NCBI GenBank assembly: GCA_044892525.1 | Contig: CM097885.1 | Location: 104,346,001-104,410,000 of the forward strand | DNA length: 64,000 nt | Direction of reading: 5' to 3' | Source: Schmidtea polychroa | Lineage: Eukaryota | In this document: piece after piece, positions 1-64,000 of the stretch | How positions within the stretch are numbered: position 1 is the stretch's first letter | How the letters are laid out: the number at the start of each line of letters is the position of its first letter | Notes under the pieces: model-generated | The model's database searches: none | What the model saw: only the letters and a program-made list of their open reading frames with translations | Told to the model about the DNA's origin: nothing | Position numbers and translations under genes: made by a program

Positions 1-689
1 GATTTGATTACTTATTTTTATTTTTTATTACTTTATATTAATTATTTAATTATTTAATTATCCTGAAATATAATATATAAAGAAGTTTCAAAAACTAAAT
101 TTAAATATGAAAGATTTTATTTATTTTTTAATAATATATTTATTATTTAAAAATAACACTGGAAAGGTAATGACAAAAATAAATAAAAATGTGAAAGGTT
201 TGATTATTTTATACCGTTAGCATTATTATTTTATAATTTATCATTATGGATTTTTTATTTTATACTATTTTATTATTTTATTTTTCATTTTTCAATATTA
301 TTTATTTTAATTATAATAAAAACTTTTATTTAATTTTATTATTTTTAAAAAATAACTTTTGTAACAAATTAAAATTAAAAAAATAAACACTGGCAAAGTA
401 ATTAATTTAAAAGTAAAGATTATTATTATGCATTTTTAATATTATTTTAAATAAATCTAAAAATAAATTAATTTTATTATATATATTTAATTATTGATTT
501 TCTTTTTTTAATAATTATTAAAAAATAAACTCCGTTAAATTTTTAATTTTTTTCTTTTTATTTATTTCTTATAATAATTTATCATTAATCAATATATTTT
601 ACCAAATATTTTCCCGGAAGAAATAAATGATATAAAAATATTATAAATAACCAATGAAACTCTGTCGCTAGTAATATTTCATTTCACAG

Positions 690-1262
690 ATAAATATCAA
701 ATCACTAAACAAATATGATTTGAACAAAACGAAATTGGAAATATTTCAACATCCTAAAATGACGCTAAATATTGTCGAGGAATTTCTGGAGGATTTCCAG
801 TTTAAGGATAATAAATATTATTTTGAGTATTTCCGTGAGATCATCAAAACTGATTTAAGTACATGCAGCTCATTTGAGGAGTACAAGTAATATATAGGTG
901 ACAGATAGAGTTAACTGACACGTGTCATTGCGTTTACAGGTGGGAAATAGAGAGAGTAATCAACCACGCGGAAACCATATGGAAGCGAATCGATATTAGC
1001 ATTGAGTTCATAAATGAAATTGTCACCGAACTGGGCAACAGTGTATGCAACAGTTCTCAGTATCAATATGAGCTGCTGGCCTATCTCTATGATAAATTGA
1101 ATTCATTTAACGGGGATTATTCTTGGGTTATTATTCTCTCTTCCTGTCTACACATTTCTCTTGACGTTTCTTTATTATTAGGAGATAAAAATTATCAAGT
1201 TGCTCGATTCGTGGCGGAGGACATCTCCTGCTACTGTCGAGGAAATCAATTTCGTACAGAAA
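690..1262 (+). CDS. Probable exons (690-886, 940-1262) of an uncharacterised host gene
   Basis: CAG acceptor at 687-689, open frame INIKSLNKYDLNKTKLEIFQHPK..., 53-nt GT-AG intron 887-939 whose removal keeps the frame (EEYK/WEIERVINHAETIWKRID...). GC is higher than the flanks. No family recognised and downstream splicing is not resolved. Confidence 0.4.
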
Positions 1263-2693
1263 GTATTCATTTTTAATATTTTATTTGTGCAATTTTTCTT
1301 TGTAAATGTTTTGCAACCAATTTCTAGTTTCATACGAGAAATGCAGAATATTTGATGAAAATACGGCTGCCATTTCATGCAGTTATAGGGGATAACCCTA
1401 TGAGTGTTATTGGTGAGATTTTCATTATTTTTTTTAGTTAATTTAGATTTTTATTAGTTAATTTAATTGTATAATTATTAATTAATTTTTTAAAATTTTT
1501 TTAGTTATTTTATATATATTTTTAATTTATTAATATTGTATATGTATTTATTTATTTTTTTATTTTTTAGTTATTGTATATTAAAAATAATTTTATTAAT
1601 ATTGTATAATTATTTATTTTATATATATTTTTAATTTACTAATATTCTATAAGTATTTATTCATTTTTAAGTTATTTTATAATTATTTTTAATATATTAA
1701 AATTATATAATTATTTATTAATTTTTTTTAAATTTTTTTATATATTTTTAATTAATTATTTTTTTTAATTTTTACTTATTTTATATTTTTATAATTAATT
1801 TAATTTTTTTAATATTGTTTAATTATTTATTAATGTTTTTATTTTTAGTTATTTTATTTATTTTTTTAAAATAATTATTAATAATATTTTTTTATTAATA
1901 TAATATACTGATTATTAAATGAAAAATATATATAAAAATATAAATTAAAATATTTTTAATTTACTAATATTCTCTTAAGTATTTTTTTATTTTAAAGTTA
2001 TTTTATAATTGTTTTTAATGTAATAAAATTGTATAATAAATTAATTAATTTTTTCAAATATTTAATTTAATTTTTTTTAATTTTTACTTATTTTATAATT
2101 TTATAATTAATTTTATTTTTTTAATATTTTTAATTATTTATTAATGTTTTATTTTTAGTTATTTTATTTATTATTATTATATATTATTAATAATATTTTT
2201 TATTATTGTAATTTTTAATTAATTTTCTTTTAATAAGTCTCACCTGGAAAATCCAAGTTTTATTAAAAAAGAAATGAAAATTTTCATATATTAATTCGTC
2301 CTCTTCAATTTATTTTAGAAAATAGCTTCCATGCGACATTATAGATTTTGATCTTTATCTAATTGAAATATCCGCCTTTTTTATTGGAACTTAGTTTTAT
2401 CGAAAAATTTTAAAATAAATAATTACCGAATCTTTAACAAAAACTGTTAATTTGTCAAAAACAAAAAACACAAATAAATTGATCGATTCATTAACTTTTC
2501 CCCGCGATTTCGCAATTACCTCTTACTACATTCTTATTTAAGCTTGCTTCATATACCGTCTCAATAATATCGAATTCCAGTTTTATTTGGGTATCACAAA
2601 CTGGAATGATCATTTTGATTCCCTAATGAATATACCTTGGCTTTTTTACCTTTGGTTGTGATATAAATAATTCCAAAATATCGTGCAGTAGAG

Positions 2694-2732
<39 letters not shown>

Positions 2733-2860
2733 GAATATCGGTTTAGGACCAGAACTGAATGACACGAACACATCTGTATGGCTGGAAATATATAATTCTA
2801 TTAACGTAATTGCTTATTTGCATTGCGAGCTGTGTGAATGACATAATAATTATCTAGCAA

Positions 2861-3325
2861 ATGAAAACGAATCGCATTGATATAATTAACAAAGATATGT
2901 TGCTGAAAACATCTGTAAAAAATCAAATAACGAAATTTCTCATTGACCAAAATCTCACCAACAATAATATCCACAAAGAACACATATTTATGGGAGAATA
3001 TTTCAAATATTGCTCCTTGTGGTTTAATAAAATCTTGGTGGATATCCCAACGACATTTGACAACTTAGTCATGAATGACGTGTTCATGCAGATTGTTAAA
3101 GAATTTCAGAGCTATCTAGTAATAGGCGAGCAATTGATTAAAATAATGGAAATAGCTCTCGTCTGGGTCAATAGGAAACTGGAATCCGGTTTCTGTGTGT
3201 CCAGGGAAGAGTTATTGAAATGGCAGTTGGAAATCATAGAAAATTTACAAAACTTACGAATTGAAGAAATCCTATATAGATATAATTTCTACAAGTCGTA
3301 CTATCTCGAGAATCTTTCAGAGTGA
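2861..3325 (+). CDS. Uncharacterised 154-aa ORF (possible exon of the same host gene)
   Basis: ORF-track 154 aa with normal composition in a GC-elevated island; no motif recognised. Confidence 0.35.
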   Translation: MKTNRIDIINKDMLLKTSVKNQITKFLIDQNLTNNNIHKEHIFMGEYFKYCSLWFNKILVDIPTTFDNLVMNDVFMQIVKEFQSYLVIGEQLIKIMEIALVWVNRKLESGFCVSREELLKWQLEIIENLQNLRIEEILYRYNFYKSYYLENLSE

Positions 3326-5746
3326 ATCTTTTTTTACCAAATAGGAAATGTTTTAAATTATCTAATTTAGCCACCATCTTCTTTTGGAAACGATTCTCCA
3401 TAGGGAACGGTTAAATATAGGGAAAGTGTCAGCAAAACGTTTAAACGATGTCGTTACCGTTGCTGTTGAAATTGCCAAAATAACCAATATTGACATTGAG
3501 GAGTTTGCTTGCCAATTTACAAAAGTAGGGCTAAAACTTGTTACGGTCACTCAAGATTCGTATAGTGAGAGTGATGGAGACCTAGTAAGTTTTGGTTGTT
3601 TTATTGGATAATTTTTAAACGATTTTAATTTAACTAACACGGTAATTTACAATCTCTTTTCTTATTGCTCATTTTTTGCAATCCCCCCTTTCCATGATAA
3701 CATTATCCGTAATTTGAATTATCCATAATAAATATTTAATATTTAAATAGATAATTTATTGATCTATAATCGAAAACTAAATAAAGATAAATGAATAATT
3801 AAATTGAAAAGGATCAACGAAAATTCATGCTTATTTAATTCCATAAATCTTTTATTAAGCATTTCACTACTAAAACACAAAATAATACAATTGGAAGCTA
3901 TTGTAATCCAGATAATACATTTGCCTTTAATATATTCTTTGAATATCCGATGCATTTGTAGAGTAGCATCGATTCTTACCATTTACGCCGAATTCGAAAG
4001 AGTAGAATATAATCCAAGAATTAAAGATCATATTGAAACTTTCCAACATTTCCACATTTTGTGTTCACTGAAGTTACCTAAAAATGGTTTTTTTCGGCAA
4101 TCGATCATTTTCTTATTAATGCGATTAGCAGTTTTCTGAGAGCATTTGCACTTTTTCCGAGCAGAAATTCCTTCTTTGAGATAGAAACCTTTTTTTGGCT
4201 GACTAATTTTCTCAAGGATAAAAGATTTTGTTTTTTAACTCTTTTACACAAAAAAATCATTAAAATAAAAATCAATACTATAATAAATGAATTAATGTTT
4301 AATAGATAGTAAATTAATAAAAAAAATGATTAATATTTCGATTACAAATAATTGATTATTGAAATTTAACTTAATCTTGCAATTATCTGAAAAACTTGGA
4401 AAATAAATTAAAAAATTCAAACAATTCTATTCGTAAATGAATAGTTAAATTAAATTGAAAATATGACCTACTTTATCAAATATTTTAAAAGACAATCTTA
4501 CATTGACCTATATAATTATTGGAGCTAGTTTTTCTAATTTTGAATCTAATTGCGATTATTTTCCTGAATTAATTTCCACGATGATGAGGAAATAAAGAAA
4601 GAATATCGCAACGAACAAGGACTACTTTCATTTCTCAGACTTCCTTGGAAACTACGTAATAGTTTTGAGTAATATTGTTTAGTTTCAGAGTAAAATTTAC
4701 CTTATTCCTATGACGGGCAATTTAGGTTAGCTTTTTCAAATTTACTCTCACCTTTATTGAATTAAATCAATATTTGATATTCATTTTGCCTAATGTAAAA
4801 ATCTGATATATTTTATGCGCTGAGTTATTGCGGCTGACATCCAATTTGTTGATATCTAATTTGTCATATTTACGCCGCGTAACTATTTGTAAAACTTATA
4901 AACTTTATAGATGATTGTAAAGTAAATCATTTCATTGTAGTCAATGTTAAATACAAGTTGTGAAATTTCAATAGACGAATCAAGGTTGGAACAGAAAGAA
5001 TATATATATGTGGATATTCATGAGTAAGATATTGTTTTGCTAACAGTTTGTTTTCAGCGGGAAATCAATAATTTTACTTTGAGAATTTACATCGATTTCT
5101 TTTCTAACATTAGTTTTCATGGGGAAATTCTTAATATGGTAGACTTTTCATCCATCTGTAACCGTTAGGCTTAATATCTCAGCCAAATTCATTGACAATA
5201 CAAATCCTCCATCACATGTCCCACATTCTTTTCAATTATCCATTTTTCTTTTTGGCTCTTTTCTGGCATTTTGTTTACTTCTTAGAATGAATCTCATTGG
5301 TTAATTGATAAGCATCTTATTTTGTCATTTGATTGCAACAAAACAATGAAATATAGCAAAATGGACCGTCGCTTTAGGCTATTTTGGAAAGAAAATAAAA
5401 CAGCGTTATCATTGCTTCTTTCTATCTATATATTTCTTAATCTTTTTCTTTCTCCACTTTCCATTCATTTCCCATATCTCTTCATTATTCTATCTACATC
5501 TCTCATTTTCTGCCCGTTTATTTCTCCATTTCCTCTCCTCCACCTCTTGGTCAAGTTGTCCACCTAATATTTGCATTATCCTATATTGCTTCCTCCCAAA
5601 ATAATCAATTAATCAATTCCTAGGCTGGAAATTCTCTCACTTAACGATGCAATTCGAATAGCAGTCAAAAATAGTTTATTTGCCTTCCTAAAGGAAGTAT
5701 GTAGACTTTTCTCTTTCACTCCTTTCTTAATCATCTAACCCAGAAT

Positions 5747-6169
5747 ATGCTGACTCTGCAACAGTGGAATAATATTTTCCAATACTTTTTCCACACCTTC
5801 CGAATCTCTGAAGATCAGGATGTCGATTATCTGTGCACGAGCAATTGGTATTGTGCATTCCAGATATTCCTTGAGTTGCACTTGATGAATATACACAAGT
5901 ACAATTTCACAGAAATCAGCAACAGCGAATATATTATAAAGAGAAAATTGCGTGAATTTTCTCTGCAGGATAAAACGAGTATGGTTAAGCAATTATATTG
6001 CGGCGGCCATTCGAATGATAAAGGGGGCGCCAATAGAGCAATCCCAGTAAGAAATCCCAATCATATCGCAGTGCTCAAGGATATCATCAATACATATCCG
6101 GAAACTATTGATTTCCATGACGAGCACATCAAATCGATTTGTGCTAAGGTCGGTGGTAATCATTATTGA
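5747..6169 (+). CDS. Uncharacterised 140-aa ORF, likely a terminal exon
   Basis: Preceded by a polypyrimidine tract and CAG acceptor (~5700-5742); open 140 codons; no family recognised. Confidence 0.35.
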   Translation: MLTLQQWNNIFQYFFHTFRISEDQDVDYLCTSNWYCAFQIFLELHLMNIHKYNFTEISNSEYIIKRKLREFSLQDKTSMVKQLYCGGHSNDKGGANRAIPVRNPNHIAVLKDIINTYPETIDFHDEHIKSICAKVGGNHY

Positions 6170-6960
6170 AATCGATGTGATTATATCGGATCATTATTAG
6201 GTTTATTCGGGAAATTAGGAGGATCCAATTGCACTCGGAATATTGATATTAATATTGATTTTGTTTGTTTTTTATCAAATAAAATGTTCTGTTAATATTG
6301 ATTATTTTTGAATTATTGATTTTTGCACAATTTATCAATTTGTTCAATATTTTGGAAATTACTATCTTATTAATATATATATATATATTATGAAGGCCAA
6401 ATTGTTGTGCTTTATTCTATTTTCCTATTTATTGATTTTTGAATTATTGATTTTTGCACAATTTATCAATTTGTTCAATATTTTGGAAATTACTATCTTA
6501 TTAATATATATATATATATATATATTATGAAGGCCAAATTGTTGTGCTTTATTCTATATTTTCCTATTTATTGATTTTTTAATTATTGATTAAATTTGTG
6601 TCGTTTTTGTTAATTGTTGTTTTTATGATTTTAACAATTTCTCTATTTTAATATTTAGGTAATTATTTATTTTGAAAATTAAAGTTAAATTTGGGTCATT
6701 TTTGTTAATTATTGTAATTTTATTATTTTCCAAAATTTATCGATTTATTAAATATTTTTGTATTTGATTTTAAAAATTATAAAAGTCAAAATTTGTGTCG
6801 ATTTTGTTAATTGGTTTTATGAAATTATTGATTTTGAATATTTTATTGATATTATTAGTGAATTGTTTTATGATTTTTCACAATTTATCGATTTATTCAA
6901 TATTTTTTATTAATTTTAAAAATTATTAAAGTTAAATTTTTTGTCCTTTTTTGTTAATTA

Positions 6961-7721
6961 CACCTAACTGCGAAAGTTAACATTGTCTATAATATACGTT
7001 GGTGTGCACACCAGTTTTTGAGTTTATATAATTATGAGATCATTATTCAAGTTCTTAAATATTACTGTTAATCAGCATTTATAATATAACATTGATAATT
7101 AAATTTCAGGTGTTTTTTAGGAATTTTATGATATTTTATTTGGATTTATTTTGTAAAAATGTAAGTTAGATATTTTTATAATTATAAATAAATAAAGTAA
7201 TCACCAAACATTTATTTTTTTAAGACATTACTTTATATTTTTTTAGTTTTTGTAATCTTCTTTCGAATTTTGTCTATTTCTGTAATTCTATGAAAATATT
7301 AATTTGTTAAAATAATTTATTAAAATTTACGATTTGCGATTTTTATCCTGCAAACTCAAAGATGACGAAAGACTTTCTTCAATATCCGTAAATCTAAAGA
7401 AATTTTATATTCTAAATTATTTTATAATTAAATCTTACGATGTATTTTCTTTTTCTCTAAAGTTCAACGTAGAGCAGTCGGAATCTGATTCAAATGTTTT
7501 TTTGTGCATAACTTTTTAAATAATTTGAAAATATTGATATGTTAATTATATGTTAATCAATGTTAATTTCGCAAAAAAACACTTTATTAATTTTGTATGT
7601 ATTTTTCATTGTGTGCTGTGTTTGTATGCTTAATTATTTTCTCTCACTTTTTAGATTCCTATACTATATATTTATTGATTTTTTTTAGATTATAGACAAT
7701 GTTAACTTTCGCAGTTAGGTG
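6961..7721. mobile_element. Non-autonomous TIR element (MITE) flanked by TA, Tc1/mariner-type TSD
   Basis: Perfect 33-bp TIR CACCTAACTGCGAAAGTTAACATTGTCTATAAT at 6961-6993 and inverted at 7689-7721; TA at 6959-6960 and 7722-7723. Confidence 0.85.
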
Positions 7722-8329
7722 TATTGTAATTTAATCATTTTTCAAAATTTTTTGTATTTATTGATTTGTAAATCATCAATTAAATTTGTGTCGTTTTTGT
7801 TAATTGTTGTATTATATGATTTTTTTTTGAAATTTTTGAAATCATTAATTTTGAATATTGTATAGATATTAATTGGGAATTGTGAAAATTTTTATAGTAT
7901 AAACAGTTTTTAGTATAAATCCTTTAAATGGAAATTTTTTTTTTCAAAATTGATAAATTTTCAAATTTATTAGTCTGTGTATATAGCACTGAAACTAAAA
8001 ACGCGTTGTCATTGAAGAATTAAAAAATACAATTTTAGTAATACAATCCCTATATTTATTAAATAATTACCCTTACATCGCAAATTCACTAATGTCAGGT
8101 TTAGCGAGTTCCCCAGAACCCAACCCACTGGCTTTTGAAGTCATGCGTTTCAATTTACAAAAAACCTATAGTTTCAGTCGAGCGTAGTTTTTTGCTGTTA
8201 CAACCATAAGTATTTCTTGACTTTTTAGATTTTGATAAGATAGTGTATGTGATGAAGAATATTTTGTATTTAATTGCTATTATTTTTATGTGTTGCTAGT
8301 TGATTGTACTTGGTATGTGATTGTACTTG

Positions 8330-8839
8330 AGTGTTACAAATACCCTTACGATCAGTACCCTTACTATTAATACCCTTACGACTAATACCCTTAGGGGATC
8401 AAAACATCCTGTCGGATAAACTCAGAGTATATATAATAAAATGAATCGACAATAAGTATTTATTGAATACCATTTTTACATTGAAATAATAAGTCAGTAG
8501 TAATCAATTAAAAGAAGAATGTTTTGTAAATTAGAATTCTATAGTCTTTCATTATAATTTAAATTATCCTCAATTCCACGTGGTGTTGAGTTGATAATTA
8601 TTTATTTTTGATGAAAATCATCATTTTTGTTAAATTTAGACACTTAGAAAATGTTTTTCTACTGATTGTAATTAAAATTATTTTTGAGGACAGATAAAAA
8701 AATTAATTTAAAAATCATTTGATAAAATACAATAAAGAATACTTAGTTGGTTGATAGTACATGGTACTTGGTAGCTGGTTGTAAGTACTTGGTATCTAGT
8801 TGTACCTGATAGTTGTTGGTATCTGATTGTTGAATTATT

Positions 8840-8918
<79 letters not shown>

Positions 8919-9853
8919 CATTAAAATTTTCATTTGACTTTGAAAAATATGTCATTGAAATTTGTATTTAAAATTATTTCACAAAAATTTACATTTAAAA
9001 TTTTTATTTCTCAAACACTGACTATTATTTTAACTTTTGTTGATAAATTTAAAAATCTTACTTTAATTTACTTATTATTTTAATTTACTTATTTAAAAAT
9101 CATTACTTTAATTTACTTATTTAACTTTAATTTAAAAATTTGGACCTTAATTTACTTATTTAAAATTTTTAACTTTAATTTACTTATCCTTAATTTACCT
9201 TCATTACTTAATTTTACACCATAATTTACTTAACAACTAAATATAACCCTTATTTTCATATTTTACCAATAATTTCATGTGGTCATTGATTAATTGACGA
9301 AGATTTGCATCTAAAATTAACATTGAAAATCCCAGAAAAGCTTTCATCTTAAATTGACTTTAACTTTAATATTTTAGATCATTGATTACTTAATTTAAAA
9401 AAATAAACATTAATTTACCTATTTAACCAATAATTTTATGTGGTCATCTGGTTGTAAGTACATGGTATCTAGTTGACCTTAATTAAAAATTTGAACCTTA
9501 ATTTACTTTAATTTAATTTTTTAAGACCATAATTTACTTTAATTGAAAAATTTGGACTATTATTTACTTATTTATCCTTTATTTACCACGCTTTTTTAGT
9601 GTAGACCACCTTTTTCTATTGAAAACTACCTTTTTGTATTGAAAATCCCAGGACCAAGGAGACCCATCACTATAGTCTGAATAATCCATGCTTTTTTATT
9701 GAAGACCGCTTTTTTGTATTGTAAAAAAAATTTTGTACTGAAAATCGCAGAAAGCAAAGAAATGTGAGTTGGAACAATTATGTATTCAATAGTTGGAACA
9801 ATTTGACGCCCCCCCCCAGGGGAAATTGTTCCAGGGGCTCCTAACTACCTACT
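8330..9853. mobile_element. Remnant right end (TIR) of a second Polinton-like element
   Basis: 8340-8440 resembles the subterminal repeat of the main Polinton TIR (tgtcggataaactcagagtatata vs tgtcggatagactcggagtatata). It ends in ...CTACCTACT at 9853 (reverse complement AGTAGGTAG) with a C-run about 40 bp inside. No matching left end found. Confidence 0.5.
8842..8917. repeat. (ATT)n microsatellite
   Basis: Pure TAT/ATT run; similar runs at ~2695-2730, 13763-13844, 23381-23461 and 28287-28326. Confidence 0.95.
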
Positions 9854-10430
9854 CGTGGCGAGAACAGATTCACCAGAATATGTTTAATGATGATCGAACT
9901 GTACTAGCGGTTCCGAATCCTAATACTTACATTTTTACCGAAAATGCCAGACCAACAGTGTTTAGGCCACGAAGATTTCCGGTAGGATTAGAAGAAGAGG
10001 TTGATCATATAGTAAAAGATTGATTAGATGCAGGCATAATTAGACCAAGTTCATCAACATTGAATTTTCCTTTAGTGGTGTTAAAAAGGAAAGAGGGGAT
10101 ATGAGAATGTGTGTCGATTATCGAGCTAAATCGGCGATTTTCCCAATACCAGCTATTTGATACCATTGGTGGGGCCAAGTGTTTTACTACTCTAGATTTA
10201 TCTAGTGGGTATTATCAAGTATCAATTGACGAAAAGGATATACAGAAAACGGCTTATAGTACAAATTAATGGGAGTTTGAGTTCATAAGAATGCTTTTCG
10301 GACTTTGATCAGCTCCTGCTACATTTCAAAAACTCATGAACATGATTCTAAGAAAGGAAAATTGGATTAATTGCGTCTTGTATCTGGATGACGTGTTGAT
10401 TTTTGGAAAAACAATAAAGGAACATACCGG
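9854..10430 (+). pseudogene. Degenerate Ty3/Gypsy reverse transcriptase fragment
   Basis: RPRRFP..EEVDHIVKD*LDAGIIRPSSS, MCVDYR, TTLDLSSGYYQV, APATFQKLMN, LYLDDVLIFGKT, with stops and frameshifts. Confidence 0.85.
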
Positions 10431-10539
10431 TATTTTGCCTCAGGTAGGGACGAACAAAACGAGAGTAGAGAAAAGGAAAAATATTAAAATATAGAATTAA
10501 CGAAATATCGCACCTAAATATATAGAATAAATATCGCAC

Positions 10540-10730
10540 TCAATTTCTCTGAAGTCTCTGCCTTATTTTTATTAAAACACCTATAGTAATTGCAAAATCC
10601 CAAGAACGACTGCAACTCTTTTTTAGATGCTGGAATTTCTCATGAACTGATACTTTTGTTTTCTCTGGATCTGTTTTAGCACCCTCCTTATTTATGATAT
10701 GACCTAGATAGCTAATCTCTGTCAAGGATC
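10540..10730 (-). pseudogene. Gypsy RT C-terminal fragment in inverted orientation
   Basis: Minus strand ISYLGHIINKEGAKTDPEK followed by frameshifted FLGFCNYYR, typical of the Gypsy RT thumb/connection region. Confidence 0.75.
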
Positions 10731-10848
10731 CGATAAATATTTTACATAGTAACTATTGAGTTTGGTCTCAACCTTTAAACACAAAACCATGTAAATGTTC
10801 ACTTATCTTAAAATTACTTCATTGAATTCAGAATTACCTATTAGAGAA

Positions 10849-10933
10849 AGGATGAGGCAAAGACGAATCAGAAAGAGTTGATCCTGTCCCCATTGATTTT
10901 AAAAATCATGAAGTCGGATTAGGTGAAAAAACT
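10849..10933 (+). pseudogene. ~85-bp duplicated fragment of the GPATCH11 G-patch coding sequence
   Basis: aggcaaagacgaatcagaaagagttgatcctgtccccattgattttaaaaatcatgaagtcggattaggtgaaaaaact closely matches ~31266-31351. Confidence 0.85.
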
Positions 10934-11379
10934 TTTGTTATTTTTTATCTGTCTATTTTTATCTGGTTACTTGAGCTTTAAATTTAATTTTTGGCTTACT
11001 ATTTTGGGTTATTGTGCACATAATCATATTCACTGTACAAACTGTACCAACTGTACCAATTAATGCAATTTTATTGAAATCAGCATTTGATAAAAAAACC
11101 TTTAAAATGGTGAATGTTGTCCTTTAGATTACTTTACCTTAGCCTTTAACTTAGTCTTAAACTAGTACTAGGAAATAATAGGAAGCAGACTAATAACAAA
11201 TTAAAAAGTCTAAAACAATATTATTTCACTGATTCTTATTAGAGTTCTCAGACTAGACTAAAAAGACTAGCCGTTATCGTAAAGGTTTATATGCAGGAGT
11301 ATAATCTTCATTAATAATAATCTTCACTTATCAACATCAACATTTGTAAAATTGCACTTTTTTTACTTTAAATGCTGGA

Positions 11380-13000
11380 TAATCTGTAATAACTGTGTCG
11401 AAGGTAATCCTTTTGGACAACTGCCGTTCAATTGAAAGAATTGCTAAATTGGAAAGTCATGATTCACTCATTAAGATCTTATATAGATTTTGATCAGTTT
11501 TAGTTTAGAAAACTTCTTTCACAGCTAGCAAAACACAATGTAAAAAATTCAGAGTGCAATGGCTAAGTTGGACAAAGATTCAATGTATCCCTATTTGACA
11601 ATCCATTGAAGTAGTTAGATAGCTCCCCAGTTGTTAACTTCTGTTGATGTTATTTCTTCATAACTGATCCGACTTCTACGAAGAGATTGAACCTAATTTT
11701 TATGATCTTGTGAAATATGTTCGTTATAAGCCTCACATAGTGTGTCAATTGCTTCATCAATACCCGGGTCATTTGCTGTATTTCTAAAATATTCCACTTG
11801 TGTTAGAAATCTAAATTTAGTATTCATTTCATTAATTTGTCGAAATCTCTGTTCAACTCCGGCATACAATCGGTCAAGGATTTGTTTTTGTTCTCGGTTT
11901 ATTTCTTTTTGCTTCCTCTCCCGGCATTCTTTTTTTTCTCCGCACACATCTTTCAGTAATTTCGAAGAAATTCATTTTTCTGTTGAGCATTTTCAACTAA
12001 ATATTTTCTTTCTTCAACAATAAATTTAAGAAGGGATGCAATGTCAGTTGCACATTTATCTAAACCAAGACCCTTTGTTTGAAGATTTTTTCGAGTTTCA
12101 TTTATTTCTATTACTAAGTGGCTCCAGAAACGCTTTCCAACCCCAGTATGAATTCCATACATTGTCGTATCCTAGACATCTGTAATCTTTCAAATTAAGT
12201 CCATCATTTTTGAGTTTTTCGATTATCTGCTCTCTTTAATTGAAGCAGTTTTACCATCAAAAGGGTAGAAATCTACAAAAAATCTGATCACCACATATCC
12301 TTCACGAATATCGACATAACACAGAACTTGAGACATCTGATCAATATTGGATATCTCAGGCGTGTTAACGAAAATGTTGTAAAATCTTTCGTATTCTTTA
12401 CAGCATCAATAACAGCATATCAGACGCTGCCTCAAAGAAGCAAAGTAAATTCGTTCTTGATGTTAGGTGATAGGTATGATACAGTCTATGTCCCACTCGT
12501 AACTTTTGTGATGTGTTTTCTTAATACAGCATCATATTTCCCCACAAGTTTCATTAATTCAAAAATATTTCCATAATTAATATCAGATTCTTCTGATAAT
12601 TTCTCACGATGTCCTCGAAATGGGAGATGTTATTTGGATAAAAACAAAATCCCATCGAAAATTAGTTTTAAAATATCTCTCAATTTGGCAGCATCCTTAG
12701 TAATTTTCAGTTGAAGTCCACTATCAATCGTTAAGCCTGCTTCAAGGCGTACTGTCATATCTTTCTAACTGTCAAAACCTACCAGGTGAGCTGGGATTGT
12801 TTCATGATGAACCACTTTTGGGATCAGTTTTATTCAAATTGTAAATCCTTCAAAGCTTTTAAATGAACTATGATAAGAATTAAAAAACAACACAATGCAT
12901 TTCGTGAAGAAGAAAACATCATCCATGATAGTAAAATCTTATTATTGTTTGGAATCTTTTTGATAAACCACTTTGTAGTTATTGACCTTGATTCGGGCGT
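11380..13000 (-). pseudogene. hAT (ZMYM1/DUF4371-type) transposase remnant, 3' part
   Basis: Minus strand: KWF...SWMMFSSSRNALCCF (TTF-type Zn finger), LPFRGHRE...NYGNIFELM, SYLSPNIKNEF, and C-terminal dimerisation motif ASCERSF/SKLKLIK...LSNLAILSIER; many stops. Confidence 0.85.
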
Positions 13001-13761
13001 AGTAGGGTATTGTGTGGAGTCGGGAACAAAGACATATGACGTCATCGATGACGTCACAAAGACATATGAGTCATACCTCCGGGGGAGGGGGGTATTTTTA
13101 TTTTTTTAAACAAAGACATATGACTCATCGTGATGACTCATAATGATGACTCATCGTCGTGACTCATCGTCGTGACTCATCGTGATGACTCATCGTGATG
13201 CCTCGTCGTGATGACTCATCGTCGTGATGACTCATCGTGATGACTCATCAATGTCATATTATTATTTTTAAAAAATATTATTATTTTATTTTTAAATATT
13301 TTCAAAGTTCCCGTCAACGAAAATTATTCATCGATAGCTCATTTTAAAGCTCAATCCAAGAACTTTCGAATGAGCTATTGAAGGTATCATCATCATCATT
13401 AATATTGACAAAGTTATTAACAAATCATGACCACCTTATTTTCATAGTGAAATTATTATTCAAAATATTATTAGTGGTCCAGCGGAGTCCTGGTTTTCGT
13501 TTGCCCAAAAGTTGTCGTTCCAATCATTTTATTTCATTGTTCGATAGCTCATTTTAAAGCTTAGTGCAAGACCTTTCGAATGAGCTATTGAAGGTATCAT
13601 CATCATTAATATTGACAAAGTTATTATCGTTTTCCCGAGACCATTTTCAAGGTCATATAATTATTATTAATCTATATACTCCGAGTCTATCCGACAAAAT
13701 ATTCTGTCCCTCTATTGGTACGGTTCGTAAGGGTACTGGTCACGCTCAACAACTCGCAATG

Positions 13762-13847
<86 letters not shown>

Positions 13848-14096
13848 CTATATACTCCGAGTCTATCCGACAAGATATTTTGTCCCCCTATGGGTACTGT
13901 TTACAAAGGTAAAGGTCACAAATGTACTGCTAAAAAATATTCAAGACATTAACAAAGAAATTATACTTTAAATATATTAACACACTGGGTAAAGGTAACT
14001 AACAAAACTTTAACATATTATTATTACACACACACAATGTATAAAAATTGTTCACAAAGTTAAAAAAAATATTCAAGACAATATGACTAATACATT
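13001..14096 (+). repeat. Left TIR of the Polinton
   Basis: Reverse complement of 28035-29088. Differs mainly in ATT-repeat length and in substitutions within the TGACTCA array; contains internal direct repeats. Confidence 0.95.
13037..13247. promoter_or_regulatory. Array of 10 AP-1 (TGA[C/G]TCA) and 2 CRE/ATF (TGACGTCA) sites in the left TIR
   Basis: CRE at 13037 and 13049; AP-1 at 13067, 13121, 13134, 13147, 13160, 13173, 13186, 13212, 13228 and 13241. Function is inferred. Confidence 0.6.
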
Positions 14097-14453
14097 CAAG
14101 GTCATATAATTATTATTAATCTATATACTCCGAGTCTATCCGACAAAATATTCTGTCCCTCTATGGGTACTGTTCGTAAGGGTACTGGTCACGNNNNNNN
14201 NNNNNNNNNNNNNNNNNNNNNNNNNNNNNNNNNNNNNNNNNNNNNNNNNNNNNNNNNNNNNNNNNNNNNNNNNNNNNNNNNNNNNNNNNNNNNNNNNNNN
14301 NNNNNNNNNNNNNNNNNNNNNNNNCATTATACCAATATGAATATTGTTTTCATGGTGTATCAAATCAAAACTCCTATTTTTATAGTCTATCAACCAATCA
14401 AAATCATATGGTAGTAATATAAATAAAGCAGTATATTTTAAATTAATTTAGAA

Positions 14454-14982
14454 ATGTCGCAACCAAATTTTAGTGAAAATGTTCTAAACGGAATTGTCAC
14501 CGCGAATATAGTCGACAGCCTCAATTTCCTGATCAATCGAACTGAAAAAATCATTGAAGGTGAACATATCGATTATCAGCAAATGATGGAGATAGAATCC
14601 CTGGAAACCAAGAAGTTATACTTCAATAGAATATTTCAGTGTCTTTTCGATGAAGACATGAAATGGACAAGGATAATTGTAGGATTCACCTACATGAAGA
14701 TAATCATTGCAAAAGGTCAACATGACTCAGAACATTATTATCAGTGGTCTTTAGAAGTAAGATTTCTTTTATAATCTATATTTTATTAATATTCATTTCT
14801 AGATAATCAAGTCCAAGTTTACCCCATGGATAGAAGCCAATGGCGGATGGGGTGTATTAAATAAACTGGCCTGCAATTTTAAAGAAACTGATGAAATCAA
14901 AAGAAAAATGAAAAACTATATAAAACTTACAACTGGAGTTGTTATAATGTATATTTTCTGTAGATATATGAATAAAAATTAA
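14454..14982 (+). CDS. Bcl-2 family protein encoded by the Polinton (2 exons: 14454-14756, 14803-14982; 160 aa)
   Basis: BH1-like LFDEDMKWTRIIVGFTY; phase-0 46-nt intron GTAAGA...TTTCTAG; exon 2 gives BH2-like FTPWIEANGGW and a C-terminal hydrophobic anchor with basic tail (LTTGVVIMYIFCRYMNKN). Confidence 0.85.
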
Positions 14983-15027
14983 TGTTATTGTTTTTTAATA
15001 GTATATTTAAATGAAAATAATTCAATT

Positions 15028-15368
15028 TTAAAATTTATTAACACATTCGCAATCGTCATCTCCACATTTCATTATATTTTCAACGACATGATCAATACAA
15101 TCATTCGTAATATTATCTTTAGGTTCCTCTATAGGTTCATAGATTTCTTCATCAATTTCTTGAGTTTCTTCATGATTGTCAAATCCTGAATCTTGACTTT
15201 CAACTACCCAGCCGATATTTAAGGCATTTGTAACAGATAATATGTCCTCAATTTTTACACCAGCTATTTCTGCTAATTTTTCCAACAAAAAGTTGATTAA
15301 TAATTCTAAATAATAAATAATTCGGTATTTAATTAATCATGTTAACCTTTTTCTGTAGTCATTTTCAT
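15028..15368 (-). CDS. Small acidic Polinton protein (exons 15368-15347, 15305-15028; 99 aa)
   Basis: MKMTTEK/ELLINFLLEKLAEIAGV... joined by a 41-nt GT-AG intron (15346-15306); acidic middle, Cys-rich C-terminus (CGDDDCEC). Confidence 0.65.
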
Positions 15369-15495
15369 CACTTTAAAGCTATATTTTAAGTTTGTTTATA
15401 GATTTTCTTTGTTAAATTTGCATGTCATTTGCATTAATGTTGCAATTAATAAAGAGAAAAAACAAATATGACTAATACATTTATTAAATATCACA

Positions 15496-15915
15496 TTAAA
15501 ATAGTTGTGAAAGTCTAGCAGACATAATTTTCCAAATTGGAGAATACACATCATTATTATCAACTTTATATCCTTGGATTGCAATTGTTATATACCAATT
15601 TTCGTTTTCTTTGAAGCTGATTTCATCAAAGGAATCATAAAATCTTGCATATCTGTTGTTGAACCAGGCATGTTGATTACAAGATAGATTCGTATTCAAC
15701 CGTTTGAAAACCTCATCAATAGATTTAACATCTATCGTTGAAAGCGTGCCTGATAAGAATTGAAATTGGGTAGGAATTAGCTTGATCGGTGACGCCAATT
15801 TCATATTGATTTCTTCTTTTAAAAAATACATTTTATAGTTGTGGAACATTTGAACAGGTTGTACAAGTTCTGGAACAACTTTTGGCTTTTCAGTGCTTGA
15901 AATTTTCTTTGTCAT
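15496..15915 (-). CDS. Polinton hypothetical protein, 139 aa (possible OB-fold SSB)
   Basis: Clean ATG ORF with AATAAA at the stop and TATA/CCAAT-like sequence upstream. The C-terminal YITIAIQGYKVDNNDVYSPIWKI pattern recalls viral SSBs (weak). Confidence 0.7.
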   Translation of the reverse strand: MTKKISSTEKPKVVPELVQPVQMFHNYKMYFLKEEINMKLASPIKLIPTQFQFLSGTLSTIDVKSIDEVFKRLNTNLSCNQHAWFNNRYARFYDSFDEISFKENENWYITIAIQGYKVDNNDVYSPIWKIMSARLSQLF

Positions 15916-16188
15916 CGTGAATTATGATTAAAATGAAATGGTACGGGGTTTTTATACCTATGACTATTGTTTATCAACCAATCAGATTGCTGTATGTCTT
16001 TGTTTAAATTTGCATGTCTTTGTTTAAATTGCATGTCATTTGCATTAATGTTGCATTAATGTTTTTTATTATAAATATTGTTTTTTATTATTATTTCTAA
16101 TATTATTATTATTATTACTTATATTATTACTATTATTTCTATTTCTATTATTTCGATTTACAAAAACAAAACAATTCAACATAAAAAT

Positions 16189-16595
16189 TTATTTTGATAC
16201 AATCTGACTCGAGTGATGATTTCTCAGAGTCTTCACCAAACACCATTCAACATATTGTTGATAACGGAAATTGCAACAGCTACATCCGAAAATGCAAGGA
16301 ACCTCTGGTTTCATTTCTTTCATCCCCCTTCCTATCTTGATATCCCATAGAAAGGTGTTTATTATATCGAATATCCAGATTCGTGTTTGGTTGTATACCA
16401 AATCCGGAATGATAGCTGGATCTCTATCTTGTAGAATTTCATTTAATTCTGGATAATAGAAGCATAATCTTTGCAGGATAATTGATTGATACTGATCTGT
16501 AAAATATATATTAATGTAATAATAAAAAATTTGAAATTACCATAATTTGCATGCTCTTTCATTGAGGTGATTGCGGAACTTTGTATGTTGTACAT
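16189..16595 (-). CDS. Polinton Cys-containing hypothetical protein (exons 16595-16541, 16496-16189; 120 aa)
   Basis: MYNIQSSAITSMKEHANY/DQYQSIILQRLCFYYPELNE... joined by a 44-nt GT-AG intron (16540-16497) that puts exon 1 in frame with the track ORF; C-terminal CIFGCSCC cluster. Confidence 0.65.
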
Positions 16596-16716
16596 TTTTG
16601 TTGAATAAATGACAACTAAACCGAAAACATTTTGTTATAAATAATCATCAGCCAATTAGATTTCGACCAATCAGAATCATGCATTTCAATTGCATTGAAT
16701 TTGCAATGATAAATAA

Positions 16717-17181
16717 TTAATTAAGTGATAATAAAAAATCTAAAAATTCATTTCCTTCAATTATTGATTTAATTTCAGATATGATATTATCAACTATACA
16801 TTTGTAATCAATATTTTTTATTCCAAGAATTACTATCTTACCGCTAGCGAATATATTTACACACATAGGGTTATATTTTATATATCTCAAAGCTGGAAAT
16901 AATTCTGGTTCGTAAACACATGGTATTAATTTAGCCAATTCATTTAAATTACAAGAAAAACCTATATCGGAAGTTACGGTTATCGATTGTATTTCTAAAT
17001 CATAAACATTATATTCACTAGCTTTGATTATTTCCTTACACCCTATAATTCTACATTTGCCTGTTTTGAAATATATTATTGGATATTTTTTACTTCTATT
17101 GATGAGTTGTTGTGGTTTCCCCATTGGAAATACCATTTTTGATACATCAGCTTTTGCCCTGTAATTTATATTTGAAAGCAT
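16717..17181 (-). CDS. TATA-box-binding-protein (TBP)-like protein encoded by the Polinton, 154 aa
   Basis: Second TBP repeat clear: IQSITVTSDIGFSCNLNEL...YEPELFPALRY...VNIFASGKIVILGIK. First repeat degenerate: IYFKTGKCRIIGCK. Confidence 0.9.
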   Translation of the reverse strand: MLSNINYRAKADVSKMVFPMGKPQQLINRSKKYPIIYFKTGKCRIIGCKEIIKASEYNVYDLEIQSITVTSDIGFSCNLNELAKLIPCVYEPELFPALRYIKYNPMCVNIFASGKIVILGIKNIDYKCIVDNIISEIKSIIEGNEFLDFLLSLN

Positions 17182-17285
17182 TTTAATGAAATAATTATAA
17201 AAACTCTGTTATATATAGTTATTTTAAAAAGGAGTTCATTTAAATTATCAATATAAACAATAATTATATAGTTTAAATTTAAAAA

Positions 17286-17924
17286 ATGGAATTACGAAAT
17301 GATGCAGTATACCAAATCGTTGGTCCGAGTGGTAGTGGAAAAACATTATTTGTTTGTAAATTACTAAAATCAAATTTGTTCAAAACAAAATTCAACAATA
17401 TTTATTGGCATAGGGGCGCCGATGAAGAACATGGATTGACACAATCAAGTTTCTGTCAATTGAAAAACATGAAAATAGTAAAGGGTTTTGATAAAAACTG
17501 GTCAAGTCGTTTGAAGAAAGATGATGTCATCATTATCGATGATTTGTATCAAGAAGCCAATAAAGAAAAGAATTTTAATAATTTATTCACAAAAATCAGC
17601 AGGCATGCTGGTGTAACAGTTATTTTCATAACACAAAATCTATTTCATCAAGGTGGTGCACATCGAACACGTAATTTAAATGTACAATATCTAGTTATTT
17701 TCAAAAATCCTAGAGATGCAACTGTCATTGATTTTCTTGGACGACAAGCATACCCTAATAACCGTAATTTTCTTATCAATGCATTTCAAGATGCTACAAA
17801 AATACCTCATGGGTATATATTTCTCGATTTCACACAACAATGTCCTGATGATATACGGGTAAAAACAGATATTTTCAACCCAAAAGGTGCCATGGTTTAT
17901 AAACAAAGTTCAAAACAAATTTGA
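17286..17924 (+). CDS. A32/FtsK-like genome packaging ATPase
   Basis: Walker A GPSGSGKT, Walker B IIIDD, ISRH...IFITQNLF...RTRNLNVQYLVIFKNPRD typical of the Polinton ATPase. Confidence 0.95.
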   Translation: MELRNDAVYQIVGPSGSGKTLFVCKLLKSNLFKTKFNNIYWHRGADEEHGLTQSSFCQLKNMKIVKGFDKNWSSRLKKDDVIIIDDLYQEANKEKNFNNLFTKISRHAGVTVIFITQNLFHQGGAHRTRNLNVQYLVIFKNPRDATVIDFLGRQAYPNNRNFLINAFQDATKIPHGYIFLDFTQQCPDDIRVKTDIFNPKGAMVYKQSSKQI

Positions 17925-17937
17925 AAACACATAAATC

Positions 17938-18432
17938 ATGTTTTCAAAAACAAGGATATCGAGTAAAAAACAACCAAAAGTTCCACCAACAACTAGTTAT
18001 ACTCCATCTAAAGAACTTATTACAGAAAATTTTCCTGCAATGAATCTTATTTCGAAAAATCCTAAACCTAAACCTAAAAGTAAAACCACTAAGAAAGTAA
18101 AAGTTGTTAAAAATCATCGGAGTTTCCCGCTTTTCAATACATTGTTAAAGGCACCCAGTATGAAAAGAAACAGTATTTTGCAATCTTTTCCAAATTATGT
18201 TGTCGATGATTTACTCAATATTATACTTAAAGTAGTCAAAGGCAAGATTAAAATCAGTAAATCTAAAAACCAATTATTGAGTAAACATAGGAAACCATTG
18301 TTATCTTTAGTAAATAATAAAAATCGTCAACAAATGAGAAAAATTATATATAAACAACAAGGGGGATTTATCGGTGCATTGATACCTTTAGCAATATCAT
18401 TATTAGGTGGAATAATAGGAAGTCGATCATAA
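17938..18432 (+). CDS. Basic core protein with adenovirus pX(mu)-like C-terminus
   Basis: Very Lys-rich 164 aa ending QQGGFIGALIPLAISLLGGIIGS, resembling the GG-cleavage site plus amphipathic tail of adenoviral pX. Confidence 0.7.
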   Translation: MFSKTRISSKKQPKVPPTTSYTPSKELITENFPAMNLISKNPKPKPKSKTTKKVKVVKNHRSFPLFNTLLKAPSMKRNSILQSFPNYVVDDLLNIILKVVKGKIKISKSKNQLLSKHRKPLLSLVNNKNRQQMRKIIYKQQGGFIGALIPLAISLLGGIIGSRS

Positions 18433-18493
18433 ACAATGGGTGCTAATCCTTCATTACCAGACATTAAATTTAATTTTAAATCTTCTTGTTGTA

Positions 18494-19675
18494 ATGGAGA
18501 AGATTTGGACGAACCCAGAAGACGAAGCCGGTTTCGGTGGAGTGGCAAAATTAAACAAAAGAGTTCCGAATTCGAAAAAGGAAACCCAGAAGTGGTTATC
18601 AGACCAGCTTGCGTACAGTTTGAACAAACCAATGCAGAAACGATTCCCAACAAGAGTATATAAAACATATGGAATAAATGATTTATGGCAAATGGATTTG
18701 ATGGAGATGATACCTTATTCGAAAATTAACAATGAGAATAAATATATTTTAACATGTATTGATGTATTCAATCGGTTTGCCCGAGCAATACCCGTCAAGG
18801 CAAAATCTGCAGATGAAATGTCTAAAGCAATTAATATTTTATTTAAAGATGGGCATCCTAATANNNNNNNNNNNNNNNNNNNNNNNNNNNNNNNNNNNNN
18901 NNNNNNNNNNNNNNNNNNNNNNNNNNNNNNNNNNNNNNNNNNNNNNNNNNNNNNNNNNNNNNNNNNNNNNNNNNNNNNNNNNNNNNNNNNNNNNNNNNNN
19001 NNNNNNNNNNNNNNNNNNNNNNNNNNNNNNNNNNNNNNNNNNNNNNNNNNNNNNNNNNNNNNNNACAGTAAAGTCAAGCAAATCCTCAATAAATTAAAAA
19101 TAAACCATTACTCGGTACATTCTCAATACAAAGCTGCTCATGTTGAAAGATTTAACAGAACATTGAGAGATAGATTAAAGAAATTATTCGTGCATCAAGG
19201 TAATAAAAAATGGGTAAATGCTTTACCGAAAATAATAACAAGTTATAATCATTCATCACATCGAGGACTGGATGGATTGAGACCGGTTGATATTACATCA
19301 AAAACACCAGTATCTAAGAAATCTGTAAAAATTGCAAAACCTAAATATAAAGTCGGTGACCATGTTAGAATTAGTAAAATTAGTGCATCACCATTTATTA
19401 AAAATTTCGATACAAATTGGAGTGACGAAGTCTTTGTAATTTCAAAAATAAATACTAGCCAGAGTCCTGTAATGTATGTCATCAAAGACAATGATAATAA
19501 TATTGTACAAGGGAAATTTTATGAGCAGGAATTACAAGTCATTCCTCCTCCAAAAGTATTTAGAATTCAAAAGATATTGAAAACTAAAAAGGTCGGCAAG
19601 GATAAACAATACTATGTCAAATGGCATGGTTATCAAAACCCGTCATGGATATCAGAAAAGGATCTACTAAAGTGA
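18494..19675 (+). CDS. Retroviral-type (rve) integrase with C-terminal chromodomain
   Basis: WQMDLMEM, LTCIDVFNRFA, HVERFNRTLR, YNHSSHRGL, KVGDHVRI, chromodomain IQKILKTK...YYVKWHGY..PSWI. The second catalytic Asp falls in the N-gap 18864-19064. Confidence 0.93.
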   Translation: MEKIWTNPEDEAGFGGVAKLNKRVPNSKKETQKWLSDQLAYSLNKPMQKRFPTRVYKTYGINDLWQMDLMEMIPYSKINNENKYILTCIDVFNRFARAIPVKAKSADEMSKAINILFKDGHPNXXXXXXXXXXXXXXXXXXXXXXXXXXXXXXXXXXXXXXXXXXXXXXXXXXXXXXXXXXXXXXXXXXXXSKVKQILNKLKINHYSVHSQYKAAHVERFNRTLRDRLKKLFVHQGNKKWVNALPKIITSYNHSSHRGLDGLRPVDITSKTPVSKKSVKIAKPKYKVGDHVRISKISASPFIKNFDTNWSDEVFVISKINTSQSPVMYVIKDNDNNIVQGKFYEQELQVIPPPKVFRIQKILKTKKVGKDKQYYVKWHGYQNPSWISEKDLLK

Positions 19676-20687
19676 ATTTTTATACTATTTTACCGAGCAA
19701 TAGTTGCCCATTAATTCATCCAGACAATCAAGCCAGTAAATTTATGGTCAATCTCCAGAATCCGATTTCTTTAAATGGTGACTGGGAAGTTGCACTGCAA
19801 GATTTTACATTCGTGTACAACACATTCCCATTTTATAGTCAATGTAAGATTGATTTCAAAAGGAATATTGTGAAAACATGTAGCGGTATCTTTATTATCA
19901 GTAATTATGATAAAACATATCGTATTCCGAATCAAATATTAGATTCACATTGCTATATGTTTTACAAGGATGGATTAAATATCAGTTGTGATTTTAAACC
20001 ATTTACAATAACATTCGAATATATTGAAGATGCCAAACGAATGGGTTGCAGTAAGTTGAAAAATATTGTTACGGAGACCGAGTATTTATTACGTTTTAAT
20101 CTATTTGAAGCAAACAGTGTAATGAAAGAAGAAATCAAAATATCTGTATCGTATAATGATGAAGTTGAAGAATCATTTACCTTTGCTGATGAATTATATT
20201 TTGATAAACTTGATGATTTACTTAAATATTTAAAGTTCAATTGTTCACACATATTTAAAAATTTGGAAATTGTGAAAGATTTGATGTTTACCTTCAGTTT
20301 GAATGATGATATTTGTGAAGTTACATTTGAAAAAATTTGGCAAATTCGCTTGGATTAGATAAGCAAAAATATCGAGAAAAATCGACTGGTATACGCAAAC
20401 CAAGAATACTAGAACATCATCAACAAATGTTCATATATATAAATATTATCGAACCCATAATTGTTGGTGATTCCAGTGTTCCTCTATTGAAATCGGTATG
20501 GATTGGAAAATATGAACATGATGAAGTTGTCAATATAAATATAGATAATCCCATGTATTTACCAATAGCAAGTTCATGTATAAACAATATAGAAATAAAT
20601 ATTCGTGATGATAGTGGAAAACTTATAAACTTTCCAAAAGACTCAAAAACTCATTTGACACTACATTTTCGTAAAGTAGATGGCTAA
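19645..20687 (+). pseudogene. Minor capsid protein (penton), frameshifted near 20330-20340
   Basis: N-terminal FYTILPSNS..HPDNQASKF.V.L...I.L.GDWEVAL; C-terminal MFIYINIIEPIIVGDSSVPLL...LHFRK. Adding one A to the A6 run joins the two ORFs (FEKNLANSLGL). Confidence 0.85.
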
Positions 20688-21042
20688 TTCCGATATTATT
20701 AGTATGTATAGTGATAGCCAATCTGGCGGTGAATTACCATATTTTATTGGTAAACAGTACGGATCAGGTTGGTTAAAAACAATAGGGAGATTTGCACTTC
20801 CTATTCTTAAACGTATTGGTAGTTTTGGCATGAAAACTGCTAAAGACGTGATTATGAATGAACAGAAAATATTACCATCCCTAAAAACAAATGCTTTAGC
20901 TGAGTTAGGGAAGGTTCTACCTGGAGTTGCTGGTATGTTTCAAAAAGATACGCCTCCAGCCCCAGCTCAAAAACGTAAAAGACATGGAATATCGCGTATA
21001 AACAAACGAATGAAAGGACATGGAACTATATTTGCAAAATGA
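20680..21042 (+). CDS. Small virion protein with QxGG/QxGxG motifs and amphipathic helix (pVI/core-like)
   Basis: SQSGGELPYFIGKQYGSGWLKTIGRFALPILKRIG, basic C-terminus; lies just upstream of the major capsid gene. Confidence 0.75.
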   Translation: MANSDIISMYSDSQSGGELPYFIGKQYGSGWLKTIGRFALPILKRIGSFGMKTAKDVIMNEQKILPSLKTNALAELGKVLPGVAGMFQKDTPPAPAQKRKRHGISRINKRMKGHGTIFAK

Positions 21043-22223
21043 TTTGTGGTAAATCCGAATTATGTATATTTGATAGACCATCGCCTCAAGCTGTAATAGA
21101 ATTTGGTGCATTTGAGGAAGTTTTTCCTATGAATTCAATTACTGATAGTAGAAATGATATCGAGTTTTATATTAATGGTTCGCAAACTGAATATTTAGAT
21201 TTGAACGATACTTTATTGACTGTTCAGATCAAGGTTGTAGATAAAGAAAGAAAAGTTTTGGATGCCAATGCAGATGTAATACCGAACAATTTCATGTTTC
21301 ATACTCTGTTTAAAGATGCAGTGTTGGGATTTAATAATATCAAGATTGAAGGCATTAATAGAAACTATTTTAAATTACAATTCTGATACTAAAAATACAT
21401 GTCTTACACCTATGGGTTATGGCAGTGATGATGAAAGAAAAAAGTGGGTTAAAGGCTCAAAGGTTTTCACCATGTGCTCATCATTACAACTTGATTTTAT
21501 GGATCAACCGAAATATTTACTACCGGGAGTTAATGTACACATTAGACTGAAAAGGTTCGATTCTGCATTATCTCTTACTAGTGCAACTGGTGCACCAATA
21601 TGCCAATTAGTTGATGCAAAATTATTGGTGAGAAGAGTTCGAGTAGACCCGTCAGTATTAGCTGGTCATCAATTGGGGCTTAATTCAAAACATGCAATTT
21701 ATCCTTTAAAAACAAAGGAAATTGTACAATTTGCTATTGCTAAAGGTGCTTCATCATTCTATAAAGAACAAATATTTGGTGACAGAAGAATGCCTAATTT
21801 TATTCTGGTAACATTTCAAAGTGAAACGCAATATAATGGATCTTCCAGCTCAATTTTCAAAATTTTGGTGTTACTTCATTGACTTTGTCGAAAAATACTG
21901 ATTATAGAGAAACATATACTCAAGATTTCGAAAGCGATAATTACTGTGCGACATATATGCAGAGTATTGTTAGAAATCTGGGTTACTTAGATAAAAACTT
22001 GAATTGTGGAATAACTCTAGAAGATTTTAAAAGCAAATACCCATTTTTCACATTTGTTTTAGCCCCTGATTTTGATTTAAATCAGAGTCAACTACCTCAA
22101 AATGGAAATTTACGACTGGATATTAAGTTTGCAAGAGCCATTACTGAACCGGTACATGTTATAATATATGGAGTATTTGAAAATGAAGTTCAAATTACTG
22201 CAAATAGAACCGTGCTAGTATAA
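21039..22223 (+). pseudogene. Major capsid protein (double jelly-roll), broken into three ORFs
   Basis: KSELCIFDRPSPQAVIE...IEFYINGSQTEYLDLNDT; ALIETILNY; LQLDFMDQPKYLLPGVNVHIRL; RMPNFILVTF; GNLRLDIKFA. Frame breaks near 21350 and 21850. Confidence 0.9.
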
Positions 22224-22635
22224 ATGTATACAGAAACACAAAACGTTGTCATGGAGTAAGTTTTTTGATACTGTTTAATTTTATTAAAGTAGTTCTGTTC
22301 AGGTTAATCGAATTGGAAAACAGATATTAGGAAATGAATTTATAGGTGTTTTTCCTCTTGATAAAATTCCTTATTTGAGCAATAATCAAGCTATAATCGT
22401 CAATACTCATTCATCTCATCTTGGTGGAGAACATTGGATAGCTATATATGTGAAACCTAGTAATATATTCGTATTCGATCCTATGGGTTTCTATTATCCT
22501 TCTTTGTTGATATCAAAACTTCAAACAATTGGGAAACCTATTGTATATAATAAAACTATGTTTCAAAATCCATTGACTCAAACATGTGGTCAACACTGTT
22601 TGGCATGGTTGTTGTATACAAAATTTGATGGTTAA
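22224..22635 (+). CDS. Adenain-like cysteine protease, spliced (exon 1 22224/22251-22255, exon 2 22293-22635)
   Basis: Removing the 37-nt intron GTAAG...GTAG gives MDSVQVNRIGKQILGNEFIGVFPLDKIP. Catalytic GEHW, FDPMG and QTCGQHC are present. Confidence 0.88.
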
Positions 22636-23072
22636 TAAATGTATACTGTATGATTTTTATTTGTTGACTATTTTAATTATTTGTTAAATATTATTATTAT
22701 TATTAATATTATTATTATTAATATTATTAATATTATTATTATTTTGAAAAAATATTATTATTTTAATTAATTTTATTATTCAAATAAATATTATTAATTC
22801 TACATAAAGACTACCTATGCCTGAAGCATGCACAGTGCAAGTTAACAAAGGCATGACTAACAAAGGCAGTCACATGTAATTTTTGAGTGATTTACATGTA
22901 TGCGTGTGATTGGTTGAGAGAGTAAAATATTCAGTGTATATGTGTGTGTCTATATTCTCATTGGCTGGGACAGGAAAATATTCATTCTCTTTATAAACAT
23001 CGACAAATCTAAAATTTGTCACAATTATTTTAAAATTTTAAAAATCTATTAATAATAATAATATTTAACAAC

Positions 23073-23337
23073 ATGAACAACAACAATATTCAAAGAGTTG
23101 ACGGAAAGATCGTTGGAGGAATTAATGGTAAATTTATTATTTTATTATTTTATTATTTTTAATATGATTATTAGGTACTAATCAACAAATGAATATCGAC
23201 GGACAAGCTGTAGACATGAATAGAATAAATGGTAATAGTTTACTATTATAATCATTATTATTTTATTATGCTTTTAGATGGAATAAATACTTCTGCTGGT
23301 TCTGATGCTGGAAAATTTCTTTCGAAAGGACGAAAAT
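23073..23337 (+). CDS. Micro-exon gene inside the Polinton (23073-23127, 23175-23231, 23278-23337, then an open donor)
   Basis: Three phase-1 exons of 55, 57 and 60 nt separated by 47- and 46-nt GT-AG introns read MNNNNIQRVDGKIVGGINGTNQQMNIDGQAVDMNRINDGINTSAGSDAGKFLSKGRK. GTAAGT donor at 23338; next exon not identified. Confidence 0.65.
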
Positions 23338-23380
23338 GTAAGTATTTATTTATTGTTATAAGTTTTTAAGTTTTTTAAAC

Positions 23381-23461
<81 letters not shown>

Positions 23462-23477
23462 TAAAAGAAGATTATAA

Positions 23478-23720
23478 AGAAACTTATGAAAAGAAGATAT
23501 TTTAAAAGAAGATTTATTTATGATGATTTTGAAAGGAATATTTATGAAAAGAAGATTTATTCATGAAAAGAAGATTTATTTATGATGATTTTGAAAAGAA
23601 GATTCATGAAAAGAAGATTTATTTATGATGATGATTTTGAAAAGAAGATTTATTCATGAAAAGAAGATTTATTTATGATGATTTTGAAAAGATGATTTAT
23701 TAAATATGATGATTTTGAAT
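23478..23720. repeat. Degenerate tandem repeat (gaaaagaagatttatt/tatgatgatttt units)
   Basis: About 8 imperfect copies upstream of PolB. Confidence 0.8.
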
Positions 23721-23981
23721 ATTATAATTAATAACTTTTATATATTATTTATGAAAATAAAATCTATTTTAGAAAATGAATTATTTATTTATGAAAATGA
23801 ATTAAATTATTTATGAAAACGAATTAAATTATATATTTTATAATAATTTTTATAGTATTTTTTTATAAGATACTATTTAAAAGACAATTTTGAATAATAT
23901 CTTACGAAAAATATCTTAAACTTTAAAAATGATTATCTTAATATTTTTTAAACATTTTATGATAAAAATATTTTCATTGGT

Positions 23982-26900
23982 TTGAAATACCAAAACTTTT
24001 GTAATAGTCAATATCATAATGACGGCGATGATATAATGGAAAGATATTATAGTCATAAATATAACGGTGTCACCTACATTCTATGCCCTAAATGTGAGGT
24101 TATTGAAGTTATAACGTATAAGGAATTTTATAATAAGCATAGACTCCATCTCCAACAATTTAAACCTTCTAAGAAGTCTCTTTTCTATAGCTTATATGAA
24201 TCGTTTGTTAACAATAATAATAATAATAATAATAATAATATCACCAGCAACAATAATATCAACAATAATGATAATAATATCACCAGCAACAATAATATCA
24301 ACAATAATGATAATAATAATATCACCAACAATAATACTAACAACACCAATAATAATGATATAAACGAAATAACTGAACTAAAAGATCAAGTAAATAAATT
24401 AAATGATCAAATAAATAATCTAATTAATATGAATAAAAGAAAAAATAATGAAAAAATAAATTCAATACCAAGTAAAAAATCTAAAGTTATTGATGTAATT
24501 ACAATAAGTGATGATGAAATAATCAACATAAGTGATGATGAAATTGATAATAATAGTAGTAGTAATATTTATTATAATAATGGTATTAATAATAATATTA
24601 ATCAAATAGGTTATGGTGTCGTAGATGTCACCAGTGATTTAAATAATAATCATATTATATTAAAAATGGACGTTTCGTCTTTAGATTTAAAAACGGTCTC
24701 TGTACCAGACATTTTAATAAATAAATTAAAATTATATGTAAATAAATTAAAATCATGTAAAATTCAATTTTGTCTAAAGGTGGAATTTATAAAAGATGAT
24801 GAGTTACAATCTTTTGTAATCTCGAATTCCGCCCGAGTTTGGAGCGATACATTCATTGACGAAGGTATTGCTCGTTTAAATGAAAAAATAATTAAAATTA
24901 ATGAGAAAGGTAGTAATTGGACTATCAATAAAATAGAATACATAAGCTTTGTTCTTACTAAATTTGCTGAAATAAGTCGGTTAAGTGGTAGAAGTTTTAT
25001 TGAAACCCCAAAATCTTTAAGAAACTTAAGCTGTCTCGTTAATGTAGTTAATAATGACCACTTCTGTTTTTTGTATAGTTTCTTGTCAATTATTAAATAT
25101 GATAGTATAAATAGGCAATATAGAAATCGCCCTAATTCATACAATCTTTCTGAAATTAAATTTGATCCTAATGATATGCCGATGAAACTATCAAATATAA
25201 GTAAATTTGAACAACAAAATCCAGGTTATAGTATAAATGTTCTTACTTATAACGAAAAGGCTTTGATTGACATTTCCGATGAAGATGCAGTTATGAAACA
25301 TCCCTTTATTGATATAATATACAGGAGTAAGATAGTAGGAGCCATACCTATCAATTTATTATTAATTGAAAAGAATGATAATTATCATTATCTTGGAATC
25401 ATAGACCTAAATAGATTCCTTAATTGTAGGAATAGTTCAATCACTCCTGTTAGGATTTGTAGTCAATGGTGCCCTAGATGTTTAAACGGTTTTAGGAATG
25501 ATGACGCTTTTAATAGACATAAGGGTCTTTACGATAAAAATCAGCTTGGTACTACCTTGTACACATTGCCTAAAAATAAATATTTAGAATTTACTGATTG
25601 GAGTAAAACAGTCACTCCTCCCTTTGTTATTTACGCTGACTTTGAGGCTATCTTACCTAAAGACACTCGCTACTTTCAACGTCATCTGCCTATTTCTGCC
25701 GGTATGCTTTTTATTAATAATTTCTCGGGCGTAAAGATTTATAAGTCGTTCACCGGTTTAGATTGTGTCGATCAATTTCTTACTGAAATTGAAATGATAG
25801 GGAAATATATTGTAACTCCTTATTATTATAAAAATTATCAAAAGAAAATGATAATTACAGATGAGCAGGAATTAATGTTTGAAAACAGCACATCATGCTA
25901 TTTGTGCAATAAGCCTTTAGTTAGTCCAGTTAGGGACTATGATCATTTTACCGGTTTATATCTCGGTGCCGCTTGTACAACTTGTAATCTGTCGAGGCAA
26001 ATTAGACATACCCTTCCTGTAGTATTTCATAATTTAAAGGGTTATGATCTGCATCATATCTTGAAATTTGGCCTTTCAAAATATCATTCATGGAATATTA
26101 GTTGTATTCCTTTAACCAGCGAGAAATTCCTTAGTCTTTTTGCTAGGATTGACTCATTAACTGTTAAATTTATAGACTCTTATCAATTTGTCAGCGAGTC
26201 TTTAAATAATGCTGTCAAAACTTTATCATCTTTACCCTTGACCGAATCAGAATTTCAGGGTACAATAATAACTGCAAAAGGAATTATTCCTTATGATGCC
26301 GCAACTTCATTAGAGGTTTTGCATAACACTCATCAGTTACCTCCTATTTGGAAAGATGTGACTCCCGCTGAATATGAGACAGCTCAGAGAATTTGGCTTG
26401 AAACTTCATGTACTTCACTTTTTGATTACACGATGGTTTATTTAAAACTTGATGTTTTCCTTTTAGCCGATTTTTTCCAGCAATTTAGAGCTAAGTCCAT
26501 TGCTCATAACCGACTAGAGCCATTAAATTTCTTAGGGATTCCAGGTATGTCTTGGAATTCAGCCTTATTAACTTTAAACTCTCCAATTGAGCTCCTCACC
26601 GATATGGAGATGTATAACTTTTTCGAGGGCGGTATCCGTGGCGGACTAACTTTTGTAAATAAACATTATGTAAAAACAGACCCGGATACCGCTTTGCTTT
26701 ACATAGATATAAATAATTTATACGGTTGGGCTTTAAGTCAACCATTACCTTGCAGTGACTTTGAATGGGTTACTGATGATAATTTATTAAATAATATAAT
26801 TGTTGAATGCACAACGGTAGATTTAGATCTGCTTGATTATGGTTATACCATAGAAGTGGATTTAGAAATACCGACGTCAATTCACGACAAACTGGACGAT

Positions 26901-28014
26901 CTTCCCGTTGCCGCTGAAAAGATGTGTGTACCGGGTTCGAAAATAGAGAAGCTGTTGCTTACACACAGCCCCAAGAGGAACTACGTTCTTCATTGGAGGC
27001 TTCTACAAATATTTATTAAATTAGGTGTTAAAATATTAAAAACACATAGAGCAATAATTTAAACAAGATAAAATTTTCAAAAATTATATTAACACAAATA
27101 CGGCGTTACGAGCAGCGTCGACAAATAAACTTTATAAATTATTAAACAACAGTCTTTACGGCAAGACTGTTGAAAATCTTAAAAAACGTATTAATTTACG
27201 TCTGTGTAATTCTTCACAGAGATTATTAACATTCTGTTCGAAACCGACTTTTCGTAAATCCACGAAAATCGATGATGACTTGATTTCGGTTTTATTGAGG
27301 AAGGACATAGTGTGTTTGAATAGACCTAGTTACATTGGTCAAGCCGTACTTGATTTATCCAAACTTCGCATGTACCAGCTGCAGTATGAAGAGTTGCAAA
27401 AATATCGCGACGAATTCAACTGCGAAATTAATATCGTTGCTGGAGACACAGATTCCTTCTTCTTGGAAATTAAACATTGTAGTCTTGACATTCTTTTACC
27501 TGCGATGATTAGAGATCAATTATTAGATACTTCGAATTATGACCCAAATCATCCTTTATATAGTAGGAACCTTGATTCTGTTATTGGTAAATTCAAAGAC
27601 GAGAATAAAGGGTTATTATATAAAGATTGGGTGTTCTTGAGACCTAAATGTTACAGTTTGATGGGTGATGAGGAAAGTATGAAGGCTAAGGGGATAAGTA
27701 TGAAAGATACTGGACTAACACCCCAGTCGTATCTAGATTGCTATTTAAATGATAAAATATACACAGTCCCTCAGTTTAGAATAACGTCAAAAAATCACCA
27801 ACTTTTTAGTATTAAAAATAATAAAAGAGCCTTGACATGTAGAGATGATAAGCGAAATTGGGTGGATAAAAATCAAAGTTTGGCATATGGCCATTATAGG
27901 GGCGGTGACACCGTTATATTTATAGATTCAACGGAAGCTATCTCAACAGATGATACAGATGATTTCCATGATCCAGCATATGATAATTATTTTGGACATG
28001 ATTATTTTCGATGA
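23982..28014 (+). pseudogene. Protein-primed family B DNA polymerase, frameshifted at ~27057
   Basis: Exo motifs VIYADFE, FHNLKGYD, YLKLDV; Pol motifs LYIDINNLYGWA, KLLNNSLYGK, GDTDS; endonuclease-VII-like Zn domain CYLC...DYDHFTG...ACTTCN. ORF 23982-27062 continues in another frame that is open from 27058 to 28014. Confidence 0.95.
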
Positions 28015-28034
28015 TGTGTTTAAATTATTTAATA

Positions 28035-28283
28035 AATGTATTAGTCATATTGTCTTGAATATTTTTTTTAACTTTGTGAACAATTTTTATACATTGTGTG
28101 TGTGTAATAATAATATGTTAAAGTTTTGTTAGTTACCTTTACCCAGTGTGTTAATATATTTAAAGTATAATTTCTTTGTTAATGTCTTGAATATTTTTTA
28201 GCAGTACATTTGTGACCTTTACCTTTGTGAACAGTACCCATAGGGGGACAAAATATCTTGTCGGATAGACTCGGAGTATATAG

Positions 28284-28327
<44 letters not shown>

Positions 28328-29088
28328 CATTGCGAGTTGTTGAGCGTGACCAGTACCCTTACGAACCGTACCAATAGAGGGACAGAATATTTTGTCGGAT
28401 AGACTCGGAGTATATAGATTAATAATAATTATATGACCTTGAAAATGGTCTCGGGAAAACGATAATAACTTTGTCAATATTAATGATGATGATACCTTCA
28501 ATAGCTCATTCGAAAGGTCTTGCACTAAGCTTTAAAATGAGCTATCGAACAATGAAATAAAATGATTGGAACGACAACTTTTGGGCAAACGAAAACCAGG
28601 ACTCCGCTGGACCACTAATAATATTTTGAATAATAATTTCACTATGAAAATAAGGTGGTCATGATTTGTTAATAACTTTGTCAATATTAATGATGATGAT
28701 GATACCTTCAATAGCTCATTCGAAAGTTCTTGGATTGAGCTTTAAAATGAGCTATCGATGAATAATTTTCGTTGACGGGAACTTTGAAAATATTTAAAAA
28801 TAAAATAATAATATTTTTTAAAAATAATAATATGACATTGATGAGTCATCACGATGAGTCATCACGACGATGAGTCATCACGATGAATCACCACGATGAG
28901 TCACTGCGATGGGTCATCACAATGGGTCACGACGATGAGTCATCATGATGAGTCATCACGATGAGTCATATGTCTTTGTTTAAAAAATAAAAATACCCCC
29001 TCCCCCCGGGGGGTATGACTCATATGTCTTTGTGACGCCATCGATGACGTCATATGTCTTTGTTCCCGACTCCACACAATACCCTACT
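28035..29088 (-). repeat. Right TIR of the Polinton
   Basis: Inverted copy of 13001-14096. Confidence 0.95.
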
Positions 29089-29094
29089 GGGCGT

Positions 29095-29450
29095 GCTATT
29101 TAAAAGACGCCTGTCAACCACTGGGAATGACCAGTTTATATTCTGCATGGCTGACGAACCACGCCTAACATGTTCTGTCATTAAATCATTTGACATGGGG
29201 TATGCCCAATGACTGCATCACTTAAAACAGCTAATCTGGACCATTTGATTCCAACTTGTCTAGGTATCTATGTTGCCATTCATGATGTTCAAGTTCAATT
29301 GGTTCATCTCACTGATTATCGGGAACATTCATATCATGGATTTCAACATCAGCCCCAGTCGGCAGAGCATCTGGTAAAAGTCATCATTATGGGTATTAAG
29401 AAGTAAATCAACTGCATCGCCACGATCATCCAAATCAGATAGTCCAACAA
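29095..29450 (-). pseudogene. 5' part of the hAT transposase interrupted by the Polinton
   Basis: Minus-strand frame HWAYPMSNDLMTEHVRRGSSAMQNINWSFPVVDRRLLNS joins TPESRSITTKWF on the other flank once the Polinton and one TSD are removed. Confidence 0.8.
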
Positions 29451-30547
29451 CTGTTTTAGTGTTATGAAGTGAAATTAAAGAATGCTTGATAGTAGCAGAA
29501 CTAGTAGCATTTTGTGTTCGAGCTTCTCTGAGTTTCTAGTATTCATATCTACTTAGCTTTTTTCTTTTTTTGTTAAACATCGAAATATGGAAATATAAAA
29601 TAACGCTGCAAATCAAAATTAGTTTACTGTCACTTTTAATCTTGGTATCTATAAGAAATATTCACTTTATATTTGCTTTAAAAATAGAATAATTAACGTA
29701 TTTCGAATGTTGATTAAAAAGATTAATCAACATTCGTTCAATTATTACAACAGAATGGTGTTTCCCTTATGTTAATTCTTTTTTGAAATTTCTAATCACT
29801 ACTTTCTTAACTATTTGTTGTACAGCTTGTGAATTCCCAAATGTACTTTCAAATTACCCATCTATGTAAAGTATTTTGTTGCCCCGATTACAACAGAATG
29901 GTATCTCTCCTGTGAGAATTCTCATATGGTACTTCACAGTACTAGTTTGTTTAAAGTGATTTCACCTTGCTGCACTGATTATCACTATAAATTTGTGTCA
30001 CTCAAGTAAATTTTTATTTTTTTATTTTTTAAATTGTAACTTTAAATTACAATGACAATTTAACAAATCAAAAATAGAAAATCACATAAATGACACAAAA
30101 TTATAATATCAACTAACACTACTCACATATTCACCTAACAGAAATAATGAAATATAACTTCAGATATTATATCTATACAATTTTTCTCCACTATGAAAAT
30201 TTTTCAAAGCATAACTGTTTTGGTCTCTTTTATGCTTATATTTTTACTTTAGTGACTGCAAATCCATTTTATATTAGTTGGTGATCAGAAATCTTTTATA
30301 CATCCATGATTTAATAATTTCTCATTTCAATTTTTTGTAATAGCCTATTGTAATTATTAATTTGAATTATTTGACATTCACCTTCAAAAGTCTCACGTAC
30401 TCTTGGAAGTTTCTCAAAGGCGTGAATATTTAATTAGGCACTTAATTGTGTTTCCGGTTTCGCGTTTAATAAAAAGTGAAAGGAGTTTATAATGTAAGAG
30501 TATTAGACTTTTTAAACTAGGTATGCGAGGCATTGGTTCAGTTATAG

Positions 30548-30803
30548 CAGTGGTACGCAAACTATGTGCCGAGGCATATTAATGTGCCGTAAAAGAATTT
30601 AAAATGTGCCGCTAATGCGAAAATATTTAGTACGAAAATATTATTTGCGACAAAAAACAAGCGCACTCATCCCATTAAATAAAATATATACATGTAATTT
30701 CATTTTATTAAAAAAATTCTATATAAAAGATACATTCTTTCTATTTGTGCCTTGACTTTTTTTTCTATTTTGTGCCGGGAGGTAAAAAGTTTGCGTAACA
30801 CTG
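30548..30803. mobile_element. hAT-type MITE, 256 bp
   Basis: TIR CAGTGGTACGCAAACT / AGTTTGCGTAACACTG (15/16 match); 8-bp TSD AGTTATAG at 30540-30547 and 30804-30811. Confidence 0.92.
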
Positions 30804-31045
30804 AGTTATAGTATAGTACTATTCGGTAGTATTAGTCATAATTGATTTATCATAATTTTAAATAATTTGATTTTTAAACCGAAAAGTTGACAAAATTATT
30901 TTTAAATAATATTTAATTAAAATAAATATATTTGTTTTAATATGCAAAATTATAATTTTATATAGTATTTATTTCAAACTTAAATTTAATAAATTTGTTG
31001 ATATTTAAAAAAATTTTTTGGTTATTAATAATATTTTTAAATAAC

Positions 31046-31753
31046 ATGTCAGACGAAGAAGATTATATGTCAGATGCTATTCTCTTGAAATTATGTGAAC
31101 CTAATTTAACTAAAAAGCAGTCTATTAAGAAAATTCCTGAATACACTCCTCCAATTAAAATTAAAAAACTTGAACAGATTAATAGAACTGAAGGCTTAGA
31201 AAAAAAAATTTCCTCCGACAATAAAGGGTATGCTATTCTTTTAAAAATGGGATATAAACCAGGTAAAGGATTAGGCAAAGACGAATCAGGAAGAGTAGAT
31301 CCTGTCCCCATTGATTTTAAAAATAATAAAGTCGGATTAGGTGAAAAAACTGTTTTAAATGATAAAATTGAATTTAAAAAAGCAATGTACGAAGATATTA
31401 AAATAAATTATAGGATTAATATGAGCAAACAATATGAAGAGAAGAATTTCACAAATAATTTAAATAAAATTCAAAGAATTTGCAGGGATTTAGACATGGA
31501 AAGGGATTTACAAGTTCCACTTAAAGATTGGTATTGGCCAAATTACAAAGAAAAGAAATCTAATTATGATGTTGACATTGAAGAATATTTCGAACTAGAA
31601 AGTTGTGATCTTTCAGATGAAGAAAAATTATTATATATTTATGAATATCTCAGAAAAATGTTTTTCTATTGTTTTTGGTGTGGAAGTTGTTTTTCGAATG
31701 AATCAGAATTGTCAGAAAGCTGCCCGGGATTTCTAAAAGAAGATCATGAATGA
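31046..31753 (+). CDS. GPATCH11: G patch domain-containing protein 11 (CCDC75), single exon, 235 aa
   Basis: MSDEEDYMSD N-terminus, G-patch NKGYAILLKMGYKPGKGLGKDESG...VGLG, C-terminal YLRKMFFYCFWCG...CPG...EDH (DUF4187). Confidence 0.9.
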   Translation: MSDEEDYMSDAILLKLCEPNLTKKQSIKKIPEYTPPIKIKKLEQINRTEGLEKKISSDNKGYAILLKMGYKPGKGLGKDESGRVDPVPIDFKNNKVGLGEKTVLNDKIEFKKAMYEDIKINYRINMSKQYEEKNFTNNLNKIQRICRDLDMERDLQVPLKDWYWPNYKEKKSNYDVDIEEYFELESCDLSDEEKLLYIYEYLRKMFFYCFWCGSCFSNESELSESCPGFLKEDHE

Positions 31754-32780
31754 TATCGAAATGGAATTGGTAATTCCTATCGGGTCATATTCGACATTTT
31801 ATTTGAATTGTAAATATAATCCGCTGTTTTTTTAATAAATTTGATTATTTTATTTTAATTGATTTCTTCAATGATGCAATATGCCGCTGATAATCGAATG
31901 TAATATTGATTGGATGTCTACAATTAGAGATTGCAATTGAATACGGTAGTTTATGCCAACATTGACAGTTCTCTCTGAATCGATATCTGGAATTTAATTT
32001 ATTCTTTTTTGTTAATCTTGTGCGTTTAATTTTGGATATATCTCTCTAGATTATTTGGAAATTATGAATCAGAATGGGCAATATTATTAAATCTTTCTGC
32101 TAATATTAATAAATGGTTTTAAAGGAATTTTCATTATGAATTGAATTTTGTTTGTTGTTTATTATAAAAGATTTCCTATCAAGAGCTCTTCAGAGATGTA
32201 ATAACGTATTTGCTTTTATTCTTTGATTTATATCCGTTATGAATTCTTATCCTATGATGGCTATTTTGATGTGTATTGTTTTCGTTATTGAAAGGGTGAA
32301 GTTGAATTGATGTCATCTTTGAGATTCTTAAATAAGCAATGGAGATTTAGTTAATTCAGGACTTGCTAACCGTCGCTAATCCAGAATACCGAATAAAGTA
32401 CTTATGAAATTGCACAAGTTTCCAGTCACTGGTTCAGTTTGAGAAATAATTAGTGGTATATCAAGGGTCGCTTATTAAATAACAATGAGACTATAATTAA
32501 GGTTTTATTAATATAAAAATATTAAATCTATAGTAAAAATTTATACATACAATGCAAATTTCCTTAAATACCTCAATTTGATTGGCCAAATAGATCTATC
32601 CAATAGGCTTTAAATAAAATAGTTTAATTAATCAGGTTGGACAACACCAAAGCGCATTTAATTATCATAAATGAGACATTCATTTAGCTTTGTTTTGGAT
32701 TTTAGTTAATTTTAAGATTTTTTTTAAAATAATGAATAAAGAAGATATTTAATTATTTATTATAATATACATTACATTTT

Positions 32781-33260
32781 TCAGAATTCACCTAAAATAT
32801 CCTGCTTCTTCAAGCATTTAGGGAAGAACCTTTTAATATGATTATAGTAATTTTTCAAATTACTATAATCATGTTTGCTAAGTTCCTCGATAACTGCTTG
32901 GGATATTGCGATAAATCTGTCATTGAAACTCATCCTGGAAAATCCATTAGCCGAGGAAACTTTAGTCCTTACCCCATTTTTAATCTTGCTGAACACACAT
33001 TCGATGAGGTTCAAAAATGAACTATATGGAGGCAACTTTTCTGTGATTGTTCAAAGATAATACATTATTGTGGATGGATGCATTATCGTGTATCAATATG
33101 AATCCAGAGCCATTCAGTTTCTCAGTCAATTCTGTTATAAATGACTGGTATGATTCCTTTCTAAAAGAGCCAATGATGATTTGTGAATGGATTGGCCCAT
33201 CTTTGGATATTGCCAAAACAAAGCATTTAAAGAATTCGCGATATATTCAAAATATATCCA
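32781..33260 (-). pseudogene. IS630/Tc1-like DDE_3 transposase remnant
   Basis: FILIHDNASIH, then frameshifted PPYSSFLNLIECVFSKIK. Confidence 0.75.
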
Positions 33261-34279
33261 AATATTATACAAACAAATACAGCTCCAAGAGTATAACTGT
33301 TTCCGTATTTATTTTACAATAATAGTGTAAAATATAATTGATATTATAAAAAATGTTTTTAGCCTTAGATAATTTTTTTGAATGTAATCCTAACTTTTCT
33401 CAAACGAGAAAACTTTAATTTCGATGAATGTTAATCTGATTGCACTGTAAACGAGATTTAAACGAATTTAAGGCAAACAAAAATACTAGCACTGAGAAAA
33501 CGAGCACTTACGGTGCAGAAACACACGCACAAGTATATATTAAAAGCATGTCTAAGAAGCAAATCTTACTGTATTTGGTAATTTCTTGATATTAATAAAT
33601 CATATTTACAAAGATCGTTGTTTTTATTTATAAATAATCACCAGTGAAATATAGTTGATAACTCACTCCTGGTTACGGAGACCTAGCATTCTAACACTAT
33701 ACGTACTATTCTAACCATAATGAGTTATATGCACCATTTATAACTAGTAAAATGTCATATTATTAATTAAAAATGGTCTTCAAAATATTAATGTGTTCAG
33801 ATTTATGTACGTATAGGGATGAAAGTATAGAACGGGTTGAATAAACAAGTACGTACGTATTTCCCTCCCGTTTAAACTGGCCAAAGTCAATAAAATCCCT
33901 GACAATAAGTAGATGAGAACATATCATTCATACATCGGGAAATTATAACAGATGGACAAATGATTGTCCAATTGAATTTTCGACAGATATTGCAATGAGA
34001 ATCAAAACCCAACTGACAAATAACAAAAGAGCACATTTTACTTTCGATTTAGACAATTCAATATTAAAATCAATAAAATTTGGAGGTAGGAAAACTAACC
34101 AATAAAGGAACTAAACGAGTTTGTTCATACAATTAACACAAAGGGCTTCACACCGAAGAAAATTTTAAAGTTACACAAATTTATTAAAATTCTCATTGAT
34201 AAAATCGATAAAAATAAAACAACGTAATAAGATAAACAATCAACAAAAGGCTTTAAAAATCTGTAATTAATCCGAACTG

Positions 34280-35182
34280 TCAACATTCCTTTGTCTTATG
34301 TGATCTACGCTTTACATTGTTTGTTTTCTTTTGGACTTTATTTAATGCTTGGAAATGTTTGGCAAGATGAATTTTAATGTTTCTGTAAATCACAGTCCCA
34401 CTGCGCGTTATATCGAATCGAACCACCACACCAGGTTGGCTCTCACAAGTATTAGTGCATAATTTACAGATAAAATAAGCCTTACAGTTATAAAACACAT
34501 CATTAACTTCATATAATTTCACCTCAAAGTCAATATATGGCTCCAAATTACAGTTAGAAAAGTGGCGGTGAGATCTATCTTTAATTGATTCATAAAATAA
34601 TTTAAGTCGATCATTTTCATTAATTTTATCTTCGCAAACTGGGCTAGAGTAACAACTGTTTAAAGAGATTTCATTATAACTCGTTTCTTTTAATCCAATA
34701 GGACTTATAATAGATTTAAATAAATGGCTTTGCTTCTTTAAATTGATGAAATAATCAGACTTTTCAATTTTGGGTAATAATTTTAAGCCTGAATTTCCAG
34801 CCGAAGCTTTACTGGTGATAAATTTATTCAGTTCCTGACTATCGTTCGATTCAGAAATGGATATGTTCATGTTTTGCTTAGGCATATTATTTATATCCAA
34901 AAGTTCTTTAATAGAAGCAACAATTTTCATTATTTCATCAGTACAACGTGGTGGAAATATAAATTCTTTTGGATTGTCAATAAATATTTCGTCAATATAT
35001 TTTTTTCTGTCTTCTTTTTTCATCAAAAAGCAGGCTTTCCCAATGTATTTTTCCATATTTGCAAGACTCTCTGCATTAAACGATGCGAAGTGTTGTATTT
35101 CCGTGTATCCACAAATAGCTAAGCATGCAGATATCTTACTTGATCCTAATTTTTTATCGAATATTTTATAAAGTTCTTCCAT
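34280..35182 (-). CDS. Uncharacterised 300-aa protein with a C-terminal C2H2/BED-like Zn finger
   Basis: Long clean ORF; CKLC...RNIKIHLAKH; possible upstream ATG micro-exon with a GTGAG donor near 35297. Confidence 0.6.
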   Translation of the reverse strand: MEELYKIFDKKLGSSKISACLAICGYTEIQHFASFNAESLANMEKYIGKACFLMKKEDRKKYIDEIFIDNPKEFIFPPRCTDEIMKIVASIKELLDINNMPKQNMNISISESNDSQELNKFITSKASAGNSGLKLLPKIEKSDYFINLKKQSHLFKSIISPIGLKETSYNEISLNSCYSSPVCEDKINENDRLKLFYESIKDRSHRHFSNCNLEPYIDFEVKLYEVNDVFYNCKAYFICKLCTNTCESQPGVVVRFDITRSGTVIYRNIKIHLAKHFQALNKVQKKTNNVKRRSHKTKEC

Positions 35183-35660
35183 TAAACTAAATTAAAAGTC
35201 AAGTATTAAATTCTTAACAAGAAAATTACTGATTTATTAATTATATTAATATATTACTGTAATTATCACTAAACCGAATAAAAAACTAAACTCACCATTT
35301 TGTATCATATTGTTTAAAACAAAAACTTTTTTTAGCGTAATCGACATTATAGTATATAATAATATTATATAATAATATTATTATTATATTGCTAGCAAAG
35401 TCGTCTAAAATGACAAGAAAATATCAAAATAATTATTTGCTAATTAAAATTTAATTTTCGAAAGTAAGTTTTAATACAATATTTCAGCATTTGTAAATTA
35501 CATTTTTGAATTTTAATAAATATAATAATTACTAGTGGATAAGCAATGATTTTGGAAAATTCTGAATTTCTCTACACAATAATAATTCATAAGTCTATGA
35601 AAGATTTTAACACGCATTTCATTATAAATTCGGCTGCAAAGGTGCGGTTATAGACTTTAA

Positions 35661-35893
35661 CCCTTTCATTCGGGAATTAATTCTGTGGGTAAATTAATTA
35701 TCTAGACCATCAAACCTAGTAAGGGGACTCAAATTATGCAAAAAAATAAAAAACAACAAATTTAGACAACAACAAATAGAACAAATTTCAATTTTCTTAA
35801 AAAGTACTTCTCACATTATATTTTCGAAAAGGTACAACAGATATTCAGCACACAAAACTGTGTACAATATATTGTACACTCCGTATAAAAGGG
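35661..35893. mobile_element. piggyBac-type MITE, 233 bp
   Basis: TTAA on both sides (35657-35660, 35894-35897); TIR CCCTTTCATTCGG vs CCCTTTTATACGG (11/13). Confidence 0.8.
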
Positions 35894-37510
35894 TTAAGAA
35901 AAGTATGTAAAAAAATCTCAAAACAGCCAAGCTAGTCAGGTGTTCGTAATTAACTTGTGAACCTTGGCAGTACCCTGCCATATTGAAATGATGAATTTTG
36001 TTCTATTTAGCAGTTAATAATTGAGTTTCTTTGGACGTCTTTATGTTTTGTTTCTTAATTTATTACGCTTTATTGCTTTTGTATGAATTCCAAATGGAAG
36101 GCTTTGATTTGCTAAACCTTTTCCTGATAATGTTAGTGACCCTTGGTTCAGTTTTCTGGAATACTGGTGTGACAATTATGAAACGGTGTTTTGAATTTGT
36201 ACCATCTGTCCACTGTAGATGTTGAAGGAATAATATGACGAGTATTAGTCCTTGGCTAAATTTATAGATGTTATTGGTGCATCAACTCAAGTGGAAAGAC
36301 AAAGTAAAGATGAAGAAATGATTGGATTTTGGTTAAAATATAAACCTCAAAGTAAAGAAAACAAAGAAAGATCTAGAGTTAATTTAGACTGAAAATCTAA
36401 AAAGATAAAAAGATCCAACCCTAAAGGAAGGCTAATAGGTATTCAATTTTTGAACGTGTTTTCATTTGCATCCATTCGAAAAGATAAATAAGCTAAGGAT
36501 CCCTCTCAAGATTTCCAAATCAAATTATAATAAATAACATCTACAGAGAGAAACTTCATAAAAAAATGGTATTTAATACATGAAAATTCTTATCATGAAG
36601 ATGAAAGATTGTAAAAACGCAAATTCTTCTTTTGTTAATGAGGAAAACGGAAAAATGAATTAGTGGGATATAGTTCATTATCTATCTCTTTCATAGGTTA
36701 TTGTCATTTATTTATTCATTTAATTATGGTCCTGATAACTGGATGTTATTCAATGTTACTTTCGAAAATTTTGCGCAGGGATCCGCCCTTATTTCCCAGT
36801 TCATAAATGTTCTCCTGTATTTTATTTCGGTTATTGTTTTGCTCTTGGAAAATGTGAGCAGGGATCTGCTTATATTTCCAATTCTGACCTATATTGATTC
36901 TGGTTACTAGAGGATTACCCAACATCACCTAAAAACAAAGTCTCCTTCATTGTCACTCGAAATCTACCTCTTTTTCTAGTCAAACTTAATTCGCTATACC
37001 CAATAGAATTGTGTCAGCAATTGACCCAGTAGGCCCTGATAAGCAGTATTATGAATCCAGCTTACAGATGACTGACGTATCACCTGATCCATTGGGTAAG
37101 AGGAAAATTTTATTTTTATTTTTATTTATTTATTTATTTCATTCTATTTATTTTATAAATTTTTCCAGTATTCTTTCTTAAATTCTGCACTCTTTGCCAT
37201 AGCTCCTTTGTATGTTAATACGAGCCATAACACCCCTACTTAATTTGATTATGATCGTTCATATATAAATTCGACCAATAATCATTCTTAATTTTTTTAT
37301 TATTAATTATTTATTTTATTTATTATTTTTTATTTTTTCAAATGCGTTATTTCTCTCTTAACTGTGTTGGTGATTGCAAATTCTTGCGTTCCTCCATTTT
37401 ATTATACGTGATTTATTTATTCTCCTTGTGTCCTTTACTTTTTATTATTTGATGTATAATCATAGATTTTAATTCAACTTGGTGCGGTTTTTATGCTATG
37501 TATTTCCGAC

Positions 37511-38648
37511 TAGGGTTTCTCTCTCGGGATTTCTCGTTCCCGATTTCCCGGGAAATCCACCAAAATATCTATTCCCGATTTCCGAAGAAAAAAATTAAAT
37601 TTTCGGCATTATTTTAAACATTTATCAACAAATAATTGAAAATAAATATTTCAAAACTACTTCTTGTTTTATTTAAAAATATTTGAAACCAAAGTAACAA
37701 TTGACTTTTATGTTTTCGAGATTATGTAGGTGCACTATAACTATATAATATTTTTTTAAAATCAAAGCGTGTGTGTCTACTGTTTAACAAGCATAAATTT
37801 AAAGTTTAAACAATTTTCTTTGTTTATTTGTGAATTAAAGTAAGTTTTATTAAATTTTAATATCAATTTTTATTTTTTTTACTGATATACAATTTTAAAT
37901 AATAAAGAGAAAAAGAATGTCAACAGAAATGACTTGGAGATTTTATTTTACCATTGATTCTACTAATAAGGACAAAGCAAAATGCAATAAATGTAATCAA
38001 ATGATTGTGAGAAAAGGATGTTCAACAAGTGGAATGAATCGTCATTTGAATATCCAACATGGAATAGATATGATTACTAAGAACGATAAATTCGACGCAC
38101 CAAGTACATCATCGCCTGGCACATCTGATAAATCTATTTCATTTTAAAATATATAAAGAAAAAAACATTGGAAGAAATTCTTGCAAAACTAGCAGCTGTA
38201 GATGGAATTTTCATCAATGTTATTTCGAAAAGTACATTTATTCGTGAATCTATTTCTGCGAAAGGATATTTTCTTCCTAAAAATCCTTCATACATAATGA
38301 ATCTTATATTTAACTATTATGCCAACCTCAGTGGAAAGTGAAAGAGTATTTTCGACTGCTGGCCTTTTGTCAATAAACTTAGGACAAGACTCAACGATAA
38401 ATCAGTTAATGCACTAGTTTGTCTTAGAACTCATTTTAAGAACTGTGCTGATAAATAACTTTTTTTTGTTCTAATTGTAATTAAGTTTTCTGTTGTAATG
38501 AAAAAAATGAATATATTAAATGTTTTTAAATTCAAATTTTTTTTAATTATTAGATAGTATAACCCGGGTTTCTTGGTTTTCCCGGGAACATCTTCCAAAT
38601 ATTCTCGTTTCCCGGGATTCATAATTTGGCGGGAAATGAGAAACCCTA
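37511..38648 (+). mobile_element. Internally deleted hAT transposon (BED finger plus dimerisation fragment)
   Basis: TIR TAGGGTTTCTC; 8-bp TSD TTTCCGAC (37503-37510, 38649-38656); subterminal TTCCCG repeats; BED finger WRFYF...AKCNKC...STSGMNRHLNIQH at 37917; SERVFSTAG...RTRL near 38340. Confidence 0.93.
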
Positions 38649-39186
38649 TTTCCGACTCATTCAAACAAGCTCTCAATTTTTGGCCCTAGGCCAACAGTAT
38701 AAACCTGCTGGAAAAGACAAGTAAGGAAGAGTGTAGCACTGTCAAAAAATTCAGAGCGAGGATTAAATAGTAACAAAGTGATAGAATGACCCGTAACGCC
38801 AACAAAATTGTGTATTGCTATTAAATTCTATATAAAATGCTTTAAAAATCGTTGAAATTAGTATATGACTCTTATTCCTCAATCAGCTTAGCACGATCTC
38901 ATACTGTAAGCCTGGCATCACAGGTTAACCTCCGCTTTAAGCCAGCTAAATCTAATTACTTCCAATCACTCAACATGGCGAAACTCTTCCGAAAATTGAT
39001 GACTCTAACCTATATAGGTATCTGGGAGATGAATTTTCTTAAAATAAAAAACACAACATTGATGAATGACTTGACAATAAGTTAAAAAATTAAAATTCAC
39101 TAACAACATAAATTATTTTTACTAAGGAAATGAGAAAACAAAATAAAAACAAAAAATATTAATAAAAACCTTTATCAAAACATTTA

Positions 39187-41655
39187 TTACAAGTAAAAGA
39201 GTCTATTTCTAATTCTTTCATTGATGGTAACTGGATTAGATCCTTTATGTACCTTTCCAACTAACTCAGCTAATCTATGGGCATAATGCACTGGAACTGG
39301 AACTCGAATAGTTCCCATCCAATTGAAATACAAATGGGTCAGGGCATAAGTAATTCTTTGTAACTCATTCGGTGAGATAGGTTCCTTAGTTCCTTTCTTT
39401 GTAATCAAGCGAGTATCTTCGAGGACATTATAATTTGTTGGAGTTGCCGTTCCTCTAGTTGTTCTTTGTGACACTAAGAAAAATTCATAGAAATTTGGTT
39501 TGACAATTTCTTTATCAACAATAGTTCCAGGATTTGGATTATTTCCTCTGTTAAAAAGTTTCGTTCCAATTCTCTTCTTTACGATGACATAAATAATTTG
39601 AGGAGGAGGAAACCCGTTACTCTTATATATCTCCTCAATTAACTGCTTCATCGCTTCCACTTCGAAATTCTTGGTAAGTTGAAGTTGGTTATCTCCAACC
39701 CCGTCTCTATATACCAATATTCTTTGAGGGAAAATGTTAAATTGCTTCTTAAAATATCCTAATGCTGAACCAAAGTTTTTACCAAGGGTCTCATGGAATT
39801 CTTGACGTCCTTTTGGTGAATTGACAAAGCTCAAATATTGAGTGAAGGATTCATTGGCTGAGAAAACAGAAGCTTGGATTGACTTCTTGCTAGATTTGTT
39901 GTGATATGTATCTAAACCTACAATCATAGTTGGCCTTAACTTGAGTACGACAGTCCATGGGTCATATCCAAATTTGGCAAAGATTTGCATCACGGTTTTA
40001 CTTGAAACAACTTTTCTCCGTTTATCATTTCTATTAGTAGCATTTCGTGTTGTTACGCACTGCGTTAACAGGCCAGTACTCATGGTGAAGGATTTGACCT
40101 TGGCGTATATTCTGTCATCTGGCACGAATACCAAAGCCATTTTTGCACATTCACTGGCACTTGTTACTGAATCATTCAAACATCTTTCCACTTCATTTGG
40201 ACCGCATGTATTTACTCGTCCAACTCTTGCGCTAATTCGCATATTTTTCAATTCATATTCCACATCATTGATGAAATTCTTATATTGGAAGTCATTCCTG
40301 TCAACAATCACAACGTCAATTTCGTGTTTACGATCCCGTTTTATATCAAATTGAACTCGCCCGAATTTCCAGTCGTCTGCCATTTTTTCATTAATTTTGC
40401 AACCGCCACTTATTACATCAGCTCCCGGTAACTCTCTGCCCTCCATTTCTAAGGGTCTGTTGTCAATCTTTAGTTGCCATTTATTACACATTCCGTTAGC
40501 TACATCATTGTTCTTTATCCAATTACAATAAGCAGGGATATCATCTAATCTTTCACGGGGTTCTCTTTTTAAAACACACCCCAAATTCTTCTGCAAGTCC
40601 ATATTTGATTTTTCTTGATCTGAAAATCCACATAAGAAACACAATTCACCTGGAATATTCAGAGTCATATCCTTATCTTCAGGAGCTTCATTTTCAACTT
40701 TTACTTCTTCACCTTCTTTTCTTCTTTCTCGACGTACTGGTTTTTTTACTCGTGTAAGAACAAAAGGTTGATCTTTTTGTGATAACCGAATGTTATAACG
40801 TTCTTTAAAATATTCAGCATAAGATAAAGTTCTACCGCTCATCTCAAACTTCTCGTCCACACTCATTTCTTTAATTTCACTTATGCGGTAGGTCTTGTTA
40901 TTGTATTTAGTAATGATGTCTCTTCCTATCAGTTGATCAATGCTTCGTCTGTTATAAGATTTCATAACAGAGTTATCGTTCAAAACTCTGTTAATACGTT
41001 CAATGTATAGAAGAGTAGTTAGTTGACCACTTGGTTTTGTTCCTCTTTGTAAAGTAGTACCGAAGCCTCCAAGAACTTTGAAACTATTAGTTTCATAAAA
41101 GGTCGGGCCAAAATTACGTGGTACATCCTCTTTCTTGATGTTCGGACTTAAAAAATATCCCTTTCCAATTCTTTCTTGGCCCAACATGATTTGCAAGTTG
41201 TTCAATAATACATTAACCATTTGATAATATTCTTCAGTTTCTGGAAGGATGGTTGATACCAATCGTATTGTCATTCTTTTCTCATCGTCACTAAATTCTT
41301 GTATTTCAGATTCACCATGCCATTTTTCACTTGTAAATAATCTTCTTCCATCAAAGCAAAAGGCTCCTGGTAATTGAAATTTTCTACAAATTCGGACAAT
41401 GAATTGCAGTTTAACTTTAGGTGACATTCCGACTTGAGAGAATGCTGAATCATACATCATATACTTTTCTGAGCGCATCACTGAAAATTTTGCAAAGTTA
41501 GATTGCAATTTGACAACTCTTCCCAAATCTCCGACTTTCTCAACGAGTTCAGCTGGTTGCAAATTCGGCTCGACGATCCTAAATGTTCTCCTTAATCCAC
41601 CTCGACTACCCATTCTAGCAGTCGTTTCAGCTCTATTTGATTCGTTTGTAGTCAT
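39187..41655 (-). CDS. piwi: PIWI-clade Argonaute, intronless, 822 aa (resembles planarian SMEDWI-1/2 type)
   Basis: PAZ (IITKYNNKTYRI...YAEYFKERYNI), MID (GLLTQCV), PIWI domain with catalytic GLDTYH, YRDGVG and HYAH residues intact; ends RLFYL. Confidence 0.95.
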   Translation of the reverse strand: MTTNESNRAETTARMGSRGGLRRTFRIVEPNLQPAELVEKVGDLGRVVKLQSNFAKFSVMRSEKYMMYDSAFSQVGMSPKVKLQFIVRICRKFQLPGAFCFDGRRLFTSEKWHGESEIQEFSDDEKRMTIRLVSTILPETEEYYQMVNVLLNNLQIMLGQERIGKGYFLSPNIKKEDVPRNFGPTFYETNSFKVLGGFGTTLQRGTKPSGQLTTLLYIERINRVLNDNSVMKSYNRRSIDQLIGRDIITKYNNKTYRISEIKEMSVDEKFEMSGRTLSYAEYFKERYNIRLSQKDQPFVLTRVKKPVRRERRKEGEEVKVENEAPEDKDMTLNIPGELCFLCGFSDQEKSNMDLQKNLGCVLKREPRERLDDIPAYCNWIKNNDVANGMCNKWQLKIDNRPLEMEGRELPGADVISGGCKINEKMADDWKFGRVQFDIKRDRKHEIDVVIVDRNDFQYKNFINDVEYELKNMRISARVGRVNTCGPNEVERCLNDSVTSASECAKMALVFVPDDRIYAKVKSFTMSTGLLTQCVTTRNATNRNDKRRKVVSSKTVMQIFAKFGYDPWTVVLKLRPTMIVGLDTYHNKSSKKSIQASVFSANESFTQYLSFVNSPKGRQEFHETLGKNFGSALGYFKKQFNIFPQRILVYRDGVGDNQLQLTKNFEVEAMKQLIEEIYKSNGFPPPQIIYVIVKKRIGTKLFNRGNNPNPGTIVDKEIVKPNFYEFFLVSQRTTRGTATPTNYNVLEDTRLITKKGTKEPISPNELQRITYALTHLYFNWMGTIRVPVPVHYAHRLAELVGKVHKGSNPVTINERIRNRLFYL

Positions 41656-42495
41656 TTGTAAAACTAAAAATATAAATAATATATATACTGAATTTAAACA
41701 AATTAATTTAAATATTTGTTTATATCAATAAACTTTGAAAATATTTTTATTGTTAATTATTTTCAATAAAATTTAAAATTGAAATTATTTTTTTAAATTA
41801 TTAGTGAAATTTTTTAATTAATTTAAATTAATTCAATTCTTTGATAATTTAATAATCACAATGTTTAAATTAAATTTTTGCTTTTATTTTGATATTTTGA
41901 TTTAGATAGATTAAAAAGTAATTAATTGTTGCATATCAGATATATTTTATAATTATTTAAAATTTTTAAAAGTTAAAAATTTATAAGTGTTTTTAGGCAA
42001 ACAATTAGTATGTAAACTTTATTTGTAATGATAAAAACTGAAATATTAATTATTTAAGCCACATATAATATTAAATATTTAATAATTAAAAAAAATTTTA
42101 AAAAAGTTTATGAAAATTTTATATATAGTTGTAAATTATTGTTTGAAGTAAAAGAAAAATTAAATAGATTATTTAAATGTGCTCCATAAAAAATTTTTAT
42201 TGTTCCAATATACAAAAATTTATTTTTATTATTGTTAAGAAGTGGCAATTGTAACAAATGTTATTCTCCAAGACAAATCAACCAACATGCTATTATATTG
42301 CTATTTATTGCATAATATTTAAAAAAGGAATATATTGGTTTAGTAATTATTGATATAGAATACTTGCAAACACCGACATACAAACATTCAAATCTAACCA
42401 CCAATCATCATAAATAACCTCTGAATTTGACATGTTATTATGCAATTGGTTAATTTAATTAATTGTGTAGTATTTATTTATCGTTCTTTACAATT

Positions 42496-43181
42496 AGTAG
42501 ATGGATTGGGCACCGCTGGCACAGGGCACCGCTAGCACACCCCCAGGCCCGGATTTACCTATAGGCAGACTAGGCACTGCCTAGGGGCCCGCAGTTTTGG
42601 GGGCCCCAAAATCGAACGATTAGCCAAATGATCATCCAAATCATTTGAGTTTCTACGAGATAATTAAGGAAAAAAATTTGGAAATTGCTTTTCCAAATTT
42701 GGAAACAATTTTAAGAATTTTTTTGTGTCTAATGATTGCTAATTGCACTGGCGAAAGAAGTTTCTCAAAATTGAAGCTGATTAAAAATTTTTTGAGGTCA
42801 ACGATGAGTCAAAAAATTTTGAATAATTTGGCCTTATTATCTTGTAACATTGATAAATTGAAAGCTATTGATTTTGATTCATTGATTGATCAATATGCTC
42901 TAGAAAAATTTAGAAAGAAAGTTTTGTAAAATTATATTTTTGACATGACATATGTATCTTATTTTTAAACGGAATTATTTAATAAATATATTTCAAAATA
43001 TAAATAGGTAGTAAATAATTATTTCTTAAATACTTTTAGCAAATAAAATAACCTACATAATTTCCTTGAAATATACTAATTAATTTTGAGGGCCCCAAAA
43101 AGCTCCTTTGCCTAGGGCCAACAAATGCTTAAATCCGGCCCTGCACACCCCCCTGTGCCAGCGGTGCCCAATCTATCTACT
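42496..43181. mobile_element. 78-bp AGTAG-ended fold-back mini-element (Polinton-type ends) interrupted by a hAT insertion
   Basis: TIR AGTAGATGGATTGGGCACCGCTGGCACAGGG, 30/31 identical to the right end; 6-bp TSD ACAATT at 42490-42495 and 43182-43187. Confidence 0.85.
42544..43143 (+). mobile_element. Non-autonomous hAT element, 600 bp, with dimerisation-domain remnant
   Basis: TIR CAGGCCCGGATTTA / TAAATCCGGCCCTG; 8-bp TSD CACACCCC; ORF 42645-42929 FPNLETILRIFL...GERSFSKLKLIKNFLRSTMSQ. Confidence 0.93.
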
Positions 43182-46100
43182 ACAATTATTATGAGAATAT
43201 TTTCTTATTTATAATAAATTTAATTGATATTTAAATTTTCTTATATTACTATAAAATTGGATTATTGCCAAATTCTTTAAAAAATTCATATTTATTATTT
43301 TAAATTTCGTTTATTTTCTTTTTTTCCGGGATTATAATCAATGTTTTGTTTTCTGTTTGACACAAGTTTTAAGAAATGTTTCTATCAATTATTTTTCGAA
43401 TATTTTTTTTATCAATAAAACTGTGAAAGTAATTAATTAGAATTGGTATTTAATTTCTAGTTTTAAATAGATTTTAATAATATAATAAAAGTAAATAATC
43501 AAATTATAAATTAAAATAATAAATTAAATATGAATATCGAAGTTGAATGGTTGTGTATTCAATTATTAACTTATGCGTGCGAAAATATCCTGAAAACAAA
43601 AAACAGAGATTGTTTAAATTAGAGAGATTTTGTGTTATGCTTAAAAATATAGTTTTTTTGTTTTGAAATATTATGGATGTTATTAATTCAAGAAATCAGA
43701 CATCTAATAAGAATTTTAAAATATTTTTACAGTTAATTATATTAAAAAAATTATTTAAAATTTAAATTTGTGATAATTATTTACTTAATGTGATTGATTT
43801 GGTGAAATATTTAAATAAATATAAATTAGTTTATTCAAATTATTTAAAAAAAATTTCAAACAAGTCCATTTTTTTTAATAATTTAATAGAAAATAAATTT
43901 TTCACTTTTAATTTTACATTTTAACCTAGATAAATTATACAAATAAATATTATTTACAAAGCAGGTAAATTTTATAATTAACTAGCTTGCTACCCGGCGC
44001 TATTTGGAATATAAAAATATATTACAAATAGTTCCATGCAATGATATAAAACTAACAATAAATAAGATAATTACATGAAAATGTCTCTATTTTCTTCCTT
44101 TCTGTACAAAAACCACAATCCAACCTTACCTCACCCTATTTTGCCATACAATACCCATCCAGATAATAAAAAGAGACCAAAAAGAAAAAGTGAAAAAAAT
44201 AATAAACGTCCAAATTTCGTCTAAAATTCGAATTTTCTTATTATATTTTCGGATAAAAATTTTGGCATTTTTGTAGAATTAGAAGTTCATTCGGTCTTCT
44301 GTTTCTTTTTAACTTAGAAAAATTGAATGCATTTGCCTACCTTTTACTCATAATTTGAAGTTGATATATCCGGACATACAAATACACATACTTTATACGT
44401 GTCTTATTTTGAAAATGAACTTAAGCCAACAATTGTGGAGTTCTCCATCTTTTTGAATATTCATGACAAAATGTTAAATTTGTTGATTTTTATTTATATT
44501 AGATTCATTAATGTACATCAATTTAAATATATTTGGTCATGAATAACAATTTAGAAGAAAGTGGTTTGGAAAGAAAACTTTGAAAACTGAGTGAGCGTTC
44601 AAAGTTTATTTCCTAATCATATGTGTAATAACACAATCAAATACGTCCCACCAGCGTCAACGCCAGCGTGAAGGTATTAATTTATTTATTAAATTTCAGT
44701 CTTTATATGTTATTTTGACCCATCACTGTTTTCTTTCTGATTCCAAGAATATGTAATATTTCGTAAAATTCGTGACCGCTTTCCATTGCGTCAATAATCT
44801 ATTTTTATCATCTATGGTTATTCTATAGAAAGGTTTTAGAGATTAACTAAAATTTACTGAGAAACTTTATTTATGGATTTCTTGAGCTGGAAATAATTAA
44901 TTCCGAAGAAGCATCCAATACATATTCATATTTGGATTTAAAATTGAAAAATTTTAGCTTGTCAAACGTCCAGAAGCTTATTCATTGTCATATTGAGTGT
45001 ATTTTTATTATAGAAATTTTGTATTTATTTATTTTTCTTCCAACAGCAATTTTTTCTGTCTTTCTATAGTGTAAGAGTCTATTTAATGTCACAAAGCTAA
45101 TTCAATGTCAGTTCTGGCTATGACACACACACACACACACTTATTATAGGTAAGTTAAAATTTATATTATAAAAAGCTAAATCAATGTCCATTACATGAT
45201 TATCGATTGCTGGTTGGTATAATAATATGAAATTTCCATTTAAAAGACATAGAAAAAAATTCGACTTTCCTGAAAAGGAATGGCGCTAGTCAGCAAGCCG
45301 AAGATCCACAATTATTATTGATAGAACGTTACTTAACAATTGTGGATAATGCTTTGAATTCCAATCAAAAAATGGTTAAACTCCTTAAATGAATTCATGA
45401 ATATGTTCGAATATGACTTGGAAAGACCTTACAAGTTCCTAATGGCGATTCACTTGAATAATGAATTATATTACTGACCCTTTATAAAATTTATTATTTA
45501 TTCAAACAAATAATCTAATTTCCTTATTTGCCAACTTCTTTGTAACTATAAGTCTATTATCAGCAGTCGGAATTTTACTGATGAAAAATTAAAACTTGTC
45601 GCCGAATCATAAAGTTTTCTTACACTTTTTTTTCTTTAATTTTATATAAATTCCAAAAACAACCTAAAACGAGTAGAAATGGAATTGTCTGCAGAAACGG
45701 AACTCCTTCGTAAATCACACTTCATATTTAATTTTTTTAACAATTTTACTGAAAAATCTTGGAATTTTCAACTGTCCACAAAAGCTTATCATTATCATTT
45801 CATGCTCACCGCATCCAGTTGGCATCGGCAAATCACACGTTGAAAATTATTTTTTTCATTCTCATGACTTTCGTCACATCAGTCATTCACTGCCAATTTT
45901 TGGACCCCTACATTTCATGGCAATGACAAGGTCTGGCAGTCTCAAGTTTCAATAATAACTTTCCGAATTTCAAATTACAAATGTTGATANNNNNNNNNNN
46001 NNNNNNNNNNNNNNNNNNNNNNNNNNNNNNNNNNNNNNNNNNNNNNNNNNNNNNNNNNNNNNNNNNNNNNNNNNNNNNNNNNNNNNNNNNNNNNNNNNNN

Positions 46101-48984
46101 NNNNNNNNNNNNNNNNNTATTTTTAATTATTAATTAAATATGATTGAATAATTTAAAATTTTTGAATTTATGATATATTTAAATTATTTTTATCATGTGA
46201 AATTTTTTTCATTTCGTTTATGATGTCATTGAATTTTTAATATTTCACATCTCAGTTGCATTTGTTTAATTATTTTGAATGCCCTCAATAATTTATCAGA
46301 AAGTTGATATACTTTATTCCAAATTCAAGCGTAATGTCGGAAGGTGGAGAGGGGTAAGTTACACATTCTGGGTGCAACCTTACTTCAAGGTCATTGTATT
46401 GTTGTCTGTAATCAGTGAAGTTACAGTGTAATTGGCTCAATTTGGAGAATGCTTATCATTGGTCTGATAATAACCTATGACCGAGATCAAGTCATGATGG
46501 ACAGAAAAGTTAACAAGAATAGTCGCACAAAAACAAACAAATGTAACCAGAAATATAATAATAATCTCGATCAGATGGATCAGTGTGTTGGATTGATCCA
46601 ATCATAAAACGGCACTGTGCATTACACATTCATGAACTTAGAAATTTTCATAATTTCACTCATGCATAATAACCTTAATAATAAAAAAGAGAAATTATAT
46701 TTATTAAATCAGAAATGAACAACCACCAATCAAGTAAGTCTATGAATTGAGATAATAAATGAATTTTTTATCATGGAGTTTTGTTGACCGTGACATTTTC
46801 TAGTCTGCTGCATTTGCCTGAATGAGATCAGTGGAGATAAAGGAGAAATTGCCGACTGCACTCATTGTTTCTGCCTTGGGTGCATTGAACAATGGTGCAG
46901 GAATAGCACAACTTGCCCATTGGACAGAAAGCAAATTTCAAATATCACAATATATGATGACAATAATTCTCGTCAGAATTCGGTAAATATTTGCATTTCA
47001 TTTGTTAACATTTTCACCCAATAATCTTTTCTGTTTTCCCGCTAGATCGATATCCAATCAATTTATCAGCCGCAGGAATCCGGTGCAAATTTCGATTCGA
47101 TTTCTCTAGATATAGATTTCGATATTGGACAATTCTACAATTTCTGGCGGACGAGGCATTTCATTCATTCGAGCTTTTATTTCAATCAAATTGGTTGGTG
47201 TTATCGCATTGTTGTTGCGTTGCATTGTGTTGTTATCATTGGGTCTTTTCAGAATTGGTTGAAAGACGGAAGCGAAGTCCAATGGCAAAGTTGAAACAAT
47301 GGTGGAGAAAACGCCGCCAGCGGAGTTCTTAATTTGGAATTATATTCATTGACTTTTTGTTTATTGGAGCGTGACTTGAAAGGACTAGATTGCAATAATG
47401 ACGTTGTATTGAATTGAAAATGTCAGGTTGTTTTAATGCGCATTGTCAAATAATTCATTGTTTTAAACGTAATGTTGTTTAAATGTATTGATTTTTTATT
47501 AATAATATTTCACCTTTATTAATAAATAAATAAAAAATAGTTTTTTATTATGCACCATATAGCCTCATTATATTAATTTGTATAAATCGGTTATTATTCA
47601 GTTTCAATACTTGTCAAGAACTATTGCGTAACATAAGTGATCATAAAGGTAAGTAATTTTNNNNNNNNNNNNNNNNNNNNNNNNNNNNNNNNNNNNNNNN
47701 NNNNNNNNNNNNNNNNNNNNNNNNNNNNNNNNNNNNNNNNNNNNNNNNNNNNNNNNNNNNNNNNNNNNNNNNNNNNNNNNNNNNNNNNNNNNNNNNNNNN
47801 NNNNNNNNNNNNNNNNNNNNNNNNNNNNNNNNNNNNNNNNNNNNNNNNNNNNNNNNNNNNNNNNNNNNNNNNNNNNNNNNNNNNNNNNNNNNNNNNNNNN
47901 NNNNNNNNNNNNNNNNNNNNNNNNNNNNNNNNNNNNNNNNNNNNNNNNNNNNNNNNNNNNNNNNNNNNNNNNNNNNNNNNNNNNNNNNNNNNNNNNNNNN
48001 NNNNNNNNNNNNNNNNNNNNNNNNNNNNNNNNNNNNNNNNNNNAATTTCGAATTTTAATGAAATTTCACTCATATATTATATAAAAATACAAAAATTAGT
48101 TAATAAAATAATTGATAAATTAATTTAATAAATTTTTTATTTCATCAATCATCATGAGGTAGACAACAAAATTTAATCAAGTGAAAGAATGAAAGTTACA
48201 AATAATGATTGTCTTGCCAAATTGAGCTGATTTCCTTAAGCAACCCCAAGAAAGAACAAATCTGTTTGGAATAATTATTATATAAGCATTTTAGATATCA
48301 TTCAAATGAGCTATTTTGATCTAAAACGTTGGAGATTTTGCATAAGACATTCAAGCAGCAAATAGAAAGTGTTATCAAAATGGTTAAATAAAACGTTTGT
48401 TACGTAAAACTTTTGAGGTTTTTGCCATAAAATCATTTCACCCAAAATCAACATACAAATGCGCTAGCCTCGTGTATTTCGAGTGTTTAATTAAATTTAT
48501 TTGGATTAATACATTTTATTGAATTAGCCACATATATAATTAGATAGCACTGATACACCTATTAATATAATCGTTTTTATTGAAATTGTTTAATCGAGCT
48601 GTCGAAATATATTTATTTATATGAAAAAATTACATTTATTTATTTAATCATTAAATAAACTTTACAATGATTTAATTATTAAAATTACCCTAAAGAAACT
48701 AAGATCAACGGCAATAAAGGCTGTATTAAAACTGTTAATTAGATCAGTTTGAATATAAAAATAGTTTTGAACTTGTTTCCCGTATTTCACTATTAAATTC
48801 ATTATTAATTATTGAAAAGAAAATTGACTTTTGAAGTAGAAAATTTAAAAAGTGCACTTCTATTCAAAATGTGATATTCTGAGATGTTTTCATTCCATAA
48901 CAAACAACATATATCAATAGTTTCAACCAATGATACATTCGTAAACGAACTACGGATATAAATTGAAATCATAAAATTATCCGT

Positions 48985-49325
48985 ACTAAATGGTATCAAC
49001 ATATAGATGGAGTTGTCATAAATTCCACTTTAGCACCAACGATGGCATTGATATTTTTGGTAAGTTTAGAAAAGAGAAGTATTTTGCTTCAATTTGAGAA
49101 ATACATTGTTTATAAACGATATGTGGATAATATTTTTATTATACTTAAAAAATAGAAGCATGTAGACCTGTTGATTAATTAAGTGACTAGTTTATATAGA
49201 AACTTTGTATTTACGGAGGAAACGGGGAGAAATCCATCTATTGCCTTCTCGGTCTTGTTAATCCAGTTCAAGGATAAATACTATAAAATAGAGATTTATA
49301 GAAAATAAATTTATACTTCTGATAG
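48985..49325 (+). pseudogene. Penelope-like reverse transcriptase remnant
   Basis: YQHIDGVVINSTLAPTMALIFL..LE, YKRYVDNIFI, FVFTEE, IEIYRK pattern of PLE RT with stops. Confidence 0.7.
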
Positions 49326-49789
49326 TTTTTGTGAATTTCAATACATAATAAATCAGGTGAAAGGATTTATTTGTCGTTGATAGTTTATTTTGCTACTACT
49401 TTTGCAAATTCAGTAAAACGGGTTGATATATTAGAAGCCAGAAAAAAGAAAAAGAATTCTAATGTGGTGATGAAGAGAGACGAGATTACTACAGTTATAT
49501 GGAAAATTAGAACTCTAAACGCTTGAAAAAAACATGAAATGAAATTAAAAGTAAATTTCATTTTGATAATGACTGTATAGACTACGCGAGCAAGATCTTG
49601 CCATGTAAAAAAATGAATCTACAATAAATTATAATAAAAAATGTAATGCTTTATATCTTTTGACCGCAGAGAAAAAATAATGATTGACTTATTTTGTGAC
49701 GACACATAAAAGCAGACATTTGAACAAGATAATAATAATATTAAAAAAAGAAAACCATAGAAATTATTTTTCCATTTGTGACATTTCTG

Positions 49790-50589
49790 ACTCCTTTGTG
49801 TTCTTTTCAAAATAAATAAACGACCCAACACAAAATCTTTATTTAAGACCGATATAGTTACACTTAAGTTATACTTTTTATTAATTCAAACACACTTGAT
49901 ACAACTCTTTTTGGTCTGCAATTTTCAATAGACTATCAATCTCACGCAAGGATAAATCTTCCAACGGGAGATGTCTCTTTCTGGTACGTTCGATTTAAAT
50001 TATTTATTTGTTACTAACTTTAACGTTTTCTGATCGCTCTCACTGAACTTCTTGTTTTCTTTTTCTTCGACCAATTGGCAATTTTGTTTTCTTGCCAGTC
50101 GCTTTTATACCCATTTATTAATTGATTTTACTTTGACAAATTAGTCTGGATCTAACGTTCCCCAAGCTTCCTCTTGTAGCTCTAATTCGCTTTAAAGGAA
50201 ATTGCCCCTTTTTCTTTGACGGCTCGCTCCAACTTAATTTTATTCGGCTAATTTAATTGCCTTTCCTAATTTGCTGGGTAAGTCAGGTTCTCTCAAATCG
50301 CTCGGGTTTTCTATTGTCTCGGGTTTTCCATTAGCTCGGTTTCTCCATTAGCTCGGGTTTCCCATTACCTTGGGTTCTCCATTAGTTAATTAATTTTTAA
50401 TTAATTTTTCTTTTAATTAATTTATTCCTTCTAGGGACCCCCCATTGATTTTATTTTATTATAGTCCCCCGAAAATATTCATTTTTTTGATTTTTTAATT
50501 AATATTTTGTACTTTAAATTTTTATTATGAATTTGGTGTTTTTATTGATTTTTCACCTCATTTTTGTGCCTCTCCTGTTGACCCCAACA
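49790..50589 (-). mobile_element. Diverged LTR-like copy related to 63181-63858
   Basis: Shares blocks (gataaatcttccaacgggagatgtc; gtcgcttttatacccat; gaatttggtgtttttattgattt) and ends in CCCCAACA; left end unclear. Confidence 0.65.
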
Positions 50590-51299
50590 CATCCTACTTA
50601 TATGAAACTGGCTTTTCTGCTCTAGCAGTTTCAACGATAAACTATCTTATTATTATTTAGTGATTGAAAAGGAAAAATCGGTTTTCAATGTTACCAAAAT
50701 TTGTGAAAATATATTCTGAAAACACTATGGGAAAGTTTTTAGGTGCTCCAAAAATGTAAAAAAATTAATACAAATCAATAAAATTTATGTCGGGAAAAAA
50801 TTGTTCAAAAATGTATATTAGTTCATTTATAAAAAAACAATTAAACAAAAATCTTCTCATGGTGAAATGGCAACCCTTTTATTTTTGAAATTCAAACTAT
50901 CTGATTGAAATTATTTTTTTTTGATAAACAGGATTAAATATTGAACTTTCTAAAGTTTAAACTTGAAATTCACTGATTTCATAATTGTTTCGAATTAAAT
51001 AGAATATTCTGTAGTCTCGATATTGGAGGACTTCGTAGAGTTAAGCTTATTTGTTTTTATAAATATATTAAAAATTTATTTTTACAAAATAATATAATTA
51101 TTTTTTGATGTATAAATAATAAATTCATAAAAAATATGGTAAATTGTTGACTATTAAATAAATTATAATTTAAGAACTTTGTGAAATTTGAAGGACGCCA
51201 AAATTTATTAGGGTAAATGAGGTGAAAAAAACCCAATGAATTGCAAATTGCAATGATAAAATGTTAAAATATGAATTGACAAAAATAAATAGCAAAAAT

Positions 51300-52050
51300 A
51301 AATTTATACGACCAAGCAATTATAAATCAATAAAAATCAAAAATAAATTGATTCAGCCAATGGAAAATATAAATCCATAAAAATTCAAAAATAAATTTGT
51401 TCGACCAATCAAAATCAAAAAGCAATTATAAATCAATAAAAATTCAAAAAATTTCAAAAATAAATTTATTCGACCAATCAAAATTGAAAAGCAATTATAA
51501 ATCAATAAAAATCAAAAATAAATTGATTCAGCCAATGGAAAATATAAATCCATAAAAATTCAATAAATTGCAAAAATAAACTGATTCGGCCAATCAAAAT
51601 TCAAATGTAAATTTATATCACTGAAAATCAGTGAATGGAAATTACAAAATGTATCAGCCAATGAAAAATATAGCGCAAATATAAATCGATAAAACAAAAA
51701 TAAATTGATTCATCAATTCAAAAATACAAATCTCAAAAATAAGTTAATTCGACCAATCAAAATTCAAGTGTAAATATAAATCAACGAATTGAAATGACAA
51801 AATGTAACGACCAATCAAAAATATAACGCAAATGTAAATCGATAAAAAAAATTTCAAAATAAATTAATTCGACCAATCAAAAGTCAAATCGATAAAATAA
51901 AATGTATCAGCCAATCAAAAATATAGCTCAAATATAAATCGATATAAAATCAATAAATTGCAAAAAATAAATCGAATTAATCAATATTCAAATGCAAATA
52001 AGAACCAATGACAATCCAAAGAATTGAAATGATAAAATGTATTGACCAAT
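51300..52050. repeat. Imperfect tandem array rich in (g/a)ccaatcaaaa / cagccaatg motifs
   Basis: More than 12 related units such as ttcgaccaatcaaaa and gattcagccaatggaaaatataaatc. Confidence 0.8.
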
Positions 52051-52061
52051 AATCATCATCA

Positions 52062-55000
52062 TCACGCCTTCACAGGCATCAAACAGTGGTGCAACCTCTG
52101 GACGGTGCCCAGGACAACAGCCTCGAGTTTCTTATCCTGAAAGCACTGAACCGTCTGAAATCGTTGAGATCAAAATGAAAAAATCAATGAAAAATTCCAT
52201 TTTACCAATAATCGGCAATCGATAATTATTTCTTTCTCATCGAATCCAATCTTGATGATATTGGGATTTCCCTGAAATTCTCTCTCGGCAATCGATGCCA
52301 CCCCAAACATGTCCTCCATCGTTGACACGACACACTCTTTGAAATGATTGGCGTTTGATTTGACCAATGGCGACAATCCTAGGTAATAACAAGAACAAAT
52401 CAACGGTAATGGACGATGGAAACAATTCACAACAGGAACCTTGAGTAGGCAATCCTTGCATTTCAGCCTTCATAATGATGCACATTACTGAATCGGCAAA
52501 CATGTCATTGATATGAGACGATTTCCACTGGAATAATGAATCGATATTTTATTAACCGTCAATCAATAGCACTGCACTTTACTTCCACTGTGACAAATCC
52601 CGGTTGCCAGGTAACCTCGATAACTCCGAATACCAGAAATACTTGTCGGTCACCTCGGAGTAGAAGCGGTTCAACGGTACCAGCTACGAGACTCAAATGG
52701 AACTGCAGCAATGAAGGCGGATTTTTGAAGTTTGCTGAGACTTTGTTTCGAATATCAGTGGTGGATAGATCGGTGTAAAGGCGGAGATCATTCGGTGTGA
52801 CGATAATGTAGGAGAAATTGCTTTTCACTAAGATTCCTTTAATGTGCTGATTATTTTCCGGTTTTGTCAATGCAATTTGGCCGACGATTTTTGCCATTTT
52901 TTCACCACGGAATTTATATTGAACTTCTTCCACGTTGGCTGGTGTGGTAATGTCGATTCGGTATGACTCATCGTCCTCGTATTCCCTCTGAAGGGCGGCT
53001 TTCAGTCGGAGCATTTCATTTTTCTCTCCGTGAACCAGCATCTTATCAAGTAATAGAGGAGGATTCATAAAGATTCACTTACAATTGGTGGAGATGAAAT
53101 GATTAAAGAAGAACTTTGATTTCAAGATGATTAATTTTATATACGTAAAATTGGGATTCGGAGGAATTATCTTTATTTTCATTTCTTTTGGATATATTGA
53201 TCAATATATAAACTTAAAAGTAATGAAGATGAAGGATTTTGAAACTAAAAATTTATGAAAAGGATAATTGTAGAATGAGTTCACAAATAGCAGGTAGAGG
53301 AGATAAATGTTCCAAGGCAATTCTGGGTATCGGTAATGATCAAATGGATCAGTGGTATTGATAGGTATTGTATGTATTGGATATATGAATTTTATTTCAA
53401 TGATTTTCAATTATCATTAATTTTCATTATTTATTATTATTGATTCATATTTATAGAATTATTATTAATTTATATTTAATGAATTTTGATATTATTAATT
53501 TATATTTAATGAATTTTGATATTATTAATTTATATTTAATGAATTTTGATATTATTAATTTATATTTATTGAATTTTGATATTATTAATTTATATTTATT
53601 GAATTTTGATATTATTAATTTATATTTATTGAATTTTGATATTATTAATTTATATTTAATGAATTTTGATATTATTAATTTATATTTAATGAATTTTGAT
53701 ATTATTAATTTATATTTATTGAATTTTGATATTTCATATTATTAATTTATATTTATTGAATTTTGATATTTCATATTATTAATTTATATTTATTGAATTT
53801 TGATATTTCATATTATTAATTTATATTTATTGAATTTTGATATTATTAATTTATATTTAATGAATTTTGATATTATTAATTTATATTTAATGAATTTTTA
53901 TATTATTAATTTATATTTATTGAATTTTGATATTATTAATTTATATTTAATGAATTTTGATATTATTAATTTATATTTATTGAATTTTGATATTTGATAT
54001 TATTAATTTATATTTATTGAATTTTCCAAATGTAAAACGTGCTACTTTAAATATATTGTTGGGAAACCTTTGGAGACATGGAGGGTTCAAATTATCCAAG
54101 AAAGAAATATTGCGACAGTGAAAAAAGATTAGAATGAAGAATAAGAAGATTTGGAACTTTCCGGTGAATATTAGAATCTGCATTATTAATTTATATTTAA
54201 TGAATTTTGATATTATTAATTTATATTTATTGAATTTTGATATTTCATATTATTAATTTATATTTATTGAATTTTGATATTTCATATTATTAATTTATAT
54301 TTATTGAATTTTGATATTATTAATTTATATTTAATGAATTTTGATATTATTAATTTATATTTAATGAATTTTGATATTATTAATTTATATTTATTGAATT
54401 TTGATATTATTAATTTATATTTAATGAATTTTGATATTATTAATTTATATTTATTGAATTTTGATATTTCATATTATTAATTTATATTTATTGAATTTTC
54501 CAAATGTAAAACGTGCTACTTTAAATATATTGTTGGGAAACCTTTGGAGACATGGAGGGTTCAAATTATCCAAGAAAGAAATATTGCGACAGTGAAAAAA
54601 GATTAGAATGAAGAATAAGAAGATTTGGAACTTTCCGGTGAATATTAGAATCCTATTTATATGAGCTTTAGGGAGGGAGGTTATGTTGAGTTGTATTCAT
54701 AGGTATTGTTATGTAGATCTCATGATAAACATACCAAATGATTCGGTTTCAATTCCCGAATGAACTCGCTCGTCTGCTGATAATCGGTATGAGCAGAGAA
54801 ACTGATGTAATCTACCGAGCATTTCAACGGAAGCGATTGTCCATTCATAGTCGGAACTTCTGCAGGTGCTGACAATATCTGCTTGGCCAGTGTTCCTTCA
54901 ACACAATATCCAGCGATAATAACTCCATTCCGACTATCACAGCACCAATTTTCAAACAGCTCCCTGCTAAGGCCGGACTGCATCATTCCAGGCGATGCCA

Positions 55001-58000
55001 TCACCACACACGGCTGATTATCATCCAGATCATCAATCGCCCGTAAATTCATTATATGTTTGAACACAAATGGATTTTGATTTGCAGCTTGTTGTTTTTG
55101 AACCCGGTCATTCATGGCATGGATATATGTCTGATAAACACTGATACATTTGCGGGCCAGCTGGCTGGCATAATAGATGGGAATTGAATGCAATTCTGAA
55201 TGTTGGGACCAATATTCATCCAGAATCAACATAAGTTCTTGTGCTCGGCCCAACGCAAACGCAGGAATAAGACAACGACCTCCGCGACTAACAATATTAT
55301 GCACTAGTGTTGTAAATCGTGCTTCACGTTCTTCACGTTTATCGTGTATATGAGTACCATATGTTGCTTCAGTTATGAGAATTTCAGGTTTCTCAGGAGG
55401 AATTTCGGCACTTCTTAAATGTCTGTCTTCTTGTCTACTAAAATCACCGGTATAAAGTACCTAGAATGGTCGTTAGCAATTGTAAGTTATGTAATCAACA
55501 ATCACAGATTAAATTCTTTCCATATAAAAGTGATCGGCAAATATTGGCACAAAGCCAAAATAAATTAAATTTCTATTATAATAATTGATTTTGATTAAAG
55601 TGCAAATATTGATTTTAAGGTGAAATTTTATTTTGCTCCGAGATTTGAGATTTTCAAAAAATCTTTGCTGACTACAACTTTTCAAGATTTTTCTGGCAAA
55701 TTTTTTTTGAGATTTTTATTTATTTTTTTGCTACTTTTTTAGTTATTTTATCAATTACTTAGTTATTTTTTTGAGATTTTCAAAAAAATATTTCAGCAAA
55801 AATAGAGAATGACGTCACCTATATCTTTGCTGACCACAACTTTTCAAAATTATTCTGGTGAAAAATTTTCTTTTTTCAAAGAGAAAAACTTAACTAACAA
55901 AAGAATTCTTGAGATTTTTGGAAATTTTCTTTTTCCAAAATATGAAGAATTACAATCCCTAACTCTTTCCTGACCAGGACTTGTTCGATAATTCATTGGA
56001 AGATGGTCAAAAATACAAAAAGCTAATGATTCGGAGGAAGAGATGTTCAAAATGTAATGCATGTGTTGAAAATTTGTTTTCATGATTTTGTACCTATATT
56101 GACAGGTTTGTATGGAAAGCTTAATTTTTACAAAAACTGTATATAAATTACATATATCTGTGGCATTCCACTTTATGATGCCCATTACTCTAGTTATATA
56201 ATTTTTGATTCGATTTTAGAATTTCTATAAATACGCCAATAATAGCCAAACGGTTCATTTTTACTAAAAATAAACAAAAGGACAAGTCGCGATTATTGAT
56301 GTTCATGATTGTCTCGATTATTGATTTTTAAAAAAATTTATTTTTATTGACTAAAGAGTGCAAATATTAATTTCAAAGTGAAAATTTACATTTTTGTTTA
56401 ATCGCGCTGTAGCTCGGGATTTGAGATTTTCAAAAAAATATTTCGGCAAAAATATAGAGGATGACGTCACCTATATGACCACAACTTTTCAAGATTTTTC
56501 TGGCAAAAGCTTAAATTTTTCAACGAGAAAAATTTGATTAGGAAAATAATCCTTGTTTTTTCTGGAAATTTTCTTGCTCCAAAATATGAAGAGTTACAAT
56601 GTCTAACTCTATGCTGACAACGACTTGTTCGATATTTCATTGGAAGATGGTCAAAAATACAAAAAGGTAATGATTCGGTGGAAGAGATGTTCAAAGACGC
56701 ATATGTTAAAGTCCATAAAAAAAAGGTTTTCGGAATTCATGTGTTGAAAAATGTGTTTATTTAATGTTTTTTTATTATTTATGGAACCTTTTTAACCAAT
56801 GAAATTACTCTAGGTATTTAATTTAATCAACACTTTAGAATTTCTACTAATACAGGAATAATAGACAAACTGTCCATTTTGACTTGAAAATAAAAAAATA
56901 TGATCTTCATCAAACCAAATCGCGATAAATTACTTGTTAACTTAACTAACCTGCACAAAGGTTAAATTCAAAGTGGAGTGGAAATGTTAAGTCGTCTTAG
57001 TGTCATATTACAATTATTATGAGCTCTACTATGTCCTACCCCGTAACAAACACATGTAAAAATCGAATTGATTTGCCCCACTTTTTAAAATAAAATGCTC
57101 AGCTATAATTGGTAATTCCTACTTAAGACTTACTAGCAACTTATTATATCTTAATTTAATCCATTTTAAATATAATTTAATCCATTTCAAATTAAATATA
57201 ATCAATTACCAATTTCCAATTTAATTGCAGAAGAGTTATAGTTGAAAAATTAAAACCATTGCATCAATTATGATAATAAAAAATATTATAAAAAAAATAA
57301 ATTATAATCAATAATAAAAATAATTAATTATAAATAATAATTATTAATAATAGATAATAATAAAAATATATATATTTAATAATCAAAAATATTATAAAAA
57401 TAATAATTCAATATAAATGATAAAAAATAATTATTATTTTATAGTACATTTATATTATAAAAATTATGGCTAATGAATAATAATAATAAAAATGATAAAA
57501 AAATTAATATTTAATAATAATAATAAAATATAAAAATACATAATTATAATAAAAAAATTAAATAATGGCGATAATTAATTATAAATAATAATAAAAAAAT
57601 TTAATATTTAATAATAAATAATTATATTTAATTATTATTAAAATTAATTTAATAATGACAATAATAATTTATAAATAATTAAAAATATAATTATTAATAA
57701 AAATAATAAATTATACTCAATAATAATATTATTTAAAAATTCATAATTATAATTAAAATAATTAATAATAAATATTTAATAATGATAATAATAATTATAA
57801 TAAAATTTAATAACATTATTTAAAAATTCATGATTATAAAATTTAATATTATTTAATAATAATAATAAAATATAAAAATACATAATTATAATTCAAATAA
57901 TTAATAAATATTAAATAATGGCGATAATTAATTATAAAAAATAATAAAAAAATTTAATATTTAATAATAATTTATAAATAATTTAAAATAATAATTATTA

Positions 58001-59289
58001 ATAATAGATAATAATAAAAATATTTAAAAATAATAAATCAATGTAAATGATAAAAAAATAATTATTATTTTATAATACATATTTACAATAAAAATTATTG
58101 TTAATTAATAATAATAATAAAAATTAATATTTTACAATAATAAAATACATAATTATACTAATAAATATTTAATAATGATAATAGTAATTATAATAAAATT
58201 TAATAATATTATTTAAAAATTCATAATTTTAATTAAAATATTTATACTAATAAACATTAATGGCAATATTTAATTAAAAATAATATTTATTAATGATAAT
58301 AAAAAAATTAATATTTAATAATAATTTATAAATAATTTAAAATATAATTATTAATAAAAATAATAAATTATAATAAATAATAATATTATTTAAAAATTCA
58401 TAATTATAATTAAAATAATTAATAATAAATATTAATAATGGCAATAAGTGATTATAAATAATAATTATTAATAATAAATAATCATCACTTAATAATACAT
58501 TATTATAAAATAAAAAATTGACCATTAATTAATAATAGAGAAAATGTAGTGGAAATAATTTATCATAAATTTTAACAAATTAAAAATCATTATCAGTTAA
58601 TTAATAAATTTGATTAATATCTACCTTGACACCAGCGATCTCTATCATGAACATTGCCGCTCCTAAAACGTGCCCTGCGTGATAAGCAGTGAATTTGATC
58701 CCGTTGATTTCCATTTGTTGATGAAAATCGACATTTTCTATTTTGTCGAGACTTTGAATGATATCTCGCTCATTATATATCGAATGAAGGGTTGTTCCAT
58801 TGTTAGTTACACGAATATAATCGGCTAAAATGTAACGATAAATTGCTTTCGTTGCGTGAGTCATAAAACAGCGAGCCTTTGAACCAGTTCTTTGGAGTAA
58901 GTGAGGCAAACCACCACAATGGTCAAGATGAAAACTGGAAACATTATTATCATAAAATAATGTCATGAATAACTACTGTGAAATTAATATCAGATCAGTT
59001 TTCTCAATTTCATCAATGAAATCTAAATATGGCAAACAATTATCTCCTCTAATACCTGGATGAATTCCGCAATCCAACTTGAATAATTAATAGTTTTTTT
59101 AATTTTGAACATAATAATTACTATTATTTTTTTTCCTTTGAATTTCAATAAAATGCATGATCGTCCTACTTCTTGTCCAGCTCCACTAAAATTAAAGAGT
59201 CAATTTGTGTTATAATTAAAATTTTATTACAGTGGAATAATTTTTAATTCGTCACTTTCTTCTTCACAAGTTATATTGTCGATTTCCAT
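52062..59289 (-). CDS. CPSF3: Cleavage and polyadenylation specificity factor 73 kDa endonuclease (multi-exon)
   Basis: ATG 59289; [91 protein letters not shown]; stop ~52062; GT-AG introns read at the junctions. Confidence 0.95.
53461..54520. repeat. 30-bp minisatellite (ATTATTAATTTATATTTA[A/T]TGAATTTTGAT) in a CPSF3 intron, with a duplicated ~170-bp unique block
   Basis: Tandem units explain the spurious [10 protein letters not shown] ORFs; block ~54020-54180 is repeated at ~54495-54650. Confidence 0.9.
55630..56700. repeat. Two diverged copies of a ~300-bp repeat inside the long CPSF3 intron
   Basis: ~55780-56050 and ~56410-56695 share gagaatgacgtcacctata...ttggaagatggtcaaaaatacaaaaag...gagatgttcaaa. 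Confidence 0.7.
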
Positions 59290-60839
59290 TTGAAATACTC
59301 AAATTTTAATCGAATTTGACTATGTTATTTTACATAACACAATATTTAAACAAAATTATGAATTTTACACAATTTCAGATGAATAGAATTTAATCATTTA
59401 TTTTTATCGAAAGGCATTTATTATTTTAAATAAATTTATTAAAAATATAAACGGCTTAACTTTGCACTTTATACCAAGGATAAAATATTATTATTTCAGT
59501 GATATTTATTTATGTTTAAAATTTTAACATCTCAAACGCTATGAACATTTTTTTTAATTTTCCACTTAAGTTACTAATGGAATGAATACAAAACTTATAC
59601 CCCTAAGATCTATATTATAAATGAAGTAATTATGGCATTTATTTCATAATGCAAACAAAAAATTTAAATATTTAAATAAATCAAGCCGACTATTATAAGT
59701 GACAGAAAAGATTTTTTTGACATCTAATATGAATGGAAATTTTTAAAAGTGTCGTCGATTCAAAATTAAGATAGTTATCTTAGCTCATTAGTCAAATCAA
59801 TTTCTTTAATTTTATTTTTAATAGTACGAATACTTTTATTTCAGGACTATATGTTCAATAAAAATAAAATAACTTTAAAGGGATTTTTAATTTTTAATTA
59901 ATTTTTTTTCTTTATGTTACACAACTGATTATGTCGCCTGAAAATTAATTAATTTCTTGCACAAATTAATAAACCGTCACATATTTATATTTTTAGCGCA
60001 ACATTTTAAAATCCTGAAGTCACACAATTTCCAATGTCGAAAAGAGTATTAAAGATATATATTAAAGATAACTTTCAAAGCAAAAGAAAAAATAAACTTA
60101 AGCTAAAAATTTATTATGGAATCGTTAATCACGTTTTCGTACCTATTCGAAAATTGACCGTGGATTTATTCCCACGCTAAGCTGAAATTCAATCAAACGA
60201 AATGATTATGCCATACACTTTAAAAAAACCAGTGATAAGAAATAGAGCGCGACTGAAAATATCAGCAAACAATACATCCAGAGCTAAAAAATTCTCTGGT
60301 GGCCTGTGAACCCTAAGTCCTTTAGTTATTCTAAAAATAAAGATCCTTATTTTTTGACGGCCAGTTTCTTGTTTAATGTCATAATGTCAAGTCATGTTTA
60401 TTTAATCGCGATGAGTCAGAATAGGAAAATTCAAAGTATAAGCCAACAGCCACGAACCTAGTCATTAAAATATATGTACTGGGAGACCGATATCTTTTTT
60501 CTTAAAAAGATATGCATTGGATGAAATTATTTCGTCTCATCTTAACAATCAACAATGCAATACCGGGTAAACGAGATATTTAGAAATATAAACCTTTATT
60601 TTGAATGCATCTCCCTTCCAAGTTAATTTAATAAGGATAAAACACTTTATTTTATTTATAGTTTTTATTGTTCAGGTATAATTCATTATTCTTAATCAAA
60701 ATAAAATAAAAAAAAAACAATTTAATATTTAAATAATTTATATAATTTAACCCACTTAAAAGATTGTTTAAATAAACGCATTTATTTTGAGAATTTTTTT
60801 TAGTCTAATATAATCTTAAATTTAGAAATTCTACTTAAA

Positions 60840-61912
60840 ATGGTCAAGAAATTTTACGTTGTAATAAACGGTATAGAACCAGGAATATATAAAACATGGT
60901 TAATTGCTTCTTGATTATTTTTAAAAAAAAGTATCCTAGGCCAGAATGTAAACGTCAAGTTGAGAATTTTCCCAATGCTAAATTTAAGGGGTTCAATACT
61001 AAAGAAGAGGCAGATGAATATATTAATTTTTCAAATAGTACCTGTGGAGCTATTTCTAAAAGAAAAATTGAAAGTGATGGTAACTCAGTTGCTCCTAAGC
61101 GCGTAAAAATAGATTTATCAACGAATCCTGTTGAATTTCAATTTTGTATATTCTTTATTTGAAATTTGTGAATTGATTTTTCACTAGGTGTTAAATCAGA
61201 GAAAGAAATGTTTATAAATGACAACAAAGTGGATTTATTGCGTGGTATAGTGGTTATTATAAGTGGAGTAAATGATGAAAAATTTAAAATTAGATCCAAT
61301 TGAACAGAATAGAGTTTGTGTATATACCGATGGTTCATGTAGGAAAACAAAAAGTGGATGTATTGCAGGTTATGGAGTTTATTGGGGCAAAAATAGTAAA
61401 TGGTAATGTTGGTAAAACTATAATTTCCACTGATGGATTGCACTAGGAATATTGGTGAAAAATATATTGGAGTTCAGACAAATAACCGTGCAGAAATCGC
61501 TGTATAATTTTCAATCACTGTTGAATTCCGAATAACTTTCTATACAGGCTGTTATCAATGCAGTGGAAACTGCCAGCAAGAACGGTATCGAGAAATTACG
61601 GATAATAACCGATAGCCAATTCACAATTAATTGCATGACGAAGTGGATCGGTAAATGGAAGCGAAACAATTGGTTGACTTCGGGAAATAAGGAAGCTCAA
61701 TGCAGAGATGTGTTGGAGAAATTGGATAATCTTATTCTCAGCACAAAATTGGATATCATTTGGGTTTGTCCAATTTGATATTTGGATTCCTGGTGGTGTG
61801 GAATAACGATTGTGTTTATATTTAGGAACACGTCAATGGCCACTCGGGAAACCCGGGTAATGAAGCGGCTGATAAGCTGGCAAATCTCGGTGCTGATCAA
61901 TGGTTGCAATGA
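60840..61912 (+). CDS. RNASEH1: Ribonuclease H1 (multi-exon)
   Basis: Hybrid-binding domain FYVVINGIEPGIYKTW/PECKRQV..FPNAKFKGF; catalytic VYTDGSC, QTNNRAEI, ITDSQF, W/EHVNGHSGNPGNEAADKLA; 42-60 nt introns. Confidence 0.95.
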
Positions 61913-63180
61913 AGAGCTATTTGAACATTATAATTAATAAATTAAATGACTTATTTTTTCAAATTCAAATAACCTATTTATTGTTACTATGGTTATAAAT
62001 GCCCAAATTAAAAAATTTTAAACCAGTTCACAATTACGAGATTTAATAATAATAAATATAATATTATAAAATTAATAAATCAATAATTATGTAAATGAAT
62101 AATAGATATGATTTCAATTTTGGATTTCTTATAGCTTCCTCTTATTTGTGTTATAAAGCAAAATTCTATTGTGAGAAGTAAATTTTTATTCATTTTTTGT
62201 CTGTTAACATCATGTTACTGCTTTGTCAGTTAGCCTATTTCTAGCGGCTTAAGAGATTAACAACAATTTAAAATAGTTAAATGTAATAAAACTATCAATA
62301 TCAATGTTCCTTAATTTTTTTCCATTATTTGCTATGTCTGTTATTGGGGACAATAAATTGTTTGAAAAAATTAAACGAAAAGCGTCTGCTTGATCCTAAA
62401 TTGTTGTGCTATATGGTAAAATGGTCTTTTTGTTCAAAGCTCTAATAATGTTATATAGAAAACAACATCACAAACTGATCTGAGGACGAGTTTTGTCATT
62501 ACTAAATGTACCTGGTAACTGTTTGCTCTCAGCTGTGGTAAGATTTGACACCTATGATTAGTATCTGTATTAGTTTTCGCCACTACTGTATTTGCTCAGT
62601 CATTCAGCTTCCTATGTTGTAAATTCAGAATAATAACAAACAGAAGTTTGTCCTATGCTAGTTAAAACTTATTTTGATATGGCTCTATTTGATATCTGGT
62701 CGTAACTGCTGCTTTTAGTGATATTTTTGCTAGTGTTTTTTTATTTCTACTTAATACGATATTTTTCATAGTAGAGTACCCAAGTTACGAACAACCAGAG
62801 CAGATATAGTTATTTTACATTTGCAAAATTTTCCCACTTCACCTCCAATATTTTTGGAAGATTATCTCTGGCCTTAGTAAAAAATATTCTTTATCATCCT
62901 AAGACACTGAGATCAAGGATATGGTATAAGTAAAGATAATTTGTTTTTACTTTTATAAATTTTTGGCTATTGCGACTATCTTTCGAATCATGGAAAAATA
63001 TATTTGACCACAATTCACCTGACGAAATTCCAAACCTGCCCAATAATGCAAAATAATTAAAATATTCCATTTTATGCAATTTATTACTTCTACTTCCATC
63101 ATATGGAATATTATGATTATAATTTATTGTCAAAGTTTTATTGCCCTCACTAAAATAATTATTTAATTTACAATCATTTC

Positions 63181-63858
63181 TGTTGGGTATTTTGTGCAAG
63201 TCTCCTTTGAGTTCTTTTTGAAATAAAGTTATAACTAATACAATTACACTTTTATTGATTTAACCATACACACCATTTTTGCTCTGCATTTTTCAATATC
63301 AGGGTAAATCTGAAGTAGGGATAAATCTTCCAACGGGAGATGTCCATTTCTGGTATGCTCGATTTTAAAATATTCAGTTGACACTAAGTTCAAAGTTTTC
63401 TTTGTTCCTCTCGCTAAATTTCTCGCTTACTTTTCTTCCACCAACTGGCAATTCTATTTTCTTGCCGGTCGCTTTTATACCCATATCGTAATTTGATTTC
63501 GCTGTGTTAAATTAGTTCGGATCCAATTTCCCCCAGGCTTCATATTAAATTTGCCAGGCTCCAATTTGATTTTGAGTCGTCATATTAAATTGTCTCTGGT
63601 TCTCCATTAACTAGGGTTTCCCATTAGTTAATTAATTTTAGTTTTTTGTAATTAATTCCTTCTAGGGATGTTCACTGATTTTATTTCATTATAGTTGAAC
63701 TCGTCTCGTTATTCTGCATCCGCTCATACCAGTTTCCAATGGAAAATATTCATTAATAATTTTTTTTTGATTTTTTAATTATTATTTTGTACTTTAATTA
63801 CTATTGCGAATTTGGTGTTTTTATTGATTTTTTGAAGCTCTATTGTCAAACCCCAACA
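63181..63858 (-). mobile_element. Solo LTR, 678 bp
   Basis: TGTTGGG...CCCAACA inverted termini; 4-bp TSD TTTC at 63177-63180 and 63859-63862; TATAAAAG on the minus strand. Confidence 0.8.
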
Positions 63859-64000
63859 TTTCTATTATCGCAATTTTATTGTAAATAACACTAGATTTAC
63901 GGGTAGAATTAGCTGTAAAAATAAGTACAGCAGCTTCCTGTAGCACGACCATCCAGTCATCATCTCCTAGAAAGTGATATTGCTGCATCTTTGTGTTATT

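What the first reader, a model, noticed from the sequence alone, without database searches (positions are those of the whole stretch)
13001..17181. Polinton with a host-control 'early' cassette: Bcl-2, TBP and spliced orphans beside a stress-element-rich TIR
Seen: between the left TIR and the virion/replication block sit five non-core genes. They are a Bcl-2 homologue, an acidic protein, a putative SSB, a Cys-cluster protein and a TBP homologue, and three are spliced. Established: the core Polinton set is PolB, integrase, ATPase, protease and capsids; adenoviruses put anti-apoptotic (E1B-19K) and transcription-modulating genes at the left end. Inference: this is an endogenous virus with its own apoptosis-blocking and basal-transcription module. 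I do not know of this combination being described in a flatworm Polinton.
Basis: partly seen in the sequence, partly recalled or inferred. Interest (0 to 1): 0.92.

Follow-up and report, generated by a model that had tools for sequence, protein, structure and literature searches.

The report
Polinton with TBP and Bcl-2 genes
A 16-kb virus-like transposon (Polinton/Maverick) sits in this animal genome and carries, beside its virus genes, its own small TATA-binding protein, a Bcl-2-type cell-death regulator and three small genes; the TBP gene and one neighbour are conserved in many related elements, and this copy has broken capsid and polymerase genes.

Summary
Window 13001-29088 is one integrated Polinton/Maverick: 6-bp target duplication GGGCGT and 1.1-1.2 kb inverted ends that are 97-100% alike. 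Between the left end and the packaging-ATPase gene lie five small genes, three of them with 41-46 nt GT-AG introns. The N gap (14194-14324) lies in non-coding DNA at the inner edge of the left repeat; no cassette gene crosses it.

- **TBP homologue:** secure (Pfam 55 bits; model pLDDT 95; top 44 fold matches all TBP). It is compact, with a shortened first repeat.
- **Bcl-2 homologue:** supported, mostly through relatives.
- **"SSB":** a conserved family with an OB-like predicted fold; ssDNA binding is unproven.
- **Acidic and Cys genes:** orphans. The Cys gene is missing from a ~98%-identical sister copy.

The cassette is not one unit. The TBP-like and SSB-like genes are neighbours in 21 of 27 informative related loci. 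Bcl-2 occurs in three sub-lineages only; other relatives carry RING, E2 or phosphatase genes. This copy has four frameshifts in three core genes.

Bcl-2 in adintoviruses and TBP in related viruses are already published, so this is a new variant of a known kind. Interest is moderate.

The parts
13001..29088 (.). Whole integrated Polinton/Maverick element (16,088 bp as assembled, with two N gaps)
   Evidence: TIRs, identical 6-bp flanks, collinear with relatives L001/L003/L009/L012
12995..13000 (.). Left copy of the 6-bp target-site duplication, GGGCGT
29089..29094 (.). Right copy of the 6-bp target-site duplication, GGGCGT
13001..14193 (.). Left terminal inverted repeat, up to the gap. It contains sub-repeats and a (TAT)27 run.
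28035..29088 (.). Right terminal inverted repeat
13037..13247 (.). Array of CRE-like (TGACGTCA x2) and AP-1-like (TGACTCA/TGAGTCA x10) sites with a 13-nt tandem unit. Mirrored at about 28842-29052.
14194..14324 (.). Assembly gap (131 N) at the inner edge of the left TIR. Non-coding context; not filled.
14454..14982 (+). Bcl-2-family gene, 160 aa: exon 1 14454-14756, intron 14757-14802, exon 2 14803-14982. It has a BH1-like WTRI, a BH2-like WIEANGGW and a hydrophobic C-terminal tail.
15028..15368 (-). Acidic orphan gene, 99 aa, pI 4.05: exon 1 15347-15368, intron 15306-15346, exon 2 15028-15305
15496..15915 (-). Beta-rich, OB-like predicted fold. It is the partner gene of the TBP-like gene in relatives.
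16189..16595 (-). Cys-containing orphan gene, 120 aa by model: exon 1 16541-16595, intron 16497-16540, exon 2 16189-16496. The splice model is ambiguous. The gene is absent from sister copy L002.
16717..17181 (-). Compact TBP homologue, 154 aa
17286..17924 (+). Packaging ATPase (Pox_A32 / FtsK-HerA type), intact
17938..18432 (+). 164-aa gene. Its C-terminal ~100 aa are conserved in relatives. Function unknown.
18440..19675 (+). rve-type integrase with a chromodomain-like C-terminus. Interrupted by the assembly gap 18864-19064, so integrity is unknown.
19621..20687 (+). Virion-module gene homologous to the ~330-345 aa genes of relatives. Broken: 1 frameshift, no stops in the aligned parts.
20680..21042 (+). 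120-aa conserved virion-module gene, intact
21039..22223 (+). Homologue of the highly conserved 409-aa gene (candidate major capsid protein by position only). Broken: 2 frameshifts, no stops in the aligned parts.
22291..22635 (+). Adenain-like (Peptidase_C5) gene, 114 aa. Only the N-terminal part of the family profile is matched, as in relatives.
22657..23836 (.). AT-rich tandem-repeat DNA, at the place where relatives carry a conserved 104-159 aa gene
23982..28014 (+). Protein-primed-type DNA polymerase B gene. Broken: 1 frameshift in the C-terminal third; the long N-terminal part is open.

Best explanation
Window 13001-29088 is a recently integrated Polinton/Maverick of an adintovirus-like lineage. 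The span 14454-17181 is its left accessory region, and it is layered rather than one cassette.

**Layers**
1. An old, widely conserved gene pair: a compact TBP homologue and a ~110-140 aa beta-rich, OB-like protein.
2. A Bcl-2-family gene found in three sub-lineages, at varying positions.
3. Two young orphans (acidic and Cys-containing) that come and go between close copies.

**Shown**
- Gene content, introns and the conservation pattern.
- Purifying selection on the Bcl-2-like and OB-like genes.
- The TBP fold.

**Inferred mechanism**
- Each gene is a separate RNA polymerase II unit. CCAAT-type (TGATTGG) sites lie upstream of three genes and ATGCAAAT octamers upstream of two; by my own reading, TATA-like elements lie a few tens of nt before each ATG. 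Three genes carry small host-type introns, so they would be expressed in the nucleus by the host machinery.
- The TBP-like protein keeps the strand-turn-strand DNA-binding core and the paired phenylalanines, but lacks the helices of the first repeat. It probably binds TATA-like DNA in the element's own promoters, with different partners than host TBP.
- The OB-like partner probably coats single-stranded DNA displaced during protein-primed replication by the element's polymerase.
- The tail-anchored Bcl-2-like protein probably delays mitochondrial apoptosis of the cell.

As assembled, this copy carries four frameshifts in three core genes, so it is probably not autonomous.
For: **Element identity**
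- TIRs and target duplication.
- Pox_A32 ATPase 30.4 bits, above its cut-off of 22.8; Peptidase_C5 28.7 bits, above 21.3; rve and Chromo hits.
- Polymerase matched by relatives' PF03175-bearing genes at 55-63% identity.
- Gene order is collinear with four relatives.

**TBP-like protein**
- Pfam TBP 55.4 bits against a cut-off of 22.9.
- Archaeal TBP in the PDB at E = 1.4e-17, with both Phe of the second repeat aligned to Phe.
- 94 homologues of about 150 aa, with F38, F95 and F111 invariant and F18 nearly so.
- AF2 model pLDDT 95.4. The top 44 Foldseek hits are all TBP, with TM 0.6-0.72 over both repeats.
- The first half aligns to the second half at E = 2.9e-5, with F38 on F111.

**OB-like partner**
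- 43 representative clusters in 1.84 billion proteins.
- It lies within 800 nt of the TBP-like gene in 21 of 27 loci that have room on both sides, in three orientations.
- Model pLDDT 91.7.
- The best PDB matches are the phage Enc34 SSB (probability 0.85-0.89), then RPA, other SSBs and the ASFV ssDNA-binding protein, all weak.
- 19 giant-virus proteins match at E below 1e-3.

**Bcl-2-like protein**
- All nine PDB sequence matches of exon 1 (E up to 10) are Bcl-2 A1 or Bak; the best is E = 0.028.
- The joined 160-aa product aligns end to end with L012's 161-aa protein (E = 1e-8).
- L012's protein passes the Pfam Bcl-2 cut-off and hits Bcl-xL at 6e-6.
- BH1/BH2-like motifs and a hydrophobic tail are present.
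- The intron is shared by diverged copies.

**Selection:** dN/dS is 0.14-0.16 for Bcl-2 exon 1 and 0.11 for the OB-like gene.

**Turnover**
- The Cys gene is absent in L002.
- RING, E2 and phosphatase genes occur in relatives.
- No Bcl-2 was found in L001, L009 or the JGI loci.

**Promoter motifs:**

**Breaks:**
Against: - No expression data of any kind were available. Promoters, transcription direction, timing and splicing are read from sequence only.
- DNA binding by the TBP-like protein is untested, and its first repeat is much reduced.
- The OB/SSB assignment is below significance in the PDB (E >= 0.1). Sequence profiles hit nothing. The significant fold matches are to uncharacterised giant-virus proteins.
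- The window's Bcl-2 exon 1 alone is below the Pfam cut-off (17.9 against 31.4 bits), and exon 2 alone hits nothing. No structure was predicted for it.
- The 409-aa and ~340-aa 'capsid' genes have no sequence match to any solved structure or Pfam family. The virion module is therefore assigned by position only.
- The polymerase ORFs themselves hit no Pfam family or PDB entry.
- The host is not identified by my tools.
Confidence: 0.75

Rival explanations
1. One reading: the five genes form one coherent 'early' host-control module, analogous to the adenovirus left end. It would block apoptosis and take over basal transcription.
For: All five genes lie together at one end, outside the virion and replication block. 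They are mostly transcribed away from it and have their own promoters. Bcl-2 and TBP genes are direct neighbours in the L003- and L012-type relatives. Other relatives carry RING, E2 and phosphatase genes in the same region, which fits a host-interaction zone.
Against: Conservation is uneven: only the TBP-like + OB-like pair is general. The Cys gene is a presence/absence variant between ~98%-identical copies. The OB-like gene looks more like a replication factor than a host-control gene. Nothing tests timing. The acidic gene lacks the LxCxE/CxxC signature of the published 'Oncoid' genes.
Confidence: 0.25
2. The TBP-like protein and its OB-like neighbour are a replication pair, not a transcription factor plus SSB. 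The TBP fold would bind and bend AT-rich terminal or origin DNA to help start protein-primed synthesis, and the OB-like protein would hold the displaced strand.
For: The two genes are tightly linked in three orientations across many lineages, as expected for partners in one process. The first TBP repeat has lost its helices. By general knowledge of TBP, those helices carry many contacts with transcription partners.
Against: The family matches bona fide TBP at sequence level, far above the family cut-off. No TBP-family protein is known to me to act in replication initiation. TATA-like elements precede the element's own genes.
Confidence: 0.2
3. The genes are passenger host genes or pseudogenes picked up once by this copy, with no role for the element.
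For: Three genes have host-type introns. The acidic and Cys genes have no distant homologues.
Against: TBP-like, OB-like and Bcl-2 genes recur in independent related elements. dN/dS is 0.11-0.16. The TBP-like protein is closer to archaeal and microsporidian TBPs than to animal TBPs in the PDB ranking, which argues against a recent capture from the host.
Confidence: 0.04
4. The copy, or its cassette, has been taken over by the host: the cassette genes stay intact while the capsid and polymerase genes decay.
For: All five cassette genes are open, while three core genes carry four frameshifts.
Against: At the core genes' break density (4 per roughly 8.8 kb), about 0.9 breaks are expected in the 2 kb of cassette coding sequence. 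Zero breaks is therefore unremarkable (my estimate). The TIRs are 97-100% alike, so the insertion is young.
Confidence: 0.03

Closest known systems
Adintoviruses / animal Polintons with accessory anti-apoptotic genes (Starrett et al. 2021, PMC8502044)
   Same: PolB, rve integrase with chromodomain, FtsK/HerA-type ATPase, adenain, inverted ends. The paper states that adintovirus homologues of Bcl2 and IAP were observed.
   Different: No flatworm element is mentioned there. The polymerase here shows no Pfam match of any kind, including OTU. Its capsid-module genes could not be compared with adintovirus hexon. A conserved TBP-like + OB-like gene pair is not described in the text.
MELD viruses annotated with 'TBP' (figure legends of Starrett et al. 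2020/2021)
   Same: A TBP homologue encoded by a midsize linear dsDNA virus-like genome with adintovirus-like genes.
   Different: It appears only as a label in figure legends for viruses from non-animal datasets, with no analysis of structure, distribution or linkage. I could not see which genomes carry it.
Accessory regions of vertebrate Mavericks (Barreat and Katzourakis 2021, PMC8097293)
   Same: Accessory regions flank the core modules next to the TIRs. Element size is about 16 kb with TIRs of hundreds of bp. Terminal motifs are of the (AGT)2//(ACT)2 kind; here the termini are AGTAGG//CCTACT.
   Different: Gene order and accessory content differ. A search of that paper for 'Bcl' and 'TATA' found neither term.
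Cellular and archaeal TATA-binding protein
   Same: Pfam TBP is well above its cut-off. The predicted saddle matches both repeats. Phenylalanines of the DNA-binding sheet are conserved.
   Different: 154 aa instead of about 180 for the core. The first repeat lacks its long helix and keeps only a 4-residue helix. There is no N-terminal extension.
Adenovirus E1B-19K and DNA-binding protein; TBP-like proteins of giant viruses and African swine fever virus (my own knowledge, not retrieved by any search here)
   Same: The functional analogy is a DNA virus carrying its own apoptosis blocker, ssDNA-binding protein or TBP-like factor.
   Different: No tool returned E1B-19K, adenovirus DBP or a viral TBP as a hit. 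The ASFV ssDNA-binding protein CP312R and a baculovirus DNA-binding protein appear only as weak fold matches of the OB-like gene.

Membership tests
Polinton/Maverick | Long terminal inverted repeats | tested here: met
   About 1.1-1.2 kb, 97-100% alike
Polinton/Maverick | 6-bp target-site duplication | tested here: met
   GGGCGT on both sides
Polinton/Maverick | Protein-primed family B DNA polymerase | tested here: met
   There is no direct Pfam or PDB hit. Relatives' PF03175-bearing polymerases match 26049-27912 at 55-63% identity. The gene carries one frameshift.
Polinton/Maverick | Retrovirus-like (rve) integrase | tested here: met
   rve 24.5 bits, below the cut-off of 32.6. The gene is 71% identical to a relative's integrase that carries PF00665. 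The ORF is crossed by an assembly gap.
Polinton/Maverick | FtsK/HerA-type packaging ATPase | tested here: met
   Pox_A32 30.4 bits, above the cut-off of 22.8
Polinton/Maverick | Adenain-like cysteine protease | tested here: inconclusive
   Peptidase_C5 28.7 bits, above the cut-off of 21.3, but only profile positions 2-57 of 179 are matched, here and in a relative. The part holding the catalytic cysteine was not found.
Polinton/Maverick | Double and single jelly-roll capsid proteins | tested here: inconclusive
   The conserved 409-aa and ~340-aa genes lie in the expected place. They have no Pfam or PDB sequence match.
Adintoviridae (as defined in 10.1101/2024.03.25.586562) | [quoted passage not shown] | tested here: inconclusive
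   No OTU family was reported by Pfam for the 1026-aa ORF at E <= 0.1. A remote similarity is not excluded.
Adintoviridae | Integrase with a C-terminal chromodomain | tested here: inconclusive
   Chromo 21.4 bits, E = 2.4e-4, below the cut-off of 25.1, at residues 375-410. 'Faint' Chromo hits are recorded in relatives.
Adintoviridae | Hexon recognisable by BLASTp against reference adintoviruses | not testable with these tools
   No adintovirus reference sequence was returned by any search, and none may be typed or fetched.
TBP family | Match to the TBP repeat profile | tested here: met
   Pfam PF00352 55.4 bits against 22.9. 35 PDB TBPs, best at 1.4e-17.
TBP family | Two tandem repeats forming a saddle | tested here: met
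   AF2 pLDDT 95.4. Foldseek aligns 164-184 columns to whole TBPs. The internal repeat is detected at E = 2.9e-5. The first repeat is shortened.
TBP family | Binding and bending of TATA DNA | not testable with these tools
   Only conservation of four Phe in the sheet is seen.
Bcl-2 family | Match to the Bcl-2 domain profile (BH1-BH2 region) | tested here: inconclusive
   Window exon 1 scores 17.9 bits against a cut-off of 31.4, and exon 2 alone hits nothing. The homologues in L003 and L012 score 40.2 and 32.8 bits, above the cut-off. The window protein aligns to L012's over 144 residues at E = 1e-8.
Bcl-2 family | Helical bundle fold with a BH3-binding groove | not tested
OB-fold ssDNA-binding proteins | OB-fold similar to known SSBs | tested here: inconclusive
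   Top PDB fold hits are the phage Enc34 SSB (E = 0.11, probability 0.89, TM 0.44), then RPA, other SSBs and ASFV CP312R, all at E >= 0.1. Profile searches found nothing.
Adintovirus 'Oncoid' genes (PMC8502044) | LxCxE motif next to paired CxxC | tested here: not met
   None of the five proteins has LxCxE. The only CxxC is a single CSCC in the Cys protein.

The most novel reading that the evidence does not exclude
The compact TBP homologue and its OB-like neighbour are the hallmark of a so-far undescribed clade of Polinton/adintovirus-like elements, seen here in 71 loci from many independent assemblies. These elements would carry their own basal promoter-recognition factor for use in the host nucleus. 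One branch, which includes this window's element and the L003 and L012 types, added a Bcl-2-family gene. That would make this clade small nuclear DNA virus-like elements with a self-encoded TBP.
Probability: 0.35. Interest if true: 0.65.

Novelty: new variant of a known kind. Interest (0 to 1): 0.5.

Why it matters
Polintons/Mavericks are usually described by their core genes, and their accessory regions are poorly charted.

- A virus-like element that brings its own TBP would not depend fully on the host's promoter-recognition machinery. This one is highly conserved, structurally confident and stripped-down. Its tight pairing with a conserved OB-like gene gives a concrete marker for finding the clade in other genomes.
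- The Bcl-2 gene, the spliceosomal introns and the gain and loss of small genes between near-identical copies show how such elements sample host-interaction genes.
- For the host, this is a young insertion of a family whose genes were under selection until recently. That bears on whether such elements still circulate as viruses.

Tried and rejected
**Searches that found nothing**
- Exact-product look-ups of the window's TBP-like and Piwi proteins: not on record. The host could therefore not be named.
- PHROGs on seven element proteins: nothing.
- PDB sequence searches with the two polymerase pieces, the OB-like profile and the 409-aa profile: nothing useful.
- IMG/VR scan with the TBP-like profile: one distant locus only.
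- No TGACTCA array in the fetched parts of relatives.

**Ideas rejected**
- *The Cys protein is a decayed TBP repeat.* The profile score is only 4.1 bits.
- *The acidic protein is an 'Oncoid'.* It has no LxCxE.
- *ATGCAAAT is enriched in the window.* It is not: 13 found against 9.5 expected. It is only locally clustered in two cassette promoters.
- *The frameshifts are homopolymer read errors.* The longest runs at the junction zones are 3-6 bases, so this is not evident.
- *The frame changes in core genes are introns.* The flanking pieces abut with only -1 to 7 residues of the relatives unaccounted for.

**Not done**
- The joined Bcl-2-like product was not sent to Pfam, PDB or structure tools. 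It has no reference and I did not type it.

1. Residue statements rest.
2. In one search I joined the two Cys-gene exons in a script on my own reading of GT...AG, before any support existed. The later enumeration shows that the model is ambiguous. Only negative results came from that join.

Full report
**1. What is in the window**

The window is AT-rich (about 18-35% G+C per 2-kb block). A pair of long inverted repeats bounds 13001-29088. Arms 13001-13803 and 28286-29088 are 97% complementary, and arms 13805-14096 and 28035-28326 are 100% complementary. The six bases outside each end are the same, GGGCGT, and the ends read AGTAGG...CCTACT. Long TIRs, a 6-bp target duplication and AG-type termini are the signature of a Polinton/Maverick insertion. 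The terminal motif resembles the (AGT)2//(ACT)2 motif reported for vertebrate Mavericks (PMC8097293). The near-identity of the arms indicates a young insertion.

**2. The gap**

The N run 14194-14324 begins where the left arm stops matching the right arm. It ends 130 nt before the first cassette ATG at 14454.
- The ORFs that cross it are mechanical, made of X.
- No protein of a related element matches its flanks.
- Frame and continuity across the gap therefore do not bear on any of the five genes.
- Two things stay unknown: whether the left arm and the cassette are truly adjacent, and whether sequence is missing.
- A second gap, 18864-19064, lies inside the integrase ORF. The "411-aa ORF" reads X through it.

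**3. Core genes**

| Gene | Coordinates | Evidence |
|---|---|---|
| Packaging ATPase | 17286-17924 | Pox_A32 30.4 bits, cut-off 22.8 |
| Integrase | 18440-19675 | rve 24.5 bits (below cut-off) and a chromodomain-like C-terminus, 21.4 bits |
| Adenain-like protease | 22291-22635 | Peptidase_C5 28.7 bits, cut-off 21.3 |
| DNA polymerase B | 23982-28014 | No Pfam or PDB hit of its own. Matched at 55-63% identity by polymerases of relatives that carry PF03175 |

Between the integrase and the protease lie homologues of three conserved genes of the relatives: about 340 aa, 114-120 aa and 409 aa. By position these would be capsid-module genes.

Break counts against intact relatives:
- The ~340-aa gene has one frameshift.
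- The 409-aa gene has two frameshifts.
- The polymerase has one frameshift.
- No stop codons occur in the aligned parts.
- The ATPase, the 120-aa gene and the 164-aa gene are open.
- The integrase cannot be judged because of the gap.

The frame changes are abrupt, with only -1 to 7 residues of the relatives unaccounted for. They do not sit in long homopolymers. They are therefore small indels, real or assembly-made, and not introns.

**4. The five genes**

- **(a) Bcl-2-like, 14454-14982 (+).**
  - Every PDB sequence match of exon 1 (101 codons) is a Bcl-2 A1 or Bak chain; the best is E = 0.028, with the query's WTRI aligned to the WGRI of the BH1 motif.
  - Pfam Bcl-2 gives 17.9 bits, below its cut-off.
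  - Exon 2 carries WIEANGGW and a hydrophobic C-terminal tail.
  - The 46-nt GT-AG intron is shared at the same place by two diverged copies from other assemblies, L016 and L017. Their intron lengths are 44 and 38 nt, and the exons stay in frame.
  - The joined 160-aa product aligns from residue 7 to 150 with the intron-less 161-aa gene of relative L012 (E = 1e-8).
  - L012's protein passes the Pfam Bcl-2 cut-off (32.8 bits; L003's scores 40.2) and hits Bcl-xL at 6e-6.
- **(b) Acidic gene, 15028-15368 (-).**
  - 99 aa, pI 4.05, 41-nt intron.
  - It is present with the same intron in L018/L019. All indels in its acidic repeats there are multiples of three.
  - It has no distant homologues.
- **(c) The 139-aa gene, 15496-15915 (-).** See section 6.
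- **(d) Cys gene, 16189-16595 (-).**
  - 120 aa by a 44-nt intron model, but a second solution of equal length exists.
  - It has no homologues.
  - It is absent from L002. That copy is about 98% identical over the ATPase start and the TBP-like gene, then runs straight into the promoter of gene (c).
- **(e) TBP-like gene, 16717-17181 (-).** See section 5.

TGATTGG (CCAAT-type) sites lie upstream of the Bcl-2-like, 139-aa and Cys genes. ATGCAAAT octamers lie upstream of the acidic and 139-aa genes. These motifs are conserved in L018/L019. By my own reading, a TATA-like element also lies a few tens of nt before each ATG.

**5. The TBP homologue**

- Pfam TBP scores 55.4 bits against a cut-off of 22.9.
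- 35 PDB TBPs match, the best being *Methanococcus jannaschii* TBP at 1.4e-17. In that alignment the two phenylalanines of the second repeat fall on phenylalanines.
- The large protein collection holds 94 homologues of about 145-160 aa, with 35-58% identity for most.
- In an alignment of 43 of them, F38, F95 and F111 are invariant and F18 nearly so.
- The AlphaFold model built on that alignment has mean pLDDT 95.4. Its 44 best PDB matches are all TBPs, aligned over both repeats with TM 0.6-0.72.
- The first repeat is reduced. It has four strands and only a 4-residue helix, where the second repeat has five strands and two helices.
- A profile of the first half aligns to the second half (E = 2.9e-5), putting F38 on F111.
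- In the PDB ranking, archaeal and microsporidian TBPs come before plant, yeast and human ones. This does not look like a recent copy of an animal TBP.

**6. The "SSB"**

- A full scan of 1.84 billion representatives found 43 clusters of small proteins.
- The model has pLDDT 91.7 and is mostly beta strands with one helix.
- In the PDB the best matches are the ssDNA-binding protein of phage Enc34 (E = 0.11, probability 0.85-0.89, TM 0.44). Next come Tetrahymena p19, RPA subunits, bacterial and mitochondrial SSBs and the ASFV ssDNA-binding protein CP312R. All are below significance.
- Among predicted viral structures, 19 giant-virus proteins match at E below 1e-3. All are uncharacterised. A baculovirus DNA-binding protein appears further down the list.
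- Sequence profiles find nothing.
- I rate "OB-like nucleic-acid binder, probably ssDNA" at about 0.55. If true, it is a replication gene, in line with strand-displacement synthesis by a protein-primed polymerase. That last step is inference from established knowledge of such polymerases.

**7. Relatives**

Through the TBP-like protein I fetched 75 loci from independent assemblies.
- L001, L003, L009 and L012 are collinear with the window's element. Protein identities are ATPase 70-75%, integrase 58-71%, the 409-aa gene 53-62% and TBP-like 47-53%.
- In L003-L008 and L012-L015 a Bcl-2 gene lies directly beside the TBP-like gene, between it and the divergently transcribed ATPase gene.
- In the window the Bcl-2 gene lies instead at the far end next to the TIR. 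It points inward, has an intron, and is only 25-28% identical to those genes. This could mean relocation with fast change, or separate acquisitions.
- An ORF of the 139-aa family lies within 800 nt of the TBP-like gene in 33 of 71 loci. Among loci with at least 700 nt on both sides the count is 21 of 27. Three arrangements occur.
- Several loci are the same element from different samples, so the number of independent lineages is smaller than these counts.
- No Bcl-2 gene was found in L001, L009 or the JGI loci, either with a local profile or in a Pfam scan of 46 neighbouring ORFs. That scan found a dual-specificity phosphatase, a ubiquitin-conjugating enzyme and a RING finger. L012 also has a RING gene at the distal position.
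- Between diverged copies, dN/dS is 0.14-0.16 for Bcl-2 exon 1 and 0.11 for the 139-aa gene.

**8. Reading**

The region is the accessory end of a Maverick, an architecture already described for vertebrate Mavericks.
- It combines an old, linked TBP-like/OB-like pair with a changing set of host-interaction genes.
- The proposed functions in promoter recognition, ssDNA coating and apoptosis delay are inferences from family membership and fold. Nothing here shows expression.
- Intact cassette genes next to four frameshifts in the core genes is not evidence of selective retention. At the core's break density about 0.9 breaks would be expected in 2 kb of cassette coding sequence.

**9. Literature**

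- Starrett et al. (PMC8502044) report Bcl2 and IAP homologues in adintoviruses. They label TBP homologues in figure legends of related midsize viruses.
- A later survey notes anti-apoptotic genes in mammal-associated adintoviruses.
- A Dugesia genome preprint reports expansion of Maverick elements in planarians, without gene content.
- I found no paper linking TBP, Bcl-2 and flatworm Polintons. The library searched is not the whole literature.

**10. Limits and slips**

- The host is not identified by my tools.
- The joined Bcl-2-like product could not be sent to the structure or family tools.
- The slips are listed under "tried and rejected". They are motif strings recalled from memory during reasoning, a premature exon join for the Cys gene, and a profile line printed by HMMER.

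Noticed in passing
window 18864-19064: A second assembly gap (201 N) lies inside the integrase ORF. The listed 411-aa ORF reads X through it. The relatives' integrase is almost fully accounted for by the two flanks, so the stated gap length is probably not the true one.
   Followed up: partly
L002:790-1176 versus window 16000-16716: A ~98%-identical sister copy lacks the Cys-containing gene and its promoter (about 650 bp). There the TBP-like gene is followed directly by the 139-aa gene, as in the distant relatives.
   Followed up: yes
L016:1-500 versus window 14440-14990: Bcl-2-like exon 2 is almost identical between L016 and the window. Exon 1 is only 63% identical at protein level (dS about 1.6). 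This suggests recombination between lineages near the intron.
   Followed up: partly
L003:3961-6985; L012:2707-5741; window 19621-20687: Relatives carry three tandem paralogues of a ~330-345 aa virion-module gene. The window's element has one.
   Followed up: no
window 22657-23836: About 1.2 kb of AT-rich tandem repeats fills the place where L001, L003, L009 and L012 carry a conserved 104-159 aa gene after the adenain-like gene. No homologue of that gene is detectable in the window.
   Followed up: partly
window 22291-22635 and L003:2013-2333: The adenain-like gene is only about 107-114 aa in the window and in all four relatives. It matches only the first third of the Peptidase_C5 profile. Where the catalytic cysteine part lies is unexplained.
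   Followed up: partly
window 39187-41655 (-): An uninterrupted 822-aa ORF with PAZ and Piwi domains (Piwi 214 bits) lies 10 kb from the element. This is a host Argonaute/Piwi-family gene without introns in this stretch.
   Followed up: no
window 30995-31753; 52559-55304: Host-type coding pieces lie outside the element: a G-patch/DUF4187 ORF and CPSF73-like Beta-Casp/RMMBL exons.
   Followed up: no
window 51404-51917: Seven TGATTGG(Y) sites on one strand within about 500 bp, apparently a repeat array unrelated to the element.
   Followed up: no
window 8371-8439: A 69-bp stretch outside the element is 75-78% similar to a sub-repeat of the TIR (13667-13735, 14116-14184).
   Followed up: no
L012:10662-11075; JGI loci L021-L059: Relatives carry other accessory genes near the TBP-like gene: a RING finger (zf-C3HC4_3), a dual-specificity phosphatase and a ubiquitin-conjugating enzyme.
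   Followed up: partly
L003-L008 (ENA ERZ227xxxx series): Nearly the same ~16-kb element is the second or third largest contig, at 6-7x coverage, in at least six separate small assemblies; the six contigs are 13.7-16.3 kb. L012/L013 reach 37x. I could not see what the samples are.
   Followed up: no

Follow-up and report, generated by a model that had tools for sequence, protein, structure and literature searches.

The window analysed here, a 64,000-nt stretch of Schmidtea polychroa DNA, contains a mobile element of 16.1 kb at positions 13001-29088, which has AGT..ACT ends and lies between two copies of a 6-bp target-site duplication, GGGCGT (12995-13000 on the left and, with the same six bases, 29089-29094 on the right). 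Comparison of the inverted arms delimits a left terminal inverted repeat (13001-14096) that is 97-100% complementary to the right one (28035-29088). Between these repeats, the forward strand encodes a packaging ATPase (17286-17924; PF04665 Pox_A32, E 3.5e-07, above cut-off), an integrase with a chromodomain (18494-19675; PF00665 E 3.1e-05 and PF00385 E 2.2e-04, below cut-off on partial sequence), a capsid-gene region (19621-22223), an adenovirus-like protease (22288-22635; PF00770 E 1.3e-06, above cut-off) and a protein-primed family B polymerase, which is split over two frames in this copy (24036-28014; PF03175 E 5.7e-05, below cut-off on partial sequence). The capsid region had no family match in the profile search and holds conserved frames in the expected place, its minor and major capsid labels being drawn from the layout. 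The association of an A32-like ATPase with an integrase, a protease and a family B polymerase, together with the ends and the duplication, makes this element a Polinton/Maverick. This copy carries frameshifts in the capsid region (19621-22223) and in the polymerase (27058), though its repeats are 97-100% matched and its Bcl-2-like gene is open. Short leader exons are predicted from sequence upstream of the polymerase (23073-23340, forward strand), separated by putative GT-AG introns of 47 nt (23128-23174) and 46 nt (23232-23277).

Four further genes of the element lie on the reverse strand. Orphan cargo gene A (15028-15362) has two exons and a 41-nt phase-1 GT-AG intron (15346-15306) that measures 41-44 nt across 11 distinct forms; a record of run X2 joins 15347 to 15299, with 6 letters matching a sister subfamily. 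It is followed by a 139-aa cargo gene (15496-15915) that is common to the intronless family, by orphan cargo gene B (16189-16595) and by a TBP-like gene (16717-17181; PF00352 E 5.4e-15). Cargo gene B is predicted to consist of two exons around a 44-nt phase-1 GT-AG intron (16540-16497), based on the sequence and on TA-expanded variants from other copies; the run contigs contained no spliced record of it. The TBP of the window is only about 55% identical to that of the elements at L150 and L154, whose Bcl-2 genes are 89-94% identical to the window's, which points to a mosaic cassette. At several other loci (L073-L075, L178-L179, L189-L190) elements have been rearranged, inverted duplications having formed around either the polymerase or the cargo cassette. 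The terminal repeats contain 13-bp tandem units (13107-13253 and 28841-28977) with the word TGACTCA, which we take to be AP-1-like, and a host G-patch/DUF4187 gene (31046-31753, forward strand) lies 2 kb to the right of the insertion.

Counted from the left inverted repeat, the first gene of the element is a Bcl-2-like gene on the forward strand, read from the sequence as running from the ATG at 14454 to the stop at 14982 and encoding 160 aa overall. Its exon 1 (14454-14756, 101 aa) encodes helices 1-6, including the BH1-like segment LFDEDMKWTRII (14643-14678, with the Thr codon at 14667-14669). After a 46-nt phase-0 GT-AG intron (14757-14802), exon 2 (14803-14982, 59 aa) provides the BH2 segment WIEANGGW (14827-14850), which fits the W-x4-GGW motif, and a predicted tail anchor at about 14917-14961. 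The sequence-only reading had described this gene as an intron-containing Bcl-2 homologue carried by a Polinton and had named the junction 14756/14803 as the place where splicing should be visible. Both points are borne out: the coordinates are exact, inverted arms and target duplication enclose the gene, and the joint 14756>14803, which skips 46 nt with GT..AG ends, occurs in a single contig of run X1 (depth 46, shorter side 30 letters) and in a single contig of run X2 (depth 18.2, shorter side 39 letters). X1 and X2 belong to a single study and are probable RNA by guess, the letters between the contig sides not being known; among the runs listed as holding the gene, none is on record as RNA. 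The joint is not listed for X3, X4 and X5, all of which cover the place deeply, and the gene is not covered in run X7. Of 25 GT..AG pairs around the end of exon 1, only 3 yield an open frame of at least 40 codons, all three with the donor at 14757, and among their acceptors the RNA joint uses 14802. The acceptor with the start of exon 2 has 587 exact matches in the genome (control, 0) and an intronless join of exon 1 to exon 2 has none, so the joint is not explained by a closely related copy that lost these bases at the DNA level. With GT-AG ends, removal in probable RNA contigs and a freely varying length, the 46-nt insertion shows the features of a spliceosomal intron, and its splicing is confirmed.

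The Polinton that carries this gene is present in hundreds of copies in the genome. An intron was called at the same codon boundary, between the same protein flanks, in 56 of 160 loci examined by a scan that demanded GT and AG and missed about 12 damaged loci of the intron clade. Intron length in these 56 loci ranges from 30 to 98 nt and falls in all three length classes modulo 3, and the intron is common to Polinton clades with only 30-41% protein identity. Exon 1 is open in 149 of the 150 scored copies and both exons in 29 of the 30 closest. Subfamilies compared pairwise have dN/dS values of 0.06-0.19 in 25 of 28 cases, with dS often near saturation (the other 3 pairs are near-identical), and exon 2 alone gives pN/pS values of 0.20-0.44 in all five pairs. 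Both exons are under purifying selection while the length of the intron varies. Protein searches yielded relatives of two kinds only, the unspliced gene calls on DNA P0001-P0003 and the host-like P0004 and P0006; a further hit, P0005, is a cysteine-rich mollusc protein matched by chance. Among viral contigs, 28 pattern matches contained no confirmed relative of the gene, and the metagenome scan returned, among the matches listed, only the 1,405-nt contig of P0006 itself.

The window protein is a member of the Bcl-2 family. On its own, exon 1 hits PF00452 with E 0.0044 and 18 bits, under the curated cut-off of 31.4; sister copies with an in-frame intron reach 32-34.5 bits in the genome scan, the intronless relative L054 reaches 32.7 bits, above the cut-off, and the host paralogue 46.3 bits. 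Exon 1 also matches A1/Bfl-1 (E 0.028) and lies near Bcl-2 clusters in the Atlas (0.92), where its neighbours include the Poxv_Bcl-2-like and Adeno_E1B_19K clusters. A structural comparison with Bcl-xL had been proposed, and structure prediction gives a Bcl-2 bundle, its helices packed about a central hydrophobic helix 5, for the intronless relative but not for exon 1 of the window gene. The L054 model (pTM 0.71) matches Bcl-xL with E 4.7e-04, probability 1.0 and a TM score of about 0.6, whereas the exon-1 model has six helices at a poor pTM of 0.43; nearly all its PDB matches are Bcl-2 family members, none of them significant (best E 0.86), and none of 18 matches to viral structures holds at E 0.001. 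A Bcl-2 fold is thus predicted for the window protein by way of L054. Removal of the intron adds WIEANGGW, as the sequence-only reading had noticed, and the tail anchor that it had placed behind this segment is retained as a prediction, being only weakly hydrophobic (19-residue mean 0.9 at best, 15-residue mean 1.64, with basic flanks; the 19-residue value of P0004 is 1.8).

The closest host gene of the Polinton Bcl-2 is the single-copy paralogue L042 (G000:C1:268544056), which is found once at 100% identity (next match 48%), adjoins a peptidase-like gene and has no Polinton parts around it. It emerged from a genome-wide scan in which 150 of 909 Bcl-2 candidates were scored, comprising host paralogues, many Polinton copies and a retroelement domain; relatives from other sources are P0004 and P0006. 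All six Polinton representatives score 145-233 against L042, P0004 and P0006, and none exceeds 97 against the retroelement domain or any of five further host loci, these host loci being cut at BH2 in that scoring, which lowers their scores somewhat. Like the window protein, the members of this trio have a BH1 without Gly, a short helix 5-6 region, a BH2 and an alignable tail, and L042 also shares the W-x10-PW spacing with it. The two proteins are nevertheless only about 25% identical, and L042 differs in being single copy and in having a more hydrophobic tail. They differ also in their introns. L042 has an intron of 2,972 nt directly after the GGW of BH2, with exon 2 found beyond it, and the intron of the window gene lies 13 codons before the end of BH2. 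A GT after GGW occurs in 5 of 6 matched host loci versus 0 of 7 matched Polinton loci, and conversely eight host loci show no break where the Polinton gene has its intron. The window tail can be aligned to exon 2 of the host with no gap inside the alignment, and shuffled sequences score as high in 3 of 2000 cases; for the sister copy L060 the figure is 0 of 2000.

These observations bear on the proposal that the intron reflects either capture from host DNA or later gain. Capture of a gene with its intron is disfavoured and gain is likely, since the host intron is absent and the intron sites differ. The simplest reading of the missing host intron, the ungapped tail and the new intron site is that the host paralogue was likely captured through RNA and acquired an intron inside the element afterwards; the GT-AG introns of 41-47 nt in the neighbouring cargo genes A and B and in the polymerase leader provide a context for such a gain. 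Phylogeny, which had been suggested together with the comparison of intron positions, keeps the trio together as a starred clade and places the Polinton genes beside it with weak support (65/87), from which capture likely predates the split between the hosts of L042, P0004 and P0006. A single capture is neither rejected nor demonstrated (p-AU 0.336). Both trees omit damaged or redundant rows (L133, L148, L149, L163, L087, L159), and the second also omits L052, L156, L039, L041, L154 and L151. The retroelement domain was rejected as donor because of its low score, its place inside the Polinton clade being a long-branch join (58/56).

In other Polinton families (L053-L058, L064, L067-L069, L102, L103), the corresponding slot is occupied by a Bcl-2 gene without an intron. 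Where the intron would lie, this gene is shorter by one residue, and its tail does not resemble that of the host; one such subfamily has WGK at BH1. An ancestral intron-free state represented by these families is not supported by the polymerase tree or by their unrelated tail. In that tree, which has a distant outgroup and is built from mosaic elements, the intronless families nest with an intron-bearing family (95/93), and their tail has no match to host exon 2 (1180 of 2000 shuffles score as high). The intronless genes represent either intron loss or a second capture. Among the host loci, L031-L037 (G000:C4:89.9-90.8 Mb) are seven near-identical Bcl-2 copies in a segmental repeat, with a canonical NWGR and no donor after GGW.

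The window protein is predicted to act like viral Bcl-2 proteins, and yet it departs from the xxGR signature of typical pro-survival members: its BH1 reads KWTR, in which the Arg is kept and the Gly replaced. The replacement of Gly by Thr had been noticed before and compared with divergent viral Bcl-2 proteins. The substitution is present, but it is not a viral novelty, as the donor-like host gene and its relatives have Ser at this position (WSR, WSQ and WSR in L042, P0004 and P0006), so that the Thr of the window continues a host trait. Across the Polinton clades the motif occurs as WTR, WSR, WSK and WGK. Mutation of the BH1 glycine is reported to abolish the pro-survival activity of Bcl-2 and of KSHV Bcl-2 (PMC2836074), and its absence here therefore counts against the holding of BH3 helices; on the other side, NWGR is replaced by LGVR in variola F1L (PMC9609553), so that a changed BH1 need not end the role of the family. 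In complex prediction, the two exon products together with a host BH3-like stretch (three chains) score 0.51 versus 0.02 for the best control, with 78% of contacts agreeing between runs and a partner pLDDT of about 61. Of 78 solved pairs, 5 passed at this level, as did every one of the 4 mismatches, out of 180, that passed; scores of this kind are often wrong, and the present one may reflect likeness to solved complexes. The models thus lend weak support to binding of BH3 helices by the window protein.

Bcl-2 and IAP homologues have been reported in adintoviruses, i.e., animal Polintons/Mavericks (Starrett et al., 2021; PMC8502044), with Bcl2 labels on beta-class maps in the text layer of Supplementary Figure S2. 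These share with the window gene the position of a Bcl-2-like accessory gene in a Polinton; compared by description, the accessible text of that source has no intron, donor or splicing for it and no planarian name. Cargo genes with introns (wasp, krma) are known from nematode Mavericks (Widen et al., bioRxiv 2022.07.12.499685), where, as here, they lie by the left inverted repeat and the core genes are intronless. According to the parts of that preprint consulted, this cargo consists of proteases and kinases and its introns are read as host-derived, whereas the window gene lacks the host intron and bears one at a new site. Introners occur in dinoflagellate Polinton-like elements (PMC12166617), and intact vertebrate Mavericks are described as having no introns (PMC8097293). 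The portions available of PMC11071296 and PMC10748475 contain nothing on a spliced Polinton Bcl-2 gene, and no description of a spliced Bcl-2 in a planarian Polinton was found in the open literature searched. Bcl-2 genes in Polintons and intron-bearing Maverick cargo are therefore known, and the intron history seen here appears not to have been reported. The viral proteins EBV BHRF1, poxvirus F1L, adenovirus E1B-19K and ASFV A179L have a Bcl-2 fold and a short N-terminus like the window protein; they are tested apoptosis inhibitors, whereas the window protein is a prediction, lacks the BH1 Gly and is spliced.

On balance, the most probable interpretation is that this is a spliced Polinton Bcl-2 that was captured through RNA, gained its intron inside the element and acts as a predicted mitochondrial BH3-binder promoting survival. 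RNA of a host Bcl-2 paralogue would have been copied into the Polinton, with the short intron gained later. The spliced protein is predicted to anchor in the mitochondrial membrane by its tail and to hold the BH3 helices of host Bax/Bak-like death proteins, which would delay death in cells where the element replicates or integrates. Retention of BH2 and of the BH1 Arg is consistent with such a viral-Bcl-2-like action. As the element is integrated and transcribed in the nucleus, a host-type short intron would cost it little and may aid expression. A not very probable alternative accepts the Bcl-2 fold with an altered groove that does not hold BH3 and would copy the job of the divergent host paralogue in membrane, autophagy or innate signalling functions. 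Several poxviral Bcl-2 folds serve such other roles. Absence of the BH1 glycine throughout the donor-like subfamily, a helix 5-6 region 5 residues shorter than in other host paralogues, Lys or Gln for the BH1 Arg in some members and the weak BH3 complex score all fit this alternative; it is opposed by the retention of Arg and BH2 under purifying selection in the window clade and by the LGVR of variola F1L (PMC9609553).

The other alternatives concern the origin of the intron, the direction of the effect and the reality of splicing. An inherited intron, obtained by genomic capture of an ancient host gene interrupted here but not after BH2, is unlikely. Inheritance agrees with the age of the intron in the elements, where it is present in clades of 30-41% protein identity and on both sides of the polymerase tree, and with the host-derived, intron-bearing cargo proposed for nematode Mavericks (bioRxiv 2022.07.12.499685). 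It requires, however, two independent later changes in the host; the eight host loci are continuous at the site, five of six have the donor after BH2, and other genes of the element, including the polymerase leader, hold 41-47-nt introns of their own. That the protein is instead a pro-death (Bax/Bak-like) factor, releasing particles or removing competing cells, is suggested by its best solved-structure profile matches, which are to Bak (E 1.1e-04). These matches are confined to BH1, the sequence of helix 2 shows no evident BH3-like motif, the full model of L054 matches Bcl-xL best and hundreds of open killer copies would be costly in the germ line, which makes this reading distinctly unlikely. 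Finally, it is highly improbable that the 46 bases are a gene-breaking insertion or are mostly retained, with a 106-aa product that lacks BH2 and tail. X1 holds intron-containing contigs beside its spliced one and P0001-P0003 have the unspliced form, but the latter are gene calls on DNA, the GT-AG joint is exact in two runs, and length varies freely with a conserved exon 2.

On the favoured reading, an RNA-captured Bcl-2 with an intron gained in the element, a single genome displays the donor, the host intron that was lost and the one that is new, and offers a compact case for the study of intron gain with hundreds of copies of varying intron length. Bcl-2 cargo had previously only been labelled on maps (PMC8502044). 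The gene also draws attention to a host Bcl-2 paralogue that lacks the BH1 glycine. Planarian Polintons are reported to be repressed by PIWI and de-silenced in differentiation and upon PIWI loss (PMC8532177), which makes the pro-survival idea testable by RNAi. A more far-reaching version, tentative and rather doubtful, would see this Polinton lineage as an intron-gaining, spliceosome-dependent element that captured a glycine-less host Bcl-2 through RNA, took introns into it, into two cargo genes and into the polymerase leader, and carried a working death-blocker to hundreds of loci, enough to shift the apoptosis threshold of host cells where Polintons are de-repressed.

The genome contains a second, unrelated Bcl-2 domain in frames of up to about 3,000 codons, present in many copies (L052, L156-L162, L164). 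Planarian Burro elements, giant LTR retrotransposons, are described as having a BCL2-like domain (review PMC6431247) and are thus, like the Polinton, mobile elements with a Bcl-2 domain in a planarian genome; as far as the review's description goes, theirs is part of a polyprotein and has no intron. The retroelement domain, to which the Burro label is applied following that description, is distant (score 61 versus 170 for the host paralogue) and is a separate capture, so that this genome has two giant mobile elements, unrelated to each other, each with a Bcl-2.

Follow-up and report, generated by a model that had tools for sequence, protein, structure and literature searches.

We have found that a family of virus-like Maverick/Polinton transposons in Schmidtea polychroa carries short host-type introns in the protease gene and in three accessory genes, and that the polymerase and integrase of the family likely carry introns as well. 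The explanation that we favor, with a probability of about 0.9, is that these segments are spliceosomal introns inherited from copy to copy, and that host nuclear transcription and splicing are likely needed to produce the protease, the integrase, and the full-length polymerase. The analysis is based on a window of 64,000 nucleotides, which is the whole stretch of DNA that was analysed (contig CM097885.1, positions 104,346,001 to 104,410,000), and all positions given below are those of the window.

The element occupies 13001..29088 (16.1 kb) and has AGTAG ends and a 6-bp target-site duplication, found as identical 6-mers at 12995-13000 and 29089-29094. The left terminal inverted repeat is at 13001..14193 and its partner at about 28035-29088, with arms that are 97–100% complementary. 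Membership in the Mavericks/Polintons is indicated by the repeats and the duplication, by a protein-primed family B polymerase (PF03175, E 5.7e-5) together with an rve integrase (PF00665, E 7.1e-6), both matched on a gene piece and under Pfam's curated cut-off, and by a packaging ATPase (PF04665) and an adenovirus-type protease (PF00770) that exceed the Pfam cut-off. A TBP-like gene is found at 16717..17181 (−) and the A32-like packaging ATPase at 17286..17924 (+). What we take, from position and recall, to be a minor capsid gene, a small ORF, and a major capsid gene are located at 19645..22223 (+). The putative capsid ORFs have no Pfam match and are conserved at the usual place in relatives; they are single open frames in a sister copy and are broken in the window copy, in which several genes are broken. 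No intron was seen in the TBP-like gene, the ATPase gene, or the putative capsid genes. More than 1000 copies of the family are present in the host genome.

The six segments found in the window all start with GT and end with AG. Their lengths (46, 41, 44, 37, 47, and 46 nt for introns 1–6) include no multiple of 3, and their GC content is 6–19%. The six look unrelated to one another by eye. Excision of each segment leaves open exon frames, and retention stops the reading of the five genes after 106, 6, 39, 2, and 29 codons. A sequence-only reading of the window had proposed frame-restoring introns with exactly these coordinates; it gave no strand, and those at 15306-15346 and 16497-16540 are in fact on the minus strand. 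Its statement that most closely follow the start codon is true of three of the six (introns 2, 3, and 4, with first exons of 16, 22, and 5 nt); intron 5 comes after 55 nt, intron 1 after 303 nt, and intron 6 is internal. The resemblance that it drew to the introns of the host RNASEH1 gene in the window (41, 42, 49, 44, 46, and 62 nt; GC 21–34%) is correct for size, but the element introns are more AT-rich.

The frequency of such segments by chance was estimated for the three start-rescuing introns (2, 3, and 4) from 2000 dinucleotide shuffles each of the 150 nt upstream. Rescue by any GT..AG occurred in 38/2000 shuffles for intron 2, 106/2000 for intron 3, and 375/2000 for the protease intron, and rescue by GTWW..YAG in 7/2000, 57/2000, and 120/2000, respectively. 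Because shuffled sequences can be rescued, the single sequence is suggestive rather than decisive, and the case is carried by the comparative and RNA evidence.

The GT-AG ends are conserved across the family copies, as is characteristic of U2-type spliceosomal introns. They are kept in 14/15, 17/17, 15/15, 36/36, and 20/20 sisters for introns 1 to 5, respectively. For intron 6 they were recovered by script in 9/20 sisters, and the remaining 11/20 were found by eye to have a 47-nt GT..AG segment and a 6-nt exon insertion. Over 456 sites of the end dinucleotides there are 2 changes, and the length differences among the sister introns are not multiples of 3. The introns have 58 frameshifting indels in 4361 sites and the exons 17 in 28,918 (13.3 versus 0.59 per kb), counts that are not independent since the copies share ancestry; the distinct frameshifting events are 32 in 261 intron nt and 13 in 1562 exon nt. 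The substitution rate of the introns (2.4%) is not above that of the exons (3.2%), and intron 2 is nearly invariant among sisters.

The removal of introns was followed in sequencing runs whose contigs were guessed to be RNA, none being on record as RNA. Intron 1 is removed exactly, from GT to AG (joint 14756/14803), in contigs of X1 and X2, the two runs with joints, which belong to one study. Intron 2 is removed exactly in one contig of X2, the joined form of a sister variant. A pattern search of the genome gave 1025 copies with intron 1 and 0 without it, and 104 copies with the intron-2 variant and 0 without it. With no intron-less copy in the assembly, the joined forms have no genomic template. 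Removal at exact ends, the second property expected of U2-type introns, was found for introns 1 and 2 only, in these contigs guessed to be RNA. There was no joint for introns 3–6 or for the integrase segment among the joints listed, which for introns 3–6 is not evidence, because cover is thin or contigs end at repeats. An initial contig search, dominated by a large DNA-like run, gave no splice joint among the 15 matches listed; this run (X3), with only part of its joints listed, is not a clean negative control. Unspliced introns 2, 3, and 4 and the unspliced integrase segment are also present in the runs. The exact joints and the ends kept in sister copies, which the sequence-only reading had named as a check, make its proposal of real spliceosomal introns the best reading; the element would then be transcribed by Pol II in the nucleus, and the protease, polymerase-leader, and integrase introns would be spliced as well. 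Mavericks copy DNA to DNA, without a reverse-transcribed step. The introns may persist because no such step purges them.

Intron 1 (14757..14802, +, phase 0) splits a Bcl-2-like gene (14454..14982, +) between exon 14454-14756, presumably BH1-like, and exon 14803-14982, presumably BH2-like, which has a hydrophobic tail as read from the sequence. Each exon on its own matches the Bcl-2 family, with the order preserved (9/9 and 42/43 PDB matches), the matches being weak (best E 0.028 and 0.38). Three Bcl-2-like homologues were matched in the protein collection; each stops at the donor or shortly after it, and none is the spliced product. Cluster look-ups yielded no informative names. Database proteins of the clade already begin or end in translated intron, which bears out the expectation that these genes are hidden from ORF-based annotation. 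The other two accessory genes are orphans without a Pfam match. Acidic ORF A (15028..15362, −), with a second in-frame ATG at 15368, contains intron 2 (15306..15346, −, phase 1). Cys-containing ORF B (16189..16562, −), for which the ESM Atlas gave no usable match, contains intron 3 (16497..16540, −, phase 1; 44–56 nt in sisters).

The first exon of the adenovirus-type cysteine protease (22251..22635, +) consists of an ATG and two bases, and intron 4 (22256..22292, +, phase 2) was correctly assigned to this gene, whose start is ATG 22251. Exon 2 has no Met before the catalytic His, and the spliced start aligns with the column where intron-less relatives start. ATG 22224 upstream was rejected as the start, several sisters having stops or indels after it, and so was a nearer AG giving a 34-nt intron, which is absent from subfamily B. 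Among 37 metagenomic loci, ATG-RA followed by GT...AG is found at the identical site and phase in 11 (and in one more that is cut at the contig end), an in-frame ATG without the intron in 12, and 13 are too distant. The relatives that share the intron are 45–58% identical; a scan of viral contigs gave no relative. In a protease tree, the intron and intron-less states are split by a 97/95 branch of an unrooted topology, so gain and loss are not separable; four long-branch rows are placed unreliably, one own-genome row (too short) and 9 distant loci were left out, and the P-protein labels were given by eye from N-termini, without DNA. The ATG-start protein P0003 nests among the intron-type proteases, as either an intron loss or a spliced transcript. 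Because the same site and phase recur in distant relatives, a comparison that had also been proposed from the window, the protease intron is old and inherited. It is common to distant elements and may therefore predate the host; the adaptation to the host spliceosome suggested earlier would be one interpretation of the intron set.

The introns may additionally serve as a control device, in which retention of the start-proximal and in-frame integrase introns silences the element outside permissive cells. We consider this addition to the best explanation rather unlikely. Three introns are within 22 nt of the start, so that retention abolishes the protein, spliced and unspliced forms coexist in X2, and the intron-free appearance of the ATPase and putative capsid genes points the same way. 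However, contigs that keep the introns may derive from DNA, or from read-through transcripts of host genes that contain a copy, and eukaryotic genes commonly have their introns concentrated toward the 5′ end.

Introns 5 (23128..23174, +, phase 1; 39 or 47 nt in sisters) and 6 (23232..23277, +, phase 1; 46 or 47 nt in sisters) separate three small exons (23073-23127, 23175-23231, and 23278-23337, +) with which the DNA polymerase gene likely begins. A seventh intron, long and repeat-filled (23338..23979, +, phase 1), was missed by the sequence-only reading; its donor is present in the window copy and the acceptor seen in sisters is absent here. The feature at 23952..28014 (+) includes ATG 24036 of the polymerase ORF. 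Phase-1 chains link the small exons to this long ORF in two subfamilies, and a metagenomic relative has a five-intron chain. From this arrangement, the polymerase likely has a spliced leader, to which introns 5, 6, and the seventh belong. A tiny first coding exon is also found in the adenoviral polymerase. One alternative, which we consider improbable, accepts the accessory and protease introns but assigns the three small exons to a mini-gene of their own, with the polymerase beginning at its internal ATG. That ATG is in frame, so the leader is not strictly required, the leader exons vary between subfamilies, relative L105 is without such introns by eye, and no RNA joint is among the joints listed. 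Nevertheless, 20/20 long-enough sister rows (17 copies) retain donor 23338 together with an in-phase acceptor a short way into the polymerase frame, the leader runs without a stop up to this donor, and subfamily B is identical in layout. The differences between subfamily leaders suggest repeated gain at 5′ ends.

An eighth GT-AG segment is found in sister copies within the catalytic-core motif of the rve integrase with chromodomain (18494..19675, +), where the window copy reads N; the family has at least eight introns rather than the six listed initially. A genome search gave 1879 donor matches versus one gap-free match, which was rejected as a processed retrocopy and belongs to a distant family. 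The segment could instead be a coding (ATT)n expansion (a poly-isoleucine loop), or mark non-autonomous copies moved by an intron-less partner, and we regard both as quite improbable. Consistent with them, 29/32 segments are 3n and stop-free, retained forms occur in X7, and a distant intron-less integrase family is present in the same genome. However, trinucleotide slippage trivially yields 3n lengths, the segment breaks a conserved Q-T-D-x-G-K-E-F motif that 5 relatives have uninterrupted, lengths range from 39 to 177 nt with 3 non-3n copies, and at the identical site one sister carries a 40-nt intron of ordinary, non-repeat sequence. The inherited introns differ in age, the protease intron being old and that of the integrase limited to close relatives (at least 78% identity). 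The view that these segments are no more than AT-rich junk, or small insertions acquired as copies decayed, with GT-AG ends by chance, is hardly credible: the window copy is broken and loose GT..AG rescue of the protease start occurs in 19% of shuffles, but the ends are near-invariant around insides that tolerate frameshifts, and the recurring protease site and the RNA-like joints without a genomic template largely refute it.

Taken together, and tentatively, a widespread undescribed clade of invertebrate Mavericks may be spliceosome-dependent and marked by the ancient protease intron. Short introns would continue to enter replication and integration genes and not capsid and packaging genes; intron size would lock the host range, and intron retention would act to switch the life cycle. 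Host splicing is probably required for genes that are generally portrayed as intron-free. Required splicing, if true, would mean nuclear transcription and would make it less plausible that this lineage lives in the cytoplasm in dependence on giant viruses. For ordering Maverick lineages, a conserved intron site offers a character of a rare kind, and introns of varied age in a family of more than 1000 copies are a natural series for studies of intron gain.

Our literature search turned up no account of Maverick core genes with fixed spliceosomal introns; Repbase, subscription papers, and supplements may hold one. Intronless core genes, a descriptive and non-defining Maverick trait, are not found in the window family. 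Intact vertebrate Mavericks/Polintons (Barreat and Katzourakis 2021, PMC8097293) are defined by intronless ORFs. They share the terminal inverted repeats, 6-bp target-site duplication, polymerase, integrase, ATPase, and protease with the window family, whose core genes, in contrast, carry inherited introns; surveys with this requirement would score intron-bearing families as dead or mis-annotated. For nematode Mavericks, Widen et al. (bioRxiv 10.1101/2022.07.12.499685) describe core genes without introns and treat introns as the sign of cargo that came from the host. Intron-bearing genes are found near the left repeat there, as are the Bcl-2-like and two orphan genes here, but in the window family the splitting extends to the protease and likely also to the integrase and polymerase. 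Dinoflagellate Maverick-Polinton-like proviruses (PMC11957031) likewise contain spliceosomal-type introns, described as mobile introners mostly acquired after integration; in the present family the introns are at homologous sites in more than 1000 copies, for the protease also across distant lineages, and no one intron sequence is shared among sites in a by-eye comparison. Cryptophyte Polinton-like viruses (PMC12220804) also have introns within the genome, but these are self-splicing group I introns of 309–376 bp in a small gene rather than GT-AG introns of 37–47 nt. In planarians, knockdown of PIWI de-represses Polintons (PMC8532177). Host cells splice the mRNAs of adenoviruses (PMC7851563), which are related nuclear DNA viruses, among them those of the polymerase unit; there, distant exons of long alternative units are joined, whereas here short, host-sized introns are found within single genes.

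The element (13001–29088; 16,088 bp) has long inverted repeats with AGTAG termini and is flanked by a perfect target-site duplication of 6 bp. Its genes, for an A32-like ATPase, a chromodomain-bearing rve integrase, a protease of adenovirus type, a protein-primed polymerase, and a TBP-like protein, make it a Maverick/Polinton. The TBP-like gene (16717–17181, minus strand; PF00352, E 5e-15) is present in metagenomic relatives too. The source assembly is AT-rich, with four large contigs making up most of its 781 Mb, and the Maverick family in it is very large, since every one of the best 150 protease matches is 96–100% identical and the integrase motif gives 1879 matches. The window copy is damaged relative to its sisters, with frame breaks in the putative minor capsid, putative major capsid, and polymerase genes. 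At about 6.16–6.23 Mb of a different contig, C4 (loci L001 and L031), lies a near-identical twin of the element plus RNASEH1, with ~19 kb more between them; this is a segmental duplication and not an independent transposition. In locus L061, the end of the capsid gene, the protease, and the end of the polymerase recur as tandem 3.46-kb units, an amplified deletion derivative. The terminal repeats carry tandem 13-nt TGACTCATCGTCG-type units (13107–13253 and 28841–28977) containing the AP-1-like word TGACTCA. A host PIWI gene (39187–41724, minus strand; an unbroken frame of 845 codons), which points to an animal host, is found 10 kb from the element, and a G-patch/DUF4187 gene (30956–31753) lies to its right, with a short similar fragment to the left (10856–10981).

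The six segments proposed as introns by the sequence-only reading (14757–14802, 15306–15346, 16497–16540, 22256–22292, 23128–23174, and 23232–23277; introns 1–6) were found at exactly those coordinates. Each is a very AT-rich GT-AG segment of 37–47 nt whose length is not a multiple of three, and two are on the minus strand. Their removal leaves the exon frames open and retention truncates each gene. The proposed likeness to the host RNASEH1 introns was upheld for size (41–62 nt in the host) and not for composition, the host introns being less AT-rich. In dinucleotide shuffles, a loose GT..AG rescue of the start was obtained in 38, 106, and 375 of 2000 sequences for introns 2, 3, and 4, respectively, and single-sequence evidence alone is therefore insufficient for these three.

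Conservation of the sites was examined in 40 ten-kb loci, comprising 20 close copies and 20 chosen from a Pfam search. Among copies with both flanks found, GT-AG ends are present in 14/15, 17/17, 15/15, 36/36, and 20/20 for introns 1–5. For intron 6 the script returned 9/20; the other 11, by eye, have a 47-nt intron plus a 6-nt exon insertion. The lengths in sisters are 43–100, 41, 44–56, 36–40, 39/47, and 46/47 nt for introns 1–6, respectively. Frameshifting indels in 39 loci, counts that are not independent given the shared ancestry of the copies, amount to 13.3 per kb in introns versus 0.59 per kb in exons. The four end bases show 2 changes in 456 sites across 39 loci. Weighing against the intron reading, substitutions, similarly nonindependent, are no higher inside introns (2.4%) than in exons (3.2%).

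The conserved protease start is the ATG at 22251, which two bases separate from the donor of intron 4; an upstream ATG was rejected, being interrupted in sisters. No Met precedes the catalytic His in exon 2, and the Met gained by splicing aligns with the start column of intron-less relatives. Down to 72% protein identity, the short first exon is kept together with the two ends of the intron, while the intron interior differs. Many database homologues start with translated intron. Of 37 metagenomic loci, 11 have ATG-RA|GT...AG with 37–47-nt introns of matching phase (some eight distinct lineages, 45–58% identity). In a further 12 the ATG is in frame, 13 are too distant for a decision, and 1 is truncated where its contig stops. 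In an unrooted tree a 97/95 branch sets 18 intron-less rows apart from the rest, and one ATG-start protein nests among the intron-type proteases. The source assembly yielded no protease start without the intron. In metagenomic relative L111, a small gene after the protease seems, by eye, to hold a short GT-AG intron (about 3030–3075).

Sister integrases contain a GT...AG segment of 39–177 nt, nearly pure (ATT)n, inside the Q-T-D-x-G-K-E-F motif; in 29/32 it is a stop-free multiple of three. At this site one sister integrase (78–83% identity) is interrupted by an ordinary intron of 40 nt, and in five integrases that are more distant the site carries no intron. The segment reads as a probable younger intron that a microsatellite has since overrun, as judged from sister copies, the window copy being N across this stretch. 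An ORF of 75 codons (18436–18663, plus strand) overlaps the start of the integrase and is possibly an overprinted gene; its N-terminus, MGANPS, resembles an N-myristoylation signal. The ATPase and putative capsid genes of a sister, aligned to at most eight relatives, are single open frames with no intron-sized gaps.

Gene 1 (14454–14982, plus strand) is predicted to be Bcl-2-like with a tail anchor. Exon 1 alone (9/9 matches) and exon 2 alone (42/43) match Bcl-2-family chains, each weakly, and the matches fall in the right order along Bcl-2 with a hydrophobic tail behind them. Completing the predicted domain would need intron 1, and the product may be anti-apoptotic. No Polinton-borne Bcl-2 gene was found in the literature searched, judged by titles.

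Spliced alignment drew on contigs assembled from runs whose RNA nature is a guess, with a large DNA-like run left out. Contigs from runs X1 and X2, which belong to one study, join 14756 to 14803 across intron 1 with GT..AG ends, and an X2 contig has intron 2 of a sister variant removed; unspliced forms occur as well. Since the source assembly holds no intron-less copies (1025 with intron 1 and 0 without, for gaps 0–30; 104 of the intron-2 variant with the intron and 0 without), these joints most likely reflect splicing. None of the joints listed from these contigs falls at introns 3–6.

As far as the sequence goes, introns 5 and 6 are not part of a free-standing gene, their exons joining the polymerase ORF in phase. 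In 20/20 sister rows of sufficient length (17 copies), three small exons are linked to this ORF by a donor at 23338 and by an acceptor that lies barely within the polymerase frame; the acceptor is missing from the window copy. In a second subfamily an unrelated leader contains four introns, all phase 1, as one of several possible chains. One metagenomic relative gives a single five-intron chain (42–46 nt), and one other has no leader introns by eye. The small exons are likely a spliced polymerase leader; this is not proven, because the ORF has its own ATG at 24036. AATG or AAAT stands before the leader donors (23128, 23232, and 23338; L052, 8785–9202), all of which are phase 1 in two subfamilies with unrelated leader exons.

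The GT-AG segments are inherited with an intron-like conservation pattern, and two are removed exactly. A Maverick family with core genes split by inherited spliceosomal introns is a real feature here, and the core genes would be spliced. The element would be transcribed by nuclear Pol II, splicing would be obligatory for the protease and integrase, and the polymerase leader would be spliced. The introns would persist because the element replicates as DNA, and their retention is possibly regulatory.

A term search of the available portions of PMC8502044, PMC10748475, PMC11296320, PMC6431247, PMC11244446, and 10.64898/2026.07.28.741278 gave no mention of spliceosomal introns in the core genes of Polintons, and no prior description was found in a literature search that excluded Repbase, subscription papers, and supplements. 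In the portions of the sources consulted, PMC8097293 calls vertebrate Mavericks intronless, and nematode Mavericks have intronless cores and cargo with introns (bioRxiv 10.1101/2022.07.12.499685). The corresponding portions describe group I introns in cryptophyte elements (PMC12220804) and dinoflagellate elements that acquire introners mostly after integration (PMC11957031).

Follow-up and report, generated by a model that had tools for sequence, protein, structure and literature searches.

The window analysed here, a 64,000-nucleotide stretch of the Schmidtea polychroa genome, carries a piwi gene on the reverse strand (39187-41655), which is read as a single frame of 822 amino acids with PAZ and Piwi domains and which we take to resemble planarian piwi. 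The start codon of this gene lies 835 bp from the left 6-bp duplication of a nested insertion, placing the insertion within the upstream region of the gene. Three insertion layers were found there within approximately 760 bp (Table 1). Other features of the window include a G-patch/DUF4187 gene (30995-31753), a 300-aa frame with no Pfam match (34280-35182), a 1138-bp hAT-like element with TAGGG ends and an 8-bp duplication (37511-38648), an array of approximately 58-bp repeats (51270-51950), and 30-bp tandem arrays inside a CPSF73-like gene region (53300-54560).

A large Polinton is also resident in the window and belongs to a different family from the insertion near piwi. Integrase, ATPase, and polymerase remnants were recognized in it, the polymerase being split over two frames (23982-27062 and 27058-28014) and the integrase frame crossing an N gap. 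Its inverted repeats are longer than 1 kb and contain 13-bp tandem units. No relatives of the resident integrase were found in viral contigs. A TBP-like frame (16717-17181, reverse strand; PF00352, E 5.3e-15) is located inside this Polinton, head to head with the ATPase.

Table 1. Positions of the nested insertion, its parts, and the resident Polinton in the 64-kb window.
Feature	Position	Strand	Evidence
Resident Polinton, 16,088 bp, different family; AGTAG..CTACT ends, GGGCGT 6-bp duplication	13001..29088	.	sequence and profile search
Older dispersed repeat, adjoining the insertion site on its left	42426..42489	.	contigs of 425-2123 nt matching only there; loose ends before 42426 and behind 42488
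Left target-site duplication copy, ACAATT	42490..42495	+	sequence; boundary at 42496 set by contig loose ends
Left TIR, 31 bp, AGTAG start	42496..42526	+	sequence; X1, X2, and X3 contigs leaving before 42496
16-bp GC-rich subterminal unit, copy 1; candidate protein-binding site	42508..42523	+	sequence repeat search
16-bp unit, copy 2 (15/16); other family members go on from here into GTA and a C-run	42524..42539	+	sequence; contig loose ends behind 42539
Left 8-bp duplication copy of the nested hAT, within the C-rich centre	42536..42543	+	sequence
Nested hAT, 600 bp, shortened internally from a longer element; inserted later	42544..43143	+	sequence; contigs of the longer parent depart at 42616 and enter at 42614
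hAT transposase C-terminal dimerisation domain remnant	42675..42845	+	PF05699, E 6.8e-9, residues 14-70 of frame 42636-42926
Right 8-bp duplication copy of the nested hAT	43144..43151	+	sequence
Right TIR, 31 bp, one 16-bp unit at 43154-43169; position 8 unlike the left arm	43151..43181	-	sequence
Right 6-bp duplication copy, ACAATT	43182..43187	+	sequence

The outer element spans 686 bp (42496-43181), begins with AGTAG, and ends with CTACT. As the original prediction had described, its 31-bp arms are complementary at all but one position (30/31) and are flanked by a duplicated ACAATT, and removal of a nested 600-bp hAT together with one 8-bp duplicate leaves a fold-back of 78 bp. The predicted structure of this residue is a 31-pair stem with a 16-nt loop (-37.9 kcal/mol), and its GC content is 61.5%, whereas the 500-bp flanks have 20% and 18%. 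A 16-bp unit occurred three times in the window, twice in the left arm and once in the right arm of the outer element, compared with no occurrence in 100 shuffles. The residue has no coding capacity, the sole protein trace inside the outer element being the hAT remnant. It is thus short and non-coding with inverted repeats and a target duplication, as a MITE is, and it lacks the protein-primed polymerase B and retroviral-like integrase genes of an autonomous Polinton. No further copy of the outer element was found within the window, and no Rfam match was obtained in 41700-44000 at E up to 1. A solo LTR was rejected because the arms are inverted.

Contigs of 4 of 24 listed public runs, with no RNA run among those listed, were aligned to 42330-43350, namely X1, X2, and X3 of organism A (two studies; X1 is possibly the source sample) and X9 of organism B; 11 further organism B runs and a metagenome run (shares 0.23-0.24) were left out of the contig evidence. 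The contig results given here comprise the best 24 of 338 loose-end rows and 32 of 3627 pieces. Both junctions of the outer element were carried by contigs of X1 (42330-42521 and 43151-43350) and of X3, and the right junction was also present in X2, ruling out chance or an assembly artefact.

The nested element has the 8-bp duplication CACACCCC, terminal repeats matching at 13 of 14 positions, and a remnant of the C-terminal dimerisation domain, all of which are features of hAT transposons. An overlap of 3 bases (42614-42616) marks its deletion point. In organism B, a 3185-nt X9 contig differed from 42614-43115 at one position, and the outer ends had zero depth in that run. This near identity in two labelled organisms, seen in one run of organism B with no long single-copy B flank among the matches listed, suggests either that the element was recently transferred horizontally or that the two shared a very recent burst. 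The 42426-42489 repeat likewise occurs in organisms A and B, and its other copies diverge behind 42488.

A single copy, which had been named as a result that would speak against the original prediction, is not what was found for the ends. Contigs of X1, X2, and X3 carried them next to unlike flanks, indicating a multi-copy family, and the approximately 40 junction contigs in X1 correspond to roughly 20 elements or more, provided that they are not alleles. The summed depth of the left arm was 1,850-9,550 times the single-copy depth, or 60-310 times after division by 31 for contig overlap; summed contig depth is not a copy number, and these values are taken only as a sign and bracket of abundance.

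Most ends of the family do not look like those of the 42496-43181 copy. Behind 42539, 53 (X1), 34 (X2), and 22 (X3) contigs read GTA followed by a C-run (median 11-15 letters), which is lacking in this copy. Behind 42541, 6 contigs in X2 and 8 in X3 passed the C-run for 42-52 letters and entered A-rich sequence, not the right arm. The depth of the right-inner-arm bin was at most 4.0% (X1), 1.1% (X2), and 2.7% (X3) of the left-arm summed depth, a comparison in which the left arm may also have received contigs that match both. Judged from these sequences, we infer that the usual end of the family is longer than the arms of the 78-bp copy on both sides. The number of 16-bp units also varies, as indicated by one X3 contig that steps back from 42537 to 42508.

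Among the matches listed, one joint lacking the hAT was detected. A single X3 contig (depth 19) runs from 42522 to 43149 with 7 letters between, so that it has one 16-bp unit per side, would measure approximately 67 nt if its ends are whole, and has a junction unlike that of the 78-bp copy. Two short forms with two junctions imply that short forms arise more than once, and they probably do so repeatedly at C-runs. No joint skipping the whole element, as expected of an empty site, was found in X1, X2, or X3 of organism A, where contigs show presence and not absence.

With a probability of roughly 0.55, we consider the 42496-43181 element to be one copy, deleted in its centre, of an abundant family whose ends are of the Polinton type. 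According to this explanation, a Polinton-type retroviral-like integrase, from a family other than that of the resident Polinton, would have inserted the element at a 6-bp staggered cut. At each side of an unseen interior, the usual family end would be built of 12 terminal bases followed by two 16-bp units, GTA, and a C-run. Fold-back DNA is prone to deletion between short repeats such as C-runs. A deletion of this kind may have removed the interior together with one right-arm unit, the inner one, leaving two units on the left and one on the right, either at the present site or in a recent donor copy. The hAT entered the C-rich centre later, and the 78-bp form would not be the main propagating unit.

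The original prediction was that the 78-bp element is a non-autonomous Polinton derivative mobilised in trans. Its AGTAG end, its membership of a multi-copy family, and its Polinton-like signature stand, but the 78 bp as the unit that moves is not supported: the usual ends run on into GTA and the C-run, the right-arm form is rare, and the junction of the other short form differs. No autonomous partner was found, exact patterns of the left arm giving 0 matches in viral contigs and 0 in metagenome contigs. The data lean towards a collapsed copy. They also lean against the proposal that this copy defines the minimal cis-requirement for integration.

The idea can be widened to a true Polinton MITE family. 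Most members would then measure 70-120 bp, the 78-bp form being one size variant, and would have a variable C-run as their centre; a Polinton integrase acting in trans would excise and reinsert them. We regard this explanation as doubtful. The arms and the duplication are nearly perfect, the X3 joint provides a second short form, and the 40 or more junction contigs in X1 indicate that these ends have moved often. Because most contigs break off after 11-15 letters of the C-run, the interior of the family is unseen, and short, variable C-run centres could hide there; contigs bridging a short centre may also have too few matching letters to align. However, no G-run loose end, which the right arms of such short elements would be expected to produce, was present behind 42526 among the best 24 of 338 rows, the right arm reached at most 1-4% of the left-arm depth, and contigs that passed the C-run entered A-rich sequence. 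Many copies of a uniform short unit characterize MITEs, whereas here many ends were accompanied by a single listed joined form across the three organism A runs, with a different junction, and two forms with two junctions suit repeated collapse as well as spread. The more specific claim, that a high-copy 70-120-bp family is moved by a Polinton integrase on ends of 12 bases and one 16-bp unit, is in our view rather doubtful.

By general knowledge, cut-and-paste MITEs resemble the 78-bp residue in being short and non-coding, in having inverted repeats with subterminal units and a target duplication, and in their birth by internal deletion. They differ in forming a high-copy uniform short unit, and the presumed mobiliser here is a virus-like element.

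The assignment to Polintons rests on the ends. Among the end signatures compared, only Polinton/Maverick unites AG..CT ends with a 6-bp duplication, according to the accessible parts of the sources (PMC6839031, PMC8097293, PMC10045372). Polintons are described there as having 6-bp duplications and AG ends (PMC6839031, PMC8097293). The outer element has 5'-AG..CT-3' ends and a 6-bp duplication, the latter in the one copy that could be tested, since the flanks of the other copies are unpaired. Of 660 AGTAG..CTACT pairs in the 64-kb window, two were flanked by a 6-bp duplication, namely the outer element and the large Polinton. The chance of a 6-bp match at a fixed boundary is p ~0.002 under the local composition, and 6 bp was the only matching duplication length between 2 and 11 bp at the AGTAG boundary.

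The shared ends and duplication length of the outer element and the large Polinton, and the difference between the interiors of their terminal repeats, agree with the original prediction. A rule used in Repbase for non-autonomous elements asks for the same duplication length and for termini that align over positions 1-11 with at most 1 mismatch, as given in the accessible text (PMC4455052). Only 6 of 11 bases agree with the resident Polinton in this comparison, which is limited to one Polinton family. The match at the start of the repeats covers only the 5 terminal bases, and beyond these 311 of 500 shuffles scored as well. The resident Polinton family was therefore ruled out as the parent, since the 1-11 rule fails and there is no further likeness.

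In the accessible text on vertebrate Polintons/Mavericks (PMC8097293), AG..CT ends, inverted repeats, and a perfect 6-bp duplication are shared with the present element. These vertebrate elements are 12.7-24.6 kb long with inverted repeats of 46-1447 bp, whereas the residue is a gene-less 78 bp with arms of 31 bp. They also carry (AGT)2 or (AG)3 terminal motifs, in contrast to AGTAGA here; the resident Polinton, with AGTAGG, departs from the motif too, indicating that it is not general in the Schmidtea polychroa genome. Gene-less or partial DNA with Polinton ends is on record as the non-autonomous entry named Polinton-1N1_DR, for which the accessible text gives no size (PMC9341505), and as repeat-only Polinton remnants of C. 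elegans, whose repeats measure 744 bp against the 31-bp arms here (PMC11414722). Polinton-N1A_NV carries a capsid gene (PMC11296320), and the accessible part of a lizard survey reports no non-autonomous Polinton copies (PMC3014272). No Polinton derivative shorter than 100 bp was found described in the literature, as far as its text was accessible; Repbase, the founding Polinton papers, and the AcademH paper lay outside this search and may hold such elements. A possible link between PALTTTAAA repeats of C. elegans and Polintons was not found in print and was dropped.

The family could instead be an unclassified group of DNA transposons moved by a non-Polinton transposase, having acquired AGTAG ends and a 6-bp duplication by convergence or chance, an explanation that we consider unlikely. 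Cut-and-paste elements commonly have short, GC-rich arms that contain subterminal units, and the arms described here fit that pattern. The agreement with the resident Polinton at 6 of 11 terminal bases and nothing more, the duplication length taken from one copy, and the zero depth of the end in X9 of organism B (42505-42539), where contigs show presence and not absence, can be read in the same direction. On the other hand, the other groups with 6-bp duplications end differently, IS3EU and GingerRoot in TA..TA and Ginger in TG..CA, according to the accessible text of their descriptions (PMC10045372, PMC6839031). The 6-bp duplication was found here only with AG..CT ends, not with TA..TA, and no duplication of 2-5 or 7-11 bp is present at the AGTAG boundary. 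The base before the end varies among copies, which excludes groups with fixed TTAA or TA targets.

The position of the boundary bears on this assignment. Because the first letter of ACAATT is A and its last is T, the inverted repeat can be extended by one base, and the same letters can also be parsed as TAGTAG..CTACTA with a 32-bp inverted repeat and a 4-bp duplication, CAAT, a parse absent from the original prediction. Neither one copy nor an empty site can decide between the two parses, and contigs from other copies were used. Departures from the window sequence just before 42496 were seen in 27 (X1), 24 (X2), and 19 (X3) contigs, with a flank agreement of 0.43-0.44, indicating that the flanks differ between copies. 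Departures before 42495 accounted for 13 of the 40 contigs in X1 and 14 of the 38 in X2 in the two boundary rows listed, close to the 26.5% predicted if a T stood there by chance (P 0.38 and 0.20, respectively). Since departures were frequent at 42496 and occurred at 42495 only at the chance-T rate, the end of the element is AGTAG, and with no other 2-11 bp duplication there, the contigs favour the 6-bp parse over the 4-bp one.

AcademX elements have pyrimidine-purine ends. A non-autonomous element of the AcademX or a similar type, extended by one base on either side, is very improbable: the 32-bp inverted repeat and the CAAT on both sides would suit it, and AcademX duplications are 3 or 4 bp in the accessible text (PMC10045372), but it needs a boundary at 42495, which the contigs reject, and a fixed terminal T predicts no departures before 42496, against the 27 of 40 (X1), 24 of 38 (X2), and 19 (X3) observed, unless these contigs come from a sister family without the T.

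To our knowledge, the route by which Polintons move has only been inferred, whether it involves virus particles or excision followed by self-synthesis. If a high-copy short family were indeed moved by a Polinton integrase, the enzyme could excise and re-insert DNA too short for packaging, by cut-and-paste or hairpin copying; this would bear on how Polintons leave and enter chromosomes and would provide a natural minimal substrate. Likewise, if the 78-bp derivative were mobile, the ends alone would suffice for movement, and integrase biochemistry would gain a ready substrate. At present, the copy offers a well-bounded end of an abundant family that was not found in the searches made, together with a candidate 16-bp binding unit, and it may be a sign of the repeated collapse of Polinton-ended elements at C-runs.
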